58,035 nucleotides of DNA from an uncultured bacterium (GTDB lineage: Bacteria > Hydrothermota > Tepidihabitantia > Tepidihabitantales > JBDRVQ01). The notes below the pieces were generated by a model, which was not told the origin of the DNA, ran no database searches, and saw nothing but the letters and a program-made list of their open reading frames with translations. Location of the stretch: assembly GCA_964425275.1 (NCBI GenBank), contig CAYRLZ010000013.1, positions 1-58,035 of the forward strand. Reading direction: 5' to 3'. The first letter of the stretch is position 1, and each line of letters begins with the position of its first letter. This document shows, one piece after another, positions 1 through 58,035 of this stretch. Made by a program: the position numbers and the translations under genes.

Positions 1-822
1 TGGGGCAAGGTCGCTTACGGTCTTTGTGCTGGAATAGCCATCAATCGTAAATACCGCATCAAAAGTTACCGATGTATTGCCAAAATTCTTCACCTTCGCC
101 TGCGGGGTAATCACTTGACCCGAATCAACCGTGCCGGTTGGAGCAATAATCTCGGTCACCCCAACATCTAATAAAGTGTAATAGACCATTAAAACCGGTT
201 CTTTTGTGGAATACTCTCGGGGATAAAAGCAAATAAAACCACTCGTTGCTATTAATGATGACTCACCTACCGCAAGCTGATTTTCGGAATTTATTGGTAG
301 GGAAGGAGGAACGGCAAAAGTTTGGTCATCAGGGTCTTTTAACTTAAAACTGACATAACTATCACCGGCATTATAATTCCTTAAAACAATATCCTTTACA
401 TCTACCGAACGCGTCCAGGTATCAGTTACTAATCCGAAATTATCGTTCTGAATAATTGTATCCGAAGTAGGCAGAGCCCAGATTTCTTGTGCTGAATCCG
501 ACTCCTGCCAGGTTTGACTATTGACATTCCAAAACTTCATATCGCCATCCCAATCGCCCGCAATCCTTGTGACATAAACCTTAAGGAAACAAGAATCAAT
601 CAAGGCTCCTTTGGGAATTCCGGTGATATTAAATTTAAGAAAAGTATTAAGGCCTACACTACCGCCACTACCCCAACTTTCCACAAAGACATCTTGGGAA
701 GGGGTTAGGTTAATAACCGTAGAGGCCGTGATAAAAGAGAGTGGGAGTAATAGCATTAAAAATAAAAAGGTCTTTTTTACTCCCAATACCAAAGTTATCA
801 AAAATTTTTTGCTCTTTTTCAT
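1..822 (-). CDS. Secreted/surface protein, 3'-truncated by the window edge (signal peptide, DNRLRE/CBM96-like domain, then CARDB-like Ig domain)
   Basis: Not in the ORF track; translated by hand from ATG at 822 with SD GGAGGAG: MKKSKKFLITLVLG...LTPSQDVFVES...FLKFNITGIPKGALIDSCFLKVYV...DVGVTEIIAPTGTVDSGQVITPQAKVKNFG; frame open to position 1. Confidence 0.75.
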   Translation of the reverse strand, partial: MKKSKKFLITLVLGVKKTFLFLMLLLPLSFITASTVINLTPSQDVFVESWGSGGSVGLNTFLKFNITGIPKGALIDSCFLKVYVTRIAGDWDGDMKFWNVNSQTWQESDSAQEIWALPTSDTIIQNDNFGLVTDTWTRSVDVKDIVLRNYNAGDSYVSFKLKDPDDQTFAVPPSLPINSENQLAVGESSLIATSGFICFYPREYSTKEPVLMVYYTLLDVGVTEIIAPTGTVDSGQVITPQAKVKNFGNTSVTFDAVFTIDGYSSTKTVSDLAP

Positions 823-894
823 ATCTCCTCCCTTTCAAAAATTCTAATTTCTCTCTTCATATTTCAGCACTTCTCTCCCAGGGGTCTCTTTATA

Positions 895-924
895 AATTAT
901 AGGGGTAAAAGTATTTTTTGTCAA
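895..924 (-). promoter_or_regulatory. sigma70-type promoter for the 822..1 gene
   Basis: Minus strand reads TTGACA-N17-TATAAT, a perfect consensus. Confidence 0.75.
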
Positions 925-1009
925 TACCAAGGAATTAATTCGTAGGGAGGTAGCCGCAACCTTTGGGCTGTCCCCCTCACTACCTTCTAACATAATTGGC
1001 GACGGTAAA

Positions 1010-2254
1010 TCAATACGCCATTTTCTGTTTTAGATAAGGGATGACGGCTTCTTTTCTCATTTCCTTCTGTTCACCGGTTATCATATCCTTAACCGCTAAC
1101 ACCTCGCTTTTTAATTCCGCTTCGCCGATGATTATGGTAAATCGGGCATTATAGGAATTTGCCCGCTTTAACTGGGTCTTTAATTTTTCCCCCACCTCGC
1201 CAACAATCACGGGAATTTTATTCCCTCGTAAATCTTCAATTATTTCTTTTCCCCATAAGATTGCGTTCTCGGAGAGAAATGCAAAAAATACCAAATCGGT
1301 CTTCTTCTCCACCTCTGGTAAAAGGAGGAGAATTCTCTCCAATCCTAAGGCGAAGCCAACAGCGGGCGTATCCCTTCCCCCTAACTCGGAAAAGAGATTG
1401 TCGTATCTCCCACCGCCACCAAAACTATTCTGGGCACCAAGGGAATGGGCGACAAACTCAAATACCGTCCGGGTATAATAATCAATCCCCCGCACCAGTC
1501 TATTCTCTACCTCATAGTTTTTTAGCCCAAAGATTTCAATATGTTTCAAAAACCCAGCAAAATGTTCCTGACAGTCCAGGCAGAGATATTTCCCAATTTT
1601 TGGTGAAGACGAATATATCTCTTGGTCAACCGGATTTTTACAGTCAAAGACCCGTAAGGGATTTTTAACGAACCGCTCCTGACAATCAGGACAGAGCTCG
1701 GGCAAGCGGGAACTTAAAAATTCCCGGAGGTCATTTTTGAAAAGAGCGGCGCATTTTTGACAACCGAGGCTATTTACCTTTATTTGATAATCATTAATCC
1801 CGATGGCCGAGAAGAATTTTGCTGCCAGATAAATAATCTCGGCATCAACATAAGGACCCTTTTCACCCAATACCTCCACACCCAATTGGTGGTGTTCCCG
1901 GAGTCGCCCCTTTTGTGGTTTTTCGTAGCGATACATTGGTCCAATATAAAAAAGCCGAAGTGGTGGTGACATCCCTCCCTCCAGAATCGCTCTTATCACT
2001 CCGGGGGTTCCCTCTGGTCGCAAGACAATATCTCTCCCCCCTCGGTCTTGAAAGGTATACATCTCTTTTCTTACAATATCCGTGCCTTCGCCGGTGGAGC
2101 GGAGGAAAAGTTCCCGGTTTTCTAAGACCGGCGTCCGGATTTCTTGAAAGCCAAAAACCCGGCATTGCTCCTTAAATTTCTCTTCAACGAAAGATGCGGT
2201 CTTTGCTTCTTTCGGTAAGAAATCTTTTGTCCCCTTCGGTCTTGTATATTTCAT
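1010..2254 (-). CDS. hisS: Histidine--tRNA ligase
   Basis: RPKGTKDF, LRPEGT, YRYEKPQKGRLREHHQ, LVRGIDYY and GGGRYD motifs; likely start MKYTRPK at 2254 overlaps the upstream stop (ATGA). Confidence 0.97.
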   Translation of the reverse strand: MKYTRPKGTKDFLPKEAKTASFVEEKFKEQCRVFGFQEIRTPVLENRELFLRSTGEGTDIVRKEMYTFQDRGGRDIVLRPEGTPGVIRAILEGGMSPPLRLFYIGPMYRYEKPQKGRLREHHQLGVEVLGEKGPYVDAEIIYLAAKFFSAIGINDYQIKVNSLGCQKCAALFKNDLREFLSSRLPELCPDCQERFVKNPLRVFDCKNPVDQEIYSSSPKIGKYLCLDCQEHFAGFLKHIEIFGLKNYEVENRLVRGIDYYTRTVFEFVAHSLGAQNSFGGGGRYDNLFSELGGRDTPAVGFALGLERILLLLPEVEKKTDLVFFAFLSENAILWGKEIIEDLRGNKIPVIVGEVGEKLKTQLKRANSYNARFTIIIGEAELKSEVLAVKDMITGEQKEMRKEAVIPYLKQKMAY

Positions 2255-2577
2255 TTCGTCTTTGACCGCCAAAGGCGGATACAAATCCCCATGCCGATGC
2301 CAATGAGATTAAATAGAAAATCAATGAGTCCCGGTTCCCGATTTGGTATGTATCTTTGTAAAAATTCGGTCATCAGTCCCAAGATGATACCAAAGAAAAT
2401 GGCAAAACCGCCTAAAATTGGATAAGTAAAATAACCCCATAAGGTATAGAAGATTAGATGTCCAATCTTATCAATCTGAAGGCGCCGGCTTGCCTTATGG
2501 GAGGGTAGGGGAATTAAAGAGAAGAAGATAATCAAAAATAAAAGCCCGAAGCCGATTAAAATATCTCGCTGTTTCAT
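2251..2577 (-). CDS. VanZ-family small membrane protein
   Basis: DKIGHLIFY, TEFLQRYIPNR and DFLFNLIG match the VanZ-like pattern. Confidence 0.85.
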   Translation of the reverse strand: MKQRDILIGFGLLFLIIFFSLIPLPSHKASRRLQIDKIGHLIFYTLWGYFTYPILGGFAIFFGIILGLMTEFLQRYIPNREPGLIDFLFNLIGIGMGICIRLWRSKTK

Positions 2578-3179
2578 CTCTTAATTCTTTGGAGCCTTAT
2601 TAAATCCTCTCTCTCGTTTTCCGCTAATTTGAGGCGAATGAACTTTACGGTCTTTTCAATTGTCGGAATCAGAATGTATTCCAAGGCATTTACCCGGCGC
2701 CTTGTCTTCTCCATTTCAATTAGGAGAAGTTGCCAGGCTTTTTCGTCTGCCGCCAATGAGAGAAGATGGGGTAGAATATTTTTCAACTTCTCAATTCCTT
2801 CCTCTAATTCGCCCGAGGTCTGAAAGAGTCCATAACTCCGCTTCCGCTCAATTATTTCTACTTCTATTTGTGGGATGAGAAGATTCAATTTCCTCCTTTC
2901 TTTGGTTATAACCTTAACTTCAAAAGAAGGCAAAAGGATTGCCGAATCAAAAAATTGGGGATTTTCATAAAGACGGGCGATATTAAACCGAAGGAAGACT
3001 TCGGTTAGAGCCCTTTTGACCATCGCCCGTTTTTCCCGAATTTCCTTTAAGAGGAGAAGAATATGACGCATCAGTTCTTCCTGCTTATCTTTTAAGAGTT
3101 TGTGTCCCCGGCGGGCGATGGTTAATCTCTTTTTGAGCCGGAGGAGTTCCATCCGGGTAGCACCAGTTGGAATTAGCAC
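2574..3179 (-). CDS. ntpD: V/A-type ATP synthase subunit D
   Basis: TRMELLRLKKRL..ARRGHKLLKDK and EKTRRRVNALEY..IP signature segments; GTG start at 3179 preferred. Confidence 0.93.
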   Translation of the reverse strand: MLIPTGATRMELLRLKKRLTIARRGHKLLKDKQEELMRHILLLLKEIREKRAMVKRALTEVFLRFNIARLYENPQFFDSAILLPSFEVKVITKERRKLNLLIPQIEVEIIERKRSYGLFQTSGELEEGIEKLKNILPHLLSLAADEKAWQLLLIEMEKTRRRVNALEYILIPTIEKTVKFIRLKLAENEREDLIRLQRIKR

Positions 3180-3559
3180 CAACTATTCTATAAAAATTCT
3201 TCAAATAGTCAAGATGGCTTCCCCCTATGGTTTACCCAAAAATTTTAAATATTACCTCATTGACCAATAGATGTTTTTACTTTCTTCTGATTATTTATGC
3301 CAAAATCGTCCTTTTAGCGATTAAAATTTAGGGAAACACTTTGAGCGGATTTTTACTCTATATTTAGATATGGGAAAAAAGCTAATTTTATTAAGTATAG
3401 TTAAATCAATAACTTATGTTTTAGAGATTAACCCTTTCGGTATTTTATCTAATAAGGAGGTAAAAATGAGAGGATAAATAACCAATTAAAAAGACCTAAT
3501 CGCTTTTATCCGCACCAATCCATTTAGCACCGCCGGGGATTTTTCTTTTTGAAGGGGGG

Positions 3560-3810
3560 AGTGCTACAGGGGGTGCTATTCGGGATGGTATTAAATACCC
3601 TATTCTATACCCTATTCTCGGTTCTAAACTCTCGCCTATTCGGTATTCTATTCTCTTGCCTATTGGGAATCCTATTCTCTATCCTACGGAACGTTCTATT
3701 CTCCTTCCTATTGGGTATGCTATTCTCTGTCCTATTGGGAGTGCTATTGGGGGTTCTATTCTCTTTCCTATAAAGAGCCCTATTCAGAATGCTATTATTG
3801 GTTCTATTTC
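3560..3810. repeat. Degenerate 12-bp tandem array (NNNNCTATTNNN), about 20 units
   Basis: CTATT recurs at 12-bp spacing, e.g. accctattctat accctattctcg, tgcctattggga atcctattctct. Confidence 0.85.
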
Positions 3811-3926
3811 CAAGGAGATATGAAGGATGTTATTTTTCTTATTAAATTTAACCCGCTAAATTTTGGGAAACTCCAACCAGGCTTGACTGTTAGTCATTTT
3901 TGCTTAAAATAAGCACCGGAGGAACT

Positions 3927-4217
3927 ATGAATGAAGAAGAAAGAACACCACTAAATGTGGAAATTGGTGAGAAAGAATCCGAAGGAATTTATGCCAATTT
4001 CTTTCTCATTGCTCACTCCAGTTCTGAGTTTATTATTGACTGTGCCCGACTCTTGCCCGGCTTACCAAAGGCAAAGGTCTTCGCCCGTATTGTCACTACC
4101 CCCCAACACGCCCGGTTGTTGCTTAACGCCTTAGAGGAAAATATTAAGAAATACGAGGAAAGATTCGGGAAGATTAAAATCCCCGGTAAGGATGAGGCAA
4201 AGCCTTTCGGCTTCTAA
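3927..4217 (+). CDS. DUF3467-family protein
   Basis: EGIYANF..IAHS.SEFIID, RIVTTPQHA..L..AL.ENI.KYE..FG.I; SD GGAGG before ATG 3927; TTGACT-N16-TAAAAT upstream. Confidence 0.9.
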   Translation: MNEEERTPLNVEIGEKESEGIYANFFLIAHSSSEFIIDCARLLPGLPKAKVFARIVTTPQHARLLLNALEENIKKYEERFGKIKIPGKDEAKPFGF

Positions 4218-5487
4218 ATCGGACCTCCTCGGTTTGAATAACTCCCAGAAACTCGTCAATATCACTTCTCACCCCCTGATTTTCCTTGTTCGGTCTCTTG
4301 CTGAGAAATTAGAATTAGATGTCTATCTAGTTGGAGGACCTTTACGCGACCTAATCCTCAAGAGAGAAGTGAAGGATTTTGATTTCGCAATTGATGGTGA
4401 TTGGCAAAAATTTGCCCACAAGTTATTCTTGACCCTCCGCACCTCCTATCGGGCACGGATTATCTATTACCCCAAATTTATGACGGCGACAATTTTCCTG
4501 AGAAGAGAGGAGCGAAACGGCAAAAATAAATTTCTCTTCCCCTTCCATATTGATATCGCCCGAACCCGAAAGGAGATATATGAAAAACCCGCCCAATTAC
4601 CTAAGGTAGCACCGGCTTCAATTGCCGAGGACTTAAAGAGGCGGGATTTTACGATAAATGCTATCGCTTATGACCTTAAAAGAAAAAGGCTTTTTGACCC
4701 ATTAGATGGGAAAAAGGATATAAAGAGAAAAATCATCCGGGTTATCCACGAGCGAAGTTTTATTGACGACCCAACCCGAATCTTCCGGGCGATAAGGTTT
4801 GCGGTTAGATTTAACTTCCGGATAGAAAAGAAAACCGGCAATTGGCTTTTGTCCGCCATCAAAGGAGATTATATCGCTCGGCTCTCCGGTGAGAGATTTC
4901 TCAATGAATTACGGATTATTATGAAGGAAGAAAGATGGTTAACAATGATAAAGAAATTACAAAAGATAGGGGTTTTTCAAAGTTATTTCCAAAAATCTCT
5001 TCCCAACCAACACCTTAAAGATTTGGCGAAGATAAGATTATTTCCCGAAACTTCTCTCTTACTTCTCTATCTCCTTTCTCCTTTTGATACTACCAGATTA
5101 CCCCTAACCCGCCTGGAACAAAAAACCATCGCCGACCTTCGGAGGATTTCTTTTTTAAAAAAGCAACTGGTTCGGGCGAAGAAACCATCAACCCAATACA
5201 TTATCTTAAAAGACTTCACCCCGGCTTCCCTTCAACTCATTAAAGAATTAGTCCCCAAGACCTTAAACAAAAAAATAGAAGATTATCTGCATTCTTATAG
5301 GCAAGTTAAGGTCTCGCTCACCGGTCACGACTTAAAAAGATTGGGGATTAAACCAAAGGTAAGATACGGTGAATTATTAAAAGAACTTCTCTACCAACGA
5401 TTGGATGGAAAGATTAAAAGTAAGAGAGAGGAAATTAATTACCTCAGGCAAAGTGCGACCGAGGTTCACAATCAAAGGCTAAGGTGA
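4192..5487 (+). CDS. cca: tRNA nucleotidyltransferase (CCA- or A-adding, class II)
   Basis: VGGPLRD, DFD, EDLKRRDFTINA and DDPTRIFRAIRF motifs; true start uncertain. Confidence 0.9.
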   Translation: MRQSLSASKSDLLGLNNSQKLVNITSHPLIFLVRSLAEKLELDVYLVGGPLRDLILKREVKDFDFAIDGDWQKFAHKLFLTLRTSYRARIIYYPKFMTATIFLRREERNGKNKFLFPFHIDIARTRKEIYEKPAQLPKVAPASIAEDLKRRDFTINAIAYDLKRKRLFDPLDGKKDIKRKIIRVIHERSFIDDPTRIFRAIRFAVRFNFRIEKKTGNWLLSAIKGDYIARLSGERFLNELRIIMKEERWLTMIKKLQKIGVFQSYFQKSLPNQHLKDLAKIRLFPETSLLLLYLLSPFDTTRLPLTRLEQKTIADLRRISFLKKQLVRAKKPSTQYIILKDFTPASLQLIKELVPKTLNKKIEDYLHSYRQVKVSLTGHDLKRLGIKPKVRYGELLKELLYQRLDGKIKSKREEINYLRQSATEVHNQRLR

Positions 5488-6107
5488 GCACTGATTTCTT
5501 TCTCACTTTACCGGCTATCCTCTTTGGTCTTACCATCCACGAATATGCCCACGGTTATGTTGCTTACCGCCTGGGGGACCCAACCGCCAAACTCGCCGGG
5601 CGCTTAACCCTCAATCCCTTAAAACACTTAGATCTAATGGGCACCTTAGCCGTCTTAATTTTCCGTATCGGTTGGGCAAAACCAGTTCCGATTGACCCCT
5701 ACTATTTTAAGAATATAAAACGAGATACAATCTTAGTAAGTCTGGCTGGTCCGCTGAGTAATTTTAGCCTCGCCTTCCTTTCTGGGCTTATCCTCCAATT
5801 GGTAACCCCCAACCTCCCAACCAACTCTTTCTTCGTTTTAATATTACGTGATTTTGTCCTCTACAATCTCATCTTCTGTGCCTTCAATTCTCTTCCCATT
5901 CCCCCCCTTGACGGCTCTAAGGTTTTAAGTTATATTCTTTCCGATAAGGCAAGTTTATACTATATGCAACTGGAAAGATACGGGTTTTTCATCTTACTCT
6001 TCATTATTTTCATTGGCCAATTATTCGGAGCCCCGTTACTCTGGTGGGTTATCGGCCCCTTTGTCAATTTTTTCTCTAAATTGTTTGCCGGCTTTTCTAT
6101 GTTATGA
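5484..6107 (+). CDS. Site-2 protease family (M50) membrane metalloprotease
   Basis: HEYAH, AGPLSN and NSLPIPPLDG motifs. Confidence 0.93.
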   Translation: MSTDFFLTLPAILFGLTIHEYAHGYVAYRLGDPTAKLAGRLTLNPLKHLDLMGTLAVLIFRIGWAKPVPIDPYYFKNIKRDTILVSLAGPLSNFSLAFLSGLILQLVTPNLPTNSFFVLILRDFVLYNLIFCAFNSLPIPPLDGSKVLSYILSDKASLYYMQLERYGFFILLFIIFIGQLFGAPLLWWVIGPFVNFFSKLFAGFSML

Positions 6108-6108
6108 T

Positions 6109-8463
6109 ATGAAAAGAAGCGAAAAAAACAAAACCGGAAGACCAAAGGAGGAGGTCTTAGGATTTATCCTTATCCTCCTCTCGGTCTTAGTCTTTATCAG
6201 CCTCTTCTCTTATGCCATTGGTAAAAATACCAAAAAGACAAACTGGGGAGGTCCGACTGGACTTTTTATTGGCGCACTTCTCTTTCAAACCTTTGGTCTC
6301 TTCTCTTTCTTATTTGTCTTTCTTTTATTCCTCTGGGGGATAAATTTTTTCTTTAAGAAAAGACCTCGCTTTTCCCTGAAATTATCGGTCATCCTCTTTA
6401 TCTTCGCCTTTCTCCTTAATGCCCTTTTCGGTTATTTAGTCCCTACCTCCCCAATCGTTGGCCTTTCCGGCAGATTCCTGGGCGAAGGTTTTCATCACCT
6501 CTTTGGTAAGGTTGGGTCCCTTATTGTCCTCTTCGGTTCCTTAATTTTATTATTGCTCATATTTATTCCCACTGCCACCAAATTCATCTTTGGTGGATTG
6601 ACCTTCGTATTCTATCGTCTCCTCCTTTTGATTCTTTGGTTCGCTAAATTTACCTTCCGCGGACTTCTTGCCCTCCATTCCCTAATTAAAAAGAAGGCTA
6701 AAACTTCAACCAAAAGGACTGGGAAAGAAAGCAATACCCATCAACTTGCAACCCAACCAAAAACCGCCAAAGAAACCGAAGAAGCCGTGCCTCCGGAGGT
6801 AGTGCCGAAAGAAGAGACCGAAGAAGTGGTTTTCTCAGAAACCGCATTCCAAAAAGAATTTATCTCACTCCTCAAAGAAGAGACCGAGGGGATAGAGACG
6901 AAAGACGAAAGAGAATTAAAAGAGGAGGCCGAGATATTATCCAACAAACTCCGGGAGTTTGCGATTGATGGTAAGATTAGCAATATATTGACCGGTCCGG
7001 TAATAACCCGGTTTGAATTTGAACCAGCGCCCGGAATAAAAATCCAGCGGATTGAGAGTTTAAGTGACGATTTAGCCCTCTCCTTAAAGGCGGAGAGGAT
7101 AAGGATCTTAGCCCCAATTCCCGGAAAGTCCGCGGTTGGAATTGAAATCCCTAATAAAAAAAGGCGCATCGTCAGTTTGCGTAAACAGTTAGAGAAGGGG
7201 ATATTAAATGCCACAACCTCTTCTTTAGCCTTTGTCTTAGGCGAGACGATAACCGGAGAACCTTATTTTGCTGATTTACGGCAGATGCCCCACATCTTAA
7301 TCGCCGGAACCACCGGCTCCGGAAAATCGGTTTGCATAAATTGTATCCTCTCTTCAATCATCTATCGGGCTTCTTATCATGATGTCCGTTTTTTAACCAT
7401 TGACCCAAAGCAATTAGAACTGCCAATTTACGACCCAATTCCTCATCTTTTAGGTCCGACCACTACCGACCCGCAATCGGCGCAAAAAGAATTGGACCGA
7501 CTCCTGCAGGTGATGGAGATTCGCTATGGCGAATTTGCCCGGCTTGGTGTCCGAGATATTGAAAGTTACAATGCCCGGTGTAAAGAGATTGGCAAACCTA
7601 AAAAACCCTATATCGTAATTGTGATTGATGAACTGGCGGATTTGATGAAGACTACCCGAACCCCAGAAGAGATGGAGAGAAAAATTACCCGTTTAGCCCA
7701 GATGTCAAGAGCGGTTGGTATCCATCTCATCCTGGCCACCCAGAGGCCATCGGTTGATGTGATAACCGGGCTGATTAAGGCAAACTTTCCCTGCCGAATT
7801 GCCTTTCAGGTTGCATCCAAAACTGATTCCCGAACTATCCTGGATATGAATGGTGCGGAAAGTCTTTTAGGTATGGGTGATATGCTCTATTTACCACCGG
7901 GCAAAGGCGAGCCTTTAAGACTGCACGGTGCCTTCGTCTCCGCCGAAGAGACGAAAGGCCTGGTCAACCTCTGGGCAAGACGTTATCTAAAAGAACTCTT
8001 GAAGGACTTAGTCCCCAACCCAGAAAAAAAGGCTCGGGAACTAATTACCAGTAATGCCTTGGATATACTAATTAATAAAGAGAAGACTGCAATCAAAGAA
8101 GAACAAAAGAGATTAGCGGATATTCTTGGGGAAGAGGTTGCGGAAAAGATTCTCGCTATTGACTACCATTCGCCGCTTTCTGAGGAGAGGGACTTATTAA
8201 AATATAAGGAGCCGGTGATTGATTGGGAGCAAGAGAGAGACGAATACTTTTTTGAAGCCGCCCGGCTTGTCTTTCAAACCAAAGAGGCATCGGTTTCTAT
8301 GCTGCAGAGAAAATTAGATGTCGGATGGGCAAGAGCGGGAAGAATCATTGACCAACTGGAAAGAGCCGGCATTGTCGGACCTTATGTGGGCTCCAAGTCA
8401 AGGCGGGTTTTAGTGGAAACCGAAGAAGAACTACAGGCAATCCTCCGGCGACTCCAAAAATGA
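6109..8463 (+). CDS. ftsK: DNA translocase FtsK
   Basis: N-terminal TM helices, Walker A GTTGSGKS, IDELADLM, LATQRPSVDV, C-terminal gamma domain (SVSMLQRKL..GWARAGRIIDQLE); start taken at ATG 6109. Confidence 0.96.
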   Translation: MKRSEKNKTGRPKEEVLGFILILLSVLVFISLFSYAIGKNTKKTNWGGPTGLFIGALLFQTFGLFSFLFVFLLFLWGINFFFKKRPRFSLKLSVILFIFAFLLNALFGYLVPTSPIVGLSGRFLGEGFHHLFGKVGSLIVLFGSLILLLLIFIPTATKFIFGGLTFVFYRLLLLILWFAKFTFRGLLALHSLIKKKAKTSTKRTGKESNTHQLATQPKTAKETEEAVPPEVVPKEETEEVVFSETAFQKEFISLLKEETEGIETKDERELKEEAEILSNKLREFAIDGKISNILTGPVITRFEFEPAPGIKIQRIESLSDDLALSLKAERIRILAPIPGKSAVGIEIPNKKRRIVSLRKQLEKGILNATTSSLAFVLGETITGEPYFADLRQMPHILIAGTTGSGKSVCINCILSSIIYRASYHDVRFLTIDPKQLELPIYDPIPHLLGPTTTDPQSAQKELDRLLQVMEIRYGEFARLGVRDIESYNARCKEIGKPKKPYIVIVIDELADLMKTTRTPEEMERKITRLAQMSRAVGIHLILATQRPSVDVITGLIKANFPCRIAFQVASKTDSRTILDMNGAESLLGMGDMLYLPPGKGEPLRLHGAFVSAEETKGLVNLWARRYLKELLKDLVPNPEKKARELITSNALDILINKEKTAIKEEQKRLADILGEEVAEKILAIDYHSPLSEERDLLKYKEPVIDWEQERDEYFFEAARLVFQTKEASVSMLQRKLDVGWARAGRIIDQLERAGIVGPYVGSKSRRVLVETEEELQAILRRLQK

Positions 8464-9107
8464 CCAAGGACTTAGAAAAAAGGATTATTGAAAAGATTCT
8501 TCGTTTCGTTCCGGCTGAGGATGATGAAAGATTACTTTCCTTCATTGAAAAACTCCCATTATCAAAAACCAAAGAAAAGACACTCAATTTTTCTATTGAT
8601 GGCTATCGGATAGCCTTCTATCAATACCAGGATATAATAACCAAAGAAAAATTCTTAGAAGTCTGGCTTTTTGTGGGCGAAGACCCAATCGGCTATGTGA
8701 GAATTGACCCGCAGTTTGGCACTACCCGAGGAGAGCCAAGGAAATGGGAATTGACCCGGGCTTATATCCGACCAAAATTCCGAGGACGGAACCTTTCCTT
8801 TCTCTTTACCCGCATTACTTTGAGCCTGGCAAAAAAGAATAAAGCCCATTCCATTGTTGCCTATCCCCGACATGTGGCAATGCTTATCACCCTTCTGAAA
8901 GAAGGATTTATTACCCAAACCGGTAACTACGACCATACCTTAAAAAGAATCTTAAGGCAAGGGGGGCGCTGGTATAGAAGAGATGTGAACGCCCGCCGTT
9001 TATATTATGCCCAGGAACTCCGACCATTCATTCAAGAAGGGAGTTTCATAATGGAGAGGCAATTGACAAAAAAGACCTTCTGGCAATACCTCTGGGAGAA
9101 GATATAA
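8460..9107 (+). CDS. Hypothetical protein, probable GNAT-fold acetyltransferase
   Basis: AYIRPKFRGRNLS resembles the GNAT acetyl-CoA motif A; ATGA overlap with ftsK. Confidence 0.6.
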   Translation: MTKDLEKRIIEKILRFVPAEDDERLLSFIEKLPLSKTKEKTLNFSIDGYRIAFYQYQDIITKEKFLEVWLFVGEDPIGYVRIDPQFGTTRGEPRKWELTRAYIRPKFRGRNLSFLFTRITLSLAKKNKAHSIVAYPRHVAMLITLLKEGFITQTGNYDHTLKRILRQGGRWYRRDVNARRLYYAQELRPFIQEGSFIMERQLTKKTFWQYLWEKI

Positions 9108-9139
9108 TATAATACCCACCCTATCTCCATTTCTAATAA

Positions 9140-9417
9140 CCCAAAGGATTAACCAAGTAAGAGATTAAGAAGGAGATTTAGAGAAGGACACAAAGAGCGG
9201 CACAGGGAGAGACAGACCAAGGGATTAAGAAAGGTAAAAGAAAGGTAAAAGAGAGGGCAAGAGAAGGCGACTGGGAAAGGGATTAAGGAAGGGATAGAGT
9301 AAGGGACAGACTAAGAGACCCAGTAAAGCATTAAGTAAGGGGTAGGGTAAGGCATCCAGGGAACGATACCCTAAAAGAAAGGAAAAATCCAATAAGTCCT
9401 GTAAAATCAAAAACTTA
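9140..9417. repeat. Degenerate 12-bp tandem array followed by a 25-bp dyad box
   Basis: aaagggattaag gaagggatagag taagggacagac taagagacccag taaagcattaag taaggggtaggg taaggcatccag, then aaaaatccaa TAAGTCCTGTAAAATCAAAAACTTA. Confidence 0.75.
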
Positions 9418-9505
9418 AAAGCAAAATGACCTGATAAAAAAGTTTCCCAAAATCAAAGTTGCTTAATTTCCGAGAGACAAAACTTAAAGGGATTAGGGAT
9501 TATTT

Positions 9506-9877
9506 CTACTGTTTTATTTTCTCCCAGATTTCGTCCATCTCTTTTAATTTTACCGACCTCCCCTTTTTTCTCAACTTTCTTCTCAGCGCCTGGAAACGGA
9601 ACCAGAATTTATCGGTCGCCTCCTGCAATGCCTCTTCTGGATTAACCTTGATGTGTCTTGCCAGATTAACCACTGAGAATAAAAAGTCTCCAAACTCTTC
9701 TTTAACCTCTCTTCTCTTTCTTTTCCTTATTGCCATTTTCAACTCTTTTAATTCCTCTTCAATCTTATCAAAGACATCCATTTTATTCTTCCAATCAAAG
9801 CCTATCTTCTTGGCAATCTCCTGAACCCTCTTAGCCAACGAAATAGCACTCGGGTTTACTTTTTTTTCTCTATTCAC
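9506..9877 (-). CDS. MazG-like nucleotide pyrophosphohydrolase (single domain)
   Basis: GFDW, KIEEELKEL, EEFGDFLFSVVNLARH, EEAL..ATDKF..RF: similar to the MazG C-terminal domain. Confidence 0.88.
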   Translation of the reverse strand: MNREKKVNPSAISLAKRVQEIAKKIGFDWKNKMDVFDKIEEELKELKMAIRKRKRREVKEEFGDFLFSVVNLARHIKVNPEEALQEATDKFWFRFQALRRKLRKKGRSVKLKEMDEIWEKIKQ

Positions 9878-10544
9878 TTTTCGCTAAGGGTCGGATAATA
9901 ATTATCGGTGTAAGGTTGTCGCCTTGGCCGGCTGGGTTATCCCGCATTATATCCTCGGTCAATTTTATTTTCACCCCGGAAGAACAACCTACCACCCAAG
10001 AACCACCGATGTCATTCACATCCATAATTGCCACCTCACAGCCGGTGGCATCTTTAATCTTCTCGGCTACTTTATCTGGTTCCTTTGGTCCCATAATCAC
10101 ACATTCATAGTATTCTTTAACCCCGGAGGTATGGGGGGCATCAATCATTGCCGCCTGTTTTCCGGCGATGCGATAGAAATCACCTCTCCGACCAAGGAGT
10201 TTGGTCACAGCCGAGACGAACGCCGCCAATAAAATTCTTGCCGCGCCGACTTCTCGGATGGCACACTCCATACTATAAGGATTTCTTAAACCAATCCCAT
10301 AAGGAACCTTTCTCACAAAGCGATAAAGGAGACGGGCTAAAAGTCTCGGCTTTATCCTTTCGGTTGGTATTGCCCTCCCCTGCGTAATCGCCACGGCACT
10401 CTCCGAGATGGTTATCACATCTCCCTTCTGCAAAAGACCGGATGTATATTTTTTAACCACTTCCACAATATCATCCCGCTCGGTTAAGATATGCGTCTTT
10501 ATTGGGATCCGTTCAAATTTCTTGCCATCAATTACCCTTATCAT
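9870..10544 (-). CDS. Coenzyme F420-0:L-glutamate ligase (CofE)-like protein
   Basis: PIKTH, GDVITISES.VAITQGR, IMDVNDIG and DNPAGQ...TPIIIIR motifs. Confidence 0.8.
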   Translation of the reverse strand: MIRVIDGKKFERIPIKTHILTERDDIVEVVKKYTSGLLQKGDVITISESAVAITQGRAIPTERIKPRLLARLLYRFVRKVPYGIGLRNPYSMECAIREVGAARILLAAFVSAVTKLLGRRGDFYRIAGKQAAMIDAPHTSGVKEYYECVIMGPKEPDKVAEKIKDATGCEVAIMDVNDIGGSWVVGCSSGVKIKLTEDIMRDNPAGQGDNLTPIIIIRPLAKSE

Positions 10545-12314
10545 TCAGACTGCCCTTTCCAATTCTTCTTTCATCAATTGCCTTTCGTAGAGTTCCCAAT
10601 AGAGACCGCGCTTCGCTAATAACTCCTCGTGAGTTCCTAATTCAACTACTTCCCCTTTATCTAAGACATAAATTATATCACAGAGTTGAAGAAGGGAAAG
10701 CCGGTGCGAGATGATTATTACCGTCTTCACTACCTTTAGGATGTTATTAACCACCTCCTTTTCAATCTCGGCGTCTAAGGAGGCGGTGGCATCATCAAGA
10801 ATCAATATCCGGGGAGAGCCTAAGAGCCCCCGGGCAATTGCTACCCTTTCCTTCTGACCACCAGAGAGTTTCATCCCCCTTTCGCCAATCAACTGTTCTA
10901 CCCCTCTGGGCATCATTTTTATATCTTCTTTTAATCCACTTATCTCTATAACTTCTTCCACCTTTTCTTTAGGACATTCCCGGCCCAAAGTGATATTATT
11001 AAAAATTGTATCGGAAAAAAGGGTTGGTTCCTGTGGACAATAGCCAAAGAGTTTACGATAATCTGTCAAACAGGACTTGCGTTCCGCTTCGCGTTCGTTA
11101 TCCGGGGAGTGCCAATTGTCTCCTTCTTGGTCAACCCACTCTATTGATATTTGGCCGGCGGTTGGTTCCAAAAGGCGAAGGAGTAATTTCATTAAGGTCG
11201 TCTTGCCGCTACCGATAGTTCCGGCAATCCCAATCTTCATTCCTTCTCTAATCTCTAAATTGACATTCCTCAGAGCCGTTCTCTCTTTTTCGTAGCCGAA
11301 GGTGACATCCGATAATTTAATGATAAATCTCCCCTTCCCGGTTGGAGATAAGAAATCTCTTTCTCCTATCTCCCAAGGAAATTCGGCCAATTCCCTTATT
11401 CGTCTTCCGGCAACAAGGGCCCGTTTCCGGACAACAAAGAAATTTCCAATGTCCCACATTGGGGTTATTAAAAGCCCGATGTAAGCCATAAACGCCACAA
11501 AGCCCCCCAGAGTCATCTTACCTCGGATCACCAGAATTCCGCCGACAATTAAGATTATTAAAATTGCCAGTTCCCCAGCGCCTTGAAAGACTATTCCAAT
11601 CTTTGCCTCGGAGCGGACGAGGCGAATTGCCCAATCAATCCTCTCTCGGAGCAGTGCCCCGAAATGTTTTCTCGGCATCACCTCCTTATTGAAGGACTTC
11701 AGAAGTTTTATCCCGGATAAAGTAGACTCAATATAACTGCAGACCAAGGAAATCTTCTCCCGCCATTTCCGATAAGAAGCATAGACGAAACCACCAATCT
11801 TTGACCAGAAGAGGGCAGTAATTGAGAGTGGTGCAATCGTCAGCATCATTAAAAGGGGACTGATACTAAAGAGAATCGTTAAGGTAATGATTAATGTAAA
11901 AATTGCCTCAGCCGGCCGAAAGATTCCGGAACAGGCATACCAGGACAATTCACCTAAATCGTGGTCTAATCTTTCTATCACATCACCGGCCGGAAAGGTA
12001 TTGGAAAACTGGTATCCCTTATTTAGTATCCGAGAAAAGACATAACTGCGGCAAAGCCAGGCAAACTTCTCATTCGTCTTTCCCCGTAAAAATGGGAGGA
12101 GGGTTGATAAAATAGAACGGAGCAATCCAAAACCAAAGAGTAGGGCACAATAAAGGAATAAGGTCTTTGCTGATAACCCTTTCTGAATCCCATCAATGAT
12201 CTTCTTTAAGAAATAAGGAAAGGCGAGGGTAATGGCAGTTGTGATAAGGGTCAAGACGAAAAGAACAATAAACCAGCCCTTATTTTTCCGCCAGAAATCA
12301 GAAACCAGTTTCAT
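10545..12314 (-). CDS. ABC exporter, fused TMD-NBD (MdlA-like half)
   Basis: Six-TM N-terminus, GTIGSGKT, LSGGQ, ILDD (degenerate Walker B), ISHR. Confidence 0.93.
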   Translation of the reverse strand: MKLVSDFWRKNKGWFIVLFVLTLITTAITLAFPYFLKKIIDGIQKGLSAKTLFLYCALLFGFGLLRSILSTLLPFLRGKTNEKFAWLCRSYVFSRILNKGYQFSNTFPAGDVIERLDHDLGELSWYACSGIFRPAEAIFTLIITLTILFSISPLLMMLTIAPLSITALFWSKIGGFVYASYRKWREKISLVCSYIESTLSGIKLLKSFNKEVMPRKHFGALLRERIDWAIRLVRSEAKIGIVFQGAGELAILIILIVGGILVIRGKMTLGGFVAFMAYIGLLITPMWDIGNFFVVRKRALVAGRRIRELAEFPWEIGERDFLSPTGKGRFIIKLSDVTFGYEKERTALRNVNLEIREGMKIGIAGTIGSGKTTLMKLLLRLLEPTAGQISIEWVDQEGDNWHSPDNEREAERKSCLTDYRKLFGYCPQEPTLFSDTIFNNITLGRECPKEKVEEVIEISGLKEDIKMMPRGVEQLIGERGMKLSGGQKERVAIARGLLGSPRILILDDATASLDAEIEKEVVNNILKVVKTVIIISHRLSLLQLCDIIYVLDKGEVVELGTHEELLAKRGLYWELYERQLMKEELERAV

Positions 12315-12320
12315 AGTAAA

Positions 12321-12428
12321 GAATGATTACCGCAATAATAAACAGATGATTACAACGATTAAAAAACAACCGATGTCGGCGATACCTTATCATCACTGTA
12401 ATCGTGTCTTTTCATCCCCGTAATCATC
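12321..12428. repeat. Short palindromic intergenic element (ATGATTAC...GTAATCAT); partial second copy at 23241-23282
   Basis: Two GATTAC and two GTAATC half-sites; shares gaatgattac..ataataaa and attaaaaaacaaccgat with 23241-23282. Confidence 0.6.
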
Positions 12429-12432
12429 TTTT

Positions 12433-14238
12433 TTATATAGCGACAAATTGCAATTTATAAAGTTTGTAATAAAACCCCTTCTTCTCTAATAACTCCTGAT
12501 GGGTTCCTTCCTCGACAATCCGGCCTTTATGGATAACAATTATTCGGTCGCACATCTGAATTGTCGCCAGACGATGGGCAATAATTATTGCCGTCCGCTC
12601 CTTGAGAAGTTCTTGTAAACCGGCCTGAAGCAGAGACTCAGTTTGGGGGTCAACCGATGATGTTGCCTCATCCAAGATAAGAACCGGTGGGTCAAATATT
12701 AAGGCACGGGCAAAAGATAAAAGTTGCCTCTCGCCCACCGAGAGATTTATCCCCCTTTCAATCAGATTAGTCTGATAACCATCCGGAAAGTTGAGAATCC
12801 TTTCGTGAATCCCCAGGCGCTGCGTCGCTCTTTCTACCCTTTCGGTGCTGATTTTATAATCGAAGAGTCTTAAATTATCCAGAACCGAACCGGGAAATAG
12901 AATAATATCCTGAGGGACAAAGCCAAAAAAATTCCGCCAGAGCCGAAGTGGGGTTTTTGCTGACAAATAATTATCAATGGCAATCGTTCCCGAAACCGGT
13001 TCATAAAACCGCAAGAGGAGACTTACCAAAGAGGTCTTGCCCCCTCCGGTTTCACCGACCAGGGCAACCTTTTCTCCTTTTCTGATTAAGAGGTTTATAT
13101 CTTTAAGAATTAGGGAAGAACTATCATAACCGAAAGAGACATCTTGGAAAGAGATTGCGGTCGGTGCGCATCGCGGTTCATAACGGCTAACACCTTCTTC
13201 GGAGAGATATTCTGGTTTTAAGGAAAGTATCTCAACTATCCTCTCTCCGGAGGCAAGGGCGCGCTGAATTATATTTAACTGGTCTGAGAGTCCCCTTAAA
13301 GGACCGAAAAGTCGCTGGATATAACTGAAAAATAAAAAGAGGGTGCCGATGGTCAGACTACCCCGCAACGCCCAGAATGAACCAAAACCAAGCACCAGGG
13401 TTAAACTTAATACCTCACCAAAATCAACTAAAAACCATACCCGATACCATAATCGCATCCCGCGTAATTCTCTTTCATACTTTTCATAATTTAAGGCATC
13501 CCCTCTCTTCGTAAAATGCCTCTCTTGATTAAAGGCTTGGACTACCGAAAGTCCGATTAGTGCCTCATTGATGAAGTTATTTATCTCCGCGACCTTCCTT
13601 CTCACATCAACATAAACCGGCCGCGCCCGTTTTTGAAACCAGTGGAAGGCATAAGAAAAAACTGGGATTAAAACCAGGACTAAAAGGCATAACCGATAAT
13701 TGACTAGCCACATTATAATGCTCATCCCTAAGAGCATAACGAAATCGGTCATCAGAACCGCTCCGGTCGTGGTGAAAAGGTTTTTCAATGCCTCGGTATC
13801 CGACTCAATCCGGGTAAGAAGTTTACCGGTTGGGGTCTTGTCAAAAAAGGAAAGGGGGAGATTTAAGATATGGGCAAAGAGATTATCTTTTATATCCGCG
13901 GTTGCCCGCTCACCAATGATGGCGAGTTGAATCCGCTGGCAATAAGAAATTAAAAAGATGAATAGCGAAAGCAAAAGATAAAAGAGCGCCGTCCTTACCA
14001 GGCCGATAATGTTGCCATTTTTGATATTGACATCAATTGCGTAGCGGAGAAATAGCGGTCCGAAAATGGAGAGACCGGTGGCTAAAAGAAGGAGAAAACC
14101 GCCCAGGATTATCCGACCGCGGTATTTTATAAAATAGGGCAAAAGAAACTGGATAATTTTTTTGGCCTTGATTTTGGGTTTAGCCGTCTCTTCTTCGGTA
14201 TAAAAAAATTCATCATCAAAATGCATAGCACCTGACAA
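12433..14238 (-). CDS. ABC exporter, fused TMD-NBD (MdlB-like half)
   Basis: GETGGGKT, LSVGE, ILDEATS, IAHRL; likely heterodimer partner of the adjacent ABC protein; start may be ATG 14226. Confidence 0.93.
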   Translation of the reverse strand: MSGAMHFDDEFFYTEEETAKPKIKAKKIIQFLLPYFIKYRGRIILGGFLLLLATGLSIFGPLFLRYAIDVNIKNGNIIGLVRTALFYLLLSLFIFLISYCQRIQLAIIGERATADIKDNLFAHILNLPLSFFDKTPTGKLLTRIESDTEALKNLFTTTGAVLMTDFVMLLGMSIIMWLVNYRLCLLVLVLIPVFSYAFHWFQKRARPVYVDVRRKVAEINNFINEALIGLSVVQAFNQERHFTKRGDALNYEKYERELRGMRLWYRVWFLVDFGEVLSLTLVLGFGSFWALRGSLTIGTLFLFFSYIQRLFGPLRGLSDQLNIIQRALASGERIVEILSLKPEYLSEEGVSRYEPRCAPTAISFQDVSFGYDSSSLILKDINLLIRKGEKVALVGETGGGKTSLVSLLLRFYEPVSGTIAIDNYLSAKTPLRLWRNFFGFVPQDIILFPGSVLDNLRLFDYKISTERVERATQRLGIHERILNFPDGYQTNLIERGINLSVGERQLLSFARALIFDPPVLILDEATSSVDPQTESLLQAGLQELLKERTAIIIAHRLATIQMCDRIIVIHKGRIVEEGTHQELLEKKGFYYKLYKLQFVAI

Positions 14239-14414
14239 AATAATAGTGAGAAAAATTCATCTGTCAACTTATGGTCGTTACCAAACAAGAATGTCCCAAA
14301 TTACTGATTGGGAGATATAATCAATCCAAAGTTGGACGAGGGTGATAACAAATAAGCAATATTAAAATAATAGAGCCGTGTGAAGAAATATTGCCCTCGA
14401 CAAATAGCCCTCAA

Positions 14415-14747
14415 TTAAAACCGCTTTAATCTTGCCGCATAGGCAAAGGCAAAAAAATACTTTCGCCAGGACTCAATTGAAGAAGAAAACTGATTATCAA
14501 AATAGAAAAAGTCAATCAATGCCTCCCTTAAACGGGTCAACTCTTTCAGACGGCTCCGATTTTTAATATCAGCAATTGTTAAATCTAAGAGCTCCAAGGC
14601 ACGTTCAATTGCTTTCCGGCGGTATTCCTCATTTTTCTTCTGCCCATTAATCGCCCGCTCAACCTCACTTCCGATATTCGCCATCTGTTCAAAGAAGGTT
14701 AATTGAAACCAACGGCCAGCGGCTAATCCTTTATGTTGATAATTCAT
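14415..14747 (-). CDS. Conserved hypothetical helical protein
   Basis: 110 aa, W..LTFFEQMANIGSEV.RA ... RALELLDLTI.D; ATGA overlap with the upstream gene. Confidence 0.8.
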   Translation of the reverse strand: MNYQHKGLAAGRWFQLTFFEQMANIGSEVERAINGQKKNEEYRRKAIERALELLDLTIADIKNRSRLKELTRLREALIDFFYFDNQFSSSIESWRKYFFAFAYAARLKRF

Positions 14748-15085
14748 CTTTCCACCAAGTTCTGAACGATTTCTATTACCTTTTTTCTAATTTCGGGATT
14801 ATCAATCCCCCGGCTCCGATTGCCTTGTGACGGTCTGATATTTATCACCGAATCAAATTCAATCCAACCTTCGCCCTCAACCTCGGGATAGATACTTATC
14901 CCCCAGAGATTTTCCGGCTTTGAGCCATCCTTAATTAAGACCGCTTCTTCATCAGAATGGAGTTCCCCACCGACCGCCATAATCCCCTTTTCCACATCAA
15001 CCACCGCCTTAACCAAATCACCGAACATCTCCTCAGCAATCTTTTTCAGTTCCGCTAAGGAAATCTTCTCTTTAATAATCTTCAT
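14744..15085 (-). CDS. DUF5674-like hypothetical protein
   Basis: LVKAVVDVE, GGELHSD.E..L...GS...NLWG and IEFDS.INIRP..GNRSR pattern. Confidence 0.78.
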   Translation of the reverse strand: MKIIKEKISLAELKKIAEEMFGDLVKAVVDVEKGIMAVGGELHSDEEAVLIKDGSKPENLWGISIYPEVEGEGWIEFDSVINIRPSQGNRSRGIDNPEIRKKVIEIVQNLVER

Positions 15086-15171
15086 GCTTAAAGTTTACCG
15101 GAGATTTTCCAAAAGTCAAAGGTTCACCTAAATCCCTTTTAGACTTAGTGCGGGGTAAAGATTTTAATTTC

Positions 15172-16590
15172 TTAGGGATAGTGTCTCCAAATATCACAAG
15201 TGGCAAATCTCTCCAAGCGCCTAATTGTTAAATCTTTTCCTAAGACTTCAATCATATCAAAGAGTGGCGGACCGATTGTCTTGCCGGTTAAGGCGACACG
15301 GCAGGGATGAATTAACTCGGCCGCCTTTATCTTTAATTCATCGGCTAATTCTCTTAATGCCTTCTCCGTCGTCTCTTTGGTGAAATCGGTAAGCAAAGAA
15401 AACCTTTGGGCGAGTAGTTTTATCTGCTCCTTATTTTTCAAATTGAGGAAATCTTTTATCTCTTCTAGGTTATAGGAGATATCTTCTTTTAGGAAGAGAC
15501 TAACCGCATCGGCTAAATCGTCTAACTTTCTTGCCCGGTCCTGAGATATCTTGACCGCCGGGATTATCCCCATTCCGCATTTCACATTCCGCTTCTCTAA
15601 GAATGGTTTAAGGTGGGGCAGAAGTTCTTCGGGCGAGGAATTTTTTATATACTCACTATTCATCCACTCCAATTTCTTTATATCAAAAATGGCGTTTGCC
15701 TTATTCACTCTTTTTAGGGAAAAGAGTTTTATCATCTCTTCTTTAGTCATAATCTCTTTATCACCACCCGGTGACCAGCCTAAAAGGGCTAAGTAATTAA
15801 GGAGGGCATCGGGTAGAAATCCGGCATCACGGTATTCCATAATTGAAAGGGCACCGTGTCTTTTGGAGAGTTTTTTTCTATCTGGTCCTAAGATTAAAGG
15901 GAGGTGGGCGAAGAGTGGCGGCGATTTACTAATTGCGGAAAAGAGTAGAATCTGTTTCGGGGTATTTGAGATATGTTCTACCGCTCTTATGATATGGGTC
16001 ATCCCCATCTCGGAGTCGTCAATGACACAGGCAAAGTTATAGGTCGGGCTACCGTCAGCCCGCAGGAGGATAAAGTCTTCAATATCGTCGGGATGTTTCT
16101 CAATTCTTCCGTGGATTAAATCGTCAAAGACCACCTTCTGGTAAGGCACGAGGAAACGGACAACCCGGCAAGTTTTTTCTTTCTCCAATTTTGCCTTATC
16201 GGCCGCGGTGAGGTTGAGGCAGTGCCGGTCGTAGCGGTATGGCTTTTTCTTCTCCCAGGCTTGCCGGCGCGCCGCTTCTAATTTCTCCTTCGGACAGTAG
16301 CAATAATATGCCTTTCCTTCGGCGATGAGTTGCTCGGCATATCTTTGATAGATAGGGAATCTTTGAGACTGGAAATAGGGTCCTTCATCCCACTCCAAAC
16401 CAAGCCAAGAAAGTCCCTTTAAGATAACCTCGGTTGATTCCAAAGTTGAGCGGGTGGGGTCGGTATCTTCAATTCTTAAAATAAACCTTCCGCCTTGATT
16501 ACGGGCAAAGAGGTAATTATAGAGGGCACTTCTGGCTAGCCCGACATGAATAGCACCGGTCGGACTGGGAGCAATTCGGACTCTTACCAT
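15172..16590 (-). CDS. gltX: Glutamate--tRNA ligase
   Basis: RIAPSPTG.IHVG, LRIEDTD, KLSKR motifs. Confidence 0.97.
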   Translation of the reverse strand: MVRVRIAPSPTGAIHVGLARSALYNYLFARNQGGRFILRIEDTDPTRSTLESTEVILKGLSWLGLEWDEGPYFQSQRFPIYQRYAEQLIAEGKAYYCYCPKEKLEAARRQAWEKKKPYRYDRHCLNLTAADKAKLEKEKTCRVVRFLVPYQKVVFDDLIHGRIEKHPDDIEDFILLRADGSPTYNFACVIDDSEMGMTHIIRAVEHISNTPKQILLFSAISKSPPLFAHLPLILGPDRKKLSKRHGALSIMEYRDAGFLPDALLNYLALLGWSPGGDKEIMTKEEMIKLFSLKRVNKANAIFDIKKLEWMNSEYIKNSSPEELLPHLKPFLEKRNVKCGMGIIPAVKISQDRARKLDDLADAVSLFLKEDISYNLEEIKDFLNLKNKEQIKLLAQRFSLLTDFTKETTEKALRELADELKIKAAELIHPCRVALTGKTIGPPLFDMIEVLGKDLTIRRLERFATCDIWRHYP

Positions 16591-16740
16591 AGATTTGTAT
16601 TAAAAATTAAATACGAAATATAAAAAACAGAAACTAAAAACATTCGGGTCATTCGGCAATTTTACCAGAAACCGCAAAAGCCGCAGAATGTATCGGCATA
16701 TTCTTAACCGAAACTCCTGGCTTGATATTTTATATTGATG

Positions 16741-16830
16741 CGGAGAGGGTGGGATTCGAACCCACGGTCCATCTTTCGATGGACGACCGCTTAGCAAGCG
16801 GGCGCCTTAGACCGACTCGGCCACCTCTCC
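16741..16830 (-). tRNA. tRNA-Ser(GCT)
   Basis: GGAGAGG/CCTCTCC acceptor stem, loop TTGCTAA, long variable arm, GGTTCGAATCC T-arm; CCA not encoded. Confidence 0.95.
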
Positions 16831-16832
16831 GA

Positions 16833-16920
16833 CGGAGGGTGAGGGATTTGAACCCCCATGTTCCCTTTCGGGAACGGCGGATTTCAAGTCCGCTGCCTTA
16901 CCAGTTAGGACTAACCCTCC
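16833..16920 (-). tRNA. tRNA-Ser(TGA)
   Basis: GGAGGGT/ACCCTCC acceptor stem, GCGGA-CTTGAAA-TCCGC anticodon arm, long variable arm, GGTTCAAATCC; CCA not encoded; 2 nt from the next tRNA. Confidence 0.95.
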
Positions 16921-17071
16921 TCACTTGTTTCTCCCCGAGCCCGTTCAATAAGAATTTCTCTCTTTCGGGCACTACCCTGGGGAAAGTCCATTTTAGCAAA
17001 GATAGCCAAAATTTCAAGAGAGCCCAGAGCGAATGGAGACCAATTAAAGTCTAATTAATCTTTCCGTGATA

Positions 17072-20047
17072 TTAACTATTTAAATCCTTCAACCTTATCG
17101 TTATAATCTTAGAAACACCCGGCTCTTCGGATGTTACACCTAAGAGGACATCTACCTTCTCTAAGGTGAGGCGATTATGCGTAATGATTACCACTTGAGT
17201 ATTTTTACTTATCTCTTTTAAGAAGGCAGTAAATCGCTCAACATTGGCATCATCTAATGGCGCATCAATTTCATCCAGAAAAGAGAAGGGCGCCGGTTTC
17301 ACCTGGTAAAAGGCAAAGAGGAGCGAGAGAGAAAGCAATGCCTTTTCACCATCCGAGAGTTGTTCTAACCGCTTCGGGTTTTTGCCTTGTGGTTTGGCAA
17401 CGATTATTATCTCCGAGGCCAACGGATTTTCCGGTTGGGCCAGAAGCAAATCGGCTTCTCCCCCTTGGAATAACCGAGCAAAGATATCCCGAAAAGCAAC
17501 GCGCACCTTCTCAAAGGTTGCCATAAAATCCTCTTGTAATCGGGTATCCAGTTCCTGAATTATCTTCTGTAAATCCACCCGGGCGGTCAAACAATCTTGT
17601 CGCTCCTGTAAAAATTTATTTAGTTCCTCCTTCTCTCTCTCGTATTCCTCACCAGCCATCGGATTAACCTTCCCGATATTTAAGATTTTTGCCTCTATCT
17701 CTTTCAACCTTTCTTCAACCCCTTCAATAATTTCTATCTCCGGAGAGATTTCCATTCCGAAGCGGAGGCGAGCTTCTCTTTCAATATCCTCCGTTTCTTT
17801 TTTTAGGGCATATTCGGCCAGCCGTTTATCTTGTATCTCCTGCTGCTTAATTGCTAATTCCTTCCGTTTTTGCCGAAGCGCCTCTTCTAATTCTTCCCGC
17901 TTTTTTTTATTCTCCTCCAGACCTGATTTGCTTGACACCGACTCCTTTTCGGTAACCACCATCCTTAATGAATTTTGCCTTTCTTCACTCAAACGCCAAC
18001 CTTCTTTAATCACCTCCATCTCCCGAGCAATCTCTTCTAATTCTTGTTTGATTGCCTCTTCTTTTTGATAAATCTTTGTCTTTTCTTCATTTAGGAATTG
18101 AACCTCGGTCAAAAGTATCTTCTTCTCTTCTCTTCTCTTTGTCATCTCAGACAAAAGATTAGAAGAGAGATTAAATCGCTCCTTCTCTAATTCCTTTAAG
18201 GAAGAAATCTCCTTTTCCAATTGAGCGATTCTCTCTTCCCTTTCCTTCTTTATCCTTTTCCATTCCGCTCTCTTTTTCTTAGCCTGGGCAATTATTTCCT
18301 CTTGGTCTTTTTTCCGGGATAAAAGTGAGGACGGCGTCTCAGCTTCACTCTCTACCCAATCCCTTTTTTCACCACTAAGAAAGATAACCCCTTCACGCTT
18401 CAAGAGTATTCCTTCCTTAGTGACAAACGAAAACTGAGGGAAATCTTTCCGCATCTCCCTTGCCTTTTCGTAATCCGAGACTAAAAATGTCTCCCTGAGG
18501 ATTGACCTAATTAAATCCGGACAGCCCTCCTTTGGTCGACAAACCTGACGCAAGGGTAGTAATCCTTCTGGGTAAGTCCATCCCCTGTCCTCTTGCGGCT
18601 CAGTGCCTTTCATAATGAACCCGACATCCCTCAAAGGAGGATGGGGGGTGATATGGTCACAGCGCAGAACAAAAAAGGAATAGTAAGGAAAGAGCGCCGC
18701 TTTTATCGCCTTCTCATAACCCGCCTCCCATTCCAGAAAGACCTTCACCTCACCTAAGAGATTATCTGGCTCAACAATCGGTCTTAAATCTTCTTCCCCA
18801 CTCGTTATCTCCCCGGATGACTGACTTTCCCATCTAGCCAATTCCTGCTCTTTTTCAAAGATTTCTGATTGGATTTGAATAATCGCATCAAATGATGCGG
18901 CCCGTTTTTTTTCTTCTTCCTCCTTCGCTCTTTCTTTTTGAGCAATCTCTTCCCCGATTTCTTTTAATTCTTTCTGCCAAACCTCTAATTTCTTTTTAAT
19001 CGCCGCTTCGGCTTCGGTCTCTTTTAAAATTTTCTCTTCCTTCTCTTTTAAAATCTTCTCAATCTCTTTTATTTGATTGGGGATGGCTTCTTTTGCCGAA
19101 ATGAGTTTTTCTTGGGCGGTTTTTAGAAAGGAAAGCCTTTCCTGATATTTAATTCTCTCCTTTTCCACGAGTTCCAGTTCTTCCTTTAATCTTAACATCT
19201 CCGTGGCGGCGCTCGCTTGCTCTCGTTCCTGGTTTTTAATCTCTTCTTTTAATCTATCTAATTCCCTTTCATCCTTCTCAATCGCCTTAATCAGTTCGGC
19301 CTCTTCGGCAAGCCGGGTGGATAATTCGGCGGTGAGAATTTCTCGTTTCTTTTCCGCGGCCTCTCTTTTAATTTTAAGTTCAATAAGTTTCAGTCGTTTC
19401 TCTTCCTGGCGGAGGTTCTCATAAACCTGCAACCTTCGTTTCTGCCGGGCGAGGCTCCGCACAATCCTTTGTCGCTCCCTTATTATATCTTCCAGGCGAG
19501 TTAAATCTCGTTCGGCCAGGTCTAATTTATTTAAGGTCTCGCGCTTATTCTCTTCATATTTTTTTAAGTTGGCCGCCTCGGCAAAGAACTGCCGGACTTC
19601 ACCGTGAATGATGCGCCGGATATCCGCCAGCGAAAAAAGGGCATAGGCCTTGGAGCCGGTAGCGAAGAAAATCTCCTCAATATCTCTCAGCCGACAAGGA
19701 TTCCGGTTTAAGTAGTATTCACTCTCGCCGCTCCGGAAATACCGCCGTTTTATCTCGATCTCCGAACCAAAGGGTGAATTCGGGTCGTTATTTTCCAGAA
19801 TTAACTTCACCTCACAAAAGTTGACCAGTGGTCGGGTCTTGGTGCCGGCAAATATCAGTTCTTCATTCTTCGTGCAGCGCAGTAGGGAGAGGCTCTGTTC
19901 CCCTAACACCCAACGTAAGGCATCCAGGATATTAGTCTTACCACAGCCATTCGGTCCCAAAATTGCCGTGATGCCTTCCGAAAATTTGATGACCGTTTTG
20001 TCGGGAAATGACTTAAAACCTAAGAGATGTAATTCCTTTAGTCTCAT
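17072..20047 (-). CDS. smc: Chromosome segregation SMC-family ATPase (shortened)
   Basis: GFKSF, GPNGCGKTN, coiled coils, hinge-like centre, LSDGE, LDEIDAPLD, IITH. Confidence 0.92.
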   Translation of the reverse strand: MRLKELHLLGFKSFPDKTVIKFSEGITAILGPNGCGKTNILDALRWVLGEQSLSLLRCTKNEELIFAGTKTRPLVNFCEVKLILENNDPNSPFGSEIEIKRRYFRSGESEYYLNRNPCRLRDIEEIFFATGSKAYALFSLADIRRIIHGEVRQFFAEAANLKKYEENKRETLNKLDLAERDLTRLEDIIRERQRIVRSLARQKRRLQVYENLRQEEKRLKLIELKIKREAAEKKREILTAELSTRLAEEAELIKAIEKDERELDRLKEEIKNQEREQASAATEMLRLKEELELVEKERIKYQERLSFLKTAQEKLISAKEAIPNQIKEIEKILKEKEEKILKETEAEAAIKKKLEVWQKELKEIGEEIAQKERAKEEEEKKRAASFDAIIQIQSEIFEKEQELARWESQSSGEITSGEEDLRPIVEPDNLLGEVKVFLEWEAGYEKAIKAALFPYYSFFVLRCDHITPHPPLRDVGFIMKGTEPQEDRGWTYPEGLLPLRQVCRPKEGCPDLIRSILRETFLVSDYEKAREMRKDFPQFSFVTKEGILLKREGVIFLSGEKRDWVESEAETPSSLLSRKKDQEEIIAQAKKKRAEWKRIKKEREERIAQLEKEISSLKELEKERFNLSSNLLSEMTKRREEKKILLTEVQFLNEEKTKIYQKEEAIKQELEEIAREMEVIKEGWRLSEERQNSLRMVVTEKESVSSKSGLEENKKKREELEEALRQKRKELAIKQQEIQDKRLAEYALKKETEDIEREARLRFGMEISPEIEIIEGVEERLKEIEAKILNIGKVNPMAGEEYEREKEELNKFLQERQDCLTARVDLQKIIQELDTRLQEDFMATFEKVRVAFRDIFARLFQGGEADLLLAQPENPLASEIIIVAKPQGKNPKRLEQLSDGEKALLSLSLLFAFYQVKPAPFSFLDEIDAPLDDANVERFTAFLKEISKNTQVVIITHNRLTLEKVDVLLGVTSEEPGVSKIITIRLKDLNS

Positions 20048-20078
20048 ACCCCAGGGTCTTGGCGAAGTGAGTGGCTAT

Positions 20079-21242
20079 TCACTTTCTTATCTTTAAAATC
20101 TTCTCCCCCTCCTTAAACACCCTTGCCACCCGGGGGCTGATGCGGCAGGTTATCTCATAGGGGATAGTATTTGCCCAGAAGGCTAAATCGGTAACCTTTA
20201 TCTCCTCTTTACCATCCTTACCAATGAGTGTCACCTTATCTCCAATCTTGACCTCCGGACAATCGGAGACATCGGCCATCAGTAAATCCATACAGACCTG
20301 ACCGACAATCCTTGCCTCTTTGCCTCTAATTAAGACCTTGCCCCGATTAGTAAGGTGATAAGGAACACCATCACCGTAGCCAGCGGCGATGACAGCAATT
20401 AAAGAATCCCGGGTAGTGAAAAATCGCCTTTCATAACTGATGCTTATTCCCCGAGGAAATCTCCTCAGATTCAAAACCCGAGAATAGAGGGAAAGGACAG
20501 GACGAATTACCTCGACACGACCCATTTTTCTAAATAATGGGGAGTTCCACCAGTTCTCCGGCACAATTCCGTAAACGATAAGACCCGGTCTTATCATATC
20601 TAAATAAGAATCAGGAAAGTTGACCACTCCGGCGGAATTTGCCAGATGACAAAGAACACCGGCATTTTTGTTAGGGAGAGTTTTCTTGATAAATTGGCGG
20701 AAGGTTTGAATTTGATAGTTCGTAAAGGCAAAATCCGAATCCGCCGCGGGAAAGTGGCTAAAAATCCCTGCAAGTTTTATGAAATTATTTTCCCGCAGGA
20801 GCGGCAGAATCTCTGCCATCTCCTTTCGGGAGAGACCAGTCCTCCCCATTCCGGTATCAACCTCTAAATGCACGGCAATCCTCTTATTTAACCGCTTGGC
20901 TTCTTTTATTAAAAGGTTAAGGATTTCTTTCTCGGTGATGGTGGGCATTAGGCGATATTCAAAAAGTTGGGGGACCAGTTCATAAGGGACGGGACTGAGT
21001 ACAAGAATGTTTGATTTCTTAGTGCCGTTCTGACGCAGGGCGATTCCTTCTTCAACGCTGGCAACGCCGAAGCCAGCAACTTCGCCATCCAAATAGGCGG
21101 CAATTTCTTTTGCCCCGTGACCATAGGCATCGGCCTTCACGGCCAAGAGTATATTCTTGACACCAGTTAGCCTTTTGAGGACCTGGAGGTTTTTCTTTAT
21201 CTGTCTAAGGTCAATCTCCGCCCAGATACGTTCACCTTTCAT
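20079..21242 (-). CDS. alr: Alanine racemase
   Basis: AVKADAYGHG PLP-lysine motif, DTGMGRTG, GYGDG, VCMD. Confidence 0.96.
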   Translation of the reverse strand: MKGERIWAEIDLRQIKKNLQVLKRLTGVKNILLAVKADAYGHGAKEIAAYLDGEVAGFGVASVEEGIALRQNGTKKSNILVLSPVPYELVPQLFEYRLMPTITEKEILNLLIKEAKRLNKRIAVHLEVDTGMGRTGLSRKEMAEILPLLRENNFIKLAGIFSHFPAADSDFAFTNYQIQTFRQFIKKTLPNKNAGVLCHLANSAGVVNFPDSYLDMIRPGLIVYGIVPENWWNSPLFRKMGRVEVIRPVLSLYSRVLNLRRFPRGISISYERRFFTTRDSLIAVIAAGYGDGVPYHLTNRGKVLIRGKEARIVGQVCMDLLMADVSDCPEVKIGDKVTLIGKDGKEEIKVTDLAFWANTIPYEITCRISPRVARVFKEGEKILKIRK

Positions 21243-21288
21243 ATCGCATATCCTGTATGATAACCATAGAATTTATTTTGTCAACCGT

Positions 21289-22374
21289 TTATCTTGGTCT
21301 TTCTAACCTGGTCTTTTTCCTTTTGAGGAGTTCAACGAAGGCCTCCACCCGGTTGTAAAAACTCGCCTCCTGAGTAAATTCATCTAAGGAGAGTGAGAGG
21401 ACAGGAATATTGTAATCCCGGCTAATTCTTTCCAGGGATGAGCCACAACTGGTATGCGGCATACAGGCAAAGGGGTGGAGGTGGATTATACCATCATAGT
21501 TATCCTTTGCCGCCTTTATACTATAACCAATCGTATTCTTATCTTCACCGCCAACGCAAAACGGCCAGTAGGTCTCGGCAAGATGCCCGACCTCCTTCAC
21601 CTCACTTCTTCCTAACCTTAGTGAATGAAAACCAAGCCAGCGGTGGGCGGTTAAGAACGGGTCAACCTCAATTTCCATCTCACCCAATTTCTCCAATAGG
21701 TTAAAATTAACAAACGGTTCAATCACACAAAATGATTCCCCAACGATTTTCACCCTTATCCCTTTTATCTCCTTTTGGGGAAGGCTCCTCATCTTTTTTC
21801 TTGCCTCGGTAAATAAATTTCTTACTTCCTGAGAGCGCTTCGCTTTATCCAAATTAGTAAGATAATATCTTAAATACCGTGAGGTCTCACCAGTGTTTTT
21901 CTCCCGCGGTCGGATGAAAAAAGCCAGCCTCTCTAATTTCTCCAAGGTTTTGGATTTCTCATAACCAAGGGAGAATGCCCGAATAATTTTTCTGATGATT
22001 GTTGTGTAATTAGGGTGAATCTCTTTAAGAATTTTTACTATCTCCAATAAATTGTCGCGTCGCAGGACTATCTGCCGAAACTTAAATCCTAAGTCGCGCA
22101 GGATAATACCCGAGAGGAATGGATAATAGCCATAGCGACAAGACCACCGACCACTAGTATGAATTACCGTATCGGCACCTTGCTGTAAGGCATTGATGAT
22201 ATTTCCCAGGGTTAACTTAAAAGGTATGCAGATTAATTCCGGGGCGAGCTTCGCACCCATCGTCAATGTCTCTTGATTATAAGGAGGCGGAATAATCGGC
22301 TCAATGCCTAAATTCTTAAAAATCGTCCGCAGTGGGATATAAATATTGCCCATATAAGGAAAGGTCGCCCTCAT
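21289..22374 (-). CDS. 2-hydroxyacyl-CoA dehydratase/CoA-activase-associated protein
   Basis: TFPYMGN, PELICIPFKLTLGN, CRYGYY, PFACMP, LDE...RVEAFVELL. Confidence 0.8.
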   Translation of the reverse strand: MRATFPYMGNIYIPLRTIFKNLGIEPIIPPPYNQETLTMGAKLAPELICIPFKLTLGNIINALQQGADTVIHTSGRWSCRYGYYPFLSGIILRDLGFKFRQIVLRRDNLLEIVKILKEIHPNYTTIIRKIIRAFSLGYEKSKTLEKLERLAFFIRPREKNTGETSRYLRYYLTNLDKAKRSQEVRNLFTEARKKMRSLPQKEIKGIRVKIVGESFCVIEPFVNFNLLEKLGEMEIEVDPFLTAHRWLGFHSLRLGRSEVKEVGHLAETYWPFCVGGEDKNTIGYSIKAAKDNYDGIIHLHPFACMPHTSCGSSLERISRDYNIPVLSLSLDEFTQEASFYNRVEAFVELLKRKKTRLERPR

Positions 22375-23228
22375 CGTCCCCGTCTGGCCAATATCTCTAA
22401 AAATGACTCAACGCGGGTCCAGAATCCACCCTCCTGAGTATGTTCATCAACGATGAGATTTAAAACCGGAATCCCGGCGGGTTGGGCAATCTCGCGCAAG
22501 ATTAACTCATTGGTCACCGCCGATGTCCCACAGCCAAAACTATAAAAAAGTATTATCCCACAACCCTTTCTCTTTTGAGCGGCGAAGGCCGCCTTTATCA
22601 AATGACGCTCATAAAACCAACTAATCTCCAAAAACGGGCTTTTATCCCATTGGGGTAAGTCAATTGGCCAGTAGTCAAAAGGAGTGAAGAGAGTGATGCC
22701 TTTCTCTCTTATCCTTTCTATTAGGTCAAAATTTATTGCTCGGTCATAAAGAAGGTAAGGATGTCCGATGAGCATTATTGTTGGGAGAAAGGGTTGCCGA
22801 TTGTCAAACGTTGATGCCGTATCGTTCCCTTTCTTCTCCCGACTGATTCTCAGATTTAATCCGTGACGAGGATTTTTCCTCTCGTCAATTGTCAACTCCC
22901 AAATTTTAACCTTAGGGAATGTTGCCCGCACTAAATCCGGCAATCCGATTACCTTTGGGCATCCATAATAAACCTTTTTATTCACGAGACAGCACACCAG
23001 CCGCGGCACAAAGAGGGCATCGCATTTCTTCTGGAGGGAGGCACAATGTCCCAAATAGACCTTTACCGGAAGGCATATCTCCGGCGGGGCAACCCGGAGA
23101 CCTTTGCCAATTGTCTCCCGGGTTGTCTCTTCTGAGACGACGATGGTGTAGCCTTTATTTTCTAAAAATTCCTTCCACGCCGGAAAGTGATAATAATAGT
23201 GGAGTGCCTTCGGAACACCTAATCTCAT
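22371..23228 (-). CDS. Acyl-CoA dehydratase activase-related protein (DUF2229-like)
   Basis: GVPKAL.YY, EICLPVKVYLGH, CPK..GLPD, GHPY, SFGCG, DEHT...G..TRVESF. Confidence 0.82.
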   Translation of the reverse strand: MRLGVPKALHYYYHFPAWKEFLENKGYTIVVSEETTRETIGKGLRVAPPEICLPVKVYLGHCASLQKKCDALFVPRLVCCLVNKKVYYGCPKVIGLPDLVRATFPKVKIWELTIDERKNPRHGLNLRISREKKGNDTASTFDNRQPFLPTIMLIGHPYLLYDRAINFDLIERIREKGITLFTPFDYWPIDLPQWDKSPFLEISWFYERHLIKAAFAAQKRKGCGIILFYSFGCGTSAVTNELILREIAQPAGIPVLNLIVDEHTQEGGFWTRVESFLEILARRGR

Positions 23229-23351
23229 ACTATCATAATAGAATGATTACGGCGATAATAAAAAATTAAAAAACAACCGATTTCTTTTTATCGCGGACAT
23301 TAACTTCCTTATTCCCCACCCCTAACGACAACCAATCTTTTCTCGGTGTCG

Positions 23352-23410
23352 TTTTGCAGGAGCGGGCAACTGGCGAGCGATATCGTGCCCAGAAGGGCAC
23401 TCCCACAAAA
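23352..23410. repeat. REP-like palindromic element; second copy at 42911-42968
   Basis: Imperfect inverted ends ttttg(c)aggag / ctcc(c)acaaaa and an internal GTGCCC-AGAA-GGGCAC hairpin; 38/43 identical to 42917-42958. Confidence 0.7.
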
Positions 23411-23423
23411 TTTCCCATAGGGA

Positions 23424-24068
23424 CTACTTTGTCCCCTCGGCAATTGCCTTCTCGATCGTCTCCCGAAGTTTTTCCGGGGTGGAGAAGTTTAAGAGGGCAA
23501 CCTCTAATTGTAGGACCGGCGAGGCAAATCTTATACCCGGCGCTATTGAGATTACTTCAATCCGTCGGATATTAGGAAAACGAGTGGTAAAGTCATTCCA
23601 TATCAGGTCATAGAGATTTTGCCAACCGACCGGATTAATTTTAATTGTTGAACCCCAGAGGACAATTCCTACCTTCCGTAAAAGTTTTGGGAGGGCATCG
23701 CGGTGATAATTGGTCGCAATGACGATATTATCCTTCTCCGCCAAAAAAAAGCCTTTCTTCTTCTCTTGGTCAAGGAGAAAAACCATATTTTCCTTCCAAA
23801 ACACCGCCTTAAAATTATCAAATAAAGGCATTTTACTAACTAAGGCGTTAGCACAGAATCTTCCCGTAAACTCTTCATTTTCCCAATATCTCCTTGCCTT
23901 TTTATCGGCATAGGTTTCATGGATATCATAATTGATGAATACCTGTTGTAAGGTTTCCACTCCGGTAAACTTGGGAAGGGAGGCAAGGAGAAGACCAACG
24001 CTAATCTTGGGGAAGAGTAGGTCTTCGGAGATGAGAAGAAACTTCTCCGTTGTTAACCGCAAAGCCAT
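23424..24068 (-). CDS. Hypothetical protein
   Basis: 214-aa ORF co-directional with its neighbours; no motif recognised. Confidence 0.7.
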   Translation of the reverse strand: MALRLTTEKFLLISEDLLFPKISVGLLLASLPKFTGVETLQQVFINYDIHETYADKKARRYWENEEFTGRFCANALVSKMPLFDNFKAVFWKENMVFLLDQEKKKGFFLAEKDNIVIATNYHRDALPKLLRKVGIVLWGSTIKINPVGWQNLYDLIWNDFTTRFPNIRRIEVISIAPGIRFASPVLQLEVALLNFSTPEKLRETIEKAIAEGTK

Positions 24069-24103
24069 ATCTTAGTTTACCCGTATTTGCTTAGTAAAGA
24101 ATA

Positions 24104-25681
24104 TCATTTCAAAAGGTTGGGATTTAGGCTAATCGCCCTTTCTAAGGCCTTTACCGCCTTTTCTTTTTCCCCGCGATCCCGATAGACAATTCCTAAGTTA
24201 TACCAGGCAAAGGCGTTGTTGGCATCAATCCTTATCGCCTCAATGAATTTTTTCTCCGCCTTTAGAAGTTCTCCCTTTTTATAATAGGCATTGGCTAAAT
24301 TATAGATTATGGAAGGGTTCTTTCCATCAAGCCGGGATGCCCGCTTATAATAAGCGATTGAATTTTCATAATCGCCGAGGGCAAAAAAAAGATTGCCAAA
24401 GTTATAGAGGGCGGAAAGGCATCTTGGGTCAATATTTAAGGCGGCATTAAAAGCTACTTTGGCCTTTTCGTAATCTTCCGCTTTCATATACGCCACTCCT
24501 AAATTGGAATGAATCTCCGGGTCGTCCGGTTTATAAAGCAACGCCCGCTGGTAATAGTTTATTGCCTTTTTGAAATTCTCCCGGTAGGTATAAATATCTC
24601 CTAAAAGGCAATATCCTTGATAAAAATCTGGTTTCAGGCGCACCGCCAACTTCGTAAATTCCTCGGCCTTTATGTAATCCCTTTGTAAAAAGAAGAGCCG
24701 ACCGATTTCATAGATAAAAAGTTCATCAACCGTTTCTTGGGGTGAGACGACCTCATATAAGAAGAGCAGGTTGCGCAATCGCTGACGAGTCTCTTCTTTC
24801 GCCCAATGGCCGGAGGAGGAAGTGAAAGACATCTCCGTTCGCTGGAAGTAGACAAGATGGAAAAGAAACGAGAAGAGGTTAACCGCTTTTCCGATAGCGC
24901 GGGGAACAAAAGTAAGTGGTGAAGGCTTATCTATCTCCCAATAAACTGCTTTGTTATCTAAAAGAACGATTAGATTTATCCCCCCTTCGCCTTTGTGAAA
25001 GTGACAAGTGAGCCCCAGACTCATTAAAAGATAGGCCTCAATCAAGGCGAGAAAGAGCGTGGGTAGTTTTCTTCTTTTCTCGGTTGAGGAATATATCTCC
25101 AGAGCCTCTTTTAAGGTGAGAAAACCGCTCGCCGCGGGTAAGACCTTTATCCCGGCTCTCTTCCTTAAAAGTCTTTCCCGCAAGCCAGCAAGGCAACAAA
25201 ATTTTTTTTCAAATTCCTCTGGGGATTTTATGGCATCTTGAATATTTGGTTTGGAGACATCCCAGCCAGACTCTCTTATCCGATGAAAAAGCCTCCCGAG
25301 TTCTATAATCTGCTCTTCTTCATTTCCCGGGCGCGGAAATTGCTTTTGGGGATAGAAAACGGGTTCGTTTTTGACCGAGAAGAGAGAGACGAGAAAGGCA
25401 AAGGTAATATGTTCACCAAAGTATTTTTTGAGAAGTCCGATATTTTCTAAAAATTCCCGGGAAGAATTGAATAACTGCACTGGAGAGAATAAAGGGATTG
25501 AGAGGATTTCCTTAAATAACTCCTCTTCTTCCTCCGGAAGAACTCCGCAAGCTCGTTGGGCAAGTTTTTTCTTTTCCCTTTCGGAGAGGAGGATAAAATT
25601 TTTTTCTTCGTGGCTAAGCAATGCCTCAGCCCATAAACGATTATATTCTAAGTGATTTTCAATTATCGCTTCTTTCGTCAT
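24104..25681 (-). CDS. Tetratricopeptide repeat protein
   Basis: About 6 C-terminal TPRs (e.g. HSNLGVAYMKAEDYEKA, WYNLGIVYRDRGEKEKA). Confidence 0.9.
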   Translation of the reverse strand: MTKEAIIENHLEYNRLWAEALLSHEEKNFILLSEREKKKLAQRACGVLPEEEEELFKEILSIPLFSPVQLFNSSREFLENIGLLKKYFGEHITFAFLVSLFSVKNEPVFYPQKQFPRPGNEEEQIIELGRLFHRIRESGWDVSKPNIQDAIKSPEEFEKKFCCLAGLRERLLRKRAGIKVLPAASGFLTLKEALEIYSSTEKRRKLPTLFLALIEAYLLMSLGLTCHFHKGEGGINLIVLLDNKAVYWEIDKPSPLTFVPRAIGKAVNLFSFLFHLVYFQRTEMSFTSSSGHWAKEETRQRLRNLLFLYEVVSPQETVDELFIYEIGRLFFLQRDYIKAEEFTKLAVRLKPDFYQGYCLLGDIYTYRENFKKAINYYQRALLYKPDDPEIHSNLGVAYMKAEDYEKAKVAFNAALNIDPRCLSALYNFGNLFFALGDYENSIAYYKRASRLDGKNPSIIYNLANAYYKKGELLKAEKKFIEAIRIDANNAFAWYNLGIVYRDRGEKEKAVKALERAISLNPNLLK

Positions 25682-25736
25682 CTAATTATTATAGCCCAGA
25701 ACTTAATAAAAGTCAACGGGACGCTTTTGCCGCCCC

Positions 25737-26321
25737 TTACTTATTTGATTTTACTACCAACTCCTCAAAGGCGACAAGTTCTTTCCTCACTCCGGTAATG
25801 ACGGCTTGTGTGCCGGAGGTCTTCCTCGCCAATATTTTCTTCTCTAACTTGCCTTCATCTTTTATACCAATACCTTTGAACTGGTTGAGGAACTCCTTTT
25901 TCTTGAATTCTTGCTCCCTCTCCCTTGCCCTTTGGATATAGATACTCTTAATCTTTAATTCTTTATCCAAGCCGAAGACGAACTCAATCGCTCCGTATTC
26001 TCCCTTCTGGTTTGCCGCCAGGATATACCCAATCAACCTTTTCTCTTCGTTATATAACTCATAATATGAAAAGACCTCTCTCTGCCCGGGCAGAAGTTTA
26101 CTCCCTAATCTCTTCTCAATCACCTTTCTCTTCTCATCGGGAATTTTTATTGTCACGGTCTTGTAATCAAAGGCATCAGGAAAGATTTTGCTCATCGTTC
26201 TTTCCGGGTTGCGCCAGACGCAGATGTAAAGTTCCTGCCCGTTAGCGAAGCGGTGCCACTGGCACAATTGGAAGTTAAAAATTCCGGCTAAGATAATTAT
26301 AAATCTGAGCGGTAAACTCAT
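25737..26321 (-). CDS. Exported FMN-binding-domain-like protein
   Basis: Signal-like N-terminus; KGEYGAIEFVFG, REREQEF...FLNQFKG pattern of RnfG/NqrC-type FMN_bind proteins; flavinylation motif degenerate (TSGT). Confidence 0.65.
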   Translation of the reverse strand: MSLPLRFIIILAGIFNFQLCQWHRFANGQELYICVWRNPERTMSKIFPDAFDYKTVTIKIPDEKRKVIEKRLGSKLLPGQREVFSYYELYNEEKRLIGYILAANQKGEYGAIEFVFGLDKELKIKSIYIQRAREREQEFKKKEFLNQFKGIGIKDEGKLEKKILARKTSGTQAVITGVRKELVAFEELVVKSNK

Positions 26322-27336
26322 TTTCCCCTCCCCTTAGATTAAATTTCTGGCCAATACGGAATTGGGTCGGTAAGCCAAAGATGGTAATATTATAAGTCAG
26401 ACCGCCGGTTATTGTTACCTCTTTCCCTAAGTTTAGATAACCGATTCCTAAGTTCAAGTCGGTTCGGGGTAAGATTGCGTAATCAAACCCGCCGAAGATA
26501 CCTGATAATACCTTCTCTTCTTTTTTGCCGATGACACCTTCACTCCGCAATACCCCTGGTCCGAAATATTTGATTAAATCAAATGAAAGGAGGCGGATGA
26601 GATGAAGGGTCTCATCCATAATAACCTTTCCCCAAAGACCAGAAAGACCAAATCTAAACTCCTCAAATTCCACATTCTGGTGACCGAGGCGGAAGGCAAG
26701 GAGTGGCCCAACCTTTTTTGTCCATTCCATACCCGCACCCTGGCTTAAAGAAGCCCCATAATCAAAATCGCCAATCAAACCGGAAAGCATAACGCCATTA
26801 TCAACATCGGTTCCGAGCGCCGCCTCGGATATTACCGGAAATAATAGCCTCTTCGTTGAGTAATTTGGCAAAAGTCCGAATGGCAATCGGTAGCGACCAA
26901 AAGTCCATTGCCATTTGCCAAGGGGGCCTTTGTAGAGAAGGTTGACCTGGTCGACTTTCAGTTCCTTGAAACCCTGCTGCCAATTCAAAAAGAAGAAGAG
27001 AAGCAACCGGTCCCCGATTCTATCAGAGAATATCTGTCGGGCGCTAAGCCCTAAACCTTGGATGAGAAATTCTTGCTCCTTAAAATCGGTTCTATATCTT
27101 GTGTCTAAATCAGCCGTCACGGAAAGTGCCCCTTGGTTCTGAGAAGTCAGAAGCAAGAGAAAAAAAGAAGCCAGAACAAAAGAGTAATTGGTTTGCGGTC
27201 GTAGCCGCCGGTATAGTTTTTGGTCACGGTTTTTGGGACCAAAGACTGAAGACCGGACCGGCCGCCAAGACCGAAAGCCATTAACTACATTCTTTTCGGA
27301 CCTCTTGCCTCTATCATTATTCTTTAATCTTGCCAT
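26275..27336 (-). CDS. Putative outer-membrane beta-barrel protein
   Basis: FGRYRLPFGL motif, alternating beta-strand pattern, C-terminal Phe; true start uncertain. Confidence 0.6.
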   Translation of the reverse strand: MARLKNNDRGKRSEKNVVNGFRSWRPVRSSVFGPKNRDQKLYRRLRPQTNYSFVLASFFLLLLTSQNQGALSVTADLDTRYRTDFKEQEFLIQGLGLSARQIFSDRIGDRLLLFFFLNWQQGFKELKVDQVNLLYKGPLGKWQWTFGRYRLPFGLLPNYSTKRLLFPVISEAALGTDVDNGVMLSGLIGDFDYGASLSQGAGMEWTKKVGPLLAFRLGHQNVEFEEFRFGLSGLWGKVIMDETLHLIRLLSFDLIKYFGPGVLRSEGVIGKKEEKVLSGIFGGFDYAILPRTDLNLGIGYLNLGKEVTITGGLTYNITIFGLPTQFRIGQKFNLRGGENEFTAQIYNYLSRNF

Positions 27337-28009
27337 CTTCTAAGTAGATGATGCGGTTTGCCATCTTTGCCAGTTCTAAGTTATGGGTGACGACGACAAC
27401 TGTCAAACCCTTTTCGTTTAGGTTAAAGAATATCTCAAAGACCTCACGAGCGGTTTTTGAATCAAGGTTACCGGTCGGCTCATCCGCCAAAAGAAGCAAA
27501 GGGTTATTAACGAGTGCCCGGGCAATTGCTACCCTCTGCATCTCACCACCGGAGAGTTGACTCGGCCGATGCCGAATCTTATTTTCTAAACCCAATAACT
27601 TTAACAGTTCTTGTGCTCTCGCCAGCCGTTTTTTATTCCGGCTGAAAAGTCCGGGAAGTGATACATTCTCTAAGGCGGTGAGGGTGGGTATTAAGAAGAA
27701 CTGCTGAAAGACAAATCCGACGGTATTCCTTCTTATCTTTGTTAAAGTAGAGTCACTCTCCTGAGTCAATTCTCGCCCATCAAGGAAAAACCGACCATGG
27801 GTAAGTCGGTCAATACATCCCAGGATATTAAGAAGTGTTGTCTTGCCAGAACCCGAAGGTCCGACAATTGCTAAGAAATCACCCTTCTTCACCGAAAGGT
27901 CAACTCCTTGTAAGGCGAAGACCTTTTCTTCACCCCTCTTATAGACCTTCACCGCCTCTTTAAGTTGTGCTAACGCGCCGCGCCCGCTTTCGGCAATTTT
28001 ATCATTCAT
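27317..28009 (-). CDS. ABC transporter ATP-binding protein (LolD/MacB type)
   Basis: GPSGSGKT, LSGGEMQRVAIARAL, LADEPTGNLD. Confidence 0.95.
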   Translation of the reverse strand: MNDKIAESGRGALAQLKEAVKVYKRGEEKVFALQGVDLSVKKGDFLAIVGPSGSGKTTLLNILGCIDRLTHGRFFLDGRELTQESDSTLTKIRRNTVGFVFQQFFLIPTLTALENVSLPGLFSRNKKRLARAQELLKLLGLENKIRHRPSQLSGGEMQRVAIARALVNNPLLLLADEPTGNLDSKTAREVFEIFFNLNEKGLTVVVVTHNLELAKMANRIIYLEDGKIKE

Positions 28010-29183
28010 TTCTTACCGCCTCCATTGGAATTGCTCTTGCCGCCCTCAATGCCGGATAAAGGGAAGATAATAAACCAACCGCGGTCACTAATGCCGAGGT
28101 TATTAGAGCCAAGGAGAGACTAGGACGGACGATTCTTGCCATCGGAACGAAACTGACTAAAAATCTTCTTATATAGTTTTCAAATTGCGGCGTGAGGAGA
28201 GAACCATTCAAAAGCCCAAAAGCAACACCGACCGAAATAAGAATCAATGTCTCCAAAAGGACGAGATGGATAATGTCAAAGGAAGAGGCACCGACGCATC
28301 TTATGTAGCCAAACTCCTTTCTCCTCTCAAAGATGGTCATAAGAAAGGTGTTCATTATCGCAAAGATACACATTCCCAAGGCGATTACGACCATTACGAG
28401 CATTATCGCCTTGGTTGAGCCGAAGAAACTTAAAACCCCTTTACTTAAAGTCTCCGAAGGAAGTAGGAAGTATTCGGCGGGCAATACCTGTCGCATCTCT
28501 CTCTTCACCTCCTCCAAGTGAGCGAGAGAGGTCAGTTGGATACCAATCCCGGAGAGTTTCCCTTCTCGGGAGAAGAGTTTTAATAAGACCGAAAGCGGCA
28601 AAAAGAATGTGCCGTCATCTTGGGTATAGGTCGGTTCTAAGATACCAACCACTTCAAATTCCCGATTAAATTGCTCAAAGAAAATCTTATCTCCAATCTC
28701 ACGTTTTTCCAGCCGGGCAATGGTTTGCCCAAGGATAATGGAATTGGTATCCTTAAACCAAGAGCCTTTTAAGCGCCAGTTTGGCCGGATTCGCTCAATC
28801 GCTTCGGTTGCCCCGAAAAATATGTCGGTCCTTGAGCCATCCGGAGTCGTTATCGCAAGAATACTGAACGGCATTATCTCCTTTATATATTTTGCTGACT
28901 TTATCTTTCTTATTGTATCAATAACCCCTGTCCCGACGAACTGCGGACTGGCGCCTCCTTGGACGATTATTGACGCCGCCTCCATTGGACAGCCCTCTTT
29001 TGAGATATAAAGGTGGATACCGCTCTTTTTGACCAGTTCCTCCTCAACCGCCGATTTATAACCCCGGTCTAAGGAGAGGACAGTAAAGACGACAATCGTT
29101 GCCACTACTACACTGAGAATTGTGAGCAGGGTTCGGATTTTTGAACGGAGTAAGTTTTTAAGAGAAAGGCTTATGAAACTCAT
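28002..29183 (-). CDS. ABC transporter permease (MacB/FtsX type)
   Basis: KNLLRSKIRTLLT, large periplasmic domain, ERRKEFG..R.VGA, YPA.RAA...PMEAVR. Confidence 0.93.
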   Translation of the reverse strand: MSFISLSLKNLLRSKIRTLLTILSVVVATIVVFTVLSLDRGYKSAVEEELVKKSGIHLYISKEGCPMEAASIIVQGGASPQFVGTGVIDTIRKIKSAKYIKEIMPFSILAITTPDGSRTDIFFGATEAIERIRPNWRLKGSWFKDTNSIILGQTIARLEKREIGDKIFFEQFNREFEVVGILEPTYTQDDGTFFLPLSVLLKLFSREGKLSGIGIQLTSLAHLEEVKREMRQVLPAEYFLLPSETLSKGVLSFFGSTKAIMLVMVVIALGMCIFAIMNTFLMTIFERRKEFGYIRCVGASSFDIIHLVLLETLILISVGVAFGLLNGSLLTPQFENYIRRFLVSFVPMARIVRPSLSLALITSALVTAVGLLSSLYPALRAARAIPMEAVRNE

Positions 29184-29208
29184 AAAACACCAACCCGTGC
29201 GGCCTCTC

Positions 29209-29616
29209 TCATCTCTCTTTAATTTCCAGACCTAAGAGGATAAGAAATGGCTTTTCCTCTCCACTTACCTTACCATAGACTCTTACCGGGCGTTTCTTTT
29301 TCAGGAGGGTAAGAATCTTCGCCCCAAAGTCGGCAAAGACCTTAATTGAAAATGAACCCTCTTGATAGGTAAATTCACAGCCCGAAGAGCAGAAATAACC
29401 AACCGTTCCTTCCAGTAGAACCTCTTGGTCCTGGTAGGCGAGAGGGTCAACAAGGATTGCTTGAAGGGGAGTAACCGCAAGACCCTTGGGAATTGAGGCG
29501 CCAATTCCCGCAAGGTTTTTCTTCTGAGTTCGGGCCGAGTATCGGAAGACTACTAAAATAACTATTATACCGATAATAAGAGCGACTACCCTTCCCTGAA
29601 ACTTATCCATTTTCAC
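29209..29616 (-). CDS. Membrane-anchored hypothetical protein, OB-fold-like with CxxxC
   Basis: N-terminal TM helix; V.LEG.V..FCSSGCEF ... V.VYG.V. Confidence 0.65.
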   Translation of the reverse strand: MKMDKFQGRVVALIIGIIVILVVFRYSARTQKKNLAGIGASIPKGLAVTPLQAILVDPLAYQDQEVLLEGTVGYFCSSGCEFTYQEGSFSIKVFADFGAKILTLLKKKRPVRVYGKVSGEEKPFLILLGLEIKER

Positions 29617-30185
29617 CTCCCCAGTATTTCTTTAACGATACTTAACACTTCTCTTGGATTTTTCCCCAATAAAACGAAGAGTGGTTCTTTCCCCCACCCT
29701 TCGGTTTCATAAAAGATTTTCGGAATTTGGTTATTAGAGCGGGAAAAAAGGGACTTTATCTTCCATCCCATAGACTTCCTATCTTCCTTCTGTAATTCCT
29801 TTGGTTCTTTTCTTCTATCTATCTTCCCCAGGAAAATCCCTTTCCTTAAACAGTAACTTTTAATCCGGCGTAAGATTTTGTCGTCATACTTAAAATTTAA
29901 TGACGCCCGCAGTCCCTTATCATATTTTGCCACCTCAATTAAAAGACGGGCGAGATGGTCTGAGGCACCAAATTTCACTTTGCCAGCCGCTTTTGGTCTC
30001 CCATCAACCACCGTAATCCTGCCGTCCACTGCGGCCACATCGGTAATCTCCTTTGGATTCTCTCGGGCATAGGCGAAATTCGTCCTCACCTCGGGAATAA
30101 GTTCGGCGAATTCTTTCATCTTTTCTAATTCCTTAACGCCCGCTCTCAATTCCCTTAATATTCGCAAGTCCATCTTTCTTTTCAT
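29613..30185 (-). CDS. Thiamine-phosphate synthase family protein (ThiN-like)
   Basis: LIPEVRTNFAYA, DVAAVDGRI, FGASDHLAR, EP...SMGW and GWGKEP motifs. Confidence 0.88.
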   Translation of the reverse strand: MKRKMDLRILRELRAGVKELEKMKEFAELIPEVRTNFAYARENPKEITDVAAVDGRITVVDGRPKAAGKVKFGASDHLARLLIEVAKYDKGLRASLNFKYDDKILRRIKSYCLRKGIFLGKIDRRKEPKELQKEDRKSMGWKIKSLFSRSNNQIPKIFYETEGWGKEPLFVLLGKNPREVLSIVKEILGR

Positions 30186-31213
30186 TTCCCTAAGGTGCTA
30201 AAATAGGCATTCCAGAAAGGGTCAACTTTGACCGGCGTCAGTTCTTCTCTTCGCCCATCTTTTCGGATAAAAACCCGCTCGCCTTCTTTAATTTCGCCAA
30301 TCACGAATGCCAAGATACCTTCTGCCTGCAAAGAAGAGAGTAAAGAAGGAAGATTCTCTTCGGGCGCAGTGATAATGAGAGTTCCTTCACTTATTGAAAT
30401 TAATGGGTCAATCTGAAAATATTCACAGACCGCCTTCACCTCATCGGGAATCAAAATTTTGTCTTCCCATATCTCAATACCGGTATTTGAGGCATTGGCG
30501 ACTTCGTATAAACCATTTAAGAGACCACCTTCGGTGGCATCGTGCATCGCGTGGGCATATCTGCGAGCAGTGAGGGCCTCTTTAACCACCGTCATCTCAA
30601 AGAAGAGCCTTTTTGCCTTTTCTGTTCTCTCTTTACCTAAACTCTCTACCAATTCTTTCTCGGCCTGTAAGGCTAAAATTCCGGTTGCCTCAATTGCCGG
30701 ACCTTTCGTTATTATTACTCTATCCCCTACTTGCGCATTGGAGGGCGGCGTCAATTCCTCTCTTTTCCCAAATCCCCAGACCGTGCAGCCACCATTTAAG
30801 GGATAGGAAATTCCCGGATAAACACCAGTATGACCACCGACAATCGCAATACCCAATTTTTCACACTCCTGATGAATCTGCTGCCAGAGGAAACTAAACT
30901 CTTCGGTCTTTGTGCCCGGTGGTAAGAGAAGGCATATCGTCATAAACTCCGGCTTTACCCCCAGAACCGCCACATCACTGGCACAGATGTGAACAATTGA
31001 CCAGCCAAAATAAGGGATTAAAACCGGCATCCCAAAGGTCGGGTCTTCGGCAACCACCATAACCTTCTCATCTAAGTCAATCACTCCGGCATCAACCCCA
31101 TGTTGTGGCTTTATCAAAACCCTTTCATCCGCTCTCCCTAAATTAGGGAATATTATCGTCTCAAATATCTTTCGGTCTAATTTACCGATTTCCGGCAAAG
31201 GAAGGTCTTTCAT
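30182..31213 (-). CDS. AIR synthase/HypE/ThiL superfamily protein
   Basis: GVDAG, EDP, SDVA, IVGGHT, MHDATEGG, ISEGTL; SD AGGAGG before ATG 31213. Confidence 0.88.
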   Translation of the reverse strand: MKDLPLPEIGKLDRKIFETIIFPNLGRADERVLIKPQHGVDAGVIDLDEKVMVVAEDPTFGMPVLIPYFGWSIVHICASDVAVLGVKPEFMTICLLLPPGTKTEEFSFLWQQIHQECEKLGIAIVGGHTGVYPGISYPLNGGCTVWGFGKREELTPPSNAQVGDRVIITKGPAIEATGILALQAEKELVESLGKERTEKAKRLFFEMTVVKEALTARRYAHAMHDATEGGLLNGLYEVANASNTGIEIWEDKILIPDEVKAVCEYFQIDPLISISEGTLIITAPEENLPSLLSSLQAEGILAFVIGEIKEGERVFIRKDGRREELTPVKVDPFWNAYFSTLGK

Positions 31214-31229
31214 CGTTCCTCCTATGATT

Positions 31230-31319
31230 ATGCCAGCCCAAGTAAACCGGCTCCCTGCCCTCAAATATCATTTTAGTCCAATTAACCGGGCATCGGTTAT
31301 GAGCCGGTGGGGCTGGCAT
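31230..31319 (-). ncRNA. Candidate structured 5' leader RNA, unassigned family
   Basis: 10-bp and 8-bp nested perfect stems, a 6-bp hairpin and a possible UGCCC/GGGCA pseudoknot; ends 6 nt before the SD. Confidence 0.5.
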
Positions 31320-31347
31320 CAAATCTTATCTTTCCCATCTTAATTAT

Positions 31348-31374
31348 GACGCAAAAAGAGCCCAAAAAGTTACG
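31348..31374 (-). promoter_or_regulatory. ECF sigma promoter (GTAAC-N17-CGTC)
   Basis: CGTAACTTTTTGGGCTCTTTTTGCGTCATAATTAAGATG, near-identical to the 32397-32434 site. Confidence 0.8.
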
Positions 31375-31464
31375 CAGGTGCTAATCACCAAATAATTGGT
31401 CTTCCTAATTTAGCAAAGAGACTTAGGAAGCCGTTGGTTAGAGAAAACTTTCTTAATGAGAATC

Positions 31465-32382
31465 CTAAGAATTCAAGAGAGGGGATTTATAAAGAGAGAG
31501 GAGTTCAAAGATATACCCTAAGATTAAAGATAGGATGCTTATAACTGTTAGATAGAATATGAGAATTTTTGTCCCGAACTCCTTTCTTATGACCAAGAGG
31601 GCACCCCAGGCGGTAATTGGACCTAAGATTAAAAGTGCCATTGCCGCACCGATATTCATACCCCGAAATATTAAGGCGTGGACCAATGGCACACTGCTCG
31701 TTGAGCAGATATACATTATTATCCCAAAGATTAGGGCGAAGATATAACCGCCGGGACCGGAGAGATAACTTTTGATAAAAATCCCGATTGGGACAACAGT
31801 AGCGACAACAGCGGCTAAAAATATACCGATTAAAGTCTCCTTACCAATATCTTTTGGCATTTCAATGAAGGCAAATTTGAGGGTGGAGCGGAGACGATTG
31901 AACAGGTTTACTTTGTGTAATTGGCAGGAAGAGACGGCAGAACAGTGGGGGCAAGGCTTTTCTTCTATAATCCGGGGCTGGAATTTTATCTGGTTGCCCA
32001 AGATACCTAAGATAAGACCTAAGGTGATGACGGATAAAAATATATACAGGGTAAAACCAAGACCCAAGAGGCGATAGGTTACCAATAAGGCGCTTACTGA
32101 TGTTGCCGGGGTAGCGGCTAAAAAGGCTAAGACCGGACCAAGACGCGCCCCCTTGCGATAGAAGGTTATCGCCATGGGTAAAGAACCAAAACAGCATACC
32201 GGGAGGCAAGTTCCGACAATTGTGGCGTAGAAGATGGGTCTTATCCCACCGCCGCCGAGATTTTTTTCAACCCAGTCCGAAGGGACGAATTCGTGGATGA
32301 GACCAGAAATTAAAAATCCAACGGCAAGCACGGGTAGGATTTCCAGGAGGTAATGGAAAAAGATGGCGATTAGTTGTTCCAT
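31465..32382 (-). CDS. Permease, DUF318/ArsP-like
   Basis: GTCLPVCCFG, AFLAATP, MYICS, MALLILGP; Cys/His-rich central loop CPHC...C.LH. Confidence 0.88.
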   Translation of the reverse strand: MEQLIAIFFHYLLEILPVLAVGFLISGLIHEFVPSDWVEKNLGGGGIRPIFYATIVGTCLPVCCFGSLPMAITFYRKGARLGPVLAFLAATPATSVSALLVTYRLLGLGFTLYIFLSVITLGLILGILGNQIKFQPRIIEEKPCPHCSAVSSCQLHKVNLFNRLRSTLKFAFIEMPKDIGKETLIGIFLAAVVATVVPIGIFIKSYLSGPGGYIFALIFGIIMYICSTSSVPLVHALIFRGMNIGAAMALLILGPITAWGALLVIRKEFGTKILIFYLTVISILSLILGYIFELLSLYKSPLLNS

Positions 32383-32408
32383 TATCTATTCTAACTCATC
32401 TTAATTAT

Positions 32409-32434
32409 GACGCAAAAGAACGCAAAAAGTTACG
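32409..32434 (-). promoter_or_regulatory. ECF sigma promoter (GTAAC-N16-CGTC)
   Basis: CGTAACTTTTTGCGTTCTTTTGCGTCATAATTAAGATG upstream of the permease. Confidence 0.8.
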
Positions 32435-32489
32435 GTATTAATTACCAGTTCCAAAGTTCTTTCCGAAAGCCTCGGCAGAGGAATCCTCG

Positions 32490-33272
32490 CTATTCTTTCA
32501 GGCATGGGCAGGGAGATTGTTTGATACCGGATTTGGGGTTTAATTTCTCTTCAATACAGCAATTTCTCTCAAGACATTGATTGATTGCCTTTTGGATTAA
32601 GGTCGTATCACAACCGCAAGCGGATACCTTTATTCTTTCTAGGATGCTTTTATGCCCTTGATTGACCCTCTGGATTTTCCCTAATAACTCAGAGCACTCT
32701 TCTTTCGGAAGTGAATCGGAGCAGTGAATCGCCAATTCCACCTCACCTAACATCGCACTCAATAGACCGGGATGAATCCGCTTCTGCCTTTCAAATGCCC
32801 AGAGCAATTCATTTGCCCTCCTATCCGCAAAAGTTAGATGAAGAAAGGCATTGCTCTTCTGGTCAACAGTCAAGGTATGCTGAACCTTTTCTGCAAACCG
32901 TTTAACCGGATATAGAATATGCCCGGGCATACTGCGCGCACTGAAAGAGAGCGTTGTCCAGCCAACAAAGATAACCAATAATATTAATGAGACCACTCGC
33001 ACCGGTGCCAGTGCCAATACCCTTTGCAGTCTAAATCGGAACGATGGCGCCCTTTGTTCGGCAATCACTTTTTCAACTTCCCAGAAGAAAGCACTCATCA
33101 CCTCCGGGGAAGGTTCGGGCTTTGGCAAACCCTTAATTTTAACTGACAAGCGCAAAATGGGTTCTAACTCCTGGGAAAATTCCGGATATTCCCTTAAACA
33201 ATCCTCAACACTTCTTCCTTGCTCAATTTTGGTTAATAATTTATCTAAGACCTCTTCAATCTTTAATCTCAT
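32490..33272 (-). CDS. Putative anti-sigma factor (DUF5667-like) with Cys-rich C-terminus
   Basis: G.SVEDCL..YPE...ELEP.L N-terminus, one TM helix, SMPG..LYPVKR..E, A..RA.EL; overlaps the sigma gene. Confidence 0.8.
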   Translation of the reverse strand: MRLKIEEVLDKLLTKIEQGRSVEDCLREYPEFSQELEPILRLSVKIKGLPKPEPSPEVMSAFFWEVEKVIAEQRAPSFRFRLQRVLALAPVRVVSLILLVIFVGWTTLSFSARSMPGHILYPVKRFAEKVQHTLTVDQKSNAFLHLTFADRRANELLWAFERQKRIHPGLLSAMLGEVELAIHCSDSLPKEECSELLGKIQRVNQGHKSILERIKVSACGCDTTLIQKAINQCLERNCCIEEKLNPKSGIKQSPCPCLKE

Positions 33273-33843
33273 AACCCTTTTTTCTAAAATATTCCCTCAA
33301 TGCCTGTAATGCCCGAAACTGCAGGGCCTTGACCGCCCCCACTCGTTTCCCCATAATCCTACTCACCTCTTCATTAGAATATCCCTGAATAAAACGGAGG
33401 TTTATAACCTCTGCCTGTTCTCTAGTTAGGCAACACATTGCCTTCTTGAGGATAGACGGATTTAACCATTCTACATTCTCTTGCTTTACTTCTCGCTCAT
33501 CCGGAATATCCTCTTCCAAATCATCAATTTTCACTTCTTTCCTGACCCCCTGCCGGCGATAAAAATCAATCACCATATTGGAAGCAATCCGATAGACCCA
33601 GTGCTTAAAATTCTTTTTTTGCCCAGGCAAATTTTTTAGTATCTTCAAAATCACCGCGCCGGTCAAATCCTCAGCATCTTCTTTTCTTTCAACCCGATAA
33701 AAGATATAACGGTAAACCTTAGGATAAAGATACTTAAAGAGCCGGGTTAAGGCATCCTTATCACCAACCTTTGCCGCTTTAACCACCTTTAATAGTTCAT
33801 CGTTATTTAGTTCTTCATTTAATATAGACGAATTAGCCGGCAT
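33256..33843 (-). CDS. ECF RNA polymerase sigma factor
   Basis: GDKDA, DAEDL, WVYRIASN..ID..R (region 2), LT.EQ.EVI.LRF..G.S..EV..IMG...GAVK (region 4); ATG 33843 preferred. Confidence 0.94.
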   Translation of the reverse strand: MPANSSILNEELNNDELLKVVKAAKVGDKDALTRLFKYLYPKVYRYIFYRVERKEDAEDLTGAVILKILKNLPGQKKNFKHWVYRIASNMVIDFYRRQGVRKEVKIDDLEEDIPDEREVKQENVEWLNPSILKKAMCCLTREQAEVINLRFIQGYSNEEVSRIMGKRVGAVKALQFRALQALREYFRKKGYEIKD

Positions 33844-33852
33844 AAAGTTACG
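33827..33852 (-). promoter_or_regulatory. Third ECF promoter copy overlapping the sigma gene start (autoregulation candidate)
   Basis: CGTAACTTTATGCCGGCTAATTCGTCTATATT, i.e. GTAAC-N16-CGTC. Confidence 0.65.
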
Positions 33853-34496
33853 GATAATATTAAATGCTTTAAGGCTAAAAGTCAACCTGGACGCCGCTCC
33901 GCGTTACCCTTTGTTTATAGAACTTACCGCTCACCGACCTTGCCAACTCTAAAACCAGTTATAGAAGAATAAGTATCCTAAAAATAAGACTAAATTAAAC
34001 ACCGCCGAAGAGAGATTAAGGTCTTGTCAACTAAACCTTATGAAATTCCTCAGATACTATCTTCATTATCTCCCTTAAAATCTCCCTATCGCAACCCTCT
34101 CTTAAAATTCCTTTACTGTCCTCAAATAAGCATAAACCAGACATAACTCATCCCTTTCTTCTGAAATAAAAATTCTTTTACCATCTTGATGACCCTATCC
34201 TTTATCTCCTCACCCTTCGCATATCTCTCCACTGTCTCTTTCTGCCTTGTTTCTTGGAAAGGTTTCTGTCCTGCCAATCTCTTAACCTCCCTTCTAAAGG
34301 CATCACCTTTATCATCAGCGGTAATTTTAGCCCCTTTTCCTTATATCCCTTCTGAATTTCCTTCAACTTATTTACATTACTTCTATCCTCTCTTGTTTTT
34401 TCCAATCTCTGAAAGTATTCCTCGGCAAAGGCAAGAGAGTTAGATAAGATAATCCTATCCAAATTTTGCCTCCTGTTAATTACCCGAACAAAAGTT

Positions 34497-34830
34497 CTAT
34501 AACTATTGTTATATAACAATAGTTATAGTTTTCAAAGCCCGATTTTTGGTCCTAAGTCTTTGGTTTGCCGTAACTTATTGGATTTTTTAAGGAAGATAGG
34601 GGGTAGCCCTCTGGGTCGTCTTCTTGGTCTATTTTTTAACCTAATCCTTGGTCTAATTGAAAGCCTAATTTTCGGTCTAATTCTCTAACTATTTCTCTTT
34701 CTAACCGAAGGGCTAATTCTCTGTCTAATTGTTAGCGTAATTCTTTAAGTAATGGAGTTAGTAATTCTCGGTCTAATTCTCTGCCTAATTCTCAGTCTAA
34801 TTGAGCGTCTAATTCTCTAAGTAGTAGGAC
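34497..34830 (+). repeat. Composite element copy A: 32-bp perfect palindrome + 25-bp dyad box + core + about 17 degenerate 12-bp units (NNNCTAATTNNN)
   Basis: Gap-free similarity of about 34500-34655 to the reverse complement of about 57435-57590, including 39 identical bp. Confidence 0.9.
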
Positions 34831-35191
34831 CAAATACCCTATTATTTTTGCGACAGGTGGATAGTCTTATCAGAGGTCGCAATTGTTTTTTAAGTTATTG
34901 AAAAGTAAAGACTTAAAAAGAAGATAAAAGATTAGGGATTATATTAGCCTGTAAGACTTTTATAAGGTGATTAGGGTTGTTTTTTCTTTACGGTTTCCCT
35001 ACTAAATTTAAGCCATTGTAAATCAATAACTTATTTTATAAAAGATGGTTGTAAGGTTTGGTATAAGTAATGCATTAGTAAGGGTTTAGATGGTGCTGAA
35101 ATGAAAGGCAGGAAGGAATTTCAGAGAAAATGCGGCTCTCATCCGTGGGCCTATCCGGGGAATGAAAGGAGGCAACTAAAAATGGGAGGGA

Positions 35192-36715
35192 GTGATGGAG
35201 GAGAATAAGCAATCTTTATCTCTCTTCTTTTCTACGGAGAATATCGCTTTCCATTCTCTATTTTATCTCTTTTCATCGGTTGGTCCAGCGCTCTTCCAGA
35301 TTTTTCTCGTCTTTTTCTTAGCCCGATATATTTCACCGGCGAAATTTGGTAATTTTATGCTTGTTTATTCAGCCCTCACTCTTCTTGTTCTAACGGTAAC
35401 CGCTTGGATTGATGGCTCAAATTTAAGGTTTTATGCGGTATATGAAGGGACGAAAGATTATCAGAAATTTTTTAGCACGGTCTTCGCTTCACTTTTCCTA
35501 TTACTCTTCGCCGTAAGTGGTCTCCTTCTTTTATTGGCAGTTATTCTTAAAGAAAGATTAACGTCAGGAATGTGGAGTATGATTAGCGCGGGCATTTTGG
35601 CAATGCCATTTTATGGTATTATATTTTCGGGGAGTGTCTTTTTACAATCCGCGGTCCGACCAAGGGCGTATGCCTTTCTCAGATTAGCATTTTTTCTTTT
35701 GAGTTTTTTACTTGGTATATTTTTTATCTTGCGATTTAACTATAACCCGAATGGTATCTTTTTTGCCTGGATAGTAGCCGGTGTGATATTGTTGCCCTTT
35801 CTTTTGAAAACGGTCTCCTTCGGTCAGAATTTTCGGATTAAGGAGATAAAAATGGATTTACTTCGGGAAATTTTTATCTATGGCGCGCCGTTCATCGCAA
35901 CGAAGATTTGTTGGCTTCTTCCGGGAAATATTGAGCGGTATCTATTAAGGATATTTAAGGGGGCGAGTGAAGTGGGGCTATATTCTACGGGATGGGCACT
36001 TTCTAATAAGGCGCTTCTTTTTTTCTCTTTCTTAACGGCGGCGACTTATCCTTTGGTGTGTAAATGTTATGAAGAGGAAGGGAAGGATTCCGTGCCGGGG
36101 TTTTTAAGAGGATTGGTGAGGATTTACTTTCTCTTTTCCTTTCCATTAGTAATACTCTTATCCGGATTAGCCAGAGATATTTTCACTCTCTTCTTAAATT
36201 CGGCTTATCAATCTGGGTATATTTTACTGCCGTTTATTACTCTGGGCACCTTCTTTTTCGGGTTAGGTCAGTATACCTCTAAGGGGCTGATCTTAGAAAA
36301 GAAGACCAACACTTATCTCTGGGTAGTGGCTTCCTTCGCCGCACTTAACCTATTATTGAATTTTCTTCTTATTCCTTTCTTCGGGATGCTTGGGGCAAGT
36401 ATTGCCTATCTCTTAGCTAATTTCTACTTTGCGGTCGCGGTGAAAGTAAAGAGTGATTACTTTTTACCCTTTGCCCTACCTTGGAAATCCCTGAACCGGA
36501 TTATCACCTCCGCAATCTTTTCTGCCGTGGTGATTTTCCTTTTGCATCAATTACTGCCCACTAAGATTCTCTTCTTTATCGTTAAGAGTTTAATTGGTCT
36601 TGCGACCTATCTTTTTGCCCTCTTGGTTTTAGGTGAGATAAGAACCAGAAATGTCCTGCGGGTTTTCCGCTACATCGGAAGGGGACTGGCCTATGGCTAT
36701 AGCAAAAAGACGTAA
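35192..36715 (+). CDS. wzx: Polysaccharide flippase (Wzx/MOP family)
   Basis: Many TM helices; SPAKFG, IERYLL..F.G..EVGLYS, NLLLNFLLIP.FG..GA. Confidence 0.88.
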   Translation: MMEENKQSLSLFFSTENIAFHSLFYLFSSVGPALFQIFLVFFLARYISPAKFGNFMLVYSALTLLVLTVTAWIDGSNLRFYAVYEGTKDYQKFFSTVFASLFLLLFAVSGLLLLLAVILKERLTSGMWSMISAGILAMPFYGIIFSGSVFLQSAVRPRAYAFLRLAFFLLSFLLGIFFILRFNYNPNGIFFAWIVAGVILLPFLLKTVSFGQNFRIKEIKMDLLREIFIYGAPFIATKICWLLPGNIERYLLRIFKGASEVGLYSTGWALSNKALLFFSFLTAATYPLVCKCYEEEGKDSVPGFLRGLVRIYFLFSFPLVILLSGLARDIFTLFLNSAYQSGYILLPFITLGTFFFGLGQYTSKGLILEKKTNTYLWVVASFAALNLLLNFLLIPFFGMLGASIAYLLANFYFAVAVKVKSDYFLPFALPWKSLNRIITSAIFSAVVIFLLHQLLPTKILFFIVKSLIGLATYLFALLVLGEIRTRNVLRVFRYIGRGLAYGYSKKT

Positions 36716-37427
36716 GGTTAATCGGGCGATTATCCTGGCCGCGGGAAATTCCCGTCGGCTCTTTCCCTTAACCAAGACCTGCCCGAAATGTCTCCTTGGG
36801 ATTAATGGCCAGACACTTTTAGAAAGAACCCTCTCGGCTTTGGTTGAGAGTGATATTAAAGAAGTAATCATTATCACCGGGCACGGAAGATTTCGGGTTG
36901 AAAAGGCCGTGGCGGAATTTAATTATTCCGGTTGGGTGAGGTTTTTATTTAATCCCTTCTATGCGGTCACGAATAATCTCGTCTCCTTAGGATTGGCCCG
37001 ACCTCTAATGGATGACGGTTTTCTTTTGATCAATTCTGATCTTTATTTTGATAACCGAATATTGTTTAAGTTAACCGAGGCAGAAGGTGATTGTCTGGTT
37101 ATTGAGCGGCAAAAGCCCCTTGGCGAAGAAGAGATGAAAGTGAAGATTGAAGACGGGCGGATAGTAGATATCGGCAAGGATTTGTTGCCTTCGGTGGCAA
37201 GTGGTGAGTATATCGGGATGGCAAAGTTCTTAGCTCGTGGTGGGAGTTTATTGAAGGAGAAGTTGACCGAACATTTAGCAAGAAATGGTTATCAAGAATT
37301 TTATGAGTCGGCAATCAAGGACCTATTCGTTCCCATCCCGATAAAGCCAGTCTTTACCGATGGGTTGCCCTGGATTGAGATTGATACCCCAGAGGATTTA
37401 GCAAAGGCACAAGACCTTGGGATATGA
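36693..37427 (+). CDS. Phosphocholine-cytidylyltransferase-like NTP transferase
   Basis: AIILAAG.SRRL..LT...PKCLL, NN..SL, NSD, EEMKV, GEYIG, W.EIDT.EDL. Confidence 0.88.
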   Translation: MAIAKRRKVNRAIILAAGNSRRLFPLTKTCPKCLLGINGQTLLERTLSALVESDIKEVIIITGHGRFRVEKAVAEFNYSGWVRFLFNPFYAVTNNLVSLGLARPLMDDGFLLINSDLYFDNRILFKLTEAEGDCLVIERQKPLGEEEMKVKIEDGRIVDIGKDLLPSVASGEYIGMAKFLARGGSLLKEKLTEHLARNGYQEFYESAIKDLFVPIPIKPVFTDGLPWIEIDTPEDLAKAQDLGI

Positions 37428-37445
37428 GAAAATGGAGGTAGGTTT

Positions 37446-38555
37446 ATGGCTTTCTTAGGTAGAGGGATTGAGGTTCCACTCTTTCTCCGGATTAAAAAAG
37501 GGATACTGTCAGAAATTGATGGAGTGGTAAAAGAGGAAAATCTCTATTTCCGAAAGCCATTGATTGTTGCCGATGAACTGACCTGGCGGATTGCCGGAGA
37601 GAAGGTGGCTAACTCTTTTGGCGAGGCCTCTTCTATAATAATTGAGGATAATCGTTGGGAGGAAGTCGTCCGGACAAAGAGAGTGATTGAGGAGAAGGGG
37701 GTTGATTTAGTGATTGGGGTCGGGGGAGGAAAGGCGATTGATATTGGGAAATATACCTCTTTCCTCTCCCGGATAAATTTCATCTCTTGCCCAACCGCTC
37801 CGGCTCATGACGGAATATCTTCGCCGGTAGCGGTAATCCGAAAGGAAGGTGAGACACTGAGCCTTGGGGCGAAGATGCCAATGGGGATTATTGTTGATTT
37901 GGATATAATTAAAAACGCCCCATTATTAACCATACTCTCCGGCATCGGTGATTTGGTTTCTAACCTCTCGGCGGTTGAGGATTGGCAATTAGCCGTGAGG
38001 CGAAAAAAAGAGCGGTTGGATACCTTTGCTTATATCCTTTCAAAACAGGCAGCGCTTGCCTTTATGAGTAACGGTCATTTTACCTCTCACACCGATACCG
38101 CCTTCTTAGAGCGGCTTTTGGAGGGTTTGGTGATGAGTGGTATCGCGATGGAGATTACCGGCTCTTCCCGGCCGTGTAGCGGTGCCGAACACCTGATCAG
38201 TCATGCCTTGGATAGAATCCTTCCGCAACCTTATCCCCACGGGATTCAGGTTGGTTTGGCCACCCTCTTTACTAATGCCCTGCGGGGAAATTCCTGGAAG
38301 AAGATAAGAAATTTTTTCCTCAAGGTTGGATTTCCAACTTCCCCGGACCTGATTGGTATTAGGAAAGAAGATTTTTTATCGGCCTGTGCAATGGGACCAA
38401 AGATGCGCAAAGGACGATGGACGATTCTTGATGAAAAAGCGATTGAAGACTTCCCGAGAGTCTATGAAGAGGTTTATGAGGCGGTTAGACCGTTTGCCTA
38501 CGGCACGGCACCGCAGAACATAAAGAAGAGAGATAAAATACCGATTACCAGTTAA
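37446..38555 (+). CDS. Glycerol-1-phosphate dehydrogenase-like protein (EgsA/AraM/Gtp1 family)
   Basis: GVGGGKAIDIGK, PTAPAHDGISSP, SG.GD..SN, SSRPCSGAEHLISHA, HG.QVG. Confidence 0.9.
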   Translation: MAFLGRGIEVPLFLRIKKGILSEIDGVVKEENLYFRKPLIVADELTWRIAGEKVANSFGEASSIIIEDNRWEEVVRTKRVIEEKGVDLVIGVGGGKAIDIGKYTSFLSRINFISCPTAPAHDGISSPVAVIRKEGETLSLGAKMPMGIIVDLDIIKNAPLLTILSGIGDLVSNLSAVEDWQLAVRRKKERLDTFAYILSKQAALAFMSNGHFTSHTDTAFLERLLEGLVMSGIAMEITGSSRPCSGAEHLISHALDRILPQPYPHGIQVGLATLFTNALRGNSWKKIRNFFLKVGFPTSPDLIGIRKEDFLSACAMGPKMRKGRWTILDEKAIEDFPRVYEEVYEAVRPFAYGTAPQNIKKRDKIPITS

Positions 38556-38556
38556 A

Positions 38557-39267
38557 ATGGATTACCCTTCGTTATTGGTTGATAATGACTTGGTAAAACA
38601 GAGGCGGCAAATCGCCCAGAAACCAAAAGACCAGGAAGAGTTTTGGGCTTTCTATGTATTACGACCGTTCTCAATTTATTTTTCCTTTATTCTGCAAAGA
38701 CTCCATCCCAACTTGTTAACGATTACTGGGATATTCCTGATGATTTTGGCTTCGGGCTTTTTCTTGTCCGGCCAATTACTCTTCGGCTGCTTGGTTTTTC
38801 AGGCGGCTTATTTATTTGACTGTCTGGATGGCGAAGTCGCCCGGCTTAATCAAAAGTTCTCCCGCTACGGTAAATCCCTTGACTTTCTATTACATGCAAT
38901 AGATGTCCCGTTATTATGGTCTTTCACCTTAGGGATAAGAAAAAGTCTTCTAATACCTTATTATCAAATGGTAATCATTTTTTTACTGGCCTTAGTTAAT
39001 TTTGTTGGTCCGCGACTTTATCATTACTTAAAAAGGACCAATGGTTTTGATTTAGCCTCACAGTTAAGGCGGAAGAATTTTATATATAACTTCCTCGCTT
39101 TTCTCTTCTCATCGCTCGGGATATACACCATTGCGCTACCGTTCATAATCTTTCTGCCCGGTTTCTTGCCCACCCTCATTCTTATATGTCTGAGCGGTTC
39201 CTTAGCCAAGACCTTTGCCCGATTAATCATTGGTCATAAGAATTTTTTAAGGAGGCCGGGTGATTAA
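38557..39267 (+). CDS. CDP-alcohol phosphatidyltransferase family protein
   Basis: HPNLLT and DCLDGEVAR...S.YG..LD...H..D signature. Confidence 0.9.
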   Translation: MDYPSLLVDNDLVKQRRQIAQKPKDQEEFWAFYVLRPFSIYFSFILQRLHPNLLTITGIFLMILASGFFLSGQLLFGCLVFQAAYLFDCLDGEVARLNQKFSRYGKSLDFLLHAIDVPLLWSFTLGIRKSLLIPYYQMVIIFLLALVNFVGPRLYHYLKRTNGFDLASQLRRKNFIYNFLAFLFSSLGIYTIALPFIIFLPGFLPTLILICLSGSLAKTFARLIIGHKNFLRRPGD

Positions 39268-40600
39268 CGGAAAAGTAAATTTTTGGCGGACAAGAAGTTT
39301 GCCTCTCCCCTATTTACTTTATCTCTTAGCCATCGCCCTGGCCGTCGCTTTGTATACCCATTTTCCAATTACACTTTTTCTTGTCGTTTTTTGCGGAATA
39401 ACCGGACTTTGCCTCTTTAAGCCAGATTGGGGATTATCTTTATGGGCTGGGCTTTTAGGGATTCAGTTAATGACCGTTGGTTCTTTGGGGATTAATATTG
39501 CCCCTTCTGATTTATTTCTAATTCCTCTGACCCTGGTGGTTAGCGGTCAAATCCTCACCGGCAAACGGGTTTATAAAAAGAGCAATTTAGCCATCTGGAT
39601 TTTTCTCCTCTTAATTAGCCTCACCTTAGGGCTTGGTGTATTTTATCGGTCTTTTGGTTATCTATCTTCTTATACCCTGTTGAATAAATATCTCGGTCTT
39701 ATCAGTTTGGCGCTTGCCTTTTTTATTGTCAAGCACTTCGTCAATGATGACGAAGAGTTAAATAAATTAATTAACGTCTTTTTTGTTTCCGGTTCCTTAA
39801 TTAACCTCTTGGTCTTAAGTCTTTATCTCCTGAGCGTTAGCGGACGGGTGCATTTCCTTTCCGATACTATAAGGGAAGGCGGCAGATTAAGGGGTTTTCT
39901 CTGTGACCCCAATGCCTATGCCGGATATGTTTCTATCCTATTACTTTTCTCACTCTCTTTTCTTCTAACTGGTGAGCGGAAAGGACCTCTTTTATTCTCT
40001 TTATTTAATACCCTTCTTTTGACCTTGTCACTTTTCTTCACCTTTTCCCGAACCGGCTGGCTCGGATTTCTCATTGGTCTTGGGGTTATTTTGTTTCTTA
40101 GCAAAAAAATAAAACCGGCCTTATTATATTCGGCGCTACCTTTTCTCAGTTTTTTAGTCTTAATGCTCATTCTGCCCCACTTTGGACTGAGGCCAGACTT
40201 TTTTATCTTCCGCAAATGGACCTACTATGAGCGCCTGGATTTAATGAGTAAGGGGTGGGATTTATATAAGGAGAATTATTTATTAGGGATTGGGCTGGGA
40301 ACCTTTCGGCAACTCTTCCCAACAATAATTCACAACTCATTTGTCTGGATATTGGTGGAAACCGGACCTTTGGGCTTGATTGCCTTAATTGGACTCTTTA
40401 TCCAGGCGATTTCTGATTTGCTAAGATATGATGTTGGTAAATTGCGTGTGCCGGTGCTTAGTGGTCTTTTCGCTTATATCGGGTTAGCGATGGGGATTGA
40501 AGCCCTTTATCAGCGACCGCTCTGGCTTTTTCTCGCCTTGGGCTCGGCACTCAGTCAAATTAGATTGGAGCAAAAAGAGAAAGGAAAAGATAGCCAATGA
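39260..40600 (+). CDS. O-antigen polymerase/ligase family protein (Wzy_C)
   Basis: RL.G...DPN, TFSRTGW, R......GIGLG.F, HNS. Confidence 0.85.
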   Translation: MINGKVNFWRTRSLPLPYLLYLLAIALAVALYTHFPITLFLVVFCGITGLCLFKPDWGLSLWAGLLGIQLMTVGSLGINIAPSDLFLIPLTLVVSGQILTGKRVYKKSNLAIWIFLLLISLTLGLGVFYRSFGYLSSYTLLNKYLGLISLALAFFIVKHFVNDDEELNKLINVFFVSGSLINLLVLSLYLLSVSGRVHFLSDTIREGGRLRGFLCDPNAYAGYVSILLLFSLSFLLTGERKGPLLFSLFNTLLLTLSLFFTFSRTGWLGFLIGLGVILFLSKKIKPALLYSALPFLSFLVLMLILPHFGLRPDFFIFRKWTYYERLDLMSKGWDLYKENYLLGIGLGTFRQLFPTIIHNSFVWILVETGPLGLIALIGLFIQAISDLLRYDVGKLRVPVLSGLFAYIGLAMGIEALYQRPLWLFLALGSALSQIRLEQKEKGKDSQ

Positions 40601-41754
40601 GGGTATTACAGATAATTGGCAATTCTCGTTTTGGTGGTGGAGTTTATTATGTGCTATCAATTGCCCGCCAGTTAAGTAAAGAGGGGCAGGAGATCTTCAT
40701 CTTAGTGGAAAATCCGGTTTGTGCCCAATATTTCCGGGAGGCTGGTTTTAAGGTTCTCTCAACGAATGCCTTCCGACGAGAGATCTCGCCCTATTATGAC
40801 TTAAAGGCATTGGGCAGGCTGATTTATCTGATTAACCGCCTAAGACCGGATTTAATCCATACCCACACCTCAAAAGGTGGATTCATCGGTCGGTTAGCGG
40901 CAAGGATTGCCAAAGCCAAAAAGGTCATTCATACCGTTCATGGGTTCGCCTTCCATGAATTCTCTTCTCCCTTTGCCCAGGCATTTTATTCCTGGTTGGA
41001 GAGATATGCCAGCCGGTTTTGTCAACGGTTGATATTTGTGAATAAAAAGGATTGCGATTGCGCCCGGGAGAAAAAAATCGGCGATGAGCGAAAGAGAAGA
41101 ATAGTTTATAATGGGATTAATTATCGGGCGATTGAAAAGATTTCTCCTAATTACCAATTGAAGAATGAACTGCGTCTTCCGGATGATGCCTTTCTTTTAA
41201 CTTTTACCGGAAGGCTCTCCGCGCAAAAAAATCCTAAGGTTTTAATTGAAGGTCTGCCCAATATCTTAAAAGATTACCCCAATACCTACCTCCTCTTAAT
41301 CGGTGATGACCTGGGCTTGGAAAAAGAGTTAAGGGTAAAGGCAAAGCGATTAAAGGTTTATGATAATGTGAGGTTTTTGGGGTTTCGTAAGGATTGTGTT
41401 GCCTGTCTTAAATCATCCGATTGCTTTGTCCTGCCTTCTTTATGGGAAGGTCTTTCTATCTCCCTTTTAGAGGCAATGGCTTGTGGACTACCTTGCCTCG
41501 TTTCGGATATTAAAGGGAATAATGAGGTAATTGTTGATGGGAAGAATGGTTTTTTATTTCCCCCGAAGGCGCCTGATTGTTTTGCGGAAAAGGTGAAACA
41601 ATTGATTGCCTCAAAAGAACTGCGGAGGCGATTAGGTGAAGAGGCAAAAAGAACGGTTAGAGAATTATTCTCCGAGGAGATATTCTTAAGGGAGACGATG
41701 AAGATTTATCAGGAATGTGGGCTTGTGAGCCGCTTTACCCAAGGAGTATCTTAA
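40597..41754 (+). CDS. Glycosyltransferase family 4
   Basis: HTHTSKGG, HTVHG, GRL..QKN, PSLWEGL...LLEAMACG. Confidence 0.93.
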   Translation: MRVLQIIGNSRFGGGVYYVLSIARQLSKEGQEIFILVENPVCAQYFREAGFKVLSTNAFRREISPYYDLKALGRLIYLINRLRPDLIHTHTSKGGFIGRLAARIAKAKKVIHTVHGFAFHEFSSPFAQAFYSWLERYASRFCQRLIFVNKKDCDCAREKKIGDERKRRIVYNGINYRAIEKISPNYQLKNELRLPDDAFLLTFTGRLSAQKNPKVLIEGLPNILKDYPNTYLLLIGDDLGLEKELRVKAKRLKVYDNVRFLGFRKDCVACLKSSDCFVLPSLWEGLSISLLEAMACGLPCLVSDIKGNNEVIVDGKNGFLFPPKAPDCFAEKVKQLIASKELRRRLGEEAKRTVRELFSEEIFLRETMKIYQECGLVSRFTQGVS

Positions 41755-41759
41755 AAAAG

Positions 41760-42377
41760 ATGAAGAAGCGTCTCTTTGATATCATAATTTCGGCGAGCCT
41801 CTTAATCCTTACCTCGCCTTTGATTTTACTCCTAACCATCCTTATCCCTTTAACATCTAAGGGGAGACCATTTTTTAAGCAGAAGCGGGTTGGGAAATGG
41901 GGGAAGATATTTACCATCTATAAATTCCGAACGATGAAAGAGAATTCGCCAAAAGTAAGAAATATTGATGGGTCTTCTTATTACTCATTAGTGGACGAAA
42001 GAATAACTATCTTAGGTTCGTTTTTAAGACAATGGGGATTAGATGAGTTGCCACAACTTTTCAATGTCCTAAAAGGTGATATGAGTATCGTTGGACCCCG
42101 ACCGGATGAACCCGACCAGGTGGAGTTATATGAGATTAAAGAGTTTCGGAGGCTTTTAGTCAAACCCGGGATTACCGGTTTAGCCCAGGTCTGTGGTCGC
42201 AATTCTCTCTCTTGGAAGAAGCGAAAGGAAAAGGACATTGAATATGTAAAGAAGGTATCCCTCTTCTTTGATTTAGACATCCTCTTGAAGACATTGGGAA
42301 TTATTTTAAGAAAAGAGAAGCAATTCACAGCGTCTATTTGCGATGAGGATAAGGAGCAAAAAAATGTGGTTGGGTAA
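41760..42377 (+). CDS. Initiating polyprenyl-phosphate sugar phosphotransferase (small PglC-like)
   Basis: KRLFD, F.Q.RVG..G..F..YKFRTM, LDELPQL.NVL.GDMS.VGPRP, KPGITGLAQV.GR. Confidence 0.93.
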   Translation: MKKRLFDIIISASLLILTSPLILLLTILIPLTSKGRPFFKQKRVGKWGKIFTIYKFRTMKENSPKVRNIDGSSYYSLVDERITILGSFLRQWGLDELPQLFNVLKGDMSIVGPRPDEPDQVELYEIKEFRRLLVKPGITGLAQVCGRNSLSWKKRKEKDIEYVKKVSLFFDLDILLKTLGIILRKEKQFTASICDEDKEQKNVVG

Positions 42378-43443
42378 ATTCGGAATGACAAAAATTCCCA
42401 ATGAGTGGTCCGCACCAACCAAGCCGTCGGCATGGGTGTCCGGCACCAGCCAGGTAGAGAGAGTTCTGAATTTCTATAAACCGGTCTTTTTGACCGGGGT
42501 AGACAAGATTAAAGTTGGTGATTATTTGATGAACAAGATACAGGGATGGATAAGAGATGGGGGAATAATGAAGACGATTACCTGTGGTGTGGGCAAGAGT
42601 AAAGAAGAGATAATTGGTTTCATCCTATCTTACCCGGATAAATTTGACACAAAAGAGTTGAAGGTGTCGGTTTGGAAGATTCCGTTGATTATTGGTCGCG
42701 ATGAGGCAGTAAAGAAAAAATTAGTCCAATCGCTTTCTTGGGCAGTCAGATTAAAACAGAAGAGCGCAAAGAAAAAAGAAGTTTATCTCTTTACCCGAAT
42801 CCCCTCAAAAGACCAAGAGACGATTGAGGTCTTATTAGAAAATGGCTTTATTCCGATTGAGACCTTGGTTACCTTTGGTGCCGCAATTGATGAAGTCAAT
42901 TGGCCATCGCTTTATGGGAGCAGGCAATTGGTGAGCGAATCGTGCCCCGAAGGGCACTTCCCCAACAACCTTAGGTTGGAGATTTCCCCGCCTTCTTTTT
43001 CTGACCTCAAATCCATCTTCCGGATCTCCGATGAGTCTTTTTCTCATTCCCGGTTTCGTAATGACCCAACTCTTTCTCTCCGTTCCGCGCGGCGGATTTA
43101 TCGCTCCTGGCTGCGCACGAGTTTTGAGAAGAAGCGGCTATTGGTCGCGCGTTTCTCCGGAGTGCCCATCGGATTTGTGAGTTGGGATATTGACGAAGGG
43201 TTAAAGTCTTTTTTCGGATTTGCTGTTGGTTCAATTGGACTGATTGCTGTGGCAAGGGAGTTTTTGGGAAGGAAAGTTGGAAAGCAACTCTTCCTTTCCG
43301 CAGTTAGGGCAATGAAGGACAAGGGGGCTAAATATCTGACCGTCGGCACACAACTCTCTAATCAATCGGCAATTAACCTATATAAATCATTAGGCTTGAA
43401 AGAAAAGAAAAGTGAGGTTTCTTTACGGAAATGGCTGAGATGA
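42343..43443 (+). CDS. GNAT acetyltransferase (WecD/RffC-like amino-sugar N-acetyltransferase)
   Basis: F..SRF..DP, Y..W, LIAV....G..VG, VGTQ..N..A..LY...G; true start probably downstream of 42343. Confidence 0.8.
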   Translation: MRIRSKKMWLGKFGMTKIPNEWSAPTKPSAWVSGTSQVERVLNFYKPVFLTGVDKIKVGDYLMNKIQGWIRDGGIMKTITCGVGKSKEEIIGFILSYPDKFDTKELKVSVWKIPLIIGRDEAVKKKLVQSLSWAVRLKQKSAKKKEVYLFTRIPSKDQETIEVLLENGFIPIETLVTFGAAIDEVNWPSLYGSRQLVSESCPEGHFPNNLRLEISPPSFSDLKSIFRISDESFSHSRFRNDPTLSLRSARRIYRSWLRTSFEKKRLLVARFSGVPIGFVSWDIDEGLKSFFGFAVGSIGLIAVAREFLGRKVGKQLFLSAVRAMKDKGAKYLTVGTQLSNQSAINLYKSLGLKEKKSEVSLRKWLR

Positions 43444-44600
43444 TAATCCCATTTTCTTTACCTTCTATTTCCGAGGCGGAGATAAAAGCGGTGACCGATG
43501 TGCTTCGGTCGGGTTGGCTAACTACTGGTGAGAAGACAAAGGAATTTGAAGCGAAATTCGCCCAATATGTCTCGGCAAAATATGCGGTAGCGGTATCTTC
43601 TTGCACCGCCGGACTTTTTTTGGCCTTGAAAGCCTGCGGGATTAAAGAAGGCGATGAGGTTCTTCTCCCCACCTGGACATTTTGTGCTACGGGTAATGTC
43701 TGCATTCACCTCGGGGCCTTACCGGTCCTATGTGATGTTGACGACGACTTTAACATATCAATTGATGAGATTGAGAAAAAGAGGACAAAAAGAACGAAGG
43801 CAATCATCCCTGTCCATTTCGCTGGTCTTCCTTGTTCGCTGGATAAAATTTCCTTTCTTGCTCAAGCGTCCACCAAAGAAAGGTTAGTAGTAATTGAGGA
43901 TGCCGCCCATGCCTGTGGTTCAGAATTCATGGGTGAAAAAATTGGTCATATCTCAGATGCCACAGTCTTTAGTTTCTATCCGACAAAAAATATAACCACC
44001 GGTGAAGGTGGGATGGTGACGACCGATTCGGCAGAGATTTACCAAAAGGTTTCGGTATTGACCAGGCACGGCATCTCAAAAAATGCCTATGAACGTTACC
44101 GGCATCTTGGGGATTGGTATTACGAAGTAGTAGAAGGGGGCTACAAATATAACCTAACCGATATTCAATCGGCCTTAGGACTTGTTCAGTTAAGTCGGGT
44201 TGAAGAGTTCATTGCTCGGCGCACCGAGATTGCCCACCGGTATACCGAGGCATTCAAAAACCTAAATGAAATAATACCACCCCCCGGCCCCAAGGCGAAA
44301 GACCGGCATTCTTGGCATCTCTATGTCATCCGACTGGTCCGGGAGAGATTAAAAATTTCCCGCAATCAATTCATTGAAGAGTTAAAGAAGAGAAAGATTG
44401 GAACCTCAGTTCACTTTATCCCACTTCATTTCCATCCCTACTATGCCCAAAAATTTGGCTACCGGAAAGGAGATTTTCCTCGGGCGGAAAAATTTTACGA
44501 AGAAATAATCTCTCTACCCCTCTATCCCAAAATGACCGACGAAGAAGTAGATTACATCATTTCCGCAATCTACGAAATAGTAGAAAAAGAAAGGAAATGA
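43431..44600 (+). CDS. DegT/DnrJ/EryC1/StrS sugar aminotransferase
   Basis: SGWLTTG, SSCTAGL, EDAAHA, FSFYPTKNITTGEGG, ISLPLYP. Confidence 0.95.
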   Translation: MAEMIIPFSLPSISEAEIKAVTDVLRSGWLTTGEKTKEFEAKFAQYVSAKYAVAVSSCTAGLFLALKACGIKEGDEVLLPTWTFCATGNVCIHLGALPVLCDVDDDFNISIDEIEKKRTKRTKAIIPVHFAGLPCSLDKISFLAQASTKERLVVIEDAAHACGSEFMGEKIGHISDATVFSFYPTKNITTGEGGMVTTDSAEIYQKVSVLTRHGISKNAYERYRHLGDWYYEVVEGGYKYNLTDIQSALGLVQLSRVEEFIARRTEIAHRYTEAFKNLNEIIPPPGPKAKDRHSWHLYVIRLVRERLKISRNQFIEELKKRKIGTSVHFIPLHFHPYYAQKFGYRKGDFPRAEKFYEEIISLPLYPKMTDEEVDYIISAIYEIVEKERK

Positions 44601-46195
44601 GAAAGATAAAGGCATTCTCTAAGAACATAGACTCCTTTATGCCTAAAAACCGAACTTGCGCGCTTATGAAAATAATTCAAAAAGAAACCCTCATAAGAAT
44701 CATCGCCGACATCCTACTGGTCAATCTTTCTTTCTACCTCGGAATAGTAACCTATCTAATAGCCACCATTAATGGGCAACCCCTTACCCCTCGTTTCCCA
44801 TCTCCTCTTTCCAATAGTGCCCAACTAACAACAATAGGTTTTGGGGTGTATCTTTCTGCCTCATTGGTTCTCTCTTTGGCAACGCCTTTAATCTTTTTCC
44901 TCTTCGGATTTTATTCTTACAGCCGCTGGTATCGGGGGAGATATAAACTATTAATCATCATAACCGCGGTCTCCGTCTTATATTTGGTCTTTGGCTTTAT
45001 TATGAATAATTTTTATCCGACGTCCTCTTTACCGCCTTTTGTTTGGGCGAGTGGCTATTCCTTCACTCTTGCCCTGGTCACCCTGGCGCGTCTTTTCGCC
45101 GTTCTCTTTGAGAATATTTTTAAGACCGAAAGGAAAAAGATGAATGCCGAGGGGGTGAAGCCAATAGAAAATGTCTTAATCATTGGTGGTGGTGGTTATA
45201 TCGGTTCGGTTCTTACCCGAAAATTACTGAAACGGGGCTATCGGGTTCGGGTCTTAGATTTATTCCTTTATGGCGAGGAGTCGTTATCCGGGATTCAGGA
45301 TAAGAATTTAGAAATCATCCGGGGTGATTTTCGTAATGTTGAGACGGTCGTCTCGGCAATGGAAGACCAAGATGCGGTCATCCATCTCGGGGCGATTGTT
45401 GGTGACCCGGCTTGTGCCCTCAATCCTCAGGTAACATTTGAGACCAATCTCCTTTCATCTCGGTTCATTGCTCAGACCGCTAAGTCATTTTACTTGCAGC
45501 GGTTCATCTTCGCCTCCACTTGCTCGGTCTACGGCGCCTCAAAGTTTCCCTTAAACGAAAATTCTCCAACCCTCCCCCTCTCTTTATATGCGATGACGAA
45601 GTTATTATCCGAAGAAGTGATTCTTAAAATGGGCGGCAATGGCTTTGTTCCGGTTATCCTCCGTTTTGCTACGGTCTATGGCTCATCCTATCGGATGCGG
45701 TTTGACCTGGTGGTAAATCTCTTATCGGCAATGGCCACCGTGGATAAGAAGATTACGATATTAGGTGGTGAACAATGGCGACCCTTTGTCCATATTGAAG
45801 ATGTAGCCGATGCCTGTATTTTGGCATTGGAAGCACCAAAGGCATTGGTCGCCGGGGAAATTTTTAATGTTGGGTCGTCAGAAGAAAATTACCGAATAAG
45901 AGAGGTCGGAGAGATTATAAAGAGGATAATTCCGGAGGCGGAAATCTTTGAAGATAATGGGAATAAAGATAAGAGAGATTACTATGTCTCATTTGAGAAG
46001 ATTAAAAGGAAATTGGGGTATAACCCACCAAGACGAGTGATAATGGGAGTAGAAGAGATTAGGGAAAAGATAAAAAGAGAGGAGGTGATAAATTATAAAG
46101 ATGGTCGGTATAATAACTACCTTCACCTAACAAATAATGGCTATATCCGAGAGGTAAAATGGTGTGACCTCTTAAAGGTATTGGATAATGGATAG
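44597..46195 (+). CDS. NAD-dependent epimerase/dehydratase with N-terminal membrane domain
   Basis: About 4 TM helices, then GGGGYIGS, ASTCSVYG, YAMTK, RFDLVVN, QWRPFVH. Confidence 0.9.
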   Translation: MRKIKAFSKNIDSFMPKNRTCALMKIIQKETLIRIIADILLVNLSFYLGIVTYLIATINGQPLTPRFPSPLSNSAQLTTIGFGVYLSASLVLSLATPLIFFLFGFYSYSRWYRGRYKLLIIITAVSVLYLVFGFIMNNFYPTSSLPPFVWASGYSFTLALVTLARLFAVLFENIFKTERKKMNAEGVKPIENVLIIGGGGYIGSVLTRKLLKRGYRVRVLDLFLYGEESLSGIQDKNLEIIRGDFRNVETVVSAMEDQDAVIHLGAIVGDPACALNPQVTFETNLLSSRFIAQTAKSFYLQRFIFASTCSVYGASKFPLNENSPTLPLSLYAMTKLLSEEVILKMGGNGFVPVILRFATVYGSSYRMRFDLVVNLLSAMATVDKKITILGGEQWRPFVHIEDVADACILALEAPKALVAGEIFNVGSSEENYRIREVGEIIKRIIPEAEIFEDNGNKDKRDYYVSFEKIKRKLGYNPPRRVIMGVEEIREKIKREEVINYKDGRYNNYLHLTNNGYIREVKWCDLLKVLDNG

Positions 46196-46203
46196 GAGGA
46201 AAT

Positions 46204-46584
46204 ATGAATTGGCATAAAGTCGTTCTACTCTTTTTATTTTTCTCTTTTTCTTTTCCCCAGGAGACTGGTTCAATTAAAGTAGCAATTTGGGGAGAGGTAA
46301 AGAAGCCAGGGGTCTATTACCTCTCCGGTGTCCCCGATATATTGGAACTAATCTCACAAGCCGGTGGTCCAACAGTTGATGCTAACCTTTCATCGGTTAC
46401 TCTAATTGAAGGACTCTCCGGGAAGAAAAAGAAAGTGAGTCTTAAAGGTCCAATGACCTTTCTCGCCTCGGGTGATATTGTGGTTGTGCCGGCCAAGATG
46501 TCTTCTCGGATTAAAGATATTTTACCACTGGTCACTACCCTAACCGTTACGATTAATCTGGCATTGACGGTCTGGGGGAAATAA
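46204..46584 (+). CDS. SLBB-domain protein (minimal Wza/OPX-like)
   Basis: V..WGEVKKPGVY, LIS.AGG....A.LS.V, L..GD.VVVP and a C-terminal amphipathic helix. Confidence 0.8.
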   Translation: MNWHKVVLLFLFFSFSFPQETGSIKVAIWGEVKKPGVYYLSGVPDILELISQAGGPTVDANLSSVTLIEGLSGKKKKVSLKGPMTFLASGDIVVVPAKMSSRIKDILPLVTTLTVTINLALTVWGK

Positions 46585-46642
46585 GAAGAGAGAATTCCTC
46601 TAACGAGAGGAGTCGGGGAAAAATTCAAAATAAGGAGGAAAA

Positions 46643-48805
46643 ATGAAAGGTCAAGGAAGTGAAGAAAGAGGAGTTCAAACATTTATCTCAGTCTTAAACC
46701 GAAGGAGAAATTTAGCAATTTCGCTCTTCCTTATCTGTTGCGGCACGGTCGCAATCCTTACCTTTCAGGAGAAACCACTCTATTATGCTCAGACGGTTCT
46801 TCTGGTGGAGAATAATAGAAATCTTTCTCTCCTAAATGAAAATGTTCAATTCTATCCGACTAGGAAGCCGGAGAGTAATCACCTGGAGATGCTCAAGAGT
46901 ATAACGGTTGCCGAACGCGTCTGGTCAAGATTGGGCGAAGAGGTCAAAGTGGGATTGGCTAATCCCCACCCACCAAAATCCAGTTATGAGGGAGCAATGA
47001 AACTGCTTTCGGCGGTTAACTTAAAATTACCTCGGGAGACCAATTTGATTACCCTCGGGATTAAAGCCCGGCGCCCCGATTTAGCGGTATCCTTGGTGAA
47101 TTCTTATGCCGCAACTTATCAGGACTATATCCTTGAATGGCAGAAGGCAGATATTAGAGAAGTGAGAAGGTTCATTGAGACCCAATTGACCGATGTGGAA
47201 AAAAGGTTAAAAGAGAGTGAGGAGAAACTAAAAAGATACAAGGAAAAAAATGGGCTGATATCTCTCAATAGTAAAGAAAAGATTCTAATTGATAACGGGG
47301 CGACCATCCGCGCACTCTTAGAAGAAACCAGGAGTGAAAAAAAAGGAGTGGAAGAAGAGATGAGTCATATTCAGGCGCTCATTGGTGATGAGGGTAAGGG
47401 GATTGGCGACCGATTGGGAAATATCTCCTCGCCGGTCATTCAGAGTCTCAAAAAGACATTAGAGGAATTAGAATTAGAGAGGGTGAGACTTATGATGGAC
47501 GGAGCGGATGCGCAAAATCCAAAACTGGTTGTCTTAAAAAAGAGAGTGATGGAGGTGAAAAAGGCGCTGAAAGAAGAATCGGAGAAAAGCAATACCCTAG
47601 AGGGGATAATAAATCCCTTATCCCGTCTGGAAAGATTGAATAACGCACTCTTAGATTTAGAGATTGACTACACTCGCTTAGCAGCGCGCGAAAAGATACT
47701 TCTTCAACAGTTATCAAGCTATGAAGCAGAGATTCAAAAATTGCCGGCGGTGGAGCAAGATTTAGCCGAACTGACCAGAGAAGTTGAAGCCCAACGTAAG
47801 ATTTATACCCTCCTTCAAGAAAAATACGAAGAGGCGAAGATTGAAGAGGCTGGGAGAATTCCCGAAGTAAGAATTGTTGACCCGGCCTGGGAGGCAAAGA
47901 AAATCAAACCGGATCTCTTCCTAAATATTATCGCCGGTCTAATCTTCGGATTAGTCTTCGCCCTCTCCTCCGTCTGGATGGTGGAATACTTAGATACAAC
48001 GATTAAGACCCGGGAAGACCTGTCGGCATTATCTCTTAGTGTCTATTCGCAAATCCCGGATTTGACTCGTTATCTCGTGGCAAAGGATACAAAAGAACGT
48101 TTCTTTTTAGTTTCTAACCCCGATTCATCAACCGCCGAGGCCTTCCGGATTTTAAGAACGGCCTTAGCTTTTGCCGCACCGTCATCTAAACCAAAGACCC
48201 TGCTCATTACTTCGGCCCAAGCCAGCGAAGGGAAATCAACAATTGCCCTAAATCTTGCTTATGTCCTGGCAAAATCCGGAAAGAAGACCCTCCTAATGGA
48301 TTGTGATTTACGGCGTCCGGTTCTCCACACGATTTTTGAAACAAAGCGCAAACCTGGTTTGACTGACCTGATTATTGATAAGGTAGCAATAGAATCGGTA
48401 ATAATCCCGACACCGGTTGAGAATCTCTATTTTCTGCCCGCCGGGACTACTCCACCCAGTCCTGCCGATTTACTGAACTCTAATCTTACCGAGGAACTTC
48501 TTTCTTCTTTGAAGCAGGATTTTGAATATATAATTATTGACACGCCACCGGTGCTGATTGCCGCGGATACCTTAATCCTTGCCTCTAAGGTTGACGGTGT
48601 TCTCTTAGTGGTTTATGCGGAAAGGACAAAACGGGAGACGGTTAAGGATGCAATGGAGGTTCTCCAAAATACCCCAGGCAAATTATTAGGCTGTGTGCTT
48701 AACGGTGTAAAACCAAGCCGACGCCATGGTTATTATTACTATCACCACTACTATTACCAATCCGACCATCAGCCGAAAGCCCAAAGAGGAAATTCAAAAC
48801 TCTAA
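46643..48805 (+). CDS. wzc: Polysaccharide co-polymerase / BY tyrosine kinase (Wzc-like)
   Basis: Two TM helices flanking a coiled coil, EAFRILRT, EGKST, DCDLRRP, IIDTPP and Tyr cluster YYYYHHYYY. Confidence 0.93.
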   Translation: MKGQGSEERGVQTFISVLNRRRNLAISLFLICCGTVAILTFQEKPLYYAQTVLLVENNRNLSLLNENVQFYPTRKPESNHLEMLKSITVAERVWSRLGEEVKVGLANPHPPKSSYEGAMKLLSAVNLKLPRETNLITLGIKARRPDLAVSLVNSYAATYQDYILEWQKADIREVRRFIETQLTDVEKRLKESEEKLKRYKEKNGLISLNSKEKILIDNGATIRALLEETRSEKKGVEEEMSHIQALIGDEGKGIGDRLGNISSPVIQSLKKTLEELELERVRLMMDGADAQNPKLVVLKKRVMEVKKALKEESEKSNTLEGIINPLSRLERLNNALLDLEIDYTRLAAREKILLQQLSSYEAEIQKLPAVEQDLAELTREVEAQRKIYTLLQEKYEEAKIEEAGRIPEVRIVDPAWEAKKIKPDLFLNIIAGLIFGLVFALSSVWMVEYLDTTIKTREDLSALSLSVYSQIPDLTRYLVAKDTKERFFLVSNPDSSTAEAFRILRTALAFAAPSSKPKTLLITSAQASEGKSTIALNLAYVLAKSGKKTLLMDCDLRRPVLHTIFETKRKPGLTDLIIDKVAIESVIIPTPVENLYFLPAGTTPPSPADLLNSNLTEELLSSLKQDFEYIIIDTPPVLIAADTLILASKVDGVLLVVYAERTKRETVKDAMEVLQNTPGKLLGCVLNGVKPSRRHGYYYYHHYYYQSDHQPKAQRGNSKL

Positions 48806-48852
48806 ATTCTAAACAAAGCCAAAACTCACATGCTTATGAATAAATATTCTTT

Positions 48853-48940
48853 TAACCACCGGTGAACACGGAAGAAAAGAAAAAGAAGTATTTAGATTTT
48901 TTTTCTAAAACAGTGTTTATCCGTGTTTATCTGTAGTTAA
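48853..48940. repeat. Short palindromic element (AACCAC..GAACACGG ... CCGTGTTTATCTGTAGTT); related copy at 57640-57735
   Basis: Imperfect inverted arms with a 9-bp sub-period, between convergent genes. Confidence 0.6.
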
Positions 48941-49057
48941 ATTCTAAATCTGTGTCTGGTTGTGTGGCACTACTTCGCAGAATACCCGTGGTTGCATTTA
49001 TTGGGATTTTGGATTTTGGTCTTGGAGCGGGTATTCGGGATTAAATGACGAAGGAGG

Positions 49058-49780
49058 CTAAAATTTTACCTTTACTAAGAATAATCCACGAGCCGGGGCA
49101 GTGATAAAAGGTTTGTGGGGTAAGCCAGCGAAGGCGTTTATGATATCGGTCTTAGTAATCTGACCCCGCCCATAATCAATCAAGGCGCCAATTATTCGCC
49201 GAACCATTTTGTATAAAAATCGGTTGCCTTCAATTCTGATTATTAGAGAAGAACGCGACTTCTTCTTTAACGAAATCCTTTTTATATAGCAGACGCCCTT
49301 TTCTTCTGGTTGGTCACAAAAATGATGGAAATCCTTTTTGCCAACAAAGAATTTTACCGCCGCCGCTAATCGGGAGATGCTGATTGGGTATTCAATTTCC
49401 CAGACCCTTTCCCGCTGGATTGGAGAGCGACCCAAGAGGATGTGATATTCATAGACCTTCCATTTGGCTTGCCGTTGCGAATGAAAATCTTCTTTCACCT
49501 CTTTAATATCTTTGACATATATATCCTGGGGCAAGAGGGAGTTAAGACGAGAACGCAGGGTAGAAGGTGTGATACAAGAAGAGTAATGAAAATTAGCAAA
49601 GAAGGAGAATGCCGAAACAAACCGGTCTAAACGACTACAGCCGTAAACCTTTATCTTCTCACCAATGATTGCCGAGAGGACTTTTTCTAATTCTCCTTGA
49701 ACGGTTCTTTTCTCTGGTTGTTTCTGCCAGCCAAAAAAATCTCGGCCGTCAAATTCTAATTCCAAGAGATAGTTCGGCAC
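49058..49780 (-). CDS. truA: tRNA pseudouridine(38-40) synthase
   Basis: FDG..F.GWQ.Q....TVQ..LE, SRLD..V.A (catalytic Asp), G.RFLYKMVR, TAPA.GL.L. Confidence 0.92.
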   Translation of the reverse strand: MPNYLLELEFDGRDFFGWQKQPEKRTVQGELEKVLSAIIGEKIKVYGCSRLDRFVSAFSFFANFHYSSCITPSTLRSRLNSLLPQDIYVKDIKEVKEDFHSQRQAKWKVYEYHILLGRSPIQRERVWEIEYPISISRLAAAVKFFVGKKDFHHFCDQPEEKGVCYIKRISLKKKSRSSLIIRIEGNRFLYKMVRRIIGALIDYGRGQITKTDIINAFAGLPHKPFITAPARGLFLVKVKF

Positions 49781-49869
49781 GGATGCCCGGAGTGTTTTCT
49801 ATTGTGGCAAAGCAACAGAAGTAAAGGAGTAAGAATATTAAGGAAAATATTTAGGGTTTTTGATGGGGA

Positions 49870-50250
49870 CTATTTTTTCTGTTGTTTTGCCTCAATTGTC
49901 TTCTGGCAATCAATACAGTAGCGACAGTAGGGAATAGCCTCTAATCGCTCCTCACTAATCTCTTGGCCACACTTCTCACATATTCCGTATTTCCCTTCTT
50001 TTATCTTCCGTAGTGCCTCCTCAATCTCCATCAATATTTTCCCTTCCTGAGTCGTGAGTTGGGAGGCAATCTCTTTTTGGTAGGTCTCAGAACTCAAATC
50101 GGCAATATGGGTGCGGAAGGTAGATATCTCACCGGTGGTCTCTCGGTTACTCTTTTCCACAATATTTTCCACCACCCTCTTCTGTTTAATGATATTCTCC
50201 TTCTCTTTTAATAATTTTTCGGTCAACCGGGATAACTGTTTCTTATCCAT
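49870..50250 (-). CDS. TraR/DksA C4-type zinc finger protein
   Basis: HIAD..SE, AL.KI..G.YG.CEKC...I..ERL.AIP....CIDC. Confidence 0.92.
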   Translation of the reverse strand: MDKKQLSRLTEKLLKEKENIIKQKRVVENIVEKSNRETTGEISTFRTHIADLSSETYQKEIASQLTTQEGKILMEIEEALRKIKEGKYGICEKCGQEISEERLEAIPYCRYCIDCQKTIEAKQQKK

Positions 50251-53191
50251 CGCTCACTTTTACCAGGGTTACGCTAACTTTTAATTTATTTACCATAATA
50301 TCTTTTTTTATATCACCGGCCACTTCACCTTCTTCAATGCTCTTGGCCAATGTCTCCTGTGATATGTAGGATGCAAACTCTCTGATTGCTTCTTTCAATT
50401 TATTTTCGGCGGAAAAATAGAGTGCAATCCGGTCGGTAACCAAAAATCCCGCCTCCTTGCGCAACGCCTGAATCTTTCGGATAAATTCCCTTGCTAACCC
50501 TTCTCTTTCTAATTCCGGGGTAATCTCCGGAAAAAGTTTGACCGCATACTCACCCTCCTCGGCAAAGAATTCGTCATCTTTCGTTTTACTTTCCTTTTTG
50601 ATAAAAACCGCCTCTTTAATATTCAACTCTTCTTTGATTAAATCTTCATATTGTTTCATAGCCGATAATTTATCTTCGGGGATAAAGAAATGCCCTTTTG
50701 CCAACGGCATCCGAACCTTAACCCGCATCTTTTCGCGCACCGCCCGACCCAGTGAGACCAAGGTTCGCACCAGAGACATCTCTTCTTCTAATTTTTCATT
50801 GCGAAATTCTTCCCGATAGCGAGGAAAACTCGTAAGGTGCACACTCTCTTCTGCCTCCGGTAGAACCTCACTCACTAAATTGAGGTATAACTCCTCAGCC
50901 AAAAACGGCATAATCGGGGCAATCAATCGGGTAAGAACTAAAAGGCAAGTGTATAAAGTTGAATAGGCGGCAAATTTATCCGTACTGGGTTCAGATTTCC
51001 AGAACCGGCGGCGGGAACGACGGATATACCAAAGGGATAAATCATCAACAAATTCCTCAATCGCCTTAGGAACTGGTGCCGGGTTATAATTTTCCAATAG
51101 TTCCGTAACTCTTTTGATTAGTCGGTTGAGAAGGGACAAAATCCAGCGGTCAAGGAGCGGTCTTTCTTGCAACGGGATTACCCTTTCCTGGGGCAGAAAC
51201 TTATCAATCGCCGCATAGGTAAAGAAGAAGGAATAGACATTCCAGAGGGTTAATAATTTTCTCCGAACCTCATCTCCCAACTTGTAGCCAAAAAGGAGAT
51301 TCTCATAGGGATTATGAGAGCAAAAAAGCCAGCGCATTACATCAACCCCCATCTTCTCCGCGGCCTCGTCAAACCAGATGACATTCCCGGAACTCTTGTG
51401 CATATCTCGGCCCCTTTCATCTTTAAGTAGGGCATAACCGAAGATGGTCTTGACGGGCTCTCTCTCTTCTAAGACGGTTGACATCGCCAGTATGGCATAA
51501 AACCAATTGCGGAACTGTCCGGGGAAACTTTCGGTAGCGAGGTCAAAAGGAAACCACTCCGCCCAGTATTCCCGATTCTTTAAATAATTAAGGGTCGAGA
51601 AAGGGACGATGCCGGCATCAAGCCAGGGATTTCCCACATCGGTAATCCGCGCGACCGGTTTTGAGCATCGCTCGCACTGAATCTTCACATAATCAACCCA
51701 AGGTCGGTGCGGGGAGTGGCCCTCAAACTTATCCCAACCCTCTATTGCCCTTTCCTTTAACTCCTCTTTACTGCCCACGACCATAACATGACCGCATTGG
51801 CATTCGTAAATCGGTAAAGCAAGCCCCCAGTATCTCTCCTTAGAGATTAACCAATCCTCCATATTATTGAGCCAGTCCAGTTCTCTCTGCAAACCAAATT
51901 CCGGTAGCCACCTTATCCGTTTTGCCACTTCCATAATCTTATATCTAAGTTCCTTCATTGATATATACCACTCCGGAACCAGTCGGAAGACCAGTTCGGA
52001 ACCGCAGCGCCAGCACACCGGATAACGATGCCAATAAGGTTCAACCTTATAGAGAATCCCCTTCTTTTCTAAACTCAAAAGGATTTTCTCTTCCGCCTCC
52101 TTCACATTTTTACCCGCTAAACCCTCATAGTCGGGAAGGAAATTACCATCTTCATCAATTGGACAGAGGACCGGTAATGAAAACTCTTTTCCCAACCGGT
52201 AGTCTTCCTTACCGCAACCGGGTGCAATGTGCACAATACCGGTCCCTTCATTAGTTGAGACCTCTTTCCAGGGGATTACCTTGTGAATCAGATTTTTTTG
52301 CGGCGGGAGTTCATCAAATGGGCCATAGTATATCTTACCCAGCAGTTCTTCTCCTTTTAACTCTTCCTTAACTTGCCGCTCCTGTATATTTAAGACACCG
52401 AGTCTCTCCTTCAAGAGATAATAGAATTGCCCATTTATTTGCACCTTAACATAAGTAAGGTTGGGATGCAGGGCACAGGCACAATTAGCGGTTAATGTCC
52501 AGGGCGTTGTTGTCCAGACTAAAAGAAAGGTATTCGGTTCATCCCTTAAAGGAAACCGAAGATAAATCCCTTTATGTTCTATCTCTTTATAGCCCTCAGT
52601 GACAATTTCATGTTGGGAGATGGCTGTGCCACACCTTGGACACCAGGGGACAACATCCTCTCCTTTATAAATCCAGCCTCTTTCATGACACTTCTTTAAG
52701 AAATACCAGATGGTATAATTATTTTCATCGGACATTGTGTAATAGGAATTATCCCAGTCCATCCATTGCCCGAGCCTTATTGACTGCTGGGTTTGGATTT
52801 GGGAATATTTCAAAACCCTTTCCTGACAACGTTTAACGAAATTTTCAATACCGTATTCCTCAATCTCCCGTTTTGATTTGAAGCCTAACTCCTTTTCTAC
52901 CTCTACCTCTACCCAGAGCCCTTGGCAGTCAAACCCATTCTGAAACCGTTGGTCAAACCCCTGCATCGCCTTAAAGCGCTGGAATATGTCCTTATAGGTT
53001 CTCCCCCAGGCATGATGGACACCCATTGGATTGTTAGCGGTTATCGGACCGTCCAGGAAGGAGAATTTCCTCTTTCCCTGATTCTTCGCCTTAAGTTTGG
53101 CAAAAACCTTATTTTTCTCCCAGAATCTTAGAATCCGATGCTCAATCTCAGGAAAGTTCGGATTTGCGGGCAAAGGCTTATACATCGCCAA
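50243..53191 (-). CDS. ileS: Isoleucine--tRNA ligase, type 2
   Basis: DGPITAN, GFDCQGL, WTTTPWTL, GTGIVHIAP, YPVCWRC, DWLISKERYWG; EGLARE..R.IQ..RK..G..V.DRI C-terminus typical of IleRS2. Confidence 0.96.
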   Translation of the reverse strand: MAMYKPLPANPNFPEIEHRILRFWEKNKVFAKLKAKNQGKRKFSFLDGPITANNPMGVHHAWGRTYKDIFQRFKAMQGFDQRFQNGFDCQGLWVEVEVEKELGFKSKREIEEYGIENFVKRCQERVLKYSQIQTQQSIRLGQWMDWDNSYYTMSDENNYTIWYFLKKCHERGWIYKGEDVVPWCPRCGTAISQHEIVTEGYKEIEHKGIYLRFPLRDEPNTFLLVWTTTPWTLTANCACALHPNLTYVKVQINGQFYYLLKERLGVLNIQERQVKEELKGEELLGKIYYGPFDELPPQKNLIHKVIPWKEVSTNEGTGIVHIAPGCGKEDYRLGKEFSLPVLCPIDEDGNFLPDYEGLAGKNVKEAEEKILLSLEKKGILYKVEPYWHRYPVCWRCGSELVFRLVPEWYISMKELRYKIMEVAKRIRWLPEFGLQRELDWLNNMEDWLISKERYWGLALPIYECQCGHVMVVGSKEELKERAIEGWDKFEGHSPHRPWVDYVKIQCERCSKPVARITDVGNPWLDAGIVPFSTLNYLKNREYWAEWFPFDLATESFPGQFRNWFYAILAMSTVLEEREPVKTIFGYALLKDERGRDMHKSSGNVIWFDEAAEKMGVDVMRWLFCSHNPYENLLFGYKLGDEVRRKLLTLWNVYSFFFTYAAIDKFLPQERVIPLQERPLLDRWILSLLNRLIKRVTELLENYNPAPVPKAIEEFVDDLSLWYIRRSRRRFWKSEPSTDKFAAYSTLYTCLLVLTRLIAPIMPFLAEELYLNLVSEVLPEAEESVHLTSFPRYREEFRNEKLEEEMSLVRTLVSLGRAVREKMRVKVRMPLAKGHFFIPEDKLSAMKQYEDLIKEELNIKEAVFIKKESKTKDDEFFAEEGEYAVKLFPEITPELEREGLAREFIRKIQALRKEAGFLVTDRIALYFSAENKLKEAIREFASYISQETLAKSIEEGEVAGDIKKDIMVNKLKVSVTLVKVSDG

Positions 53192-54649
53192 TCACTCCCT
53201 TCCGGTATGACGGAGGTCTTTGCGGAACATTGGCCAACCTTCCGTCGGGAGATTTCCCCGGCCGATAATCGCCACTAACCCACCGTCTTCGCCAATATAG
53301 ATGACACCATTAGCCAAGGCCGGAGAAGATGTCAGTTCCTCATAAGACTCCAGGGCGACCTCGGTAGCGAAGATTCTTTGGCCGTCGTTTAGAGAAAGGG
53401 CAATAAGGGAATCACCTGACTGCTTCCCGTAGTCAACCGCGATATAAACCTCACCAAGATTAGAGATTAGAGGAGTTGATAAGACCTGTCCCTTGGCATC
53501 AAATTCCCATAAACTTACTCGGGATGTGTCAAAACAGAAGACCTTTCCTTCGTCATTAGACACGATGAGAAATTTCCCGAAGATAACTGGTGAGGTAGTG
53601 ATTGGGTCTTGGAGATTTCTCAAAAAAACAATATTCCCTTGATTATCCAGGCAGTAGAAAGAGCCATCGTCACAGCCGAAGTAAACCCGACCTAAGGCAT
53701 CAATTGCCGGTGAGGACCGCGCTTCATCCGAAAGGGGTATCTCCCATTTTAACACACCCTCCGGGGTATAGGCGGAAAAGACCTCGCCACCAACAAAAAT
53801 CGTCCCTTTAATATCAACCACCGGTGAAGAGAGACCAAAGCCACCCGGTCGACCAACCCGAAAAATAATCTGTCCGCCACTTATCCCATAGAGGCTCTCC
53901 GCGGTAGAGAGATAAATGTCTCCGTTCTGCCCTAAACCAGGAGATGAGAGAATTGGGGTATTTAAATCCAGCCACCAAATGAGTGTCCCTTGGGGAGATA
54001 TGGAATATAAGATACCATCTTCGGTTCCGAAGATAATATTCCCATTGTCGTCAATTAAGGGTGAGGAGACGATTGCAGCATCCGTAGTGAACGGAAAGCC
54101 GGTCTTCTCTTTTCCATCGGGGGTCAAGGCGTGGAGGTGATTTTCGGTGCATCCGCAATAGATTGTGCCATCAGAACCAATCGCCGGCGATGAGACAAAA
54201 ATCCCTTCCTCCTCACACCGGAAGCGCCACAGGACCATACCCGAATAAGGTGAAATAACCCTTAATTCTTTCGTCAACCACTGCCCCTCCTTATTCCTTA
54301 TATCCCGGGCTTTCACCCGAACATAAAATTTAAGGGTATCGCGAAATGTATGGGTAGTGGCATAGAGAGAATCCGAAGGAAAGAAAGGAGACCAAGGGGA
54401 CCGTGAACCATCTCCCCAGTCAAACATAAATTGAACCTGCTCTTTTTCTGGGTCGGTTGCCTTAACCCGGAATAAGACCGCTGAGTCCTTAATACCAAAA
54501 GCCGGTGCCTCAAAGAAAGAAATCTCTGGCGCTCTATTCCTTTTGCAACCCGGGAAAAGGAGAATGAAAAAAAGTATAAGAAACCACCGATAAAAACCGA
54601 AACCTTCAAAACTGTGGGCTTGCTTCTGGCTTTGCGTCTCGTTTTTCAT
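53192..54649 (-). CDS. Lipoprotein with PKD-like domain and PQQ/BamB-like beta-propeller
   Basis: LFPGC lipobox, FDWGDG, repeated SSP.I..DG.IY.G blades, WPMFR.D..HTG; ATG 54649 preferred. Confidence 0.85.
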   Translation of the reverse strand: MKNETQSQKQAHSFEGFGFYRWFLILFFILLFPGCKRNRAPEISFFEAPAFGIKDSAVLFRVKATDPEKEQVQFMFDWGDGSRSPWSPFFPSDSLYATTHTFRDTLKFYVRVKARDIRNKEGQWLTKELRVISPYSGMVLWRFRCEEEGIFVSSPAIGSDGTIYCGCTENHLHALTPDGKEKTGFPFTTDAAIVSSPLIDDNGNIIFGTEDGILYSISPQGTLIWWLDLNTPILSSPGLGQNGDIYLSTAESLYGISGGQIIFRVGRPGGFGLSSPVVDIKGTIFVGGEVFSAYTPEGVLKWEIPLSDEARSSPAIDALGRVYFGCDDGSFYCLDNQGNIVFLRNLQDPITTSPVIFGKFLIVSNDEGKVFCFDTSRVSLWEFDAKGQVLSTPLISNLGEVYIAVDYGKQSGDSLIALSLNDGQRIFATEVALESYEELTSSPALANGVIYIGEDGGLVAIIGRGNLPTEGWPMFRKDLRHTGRE

Positions 54650-54656
54650 AGCCACC

Positions 54657-54718
54657 ATTATACCAAGAACATCACCTCTGTCAAGAGGGATTGAAAAATA
54701 GTAGAATTTGGTTATAAT
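54657..54718. promoter_or_regulatory. Back-to-back sigma70 promoters
   Basis: Minus strand TTGACA-N16-TATAAT (54684-54657); plus strand TTGAAA-N16-TATAAT (54691-54718). Confidence 0.7.
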
Positions 54719-54726
54719 CAAAGACG

Positions 54727-55389
54727 ATGAAGATACTTCAGATATTCAGTTCGCCCGGTTCTTATTTTTTCTCTTTAAGGGAAAGGCCGATATGGTTTCT
54801 CCCATTAGTGATTCTCCTCCTCTGTGCCTTAATTCAGACTTTTACCGCTACCCGCTATGTGAGCATTGATGAGATAACAGAAAGGATGGAGAAGGGAGGG
54901 GCGTCCGAAGAGCAGATGGAAAAGGCAAAGAGATTTTTCTCAAGCCCGCTTTATTTCGTTATAACCTTTGCTTTATTAATCGTCTCAACACTTATCTTTC
55001 TTCTCCTTGTTTCGGTAATCATCAATTTTGCCCTACCGCTCTTCGGCGCTGATGGCACCTTTCTTATGACCTTTGCCTTAATTGTCAACACCGGCTTAAT
55101 TAGCGGTTTAGGGAATATCATCCGAACCTTTCTGATTTTAATCAAGAAGCGACCTTTCGTCTTAACCAGCCCGGCGCTCATTTTACCGCCGGCTTGGCAA
55201 GAGACCTTTCTTTTCCGTTTTCTCTCTCAATTTGACTTCTTTACTATCTGGCGGTTATTTCTTATTGGTTTGGGACTTACCGTCGTCTATGACCTGAGGG
55301 GTAAGAAAGGATTTTACCTTATCTTCGGGCTCTATCTAATTTGGATTATCTTTGCGACCACTCTTTTCCACCGTGCCGGTGTCCGTTAA
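54727..55389 (+). CDS. Yip1-family membrane protein
   Basis: IFSSP...F..L.ERP.W..PL and D.F.IW...L..LGL pattern; about 5 TM helices. Confidence 0.8.
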   Translation: MKILQIFSSPGSYFFSLRERPIWFLPLVILLLCALIQTFTATRYVSIDEITERMEKGGASEEQMEKAKRFFSSPLYFVITFALLIVSTLIFLLLVSVIINFALPLFGADGTFLMTFALIVNTGLISGLGNIIRTFLILIKKRPFVLTSPALILPPAWQETFLFRFLSQFDFFTIWRLFLIGLGLTVVYDLRGKKGFYLIFGLYLIWIIFATTLFHRAGVR

Positions 55390-55403
55390 TTATATTAGCA
55401 CTC

Positions 55404-57206
55404 TTAAAACTTAGGCTTTCCGAAAGTTGAGGTCAATTTTATTATCTTTATCTTCTTATTTATTTCCGGAGAGGTGAGATAGAGGAAATAAATCCCATCG
55501 GCTAATCGGTAGTCTCTTAATTCTAAGATTTGGGCTTTGGCATCCAATCTCCTCTCTTCGGAATAAATAATTCGCCCATTTATCCCATAGGTTTTTATTG
55601 AGACTTGCCCGGGATTGGATAAAAAAATCGGGATTCTAATAACCGCTCCGGCAATGAGATAGGTCGTAGGGAGATTTTTCTTCTCCTCTTTAATAAGGGA
55701 CAGTTCGGAGATGAAGGTTGAGCCAAGGATAGTAAAAGGTCTGGGGGTAATAACAAAGGCGGTCTCCGTAGGTGTTGAAACAGAAAAGCGGAGGTAGCAG
55801 TTGTTTGATGGTGAATTAGGAATTCGCCACTGTTTTAGACCATTGTTTTGTAGGTTGTGGTAAATTGTGGTCCAGGGTCCGGTCGGTCCCTGAGAGGAGA
55901 ATTCAATCCTTACCGTTGAGGTCTGATTATTAGGGACGGCACTAATCCATTTGATGAAGTTTATAGAATTGCCAATAAATTTTTCCCCGCCCCGAGGAAA
56001 TAGCGGTTTGATACTTAAATCGGTCGGCTGGGAGGTCTCCTTAAAGAAACGGAAGCGATTGCGGTTATTTTCGTTTATGACGGTGGCAATATCCGGATAG
56101 CCGTTATGGTCGCAGTCACCACCAACCCTTAATGCCTGACTGTAACCAGAAGAAGGAGAGGTAATAATTCGCAATGTCTCATACCACACCCCCTGACCAT
56201 TACCGAGCCAGATTTTTAATGTGCACCCAACCTGGGCGATGACATCCAGAAATCCATCGGTATCCATATCAAAGAGTTGGATTCGGCGATAATTACCGCT
56301 CCTCGGTAAGTCGCCGGAAAAGTTCACCCAGGTATCCCCGGCTTCATTAAAGCTCCAGACCGAAACCGCACCCTGCGGAGTGATAAACCCTAAATCCATA
56401 CCACCGTCATTATCAACATCACCTAAATCAACACTCCGGTAGGCATTATTGGAACCAGGCGGCGGTAAATTCCGATTTGCCTGGGTAAAAGAACCTTGAC
56501 CATTTCCCAGATAAACGCTACCGTATTGATGAGCCGAGGCAAAATCAAGAAAACCATCTCTATTTATATCGCCGAAGATGAAATCCATATTAGAATTCCC
56601 ACCGATAAAGCCAAAACTGCGCCGCCAGGTGCCGTCGCGCTGGTTCAAGTAGATGTGAATGCCATCATCGGCCCCAAAGGATATTGAGCCAATGTCTAAA
56701 TCACCGTCATTGTCAACATCACCAAAATCGGTGCCAAACATCCCCCAATCCTGTCCGTGCATCCCCAGACTATCATCCCAGGGGGTCCAGTTTCTGCCGG
56801 TGCCGTCACCTAAGGCAACCTCCATTACCTGGTCGCCAAAGTCATTGGAGGAATAGTTGTGATGCATACCATAACCGCAATCTAAATAGCCGTCATTATT
56901 CACATCACCGACCGCAATCCCACCGTAGCCAAAATTACCATTCATATAAACACGCCAATTTCCCTGTCCGTCACCAAACCAGACCATTATCCCGTGTTGG
57001 TCACTATTGATATACGGAGAACCGTGGTCACCAATAGAGAGTAAATCCAGATTACCATCATTATTTATATCCGCCATTTCAATCTCGGTCCGGCCACCCT
57101 CTAAGGTCGGAGGGATTAAACCAGAAGAAGATTCAATATATTGAAGAGAATAAGAGGTCAGATAAAGAGAGAAAACCCCAAAAACCACGATTACCTCTTT
57201 TTTCAT
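55404..57206 (-). CDS. Secreted FG-GAP/VCBS repeat protein with C-terminal sorting-like domain
   Basis: Repeated D.NNDG.LD motifs, P.GGE Ig-like domain, C-terminal Y.I.GR ... L.DGIYFL ... KKIKI. Confidence 0.88.
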   Translation of the reverse strand: MKKEVIVVFGVFSLYLTSYSLQYIESSSGLIPPTLEGGRTEIEMADINNDGNLDLLSIGDHGSPYINSDQHGIMVWFGDGQGNWRVYMNGNFGYGGIAVGDVNNDGYLDCGYGMHHNYSSNDFGDQVMEVALGDGTGRNWTPWDDSLGMHGQDWGMFGTDFGDVDNDGDLDIGSISFGADDGIHIYLNQRDGTWRRSFGFIGGNSNMDFIFGDINRDGFLDFASAHQYGSVYLGNGQGSFTQANRNLPPPGSNNAYRSVDLGDVDNDGGMDLGFITPQGAVSVWSFNEAGDTWVNFSGDLPRSGNYRRIQLFDMDTDGFLDVIAQVGCTLKIWLGNGQGVWYETLRIITSPSSGYSQALRVGGDCDHNGYPDIATVINENNRNRFRFFKETSQPTDLSIKPLFPRGGEKFIGNSINFIKWISAVPNNQTSTVRIEFSSQGPTGPWTTIYHNLQNNGLKQWRIPNSPSNNCYLRFSVSTPTETAFVITPRPFTILGSTFISELSLIKEEKKNLPTTYLIAGAVIRIPIFLSNPGQVSIKTYGINGRIIYSEERRLDAKAQILELRDYRLADGIYFLYLTSPEINKKIKIIKLTSTFGKPKF

Positions 57207-57249
57207 AATTGAATTATATCCAAAGAGTGAAAAAAAGTCAACCCAAACG

Positions 57250-57590
57250 TATTAGACCGTCAATTAGGCTTTGAATTAGATTCTCAATTAGACCAAGAAT
57301 TAGACCGAGAATTAGCCAAAGAATTAGCCCCTTTGTTAACCAGATGATTAGTCAGAGGATTAGAAACTTAATTAGCCTTTCGGCTAGTTAAAGAATTAGA
57401 AAGAGAATTAGACCTTCAATTAGTCAGAGGATTAGGCAAAGAATTAGGTTATAAACTAGACCAAGAAGGCGACCCAGAGGGCTACCCCCTATCTTCCTTA
57501 AAAAATCCCCTAAGCCCTGTAAAATCAAAGACTTAGTGGTAAAAAAGGGGCTTTGAAGACTATAACTATAGTTATATAACTATAGTTATG
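57250..57590 (-). repeat. Composite element copy B (inverted relative to copy A): about 18 12-bp units + core + dyad box + 28-bp perfect palindrome
   Basis: AATTAG every 12 bp (tagaccgtcaat taggctttgaat tagattctcaat ...), TAAGCCCTGTAAAATCAAAGACTTA at 57511-57535, (ATAACTATAGTTAT)x2 at 57562-57589. Confidence 0.9.
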
Positions 57591-57735
57591 GTTAATTTTG
57601 CAACAGGTGAATAAAGGGTAAAAGTTTAGTATTTCCTAAAAACCACAGATTTTTAACCACAGGCAAACACTGGTAAACACAGTCCTTTTTCTTTTCTTCT
57701 GTGTTCATCTGGGTTAATCTGTGGTTTGTGTTTAT

Positions 57736-57797
57736 CCCGTTAGAAGTCCCGATGTGGACTTATCCTCTTTCCTAATACGACCGCAACTTCTAATGGG
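57736..57797. repeat. Short inverted-repeat element CCCGTTAGAAGT ... ACTTCTAATGGG
   Basis: 11/12 inverted match with a 38-bp interior. Confidence 0.55.
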
Positions 57798-57915
57798 GTT
57801 TGAGTTTGTCTAAAAACCTTCTTTTTGACTTATTACCGGTCCCGGCGTCAGTTTTAATTTTATTACCGCCTCTTATTGCTCAAATCCCCTAATCATTGTG
57901 GTGGAAAATTTTTGG

Positions 57916-58035
57916 TTATCTCAAAAGCACCGTCTTCTTTATATCCTTAAAGTCTTCGGTCTTTAACCGATAGAAATATATTCCTTGGGGCAAATTTTTC
58001 CCTCGGTCATCTCTTCCGTCCCATTTCAGTTTATA
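57916..58035 (-). CDS. 3' end of a secreted protein with FlgD-Ig/T9SS-like C-terminal domain (5'-truncated by the window edge)
   Basis: Hand translation: YKLKWDGRDDRGKNLPQGIYFYRLKTEDFKDIKKTVLLR*. Confidence 0.85.
   Translation of the reverse strand, partial: YKLKWDGRDDRGKNLPQGIYFYRLKTEDFKDIKKTVLLR

Follow-up and report, generated by a model that had tools for sequence, protein, structure and literature searches.

Structure of the element and of its inverted copy

The window, that is, the whole stretch of 58,035 nt that was analysed (contig C13), contains an element built of four parts in a fixed order: a palindrome specific to its subfamily, a conserved leader some 70 nt long, a head rich in G (TAGGGGG) and then an array of 12-nt units, 16-20 of them in the family as a whole. 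A second copy of the same subfamily, A, lies on the opposite strand, and two elements of other types are found elsewhere in the window. Next to the palindrome of the first copy are the decayed remains of a protein-coding gene and of its promoter (Table 1).

Table 1. Elements and associated gene remnants in the window
Feature	Position	Strand	Remarks
B'-type element	3392..3810	+	CCTATT-type units, different leader (...GAAGGGGGGAGTGCTACAGGGGGTGCTATT...)
Subfamily C element	9140..9444	-	same leader, pyrimidine-rich CCCTTAC-type units; nhmmer match 9426-9351
Decayed partner-gene remnant	34037..34447	-	tblastn with C43 paralogue; about residues 131-297, frameshifts and stops
Remnant of partner-gene promoter	34452..34479	-	TTAACA, 16 nt, TAGGAT; promoter scan 9/12
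Palindrome (operator-like, specific to subfamily A)	34497..34528		14 pairs, 4-nt centre
Conserved leader	34529..34595	+	TAAGTCTTTGATTT...ACTTAT.GGATTTTT block, slightly diverged here (3 mismatches)
Array head ATAGGGGGTAGCCC...	34596..34623	+	G-rich, small G/C hairpin
Array, 16 units x 12 nt	34624..34818	+	core CTAATT plus half-variable 6-mer
Second A copy: array	57251..57464	-	abuts TTGACT-17-TATAAT promoter (57241-57213) of next gene
Second A copy: palindrome, leader, head	57465..57589	-	nhmmer match 57561-57460

A first-pass annotation of this DNA had described the two A copies as an inverted, gap-free pair with a shared 39-mer, and this is what we find. In an alignment to the reverse complement, the arms at 34499-34815 and 57273-57589 are 77% complementary over 317 nt without a gap, and the 39-mer is present in a single copy per strand, at 34580 and, as its reverse complement, at 57470. 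Part by part, the identity between the two copies is 0.91 in the palindrome, 0.83 in the leader and 0.72 in the array. With Tandem Repeats Finder the regions 34640-34817 and 57251-57447 both have periods of 12, 24 and 48, the last two being weaker superperiods. The annotation had also stated that the period is kept while the content of the units diverges freely after the first one or two. The former is correct but the latter is not: over the 16 units of the pair, the number of matching positions out of 12 is 8.6 for units of the same index but 7.25 where the index differs, and the two arrays are homologous in register through to their ends.

The palindromes are near-perfect. Their sequence is CTATAAC..GTTATAG in subfamily A, with the variant AATATTAG..CTAATATT, AATATTACTG.CAGTAATATT in subfamily B, and GTTTCC....GGAAAC, with variants, in subfamily C. 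The best conserved part of the element is the core of the leader, TAAGTCTTTGATTT.ACA..ACTTAT.GGATTTTT; in subfamily C the variability is 0.03-0.04 in the leader versus 0.19-0.26 in the array. Read on the opposite strand, this core is a putative match to the IHF consensus. Each unit of the array combines six or seven nearly fixed core bases with five or six half-variable ones, the variability across the phases of the 12-mer ranging from 0.06 to 0.39. The variable half is dominated by a few words, CTC, CTT, GAG and GAA, followed by GGT, TAA, TGC and AGC, and given this and the homology in register the term 'free spacer sequence' used of it earlier was an overstatement. The phase, on the other hand, is preserved as proposed, with gap runs in the arrays of exactly 12 nt in 25 of 30 cases in subfamily A and in seven of nine in subfamily B. 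We looked by eye for co-variation between the palindrome half-site and the core of the array and saw none. In a consensus fold of 17 A copies there is almost no structure on either strand, and no conserved terminator was found 3' of the arrays. An Rfam search of the window yields two tRNAs only; the best sub-threshold match in 34400-34900 scores 19 bits against a threshold of 80, and no Rfam family matches the element.

A dispersed family with at least four subfamilies

The window belongs to the genome of a WOR-3 bacterium from a hot spring (G000 in our sample; 1.82 Mb in 100 contigs, 43% G+C, 95.9% complete), and the two DNA runs that contain it both carry the label hot springs metagenome. 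By blastn this genome has 17 full-length copies of subfamily A (the CTAATT type), which are 72-90% identical over about 320 nt. An nhmmer profile of the leader matches at 65 places in the genome. A 28-nt leader pattern has 54 matches in the genome and the reversed pattern, used as a control, has none, which puts the family far beyond chance. In a lag-12 identity scan, which is independent of the leader, we identified 102 periodic regions that together make up 19,530 nt, or 1.07% of the genome. The leader-plus-array architecture first noticed in the window is real and, as had been suggested, dispersed across the genome.

Of these periodic regions, 55 lie behind a match to the leader and 47 do not. 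The latter include the B' type, represented in the window by the element at 3392-3810, and a GATAT type, and the scan revealed many more copies of the B'-type head that have no match to the A-derived leader profile. The elements that share the leader but have other unit cores fall into B (CCTATT; 14 classed), C (CCCTTAC-like and pyrimidine-rich; 21) and D (1), so that there are at least four subfamilies in the genome. The two regions of the window that had been named as diverged relatives of the inverted pair, 9140-9417 and 3392-3810, are real, but their unit cores are different and they are members of other subfamilies. The subfamily C element has an exact match to the leader pattern at 9384-9411, and in the B'-type element the 12-nt period extends over 3555-3666 in the lag-12 scan and over 3589-3796 according to Tandem Repeats Finder.

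A DNA-binding protein gene beside the palindrome

The start of an intact 304-codon gene on contig C43 lies at about 50 nt from an A-copy palindrome, and the gene is oriented divergently from it. The only Pfam domain in its product is HTH_3 (residues 10-63, E 1.5e-9). Two further intact paralogues were found by tblastn in the same genome, one on C24 (84% identity) and one on C87 (50%, beside a B copy), and each of the three starts 58-80 nt from the leader match of its element, again divergently. Gene fragments on C13, C21, C30, C47, C72 and C81 lie 35-106 nt from elements and are always divergent, and on C20 an 89-codon version consisting of the HTH only is preceded by a C-type palindrome. In all, the genome has three intact copies of this partner gene and at least seven remnants. 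The search for a co-occurring DNA-binding protein that had been proposed from the window has thus led to an XRE-HTH gene directly beside the palindrome. We conclude that the element was originally the partner of this neighbouring gene and that most of its copies in the genome are now gene-less.

The remnant in the window is an example of such loss. It is 90% identical to the C43 paralogue at 34307-34134 (aa 183-240), and the profile match has one TGA, one TAG and one TAA inside it. The remnant promoter next to it is homologous to that of an intact locus (L013), TTGACC-16-TAGAAT (10/12), which ends 6 nt before the ATG, and the partner mRNA is therefore probably leaderless. The -35 element of the same promoter also accounts for a GTCAAT that is conserved immediately to the left of most A copies.

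AlphaFold models of the full protein (pLDDT 84.8) and of its C-terminal domain alone (84.6) predict an HTH followed by two four-helix bundles. The HTH has a structural match with Z 16.0 to 5woq. In a Foldseek search with the model only the HTH domain was matched, and a sequence search of the PDB returned only designed helical proteins at E > 0.3 and thus no relation to any solved chain. The Protein Atlas gave no usable match for the partner protein.

Conservation of the module in related genomes

With a profile built from nine full-length homologues, whose identity to the C43 protein is 19-36%, we found full-length homologues in 20 of the 21 genomes that represent families f1, f3, f4 and f5 of the order. 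Elsewhere in the phylum sample only the HTH domain was matched, and a match of any kind at 1e-10 is found in 62 of 272 genomes. The number of homologues per genome ranges from one or two in f4 up to at least nine in f3. Upstream of them the same order recurs, that is, palindrome, leader, TAGGGGG head and an array with a 12- or 24-nt period, and the TAGGGGG-type head is present in modules of all four families. The module of gene plus element is conserved in these four families.

The sequences that fill this order vary. The palindrome is at the same place in every subfamily and every related genome, each time with a different sequence, and it differs from paralogue to paralogue; one genome, G009, has at least five kinds. 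The unit sequences are completely different between families, with the 12- or 24-nt phase retained. Arrays in G005 and G009 have G-rich units, for example GGGAGCAGACTC, and one type of f4 module has an AT-rich array with a 24-nt period. A second f4 type is array-less and has instead a conserved tail of about 45 nt that ends in a small hairpin and a T-run. DNA of the A type is found only in G000, G001 and G003, three of the 41 genomes, and the leader pattern, so frequent in G000, has 17 matches in G001 and none or one each in G002 and G003. Matches to this pattern in four f4 genomes, with two or three mismatches and upstream of a kinase gene, were set aside as possibly due to chance, because the DNA is AT-rich and the control pattern also matched once in G006.

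A proposed regulated repeat RNA

The reading we prefer, with a probability of about 0.4, is that of a back-to-back promoter module in which a palindrome-bound protein would control the transcription of a repeat RNA. The anatomy, the size of the family, the gene linkage, the conservation across four families and the lack of coding constraint are observed; the operator function, the transcription of the array and the decoy role are proposed. The gene linkage, the conservation, the non-coding nature of the array and its lack of an Rfam match all speak for this reading. The palindrome would lie between two back-to-back promoters, one for the leaderless partner mRNA and the other, the leader, facing the array, which starts at a fixed distance from the leader and approximately where transcription would begin. 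As an operator the palindrome may bind a dimer of the partner protein. The array would be the transcribed payload, a long and largely unstructured non-coding RNA of some 16-20 phased 12-nt modules, and this repeat RNA may serve as a multivalent decoy or scaffold for some factor. In the genome studied here the module would have multiplied and the gene would have been lost from most copies, leaving about 100 orphan arrays that may answer in trans to the few remaining proteins by way of their subfamily-specific palindromes.

Several features of the related modules are consistent with such a role. In f3 the leader reads TTGATT-16-TAATAT and the head of the array follows about 8 nt further on. The distance from the TTGATT or leader core to the TAGGG head, about 36-38 nt, is conserved in f1, f3 and f4. 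It is because the promoter-like leader faces the array, at a fixed distance from its head, that we rank transcription slightly above a role of the DNA itself. In G009 one type of array is found beside three different palindromes and one palindrome beside two types of array, an uncoupling that fits an exchangeable regulator input joined to an RNA output. The array-less f4 modules look like genes for a short RNA with a weak terminator.

Other observations speak against an RNA. A -10 hexamer is unrecognisable in the leaders of G000 and G001 (f1), and promoter scans gave none in the plus orientation within the leader. The arrays have no conserved terminator, and in 18 of 41 scorable contexts the gene downstream is oriented towards them, so that an unterminated transcript would run antisense into that gene. 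A simple decoy RNA would have no need of strict phase. The strand composition of the arrays also flips by lineage, being pyrimidine-rich in G000, G-rich in G005 and G009 and AT-rich in f4. CsrA was absent in a search of G000, and we know of no candidate RNA-binding partner for an RNA of this kind.

A possible phased platform on DNA

The main alternative, which we hold to be somewhat less probable, is that the array acts as DNA, as a loading platform on which an HTH dimer would nucleate at the palindrome and further protomers would polymerise, one per 12 bp, wrapping the DNA. Polymerisation would take place via the two four-helix bundles, and the approximately 100 copies would be chromosomal organising or silencing sites. 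By its HTH_3 domain the partner is a DNA-binding protein, and phase is kept in the absence of coding constraint, most gap runs in subfamilies A and B being of exactly 12 nt. Three f4 orthologues of the array have no indels in 178 nt despite 35-62 substitutions (20-35%), which points in the same direction. In its layout the module also resembles, by analogy, the iteron and centromere cassettes of plasmids, in which direct repeats are likewise combined with an inverted-repeat operator, an IHF-like box and the gene of the binding protein itself. There are features that this platform would leave unexplained or that speak against it: the unit cores are unlike the palindrome half-sites, and palindrome and array types are uncoupled in G009; it does not account for the constant distance between the promoter-like leader and the head of the array; and 12 bp is not the helical repeat of B-DNA.

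The predicted structure of the partner bears on the same question. When the model of the C-terminal domain was compared with 48,161 chains, the four best matches were all capsid proteins from filamentous viruses of archaea, namely 3fbz (Z 12.3, 115 residues aligned), 6wq0 (11.2), 3f2e (9.3) and 3fbl (9.2), the best unrelated chain having 8.7. The chain 3f2e aligns to the first bundle and the other three to the second. Dimers of these capsid proteins wrap DNA in the A form, 12 bp to each repeat (PMC5517147). The four-helix bundles of the major capsid proteins of Rudiviridae and Lipothrixviridae are thus the best match of the C-terminal halves of the modelled partner, but for helical bundles the tool advises caution below a Z of about 13, and values of 9-12 are within the range that such bundles reach by chance. 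Against a capsid-like fold, too, Foldseek matched only the HTH, and the PDB sequence search found no relation to a solved chain. The capsid proteins lack an HTH, which the partner has, and show no sequence preference in binding DNA; they have no sequence similarity to the partner. We regard the capsid-like fold suggested by the model as a lead rather than a finding.

A more specific form of the platform, which we think unlikely, is a sequence-programmed bacterial nucleoprotein filament in which an HTH anchor and two capsid-like bundles would assemble on a 12-bp-phased track, nucleating at the palindrome. If this were true, the two bundles would be a built-in 'dimer' of the rod-shaped-virus capsid fold, and the approximately 100 tracks, on average one per 18 kb, would be loading sites that organise, protect or silence the DNA of a thermophile.

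Spread of the elements

We consider it improbable that the element is mainly a selfish repeat of the MITE, BOX or Correia kind, non-autonomous and mobile or spread by recombination, whose features are ancestral leftovers with no present function. Its manner of dispersal does have much in common with such repeats. The repeated unit, about 300 nt long, has sharp ends, and its flanks vary from copy to copy. Each of the four kinds of intergenic context is represented (13, 10, 8 and 10 of 41 scorable elements), B-then-C tandems are found at eight loci or more, many copies are at contig ends and, as noted above, copy number is very uneven among relatives. The two copies that were tested, on C53 and C97, lie at synteny breaks with their flanks on different contigs in G001, G002 and G003, and no empty site for either was found in these three genomes. 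However, of the terminal inverted repeats, target-site duplication and cognate transposase that characterise MITEs and IS-derived elements, the first are missing, the palindrome being at one end only, and no candidate for the last was found among the families searched for. A recombinase or reverse transcriptase had been suggested as a possible partner, and our searches of this 95.9% complete genome for RVT_1, Y1_Tnp and TnpB zinc-ribbon domains found none. Within subfamilies the leader is far better conserved than the array, and it is nearly as well kept between families whose proteins are about 30% identical, which argues for selection on it.

BOX, Correia/NEMIS, REP/BIME and the cyanobacterial STRR are intergenic modular repeats with tens to hundreds of copies in which one module varies in count. 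To our knowledge, these repeats lack a 12-nt phased array placed after a conserved leader, and they lack a cognate regulator gene conserved in several families of one order.

Absence of coding constraint in the arrays

A protein-coding array was rejected, in agreement with the first-pass annotation, because the frames lack starts and often contain stops and the orthologues are free of codon-position bias; that it encodes small hydrophobic peptides with a four-residue repeat (LILG, PILx, PLLx), with the HTH protein as their receptor or regulator in the manner of Rgg/SHP, is very improbable. The plus frame of the TTG in TTGATT does have the fewest stops per copy over 79 codons (3.29 in A, 0.15 in B and 0.86 in C), while the other plus frames carry 2.9-15. 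Low stop counts in one frame are expected where a stop-free 12-mer is repeated, and the reverse strand behaves alike; the openness of the frame in subfamily B is due to a T or C fixed at phase 8 of the unit. In subfamily A the frame is open from the TTG in only six of 17 copies, the other 11 being shifted or meeting a stop within 11 codons, and at the fourth 'codon' of the units TAA ranks second in frequency among the triplets. The best frame in the arrays of G005 and G009 is stopped in seven of 13 cases, five of the six open frames have their first start codon at codon 31-77 or none at all, and the best reverse frames are roughly equally open.

The comparison of orthologues is consistent with this. 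In the three orthologous f4 arrays the sites that differ, among 178 without gaps, are spread evenly over the codon positions (22, 22 and 18; 14, 10 and 11; 24, 19 and 15), and synonymous versus non-synonymous differences number 3-7 versus 19-39 in every frame. Subfamily C does have a higher variability at third positions (0.147, 0.154, 0.212), but the excess is absent in A (0.205, 0.157, 0.218) and in B (0.186, 0.158, 0.145). The frame is also shifted by 1 nt relative to the conserved head between f1 and f4. In favour of a coding reading, the three array-less f4 modules can be read by eye as ORFs of 29-32 codons.

With about 300 aa, an N-terminal XRE HTH, an all-helical remainder and a divergent gene, the partner recalls by analogy the receptors of RRNPP systems (Rgg, ComR, PlcR, PrgX). 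It shares with them the N-terminal XRE HTH. The intact short pro-peptide gene that lies beside such receptors is not found here, given the early breaks in 11 of the 17 A copies and the unconstrained orthologues. Outside the HTH, where RRNPP receptors have a C-terminal TPR-like domain that binds the peptide, the structural matches to ComR, PlcR, PrgX and Rgg have an rmsd of 11.8-22 A, and when the C-terminal domain was searched alone all four were outside the best 50 structural matches.

Comparison with known systems

A literature search found no description of such elements, and the earlier remark that they do not belong to a described family agrees with both Rfam and the literature searched. 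The described arrays that come nearest in form are TIGR arrays, whose 36-nt unit holds a pair of alternating repeats of 8-12 nt and a pair of 9-nt spacers, and whose partner has a Nop domain (PMC12045711). They too are long arrays of very short units in which conserved and variable parts alternate, and are non-coding and linked to a neighbouring protein gene. They are transcribed, whereas transcription of the arrays described here is inferred. They also differ in their unit, which is 12 nt here with half-variable bases drawn from a few words, in their partner, here an XRE-HTH protein, and in their distribution, here about 100 dispersed copies. The Nop domain (PF01798) had no match in G000 in a search in which the controls responded, although a very divergent Nop could escape the Pfam model. 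CRISPR arrays have repeats of 25-36 nt with unique spacers of similar size, in contrast to the 12-nt units found here.

Among plasmid cassettes, that of KfrA of plasmid RA3 has an operator of five 9-bp repeats around the -10 element (PMC7783346). The two have in common a gene for a mostly alpha-helical HTH protein beside its own promoter, an inverted-repeat operator and short direct repeats, with a putative IHF-like box between; here, however, there are 16-20 repeats of 12 bp beyond a 70-nt leader, with a core unrelated to the palindrome, and about 100 chromosomal orphans. ParR-parC and iteron origins are similar autoregulated repeat cassettes, and with these we compare the layout only. CsrB and RsmZ are decoy RNAs of the regulator-sRNA type with a body of many short motif copies, GGA motifs in hairpin loops whose partner is CsrA or RsmA. 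The module resembles them in its divergent regulator gene and in a body made of a repeated short motif, and differs from them in having no CsrA, a strict 12-nt phase, motifs outside hairpin loops and no terminator. None of the systems compared combines a paralogue-specific palindrome, a leader, a 12-nt phased array and a private HTH protein.

About 1% of a small, streamlined genome is devoted to this one family of phased 12-nt arrays, and in one branch of the uncultured WOR-3 lineage the module has long been kept while the sequence of its unit has been wholly replaced. If either of the two leading readings is true, the module would be a new class of repeat-based module in bacteria. It could be a repeat RNA served by a regulator family of its own, or a track of DNA that fixes the register in which a protein polymerises.

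The arrays also have practical consequences: genomes of this kind assemble with breaks at them, and they can be misread by gene callers as hydrophobic ORFs, the reading frame staying open over 90-120 codons in several C and B copies. When contigs of two DNA runs were compared over 28000-41000 of the window, the only differences at the element were contig breaks and differences derived from paralogues.

Possible duplication, and placement, of subfamily A modules

Five subfamily A copies in the source genome, G000, have ahead of them a second copy of the leader that has no array (Table). These additional leaders continue into a remnant of the partner gene promoter, an arrangement that points to the module having been duplicated, either nested or in tandem. 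For two A copies (loci L028 and L029, on contigs C53 and C97) the left and right neighbour genes are on separate contigs in all three related genomes, G001, G002 and G003, and these copies therefore lie at synteny breakpoints. Downstream of the second A copy in the window, a near-consensus promoter begins 10 nt past the last unit, and the G001 arrays L002 and L008 are likewise followed by similar promoters.

Most A copies have a small GAAA-loop hairpin at the same column, where it breaks the CTAATT register of the array. Its pairing is preserved in variants such as TACCC...GGGTA.

Table. Location of module-associated and other features
Feature	Location	Strand	Details
Partner gene promoter/start region	L013 1467-1503 (G000 contig C43)		Counterpart in window: 34452-34479
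Array-less second leader copies	G000: C24 7506-7579; C26 15269-15349; C27 300-362; C56 20858-20917; C95 2561-2628		
Small hairpin, GAAA loop	Window 57373-57386		TAGCC GAAA GGCTA; mid-array of A copies
Promoter for downstream gene	Window 57213-57241		TTGACT-17-TATAAT; near-consensus, 11/12
C-type palindrome, TTGACA promoter and HTH-only version of partner protein	G000 contig C20, ~2290-2650		Protein of 89 codons
Two adjacent tRNA genes	Window 16741-16920	minus	Rfam, 57.7 and 49.9 bits
Two ORFs directly left of remnant partner gene	Window 32490-33885	minus	

Partner gene promoter and a possible subfamily C regulator

In the intact partner gene (locus L013, contig C43), the -10 hexamer ends 6 nt upstream of the ATG, and the mRNA is therefore probably leaderless; a GGAGG resembling a ribosome site falls within the spacer of the promoter. 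The HTH-only version of the partner protein on contig C20 has on its opposite side a C-type array that is purine-rich and in reverse orientation. This protein may be the sole surviving regulator for about 21 or more C copies.

Reading frames in leaders and arrays

Array-less modules of f4, another family of the same order, have a conserved CTATACCACCTT motif downstream of the leader (L016, L019 and L059). These three modules can be read from the leader TTG as ORFs of 29-32 codons, each ending in a proline/tryptophan-rich tail, in a comparison of three close relatives only, a sampling at which coding and RNA conservation are indistinguishable. When the subfamily C arrays of G000 are read in the TTG frame, third-position variability is 0.20-0.23 versus 0.12-0.16, and is raised in all four of the unit ‘codons’. 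This excess is absent from subfamilies A and B and from the f4 orthologues.

Other genes in the window

By eye, the translations of the two ORFs beside the remnant partner gene resemble a sigma factor of the ECF type and the anti-sigma factor that goes with it.
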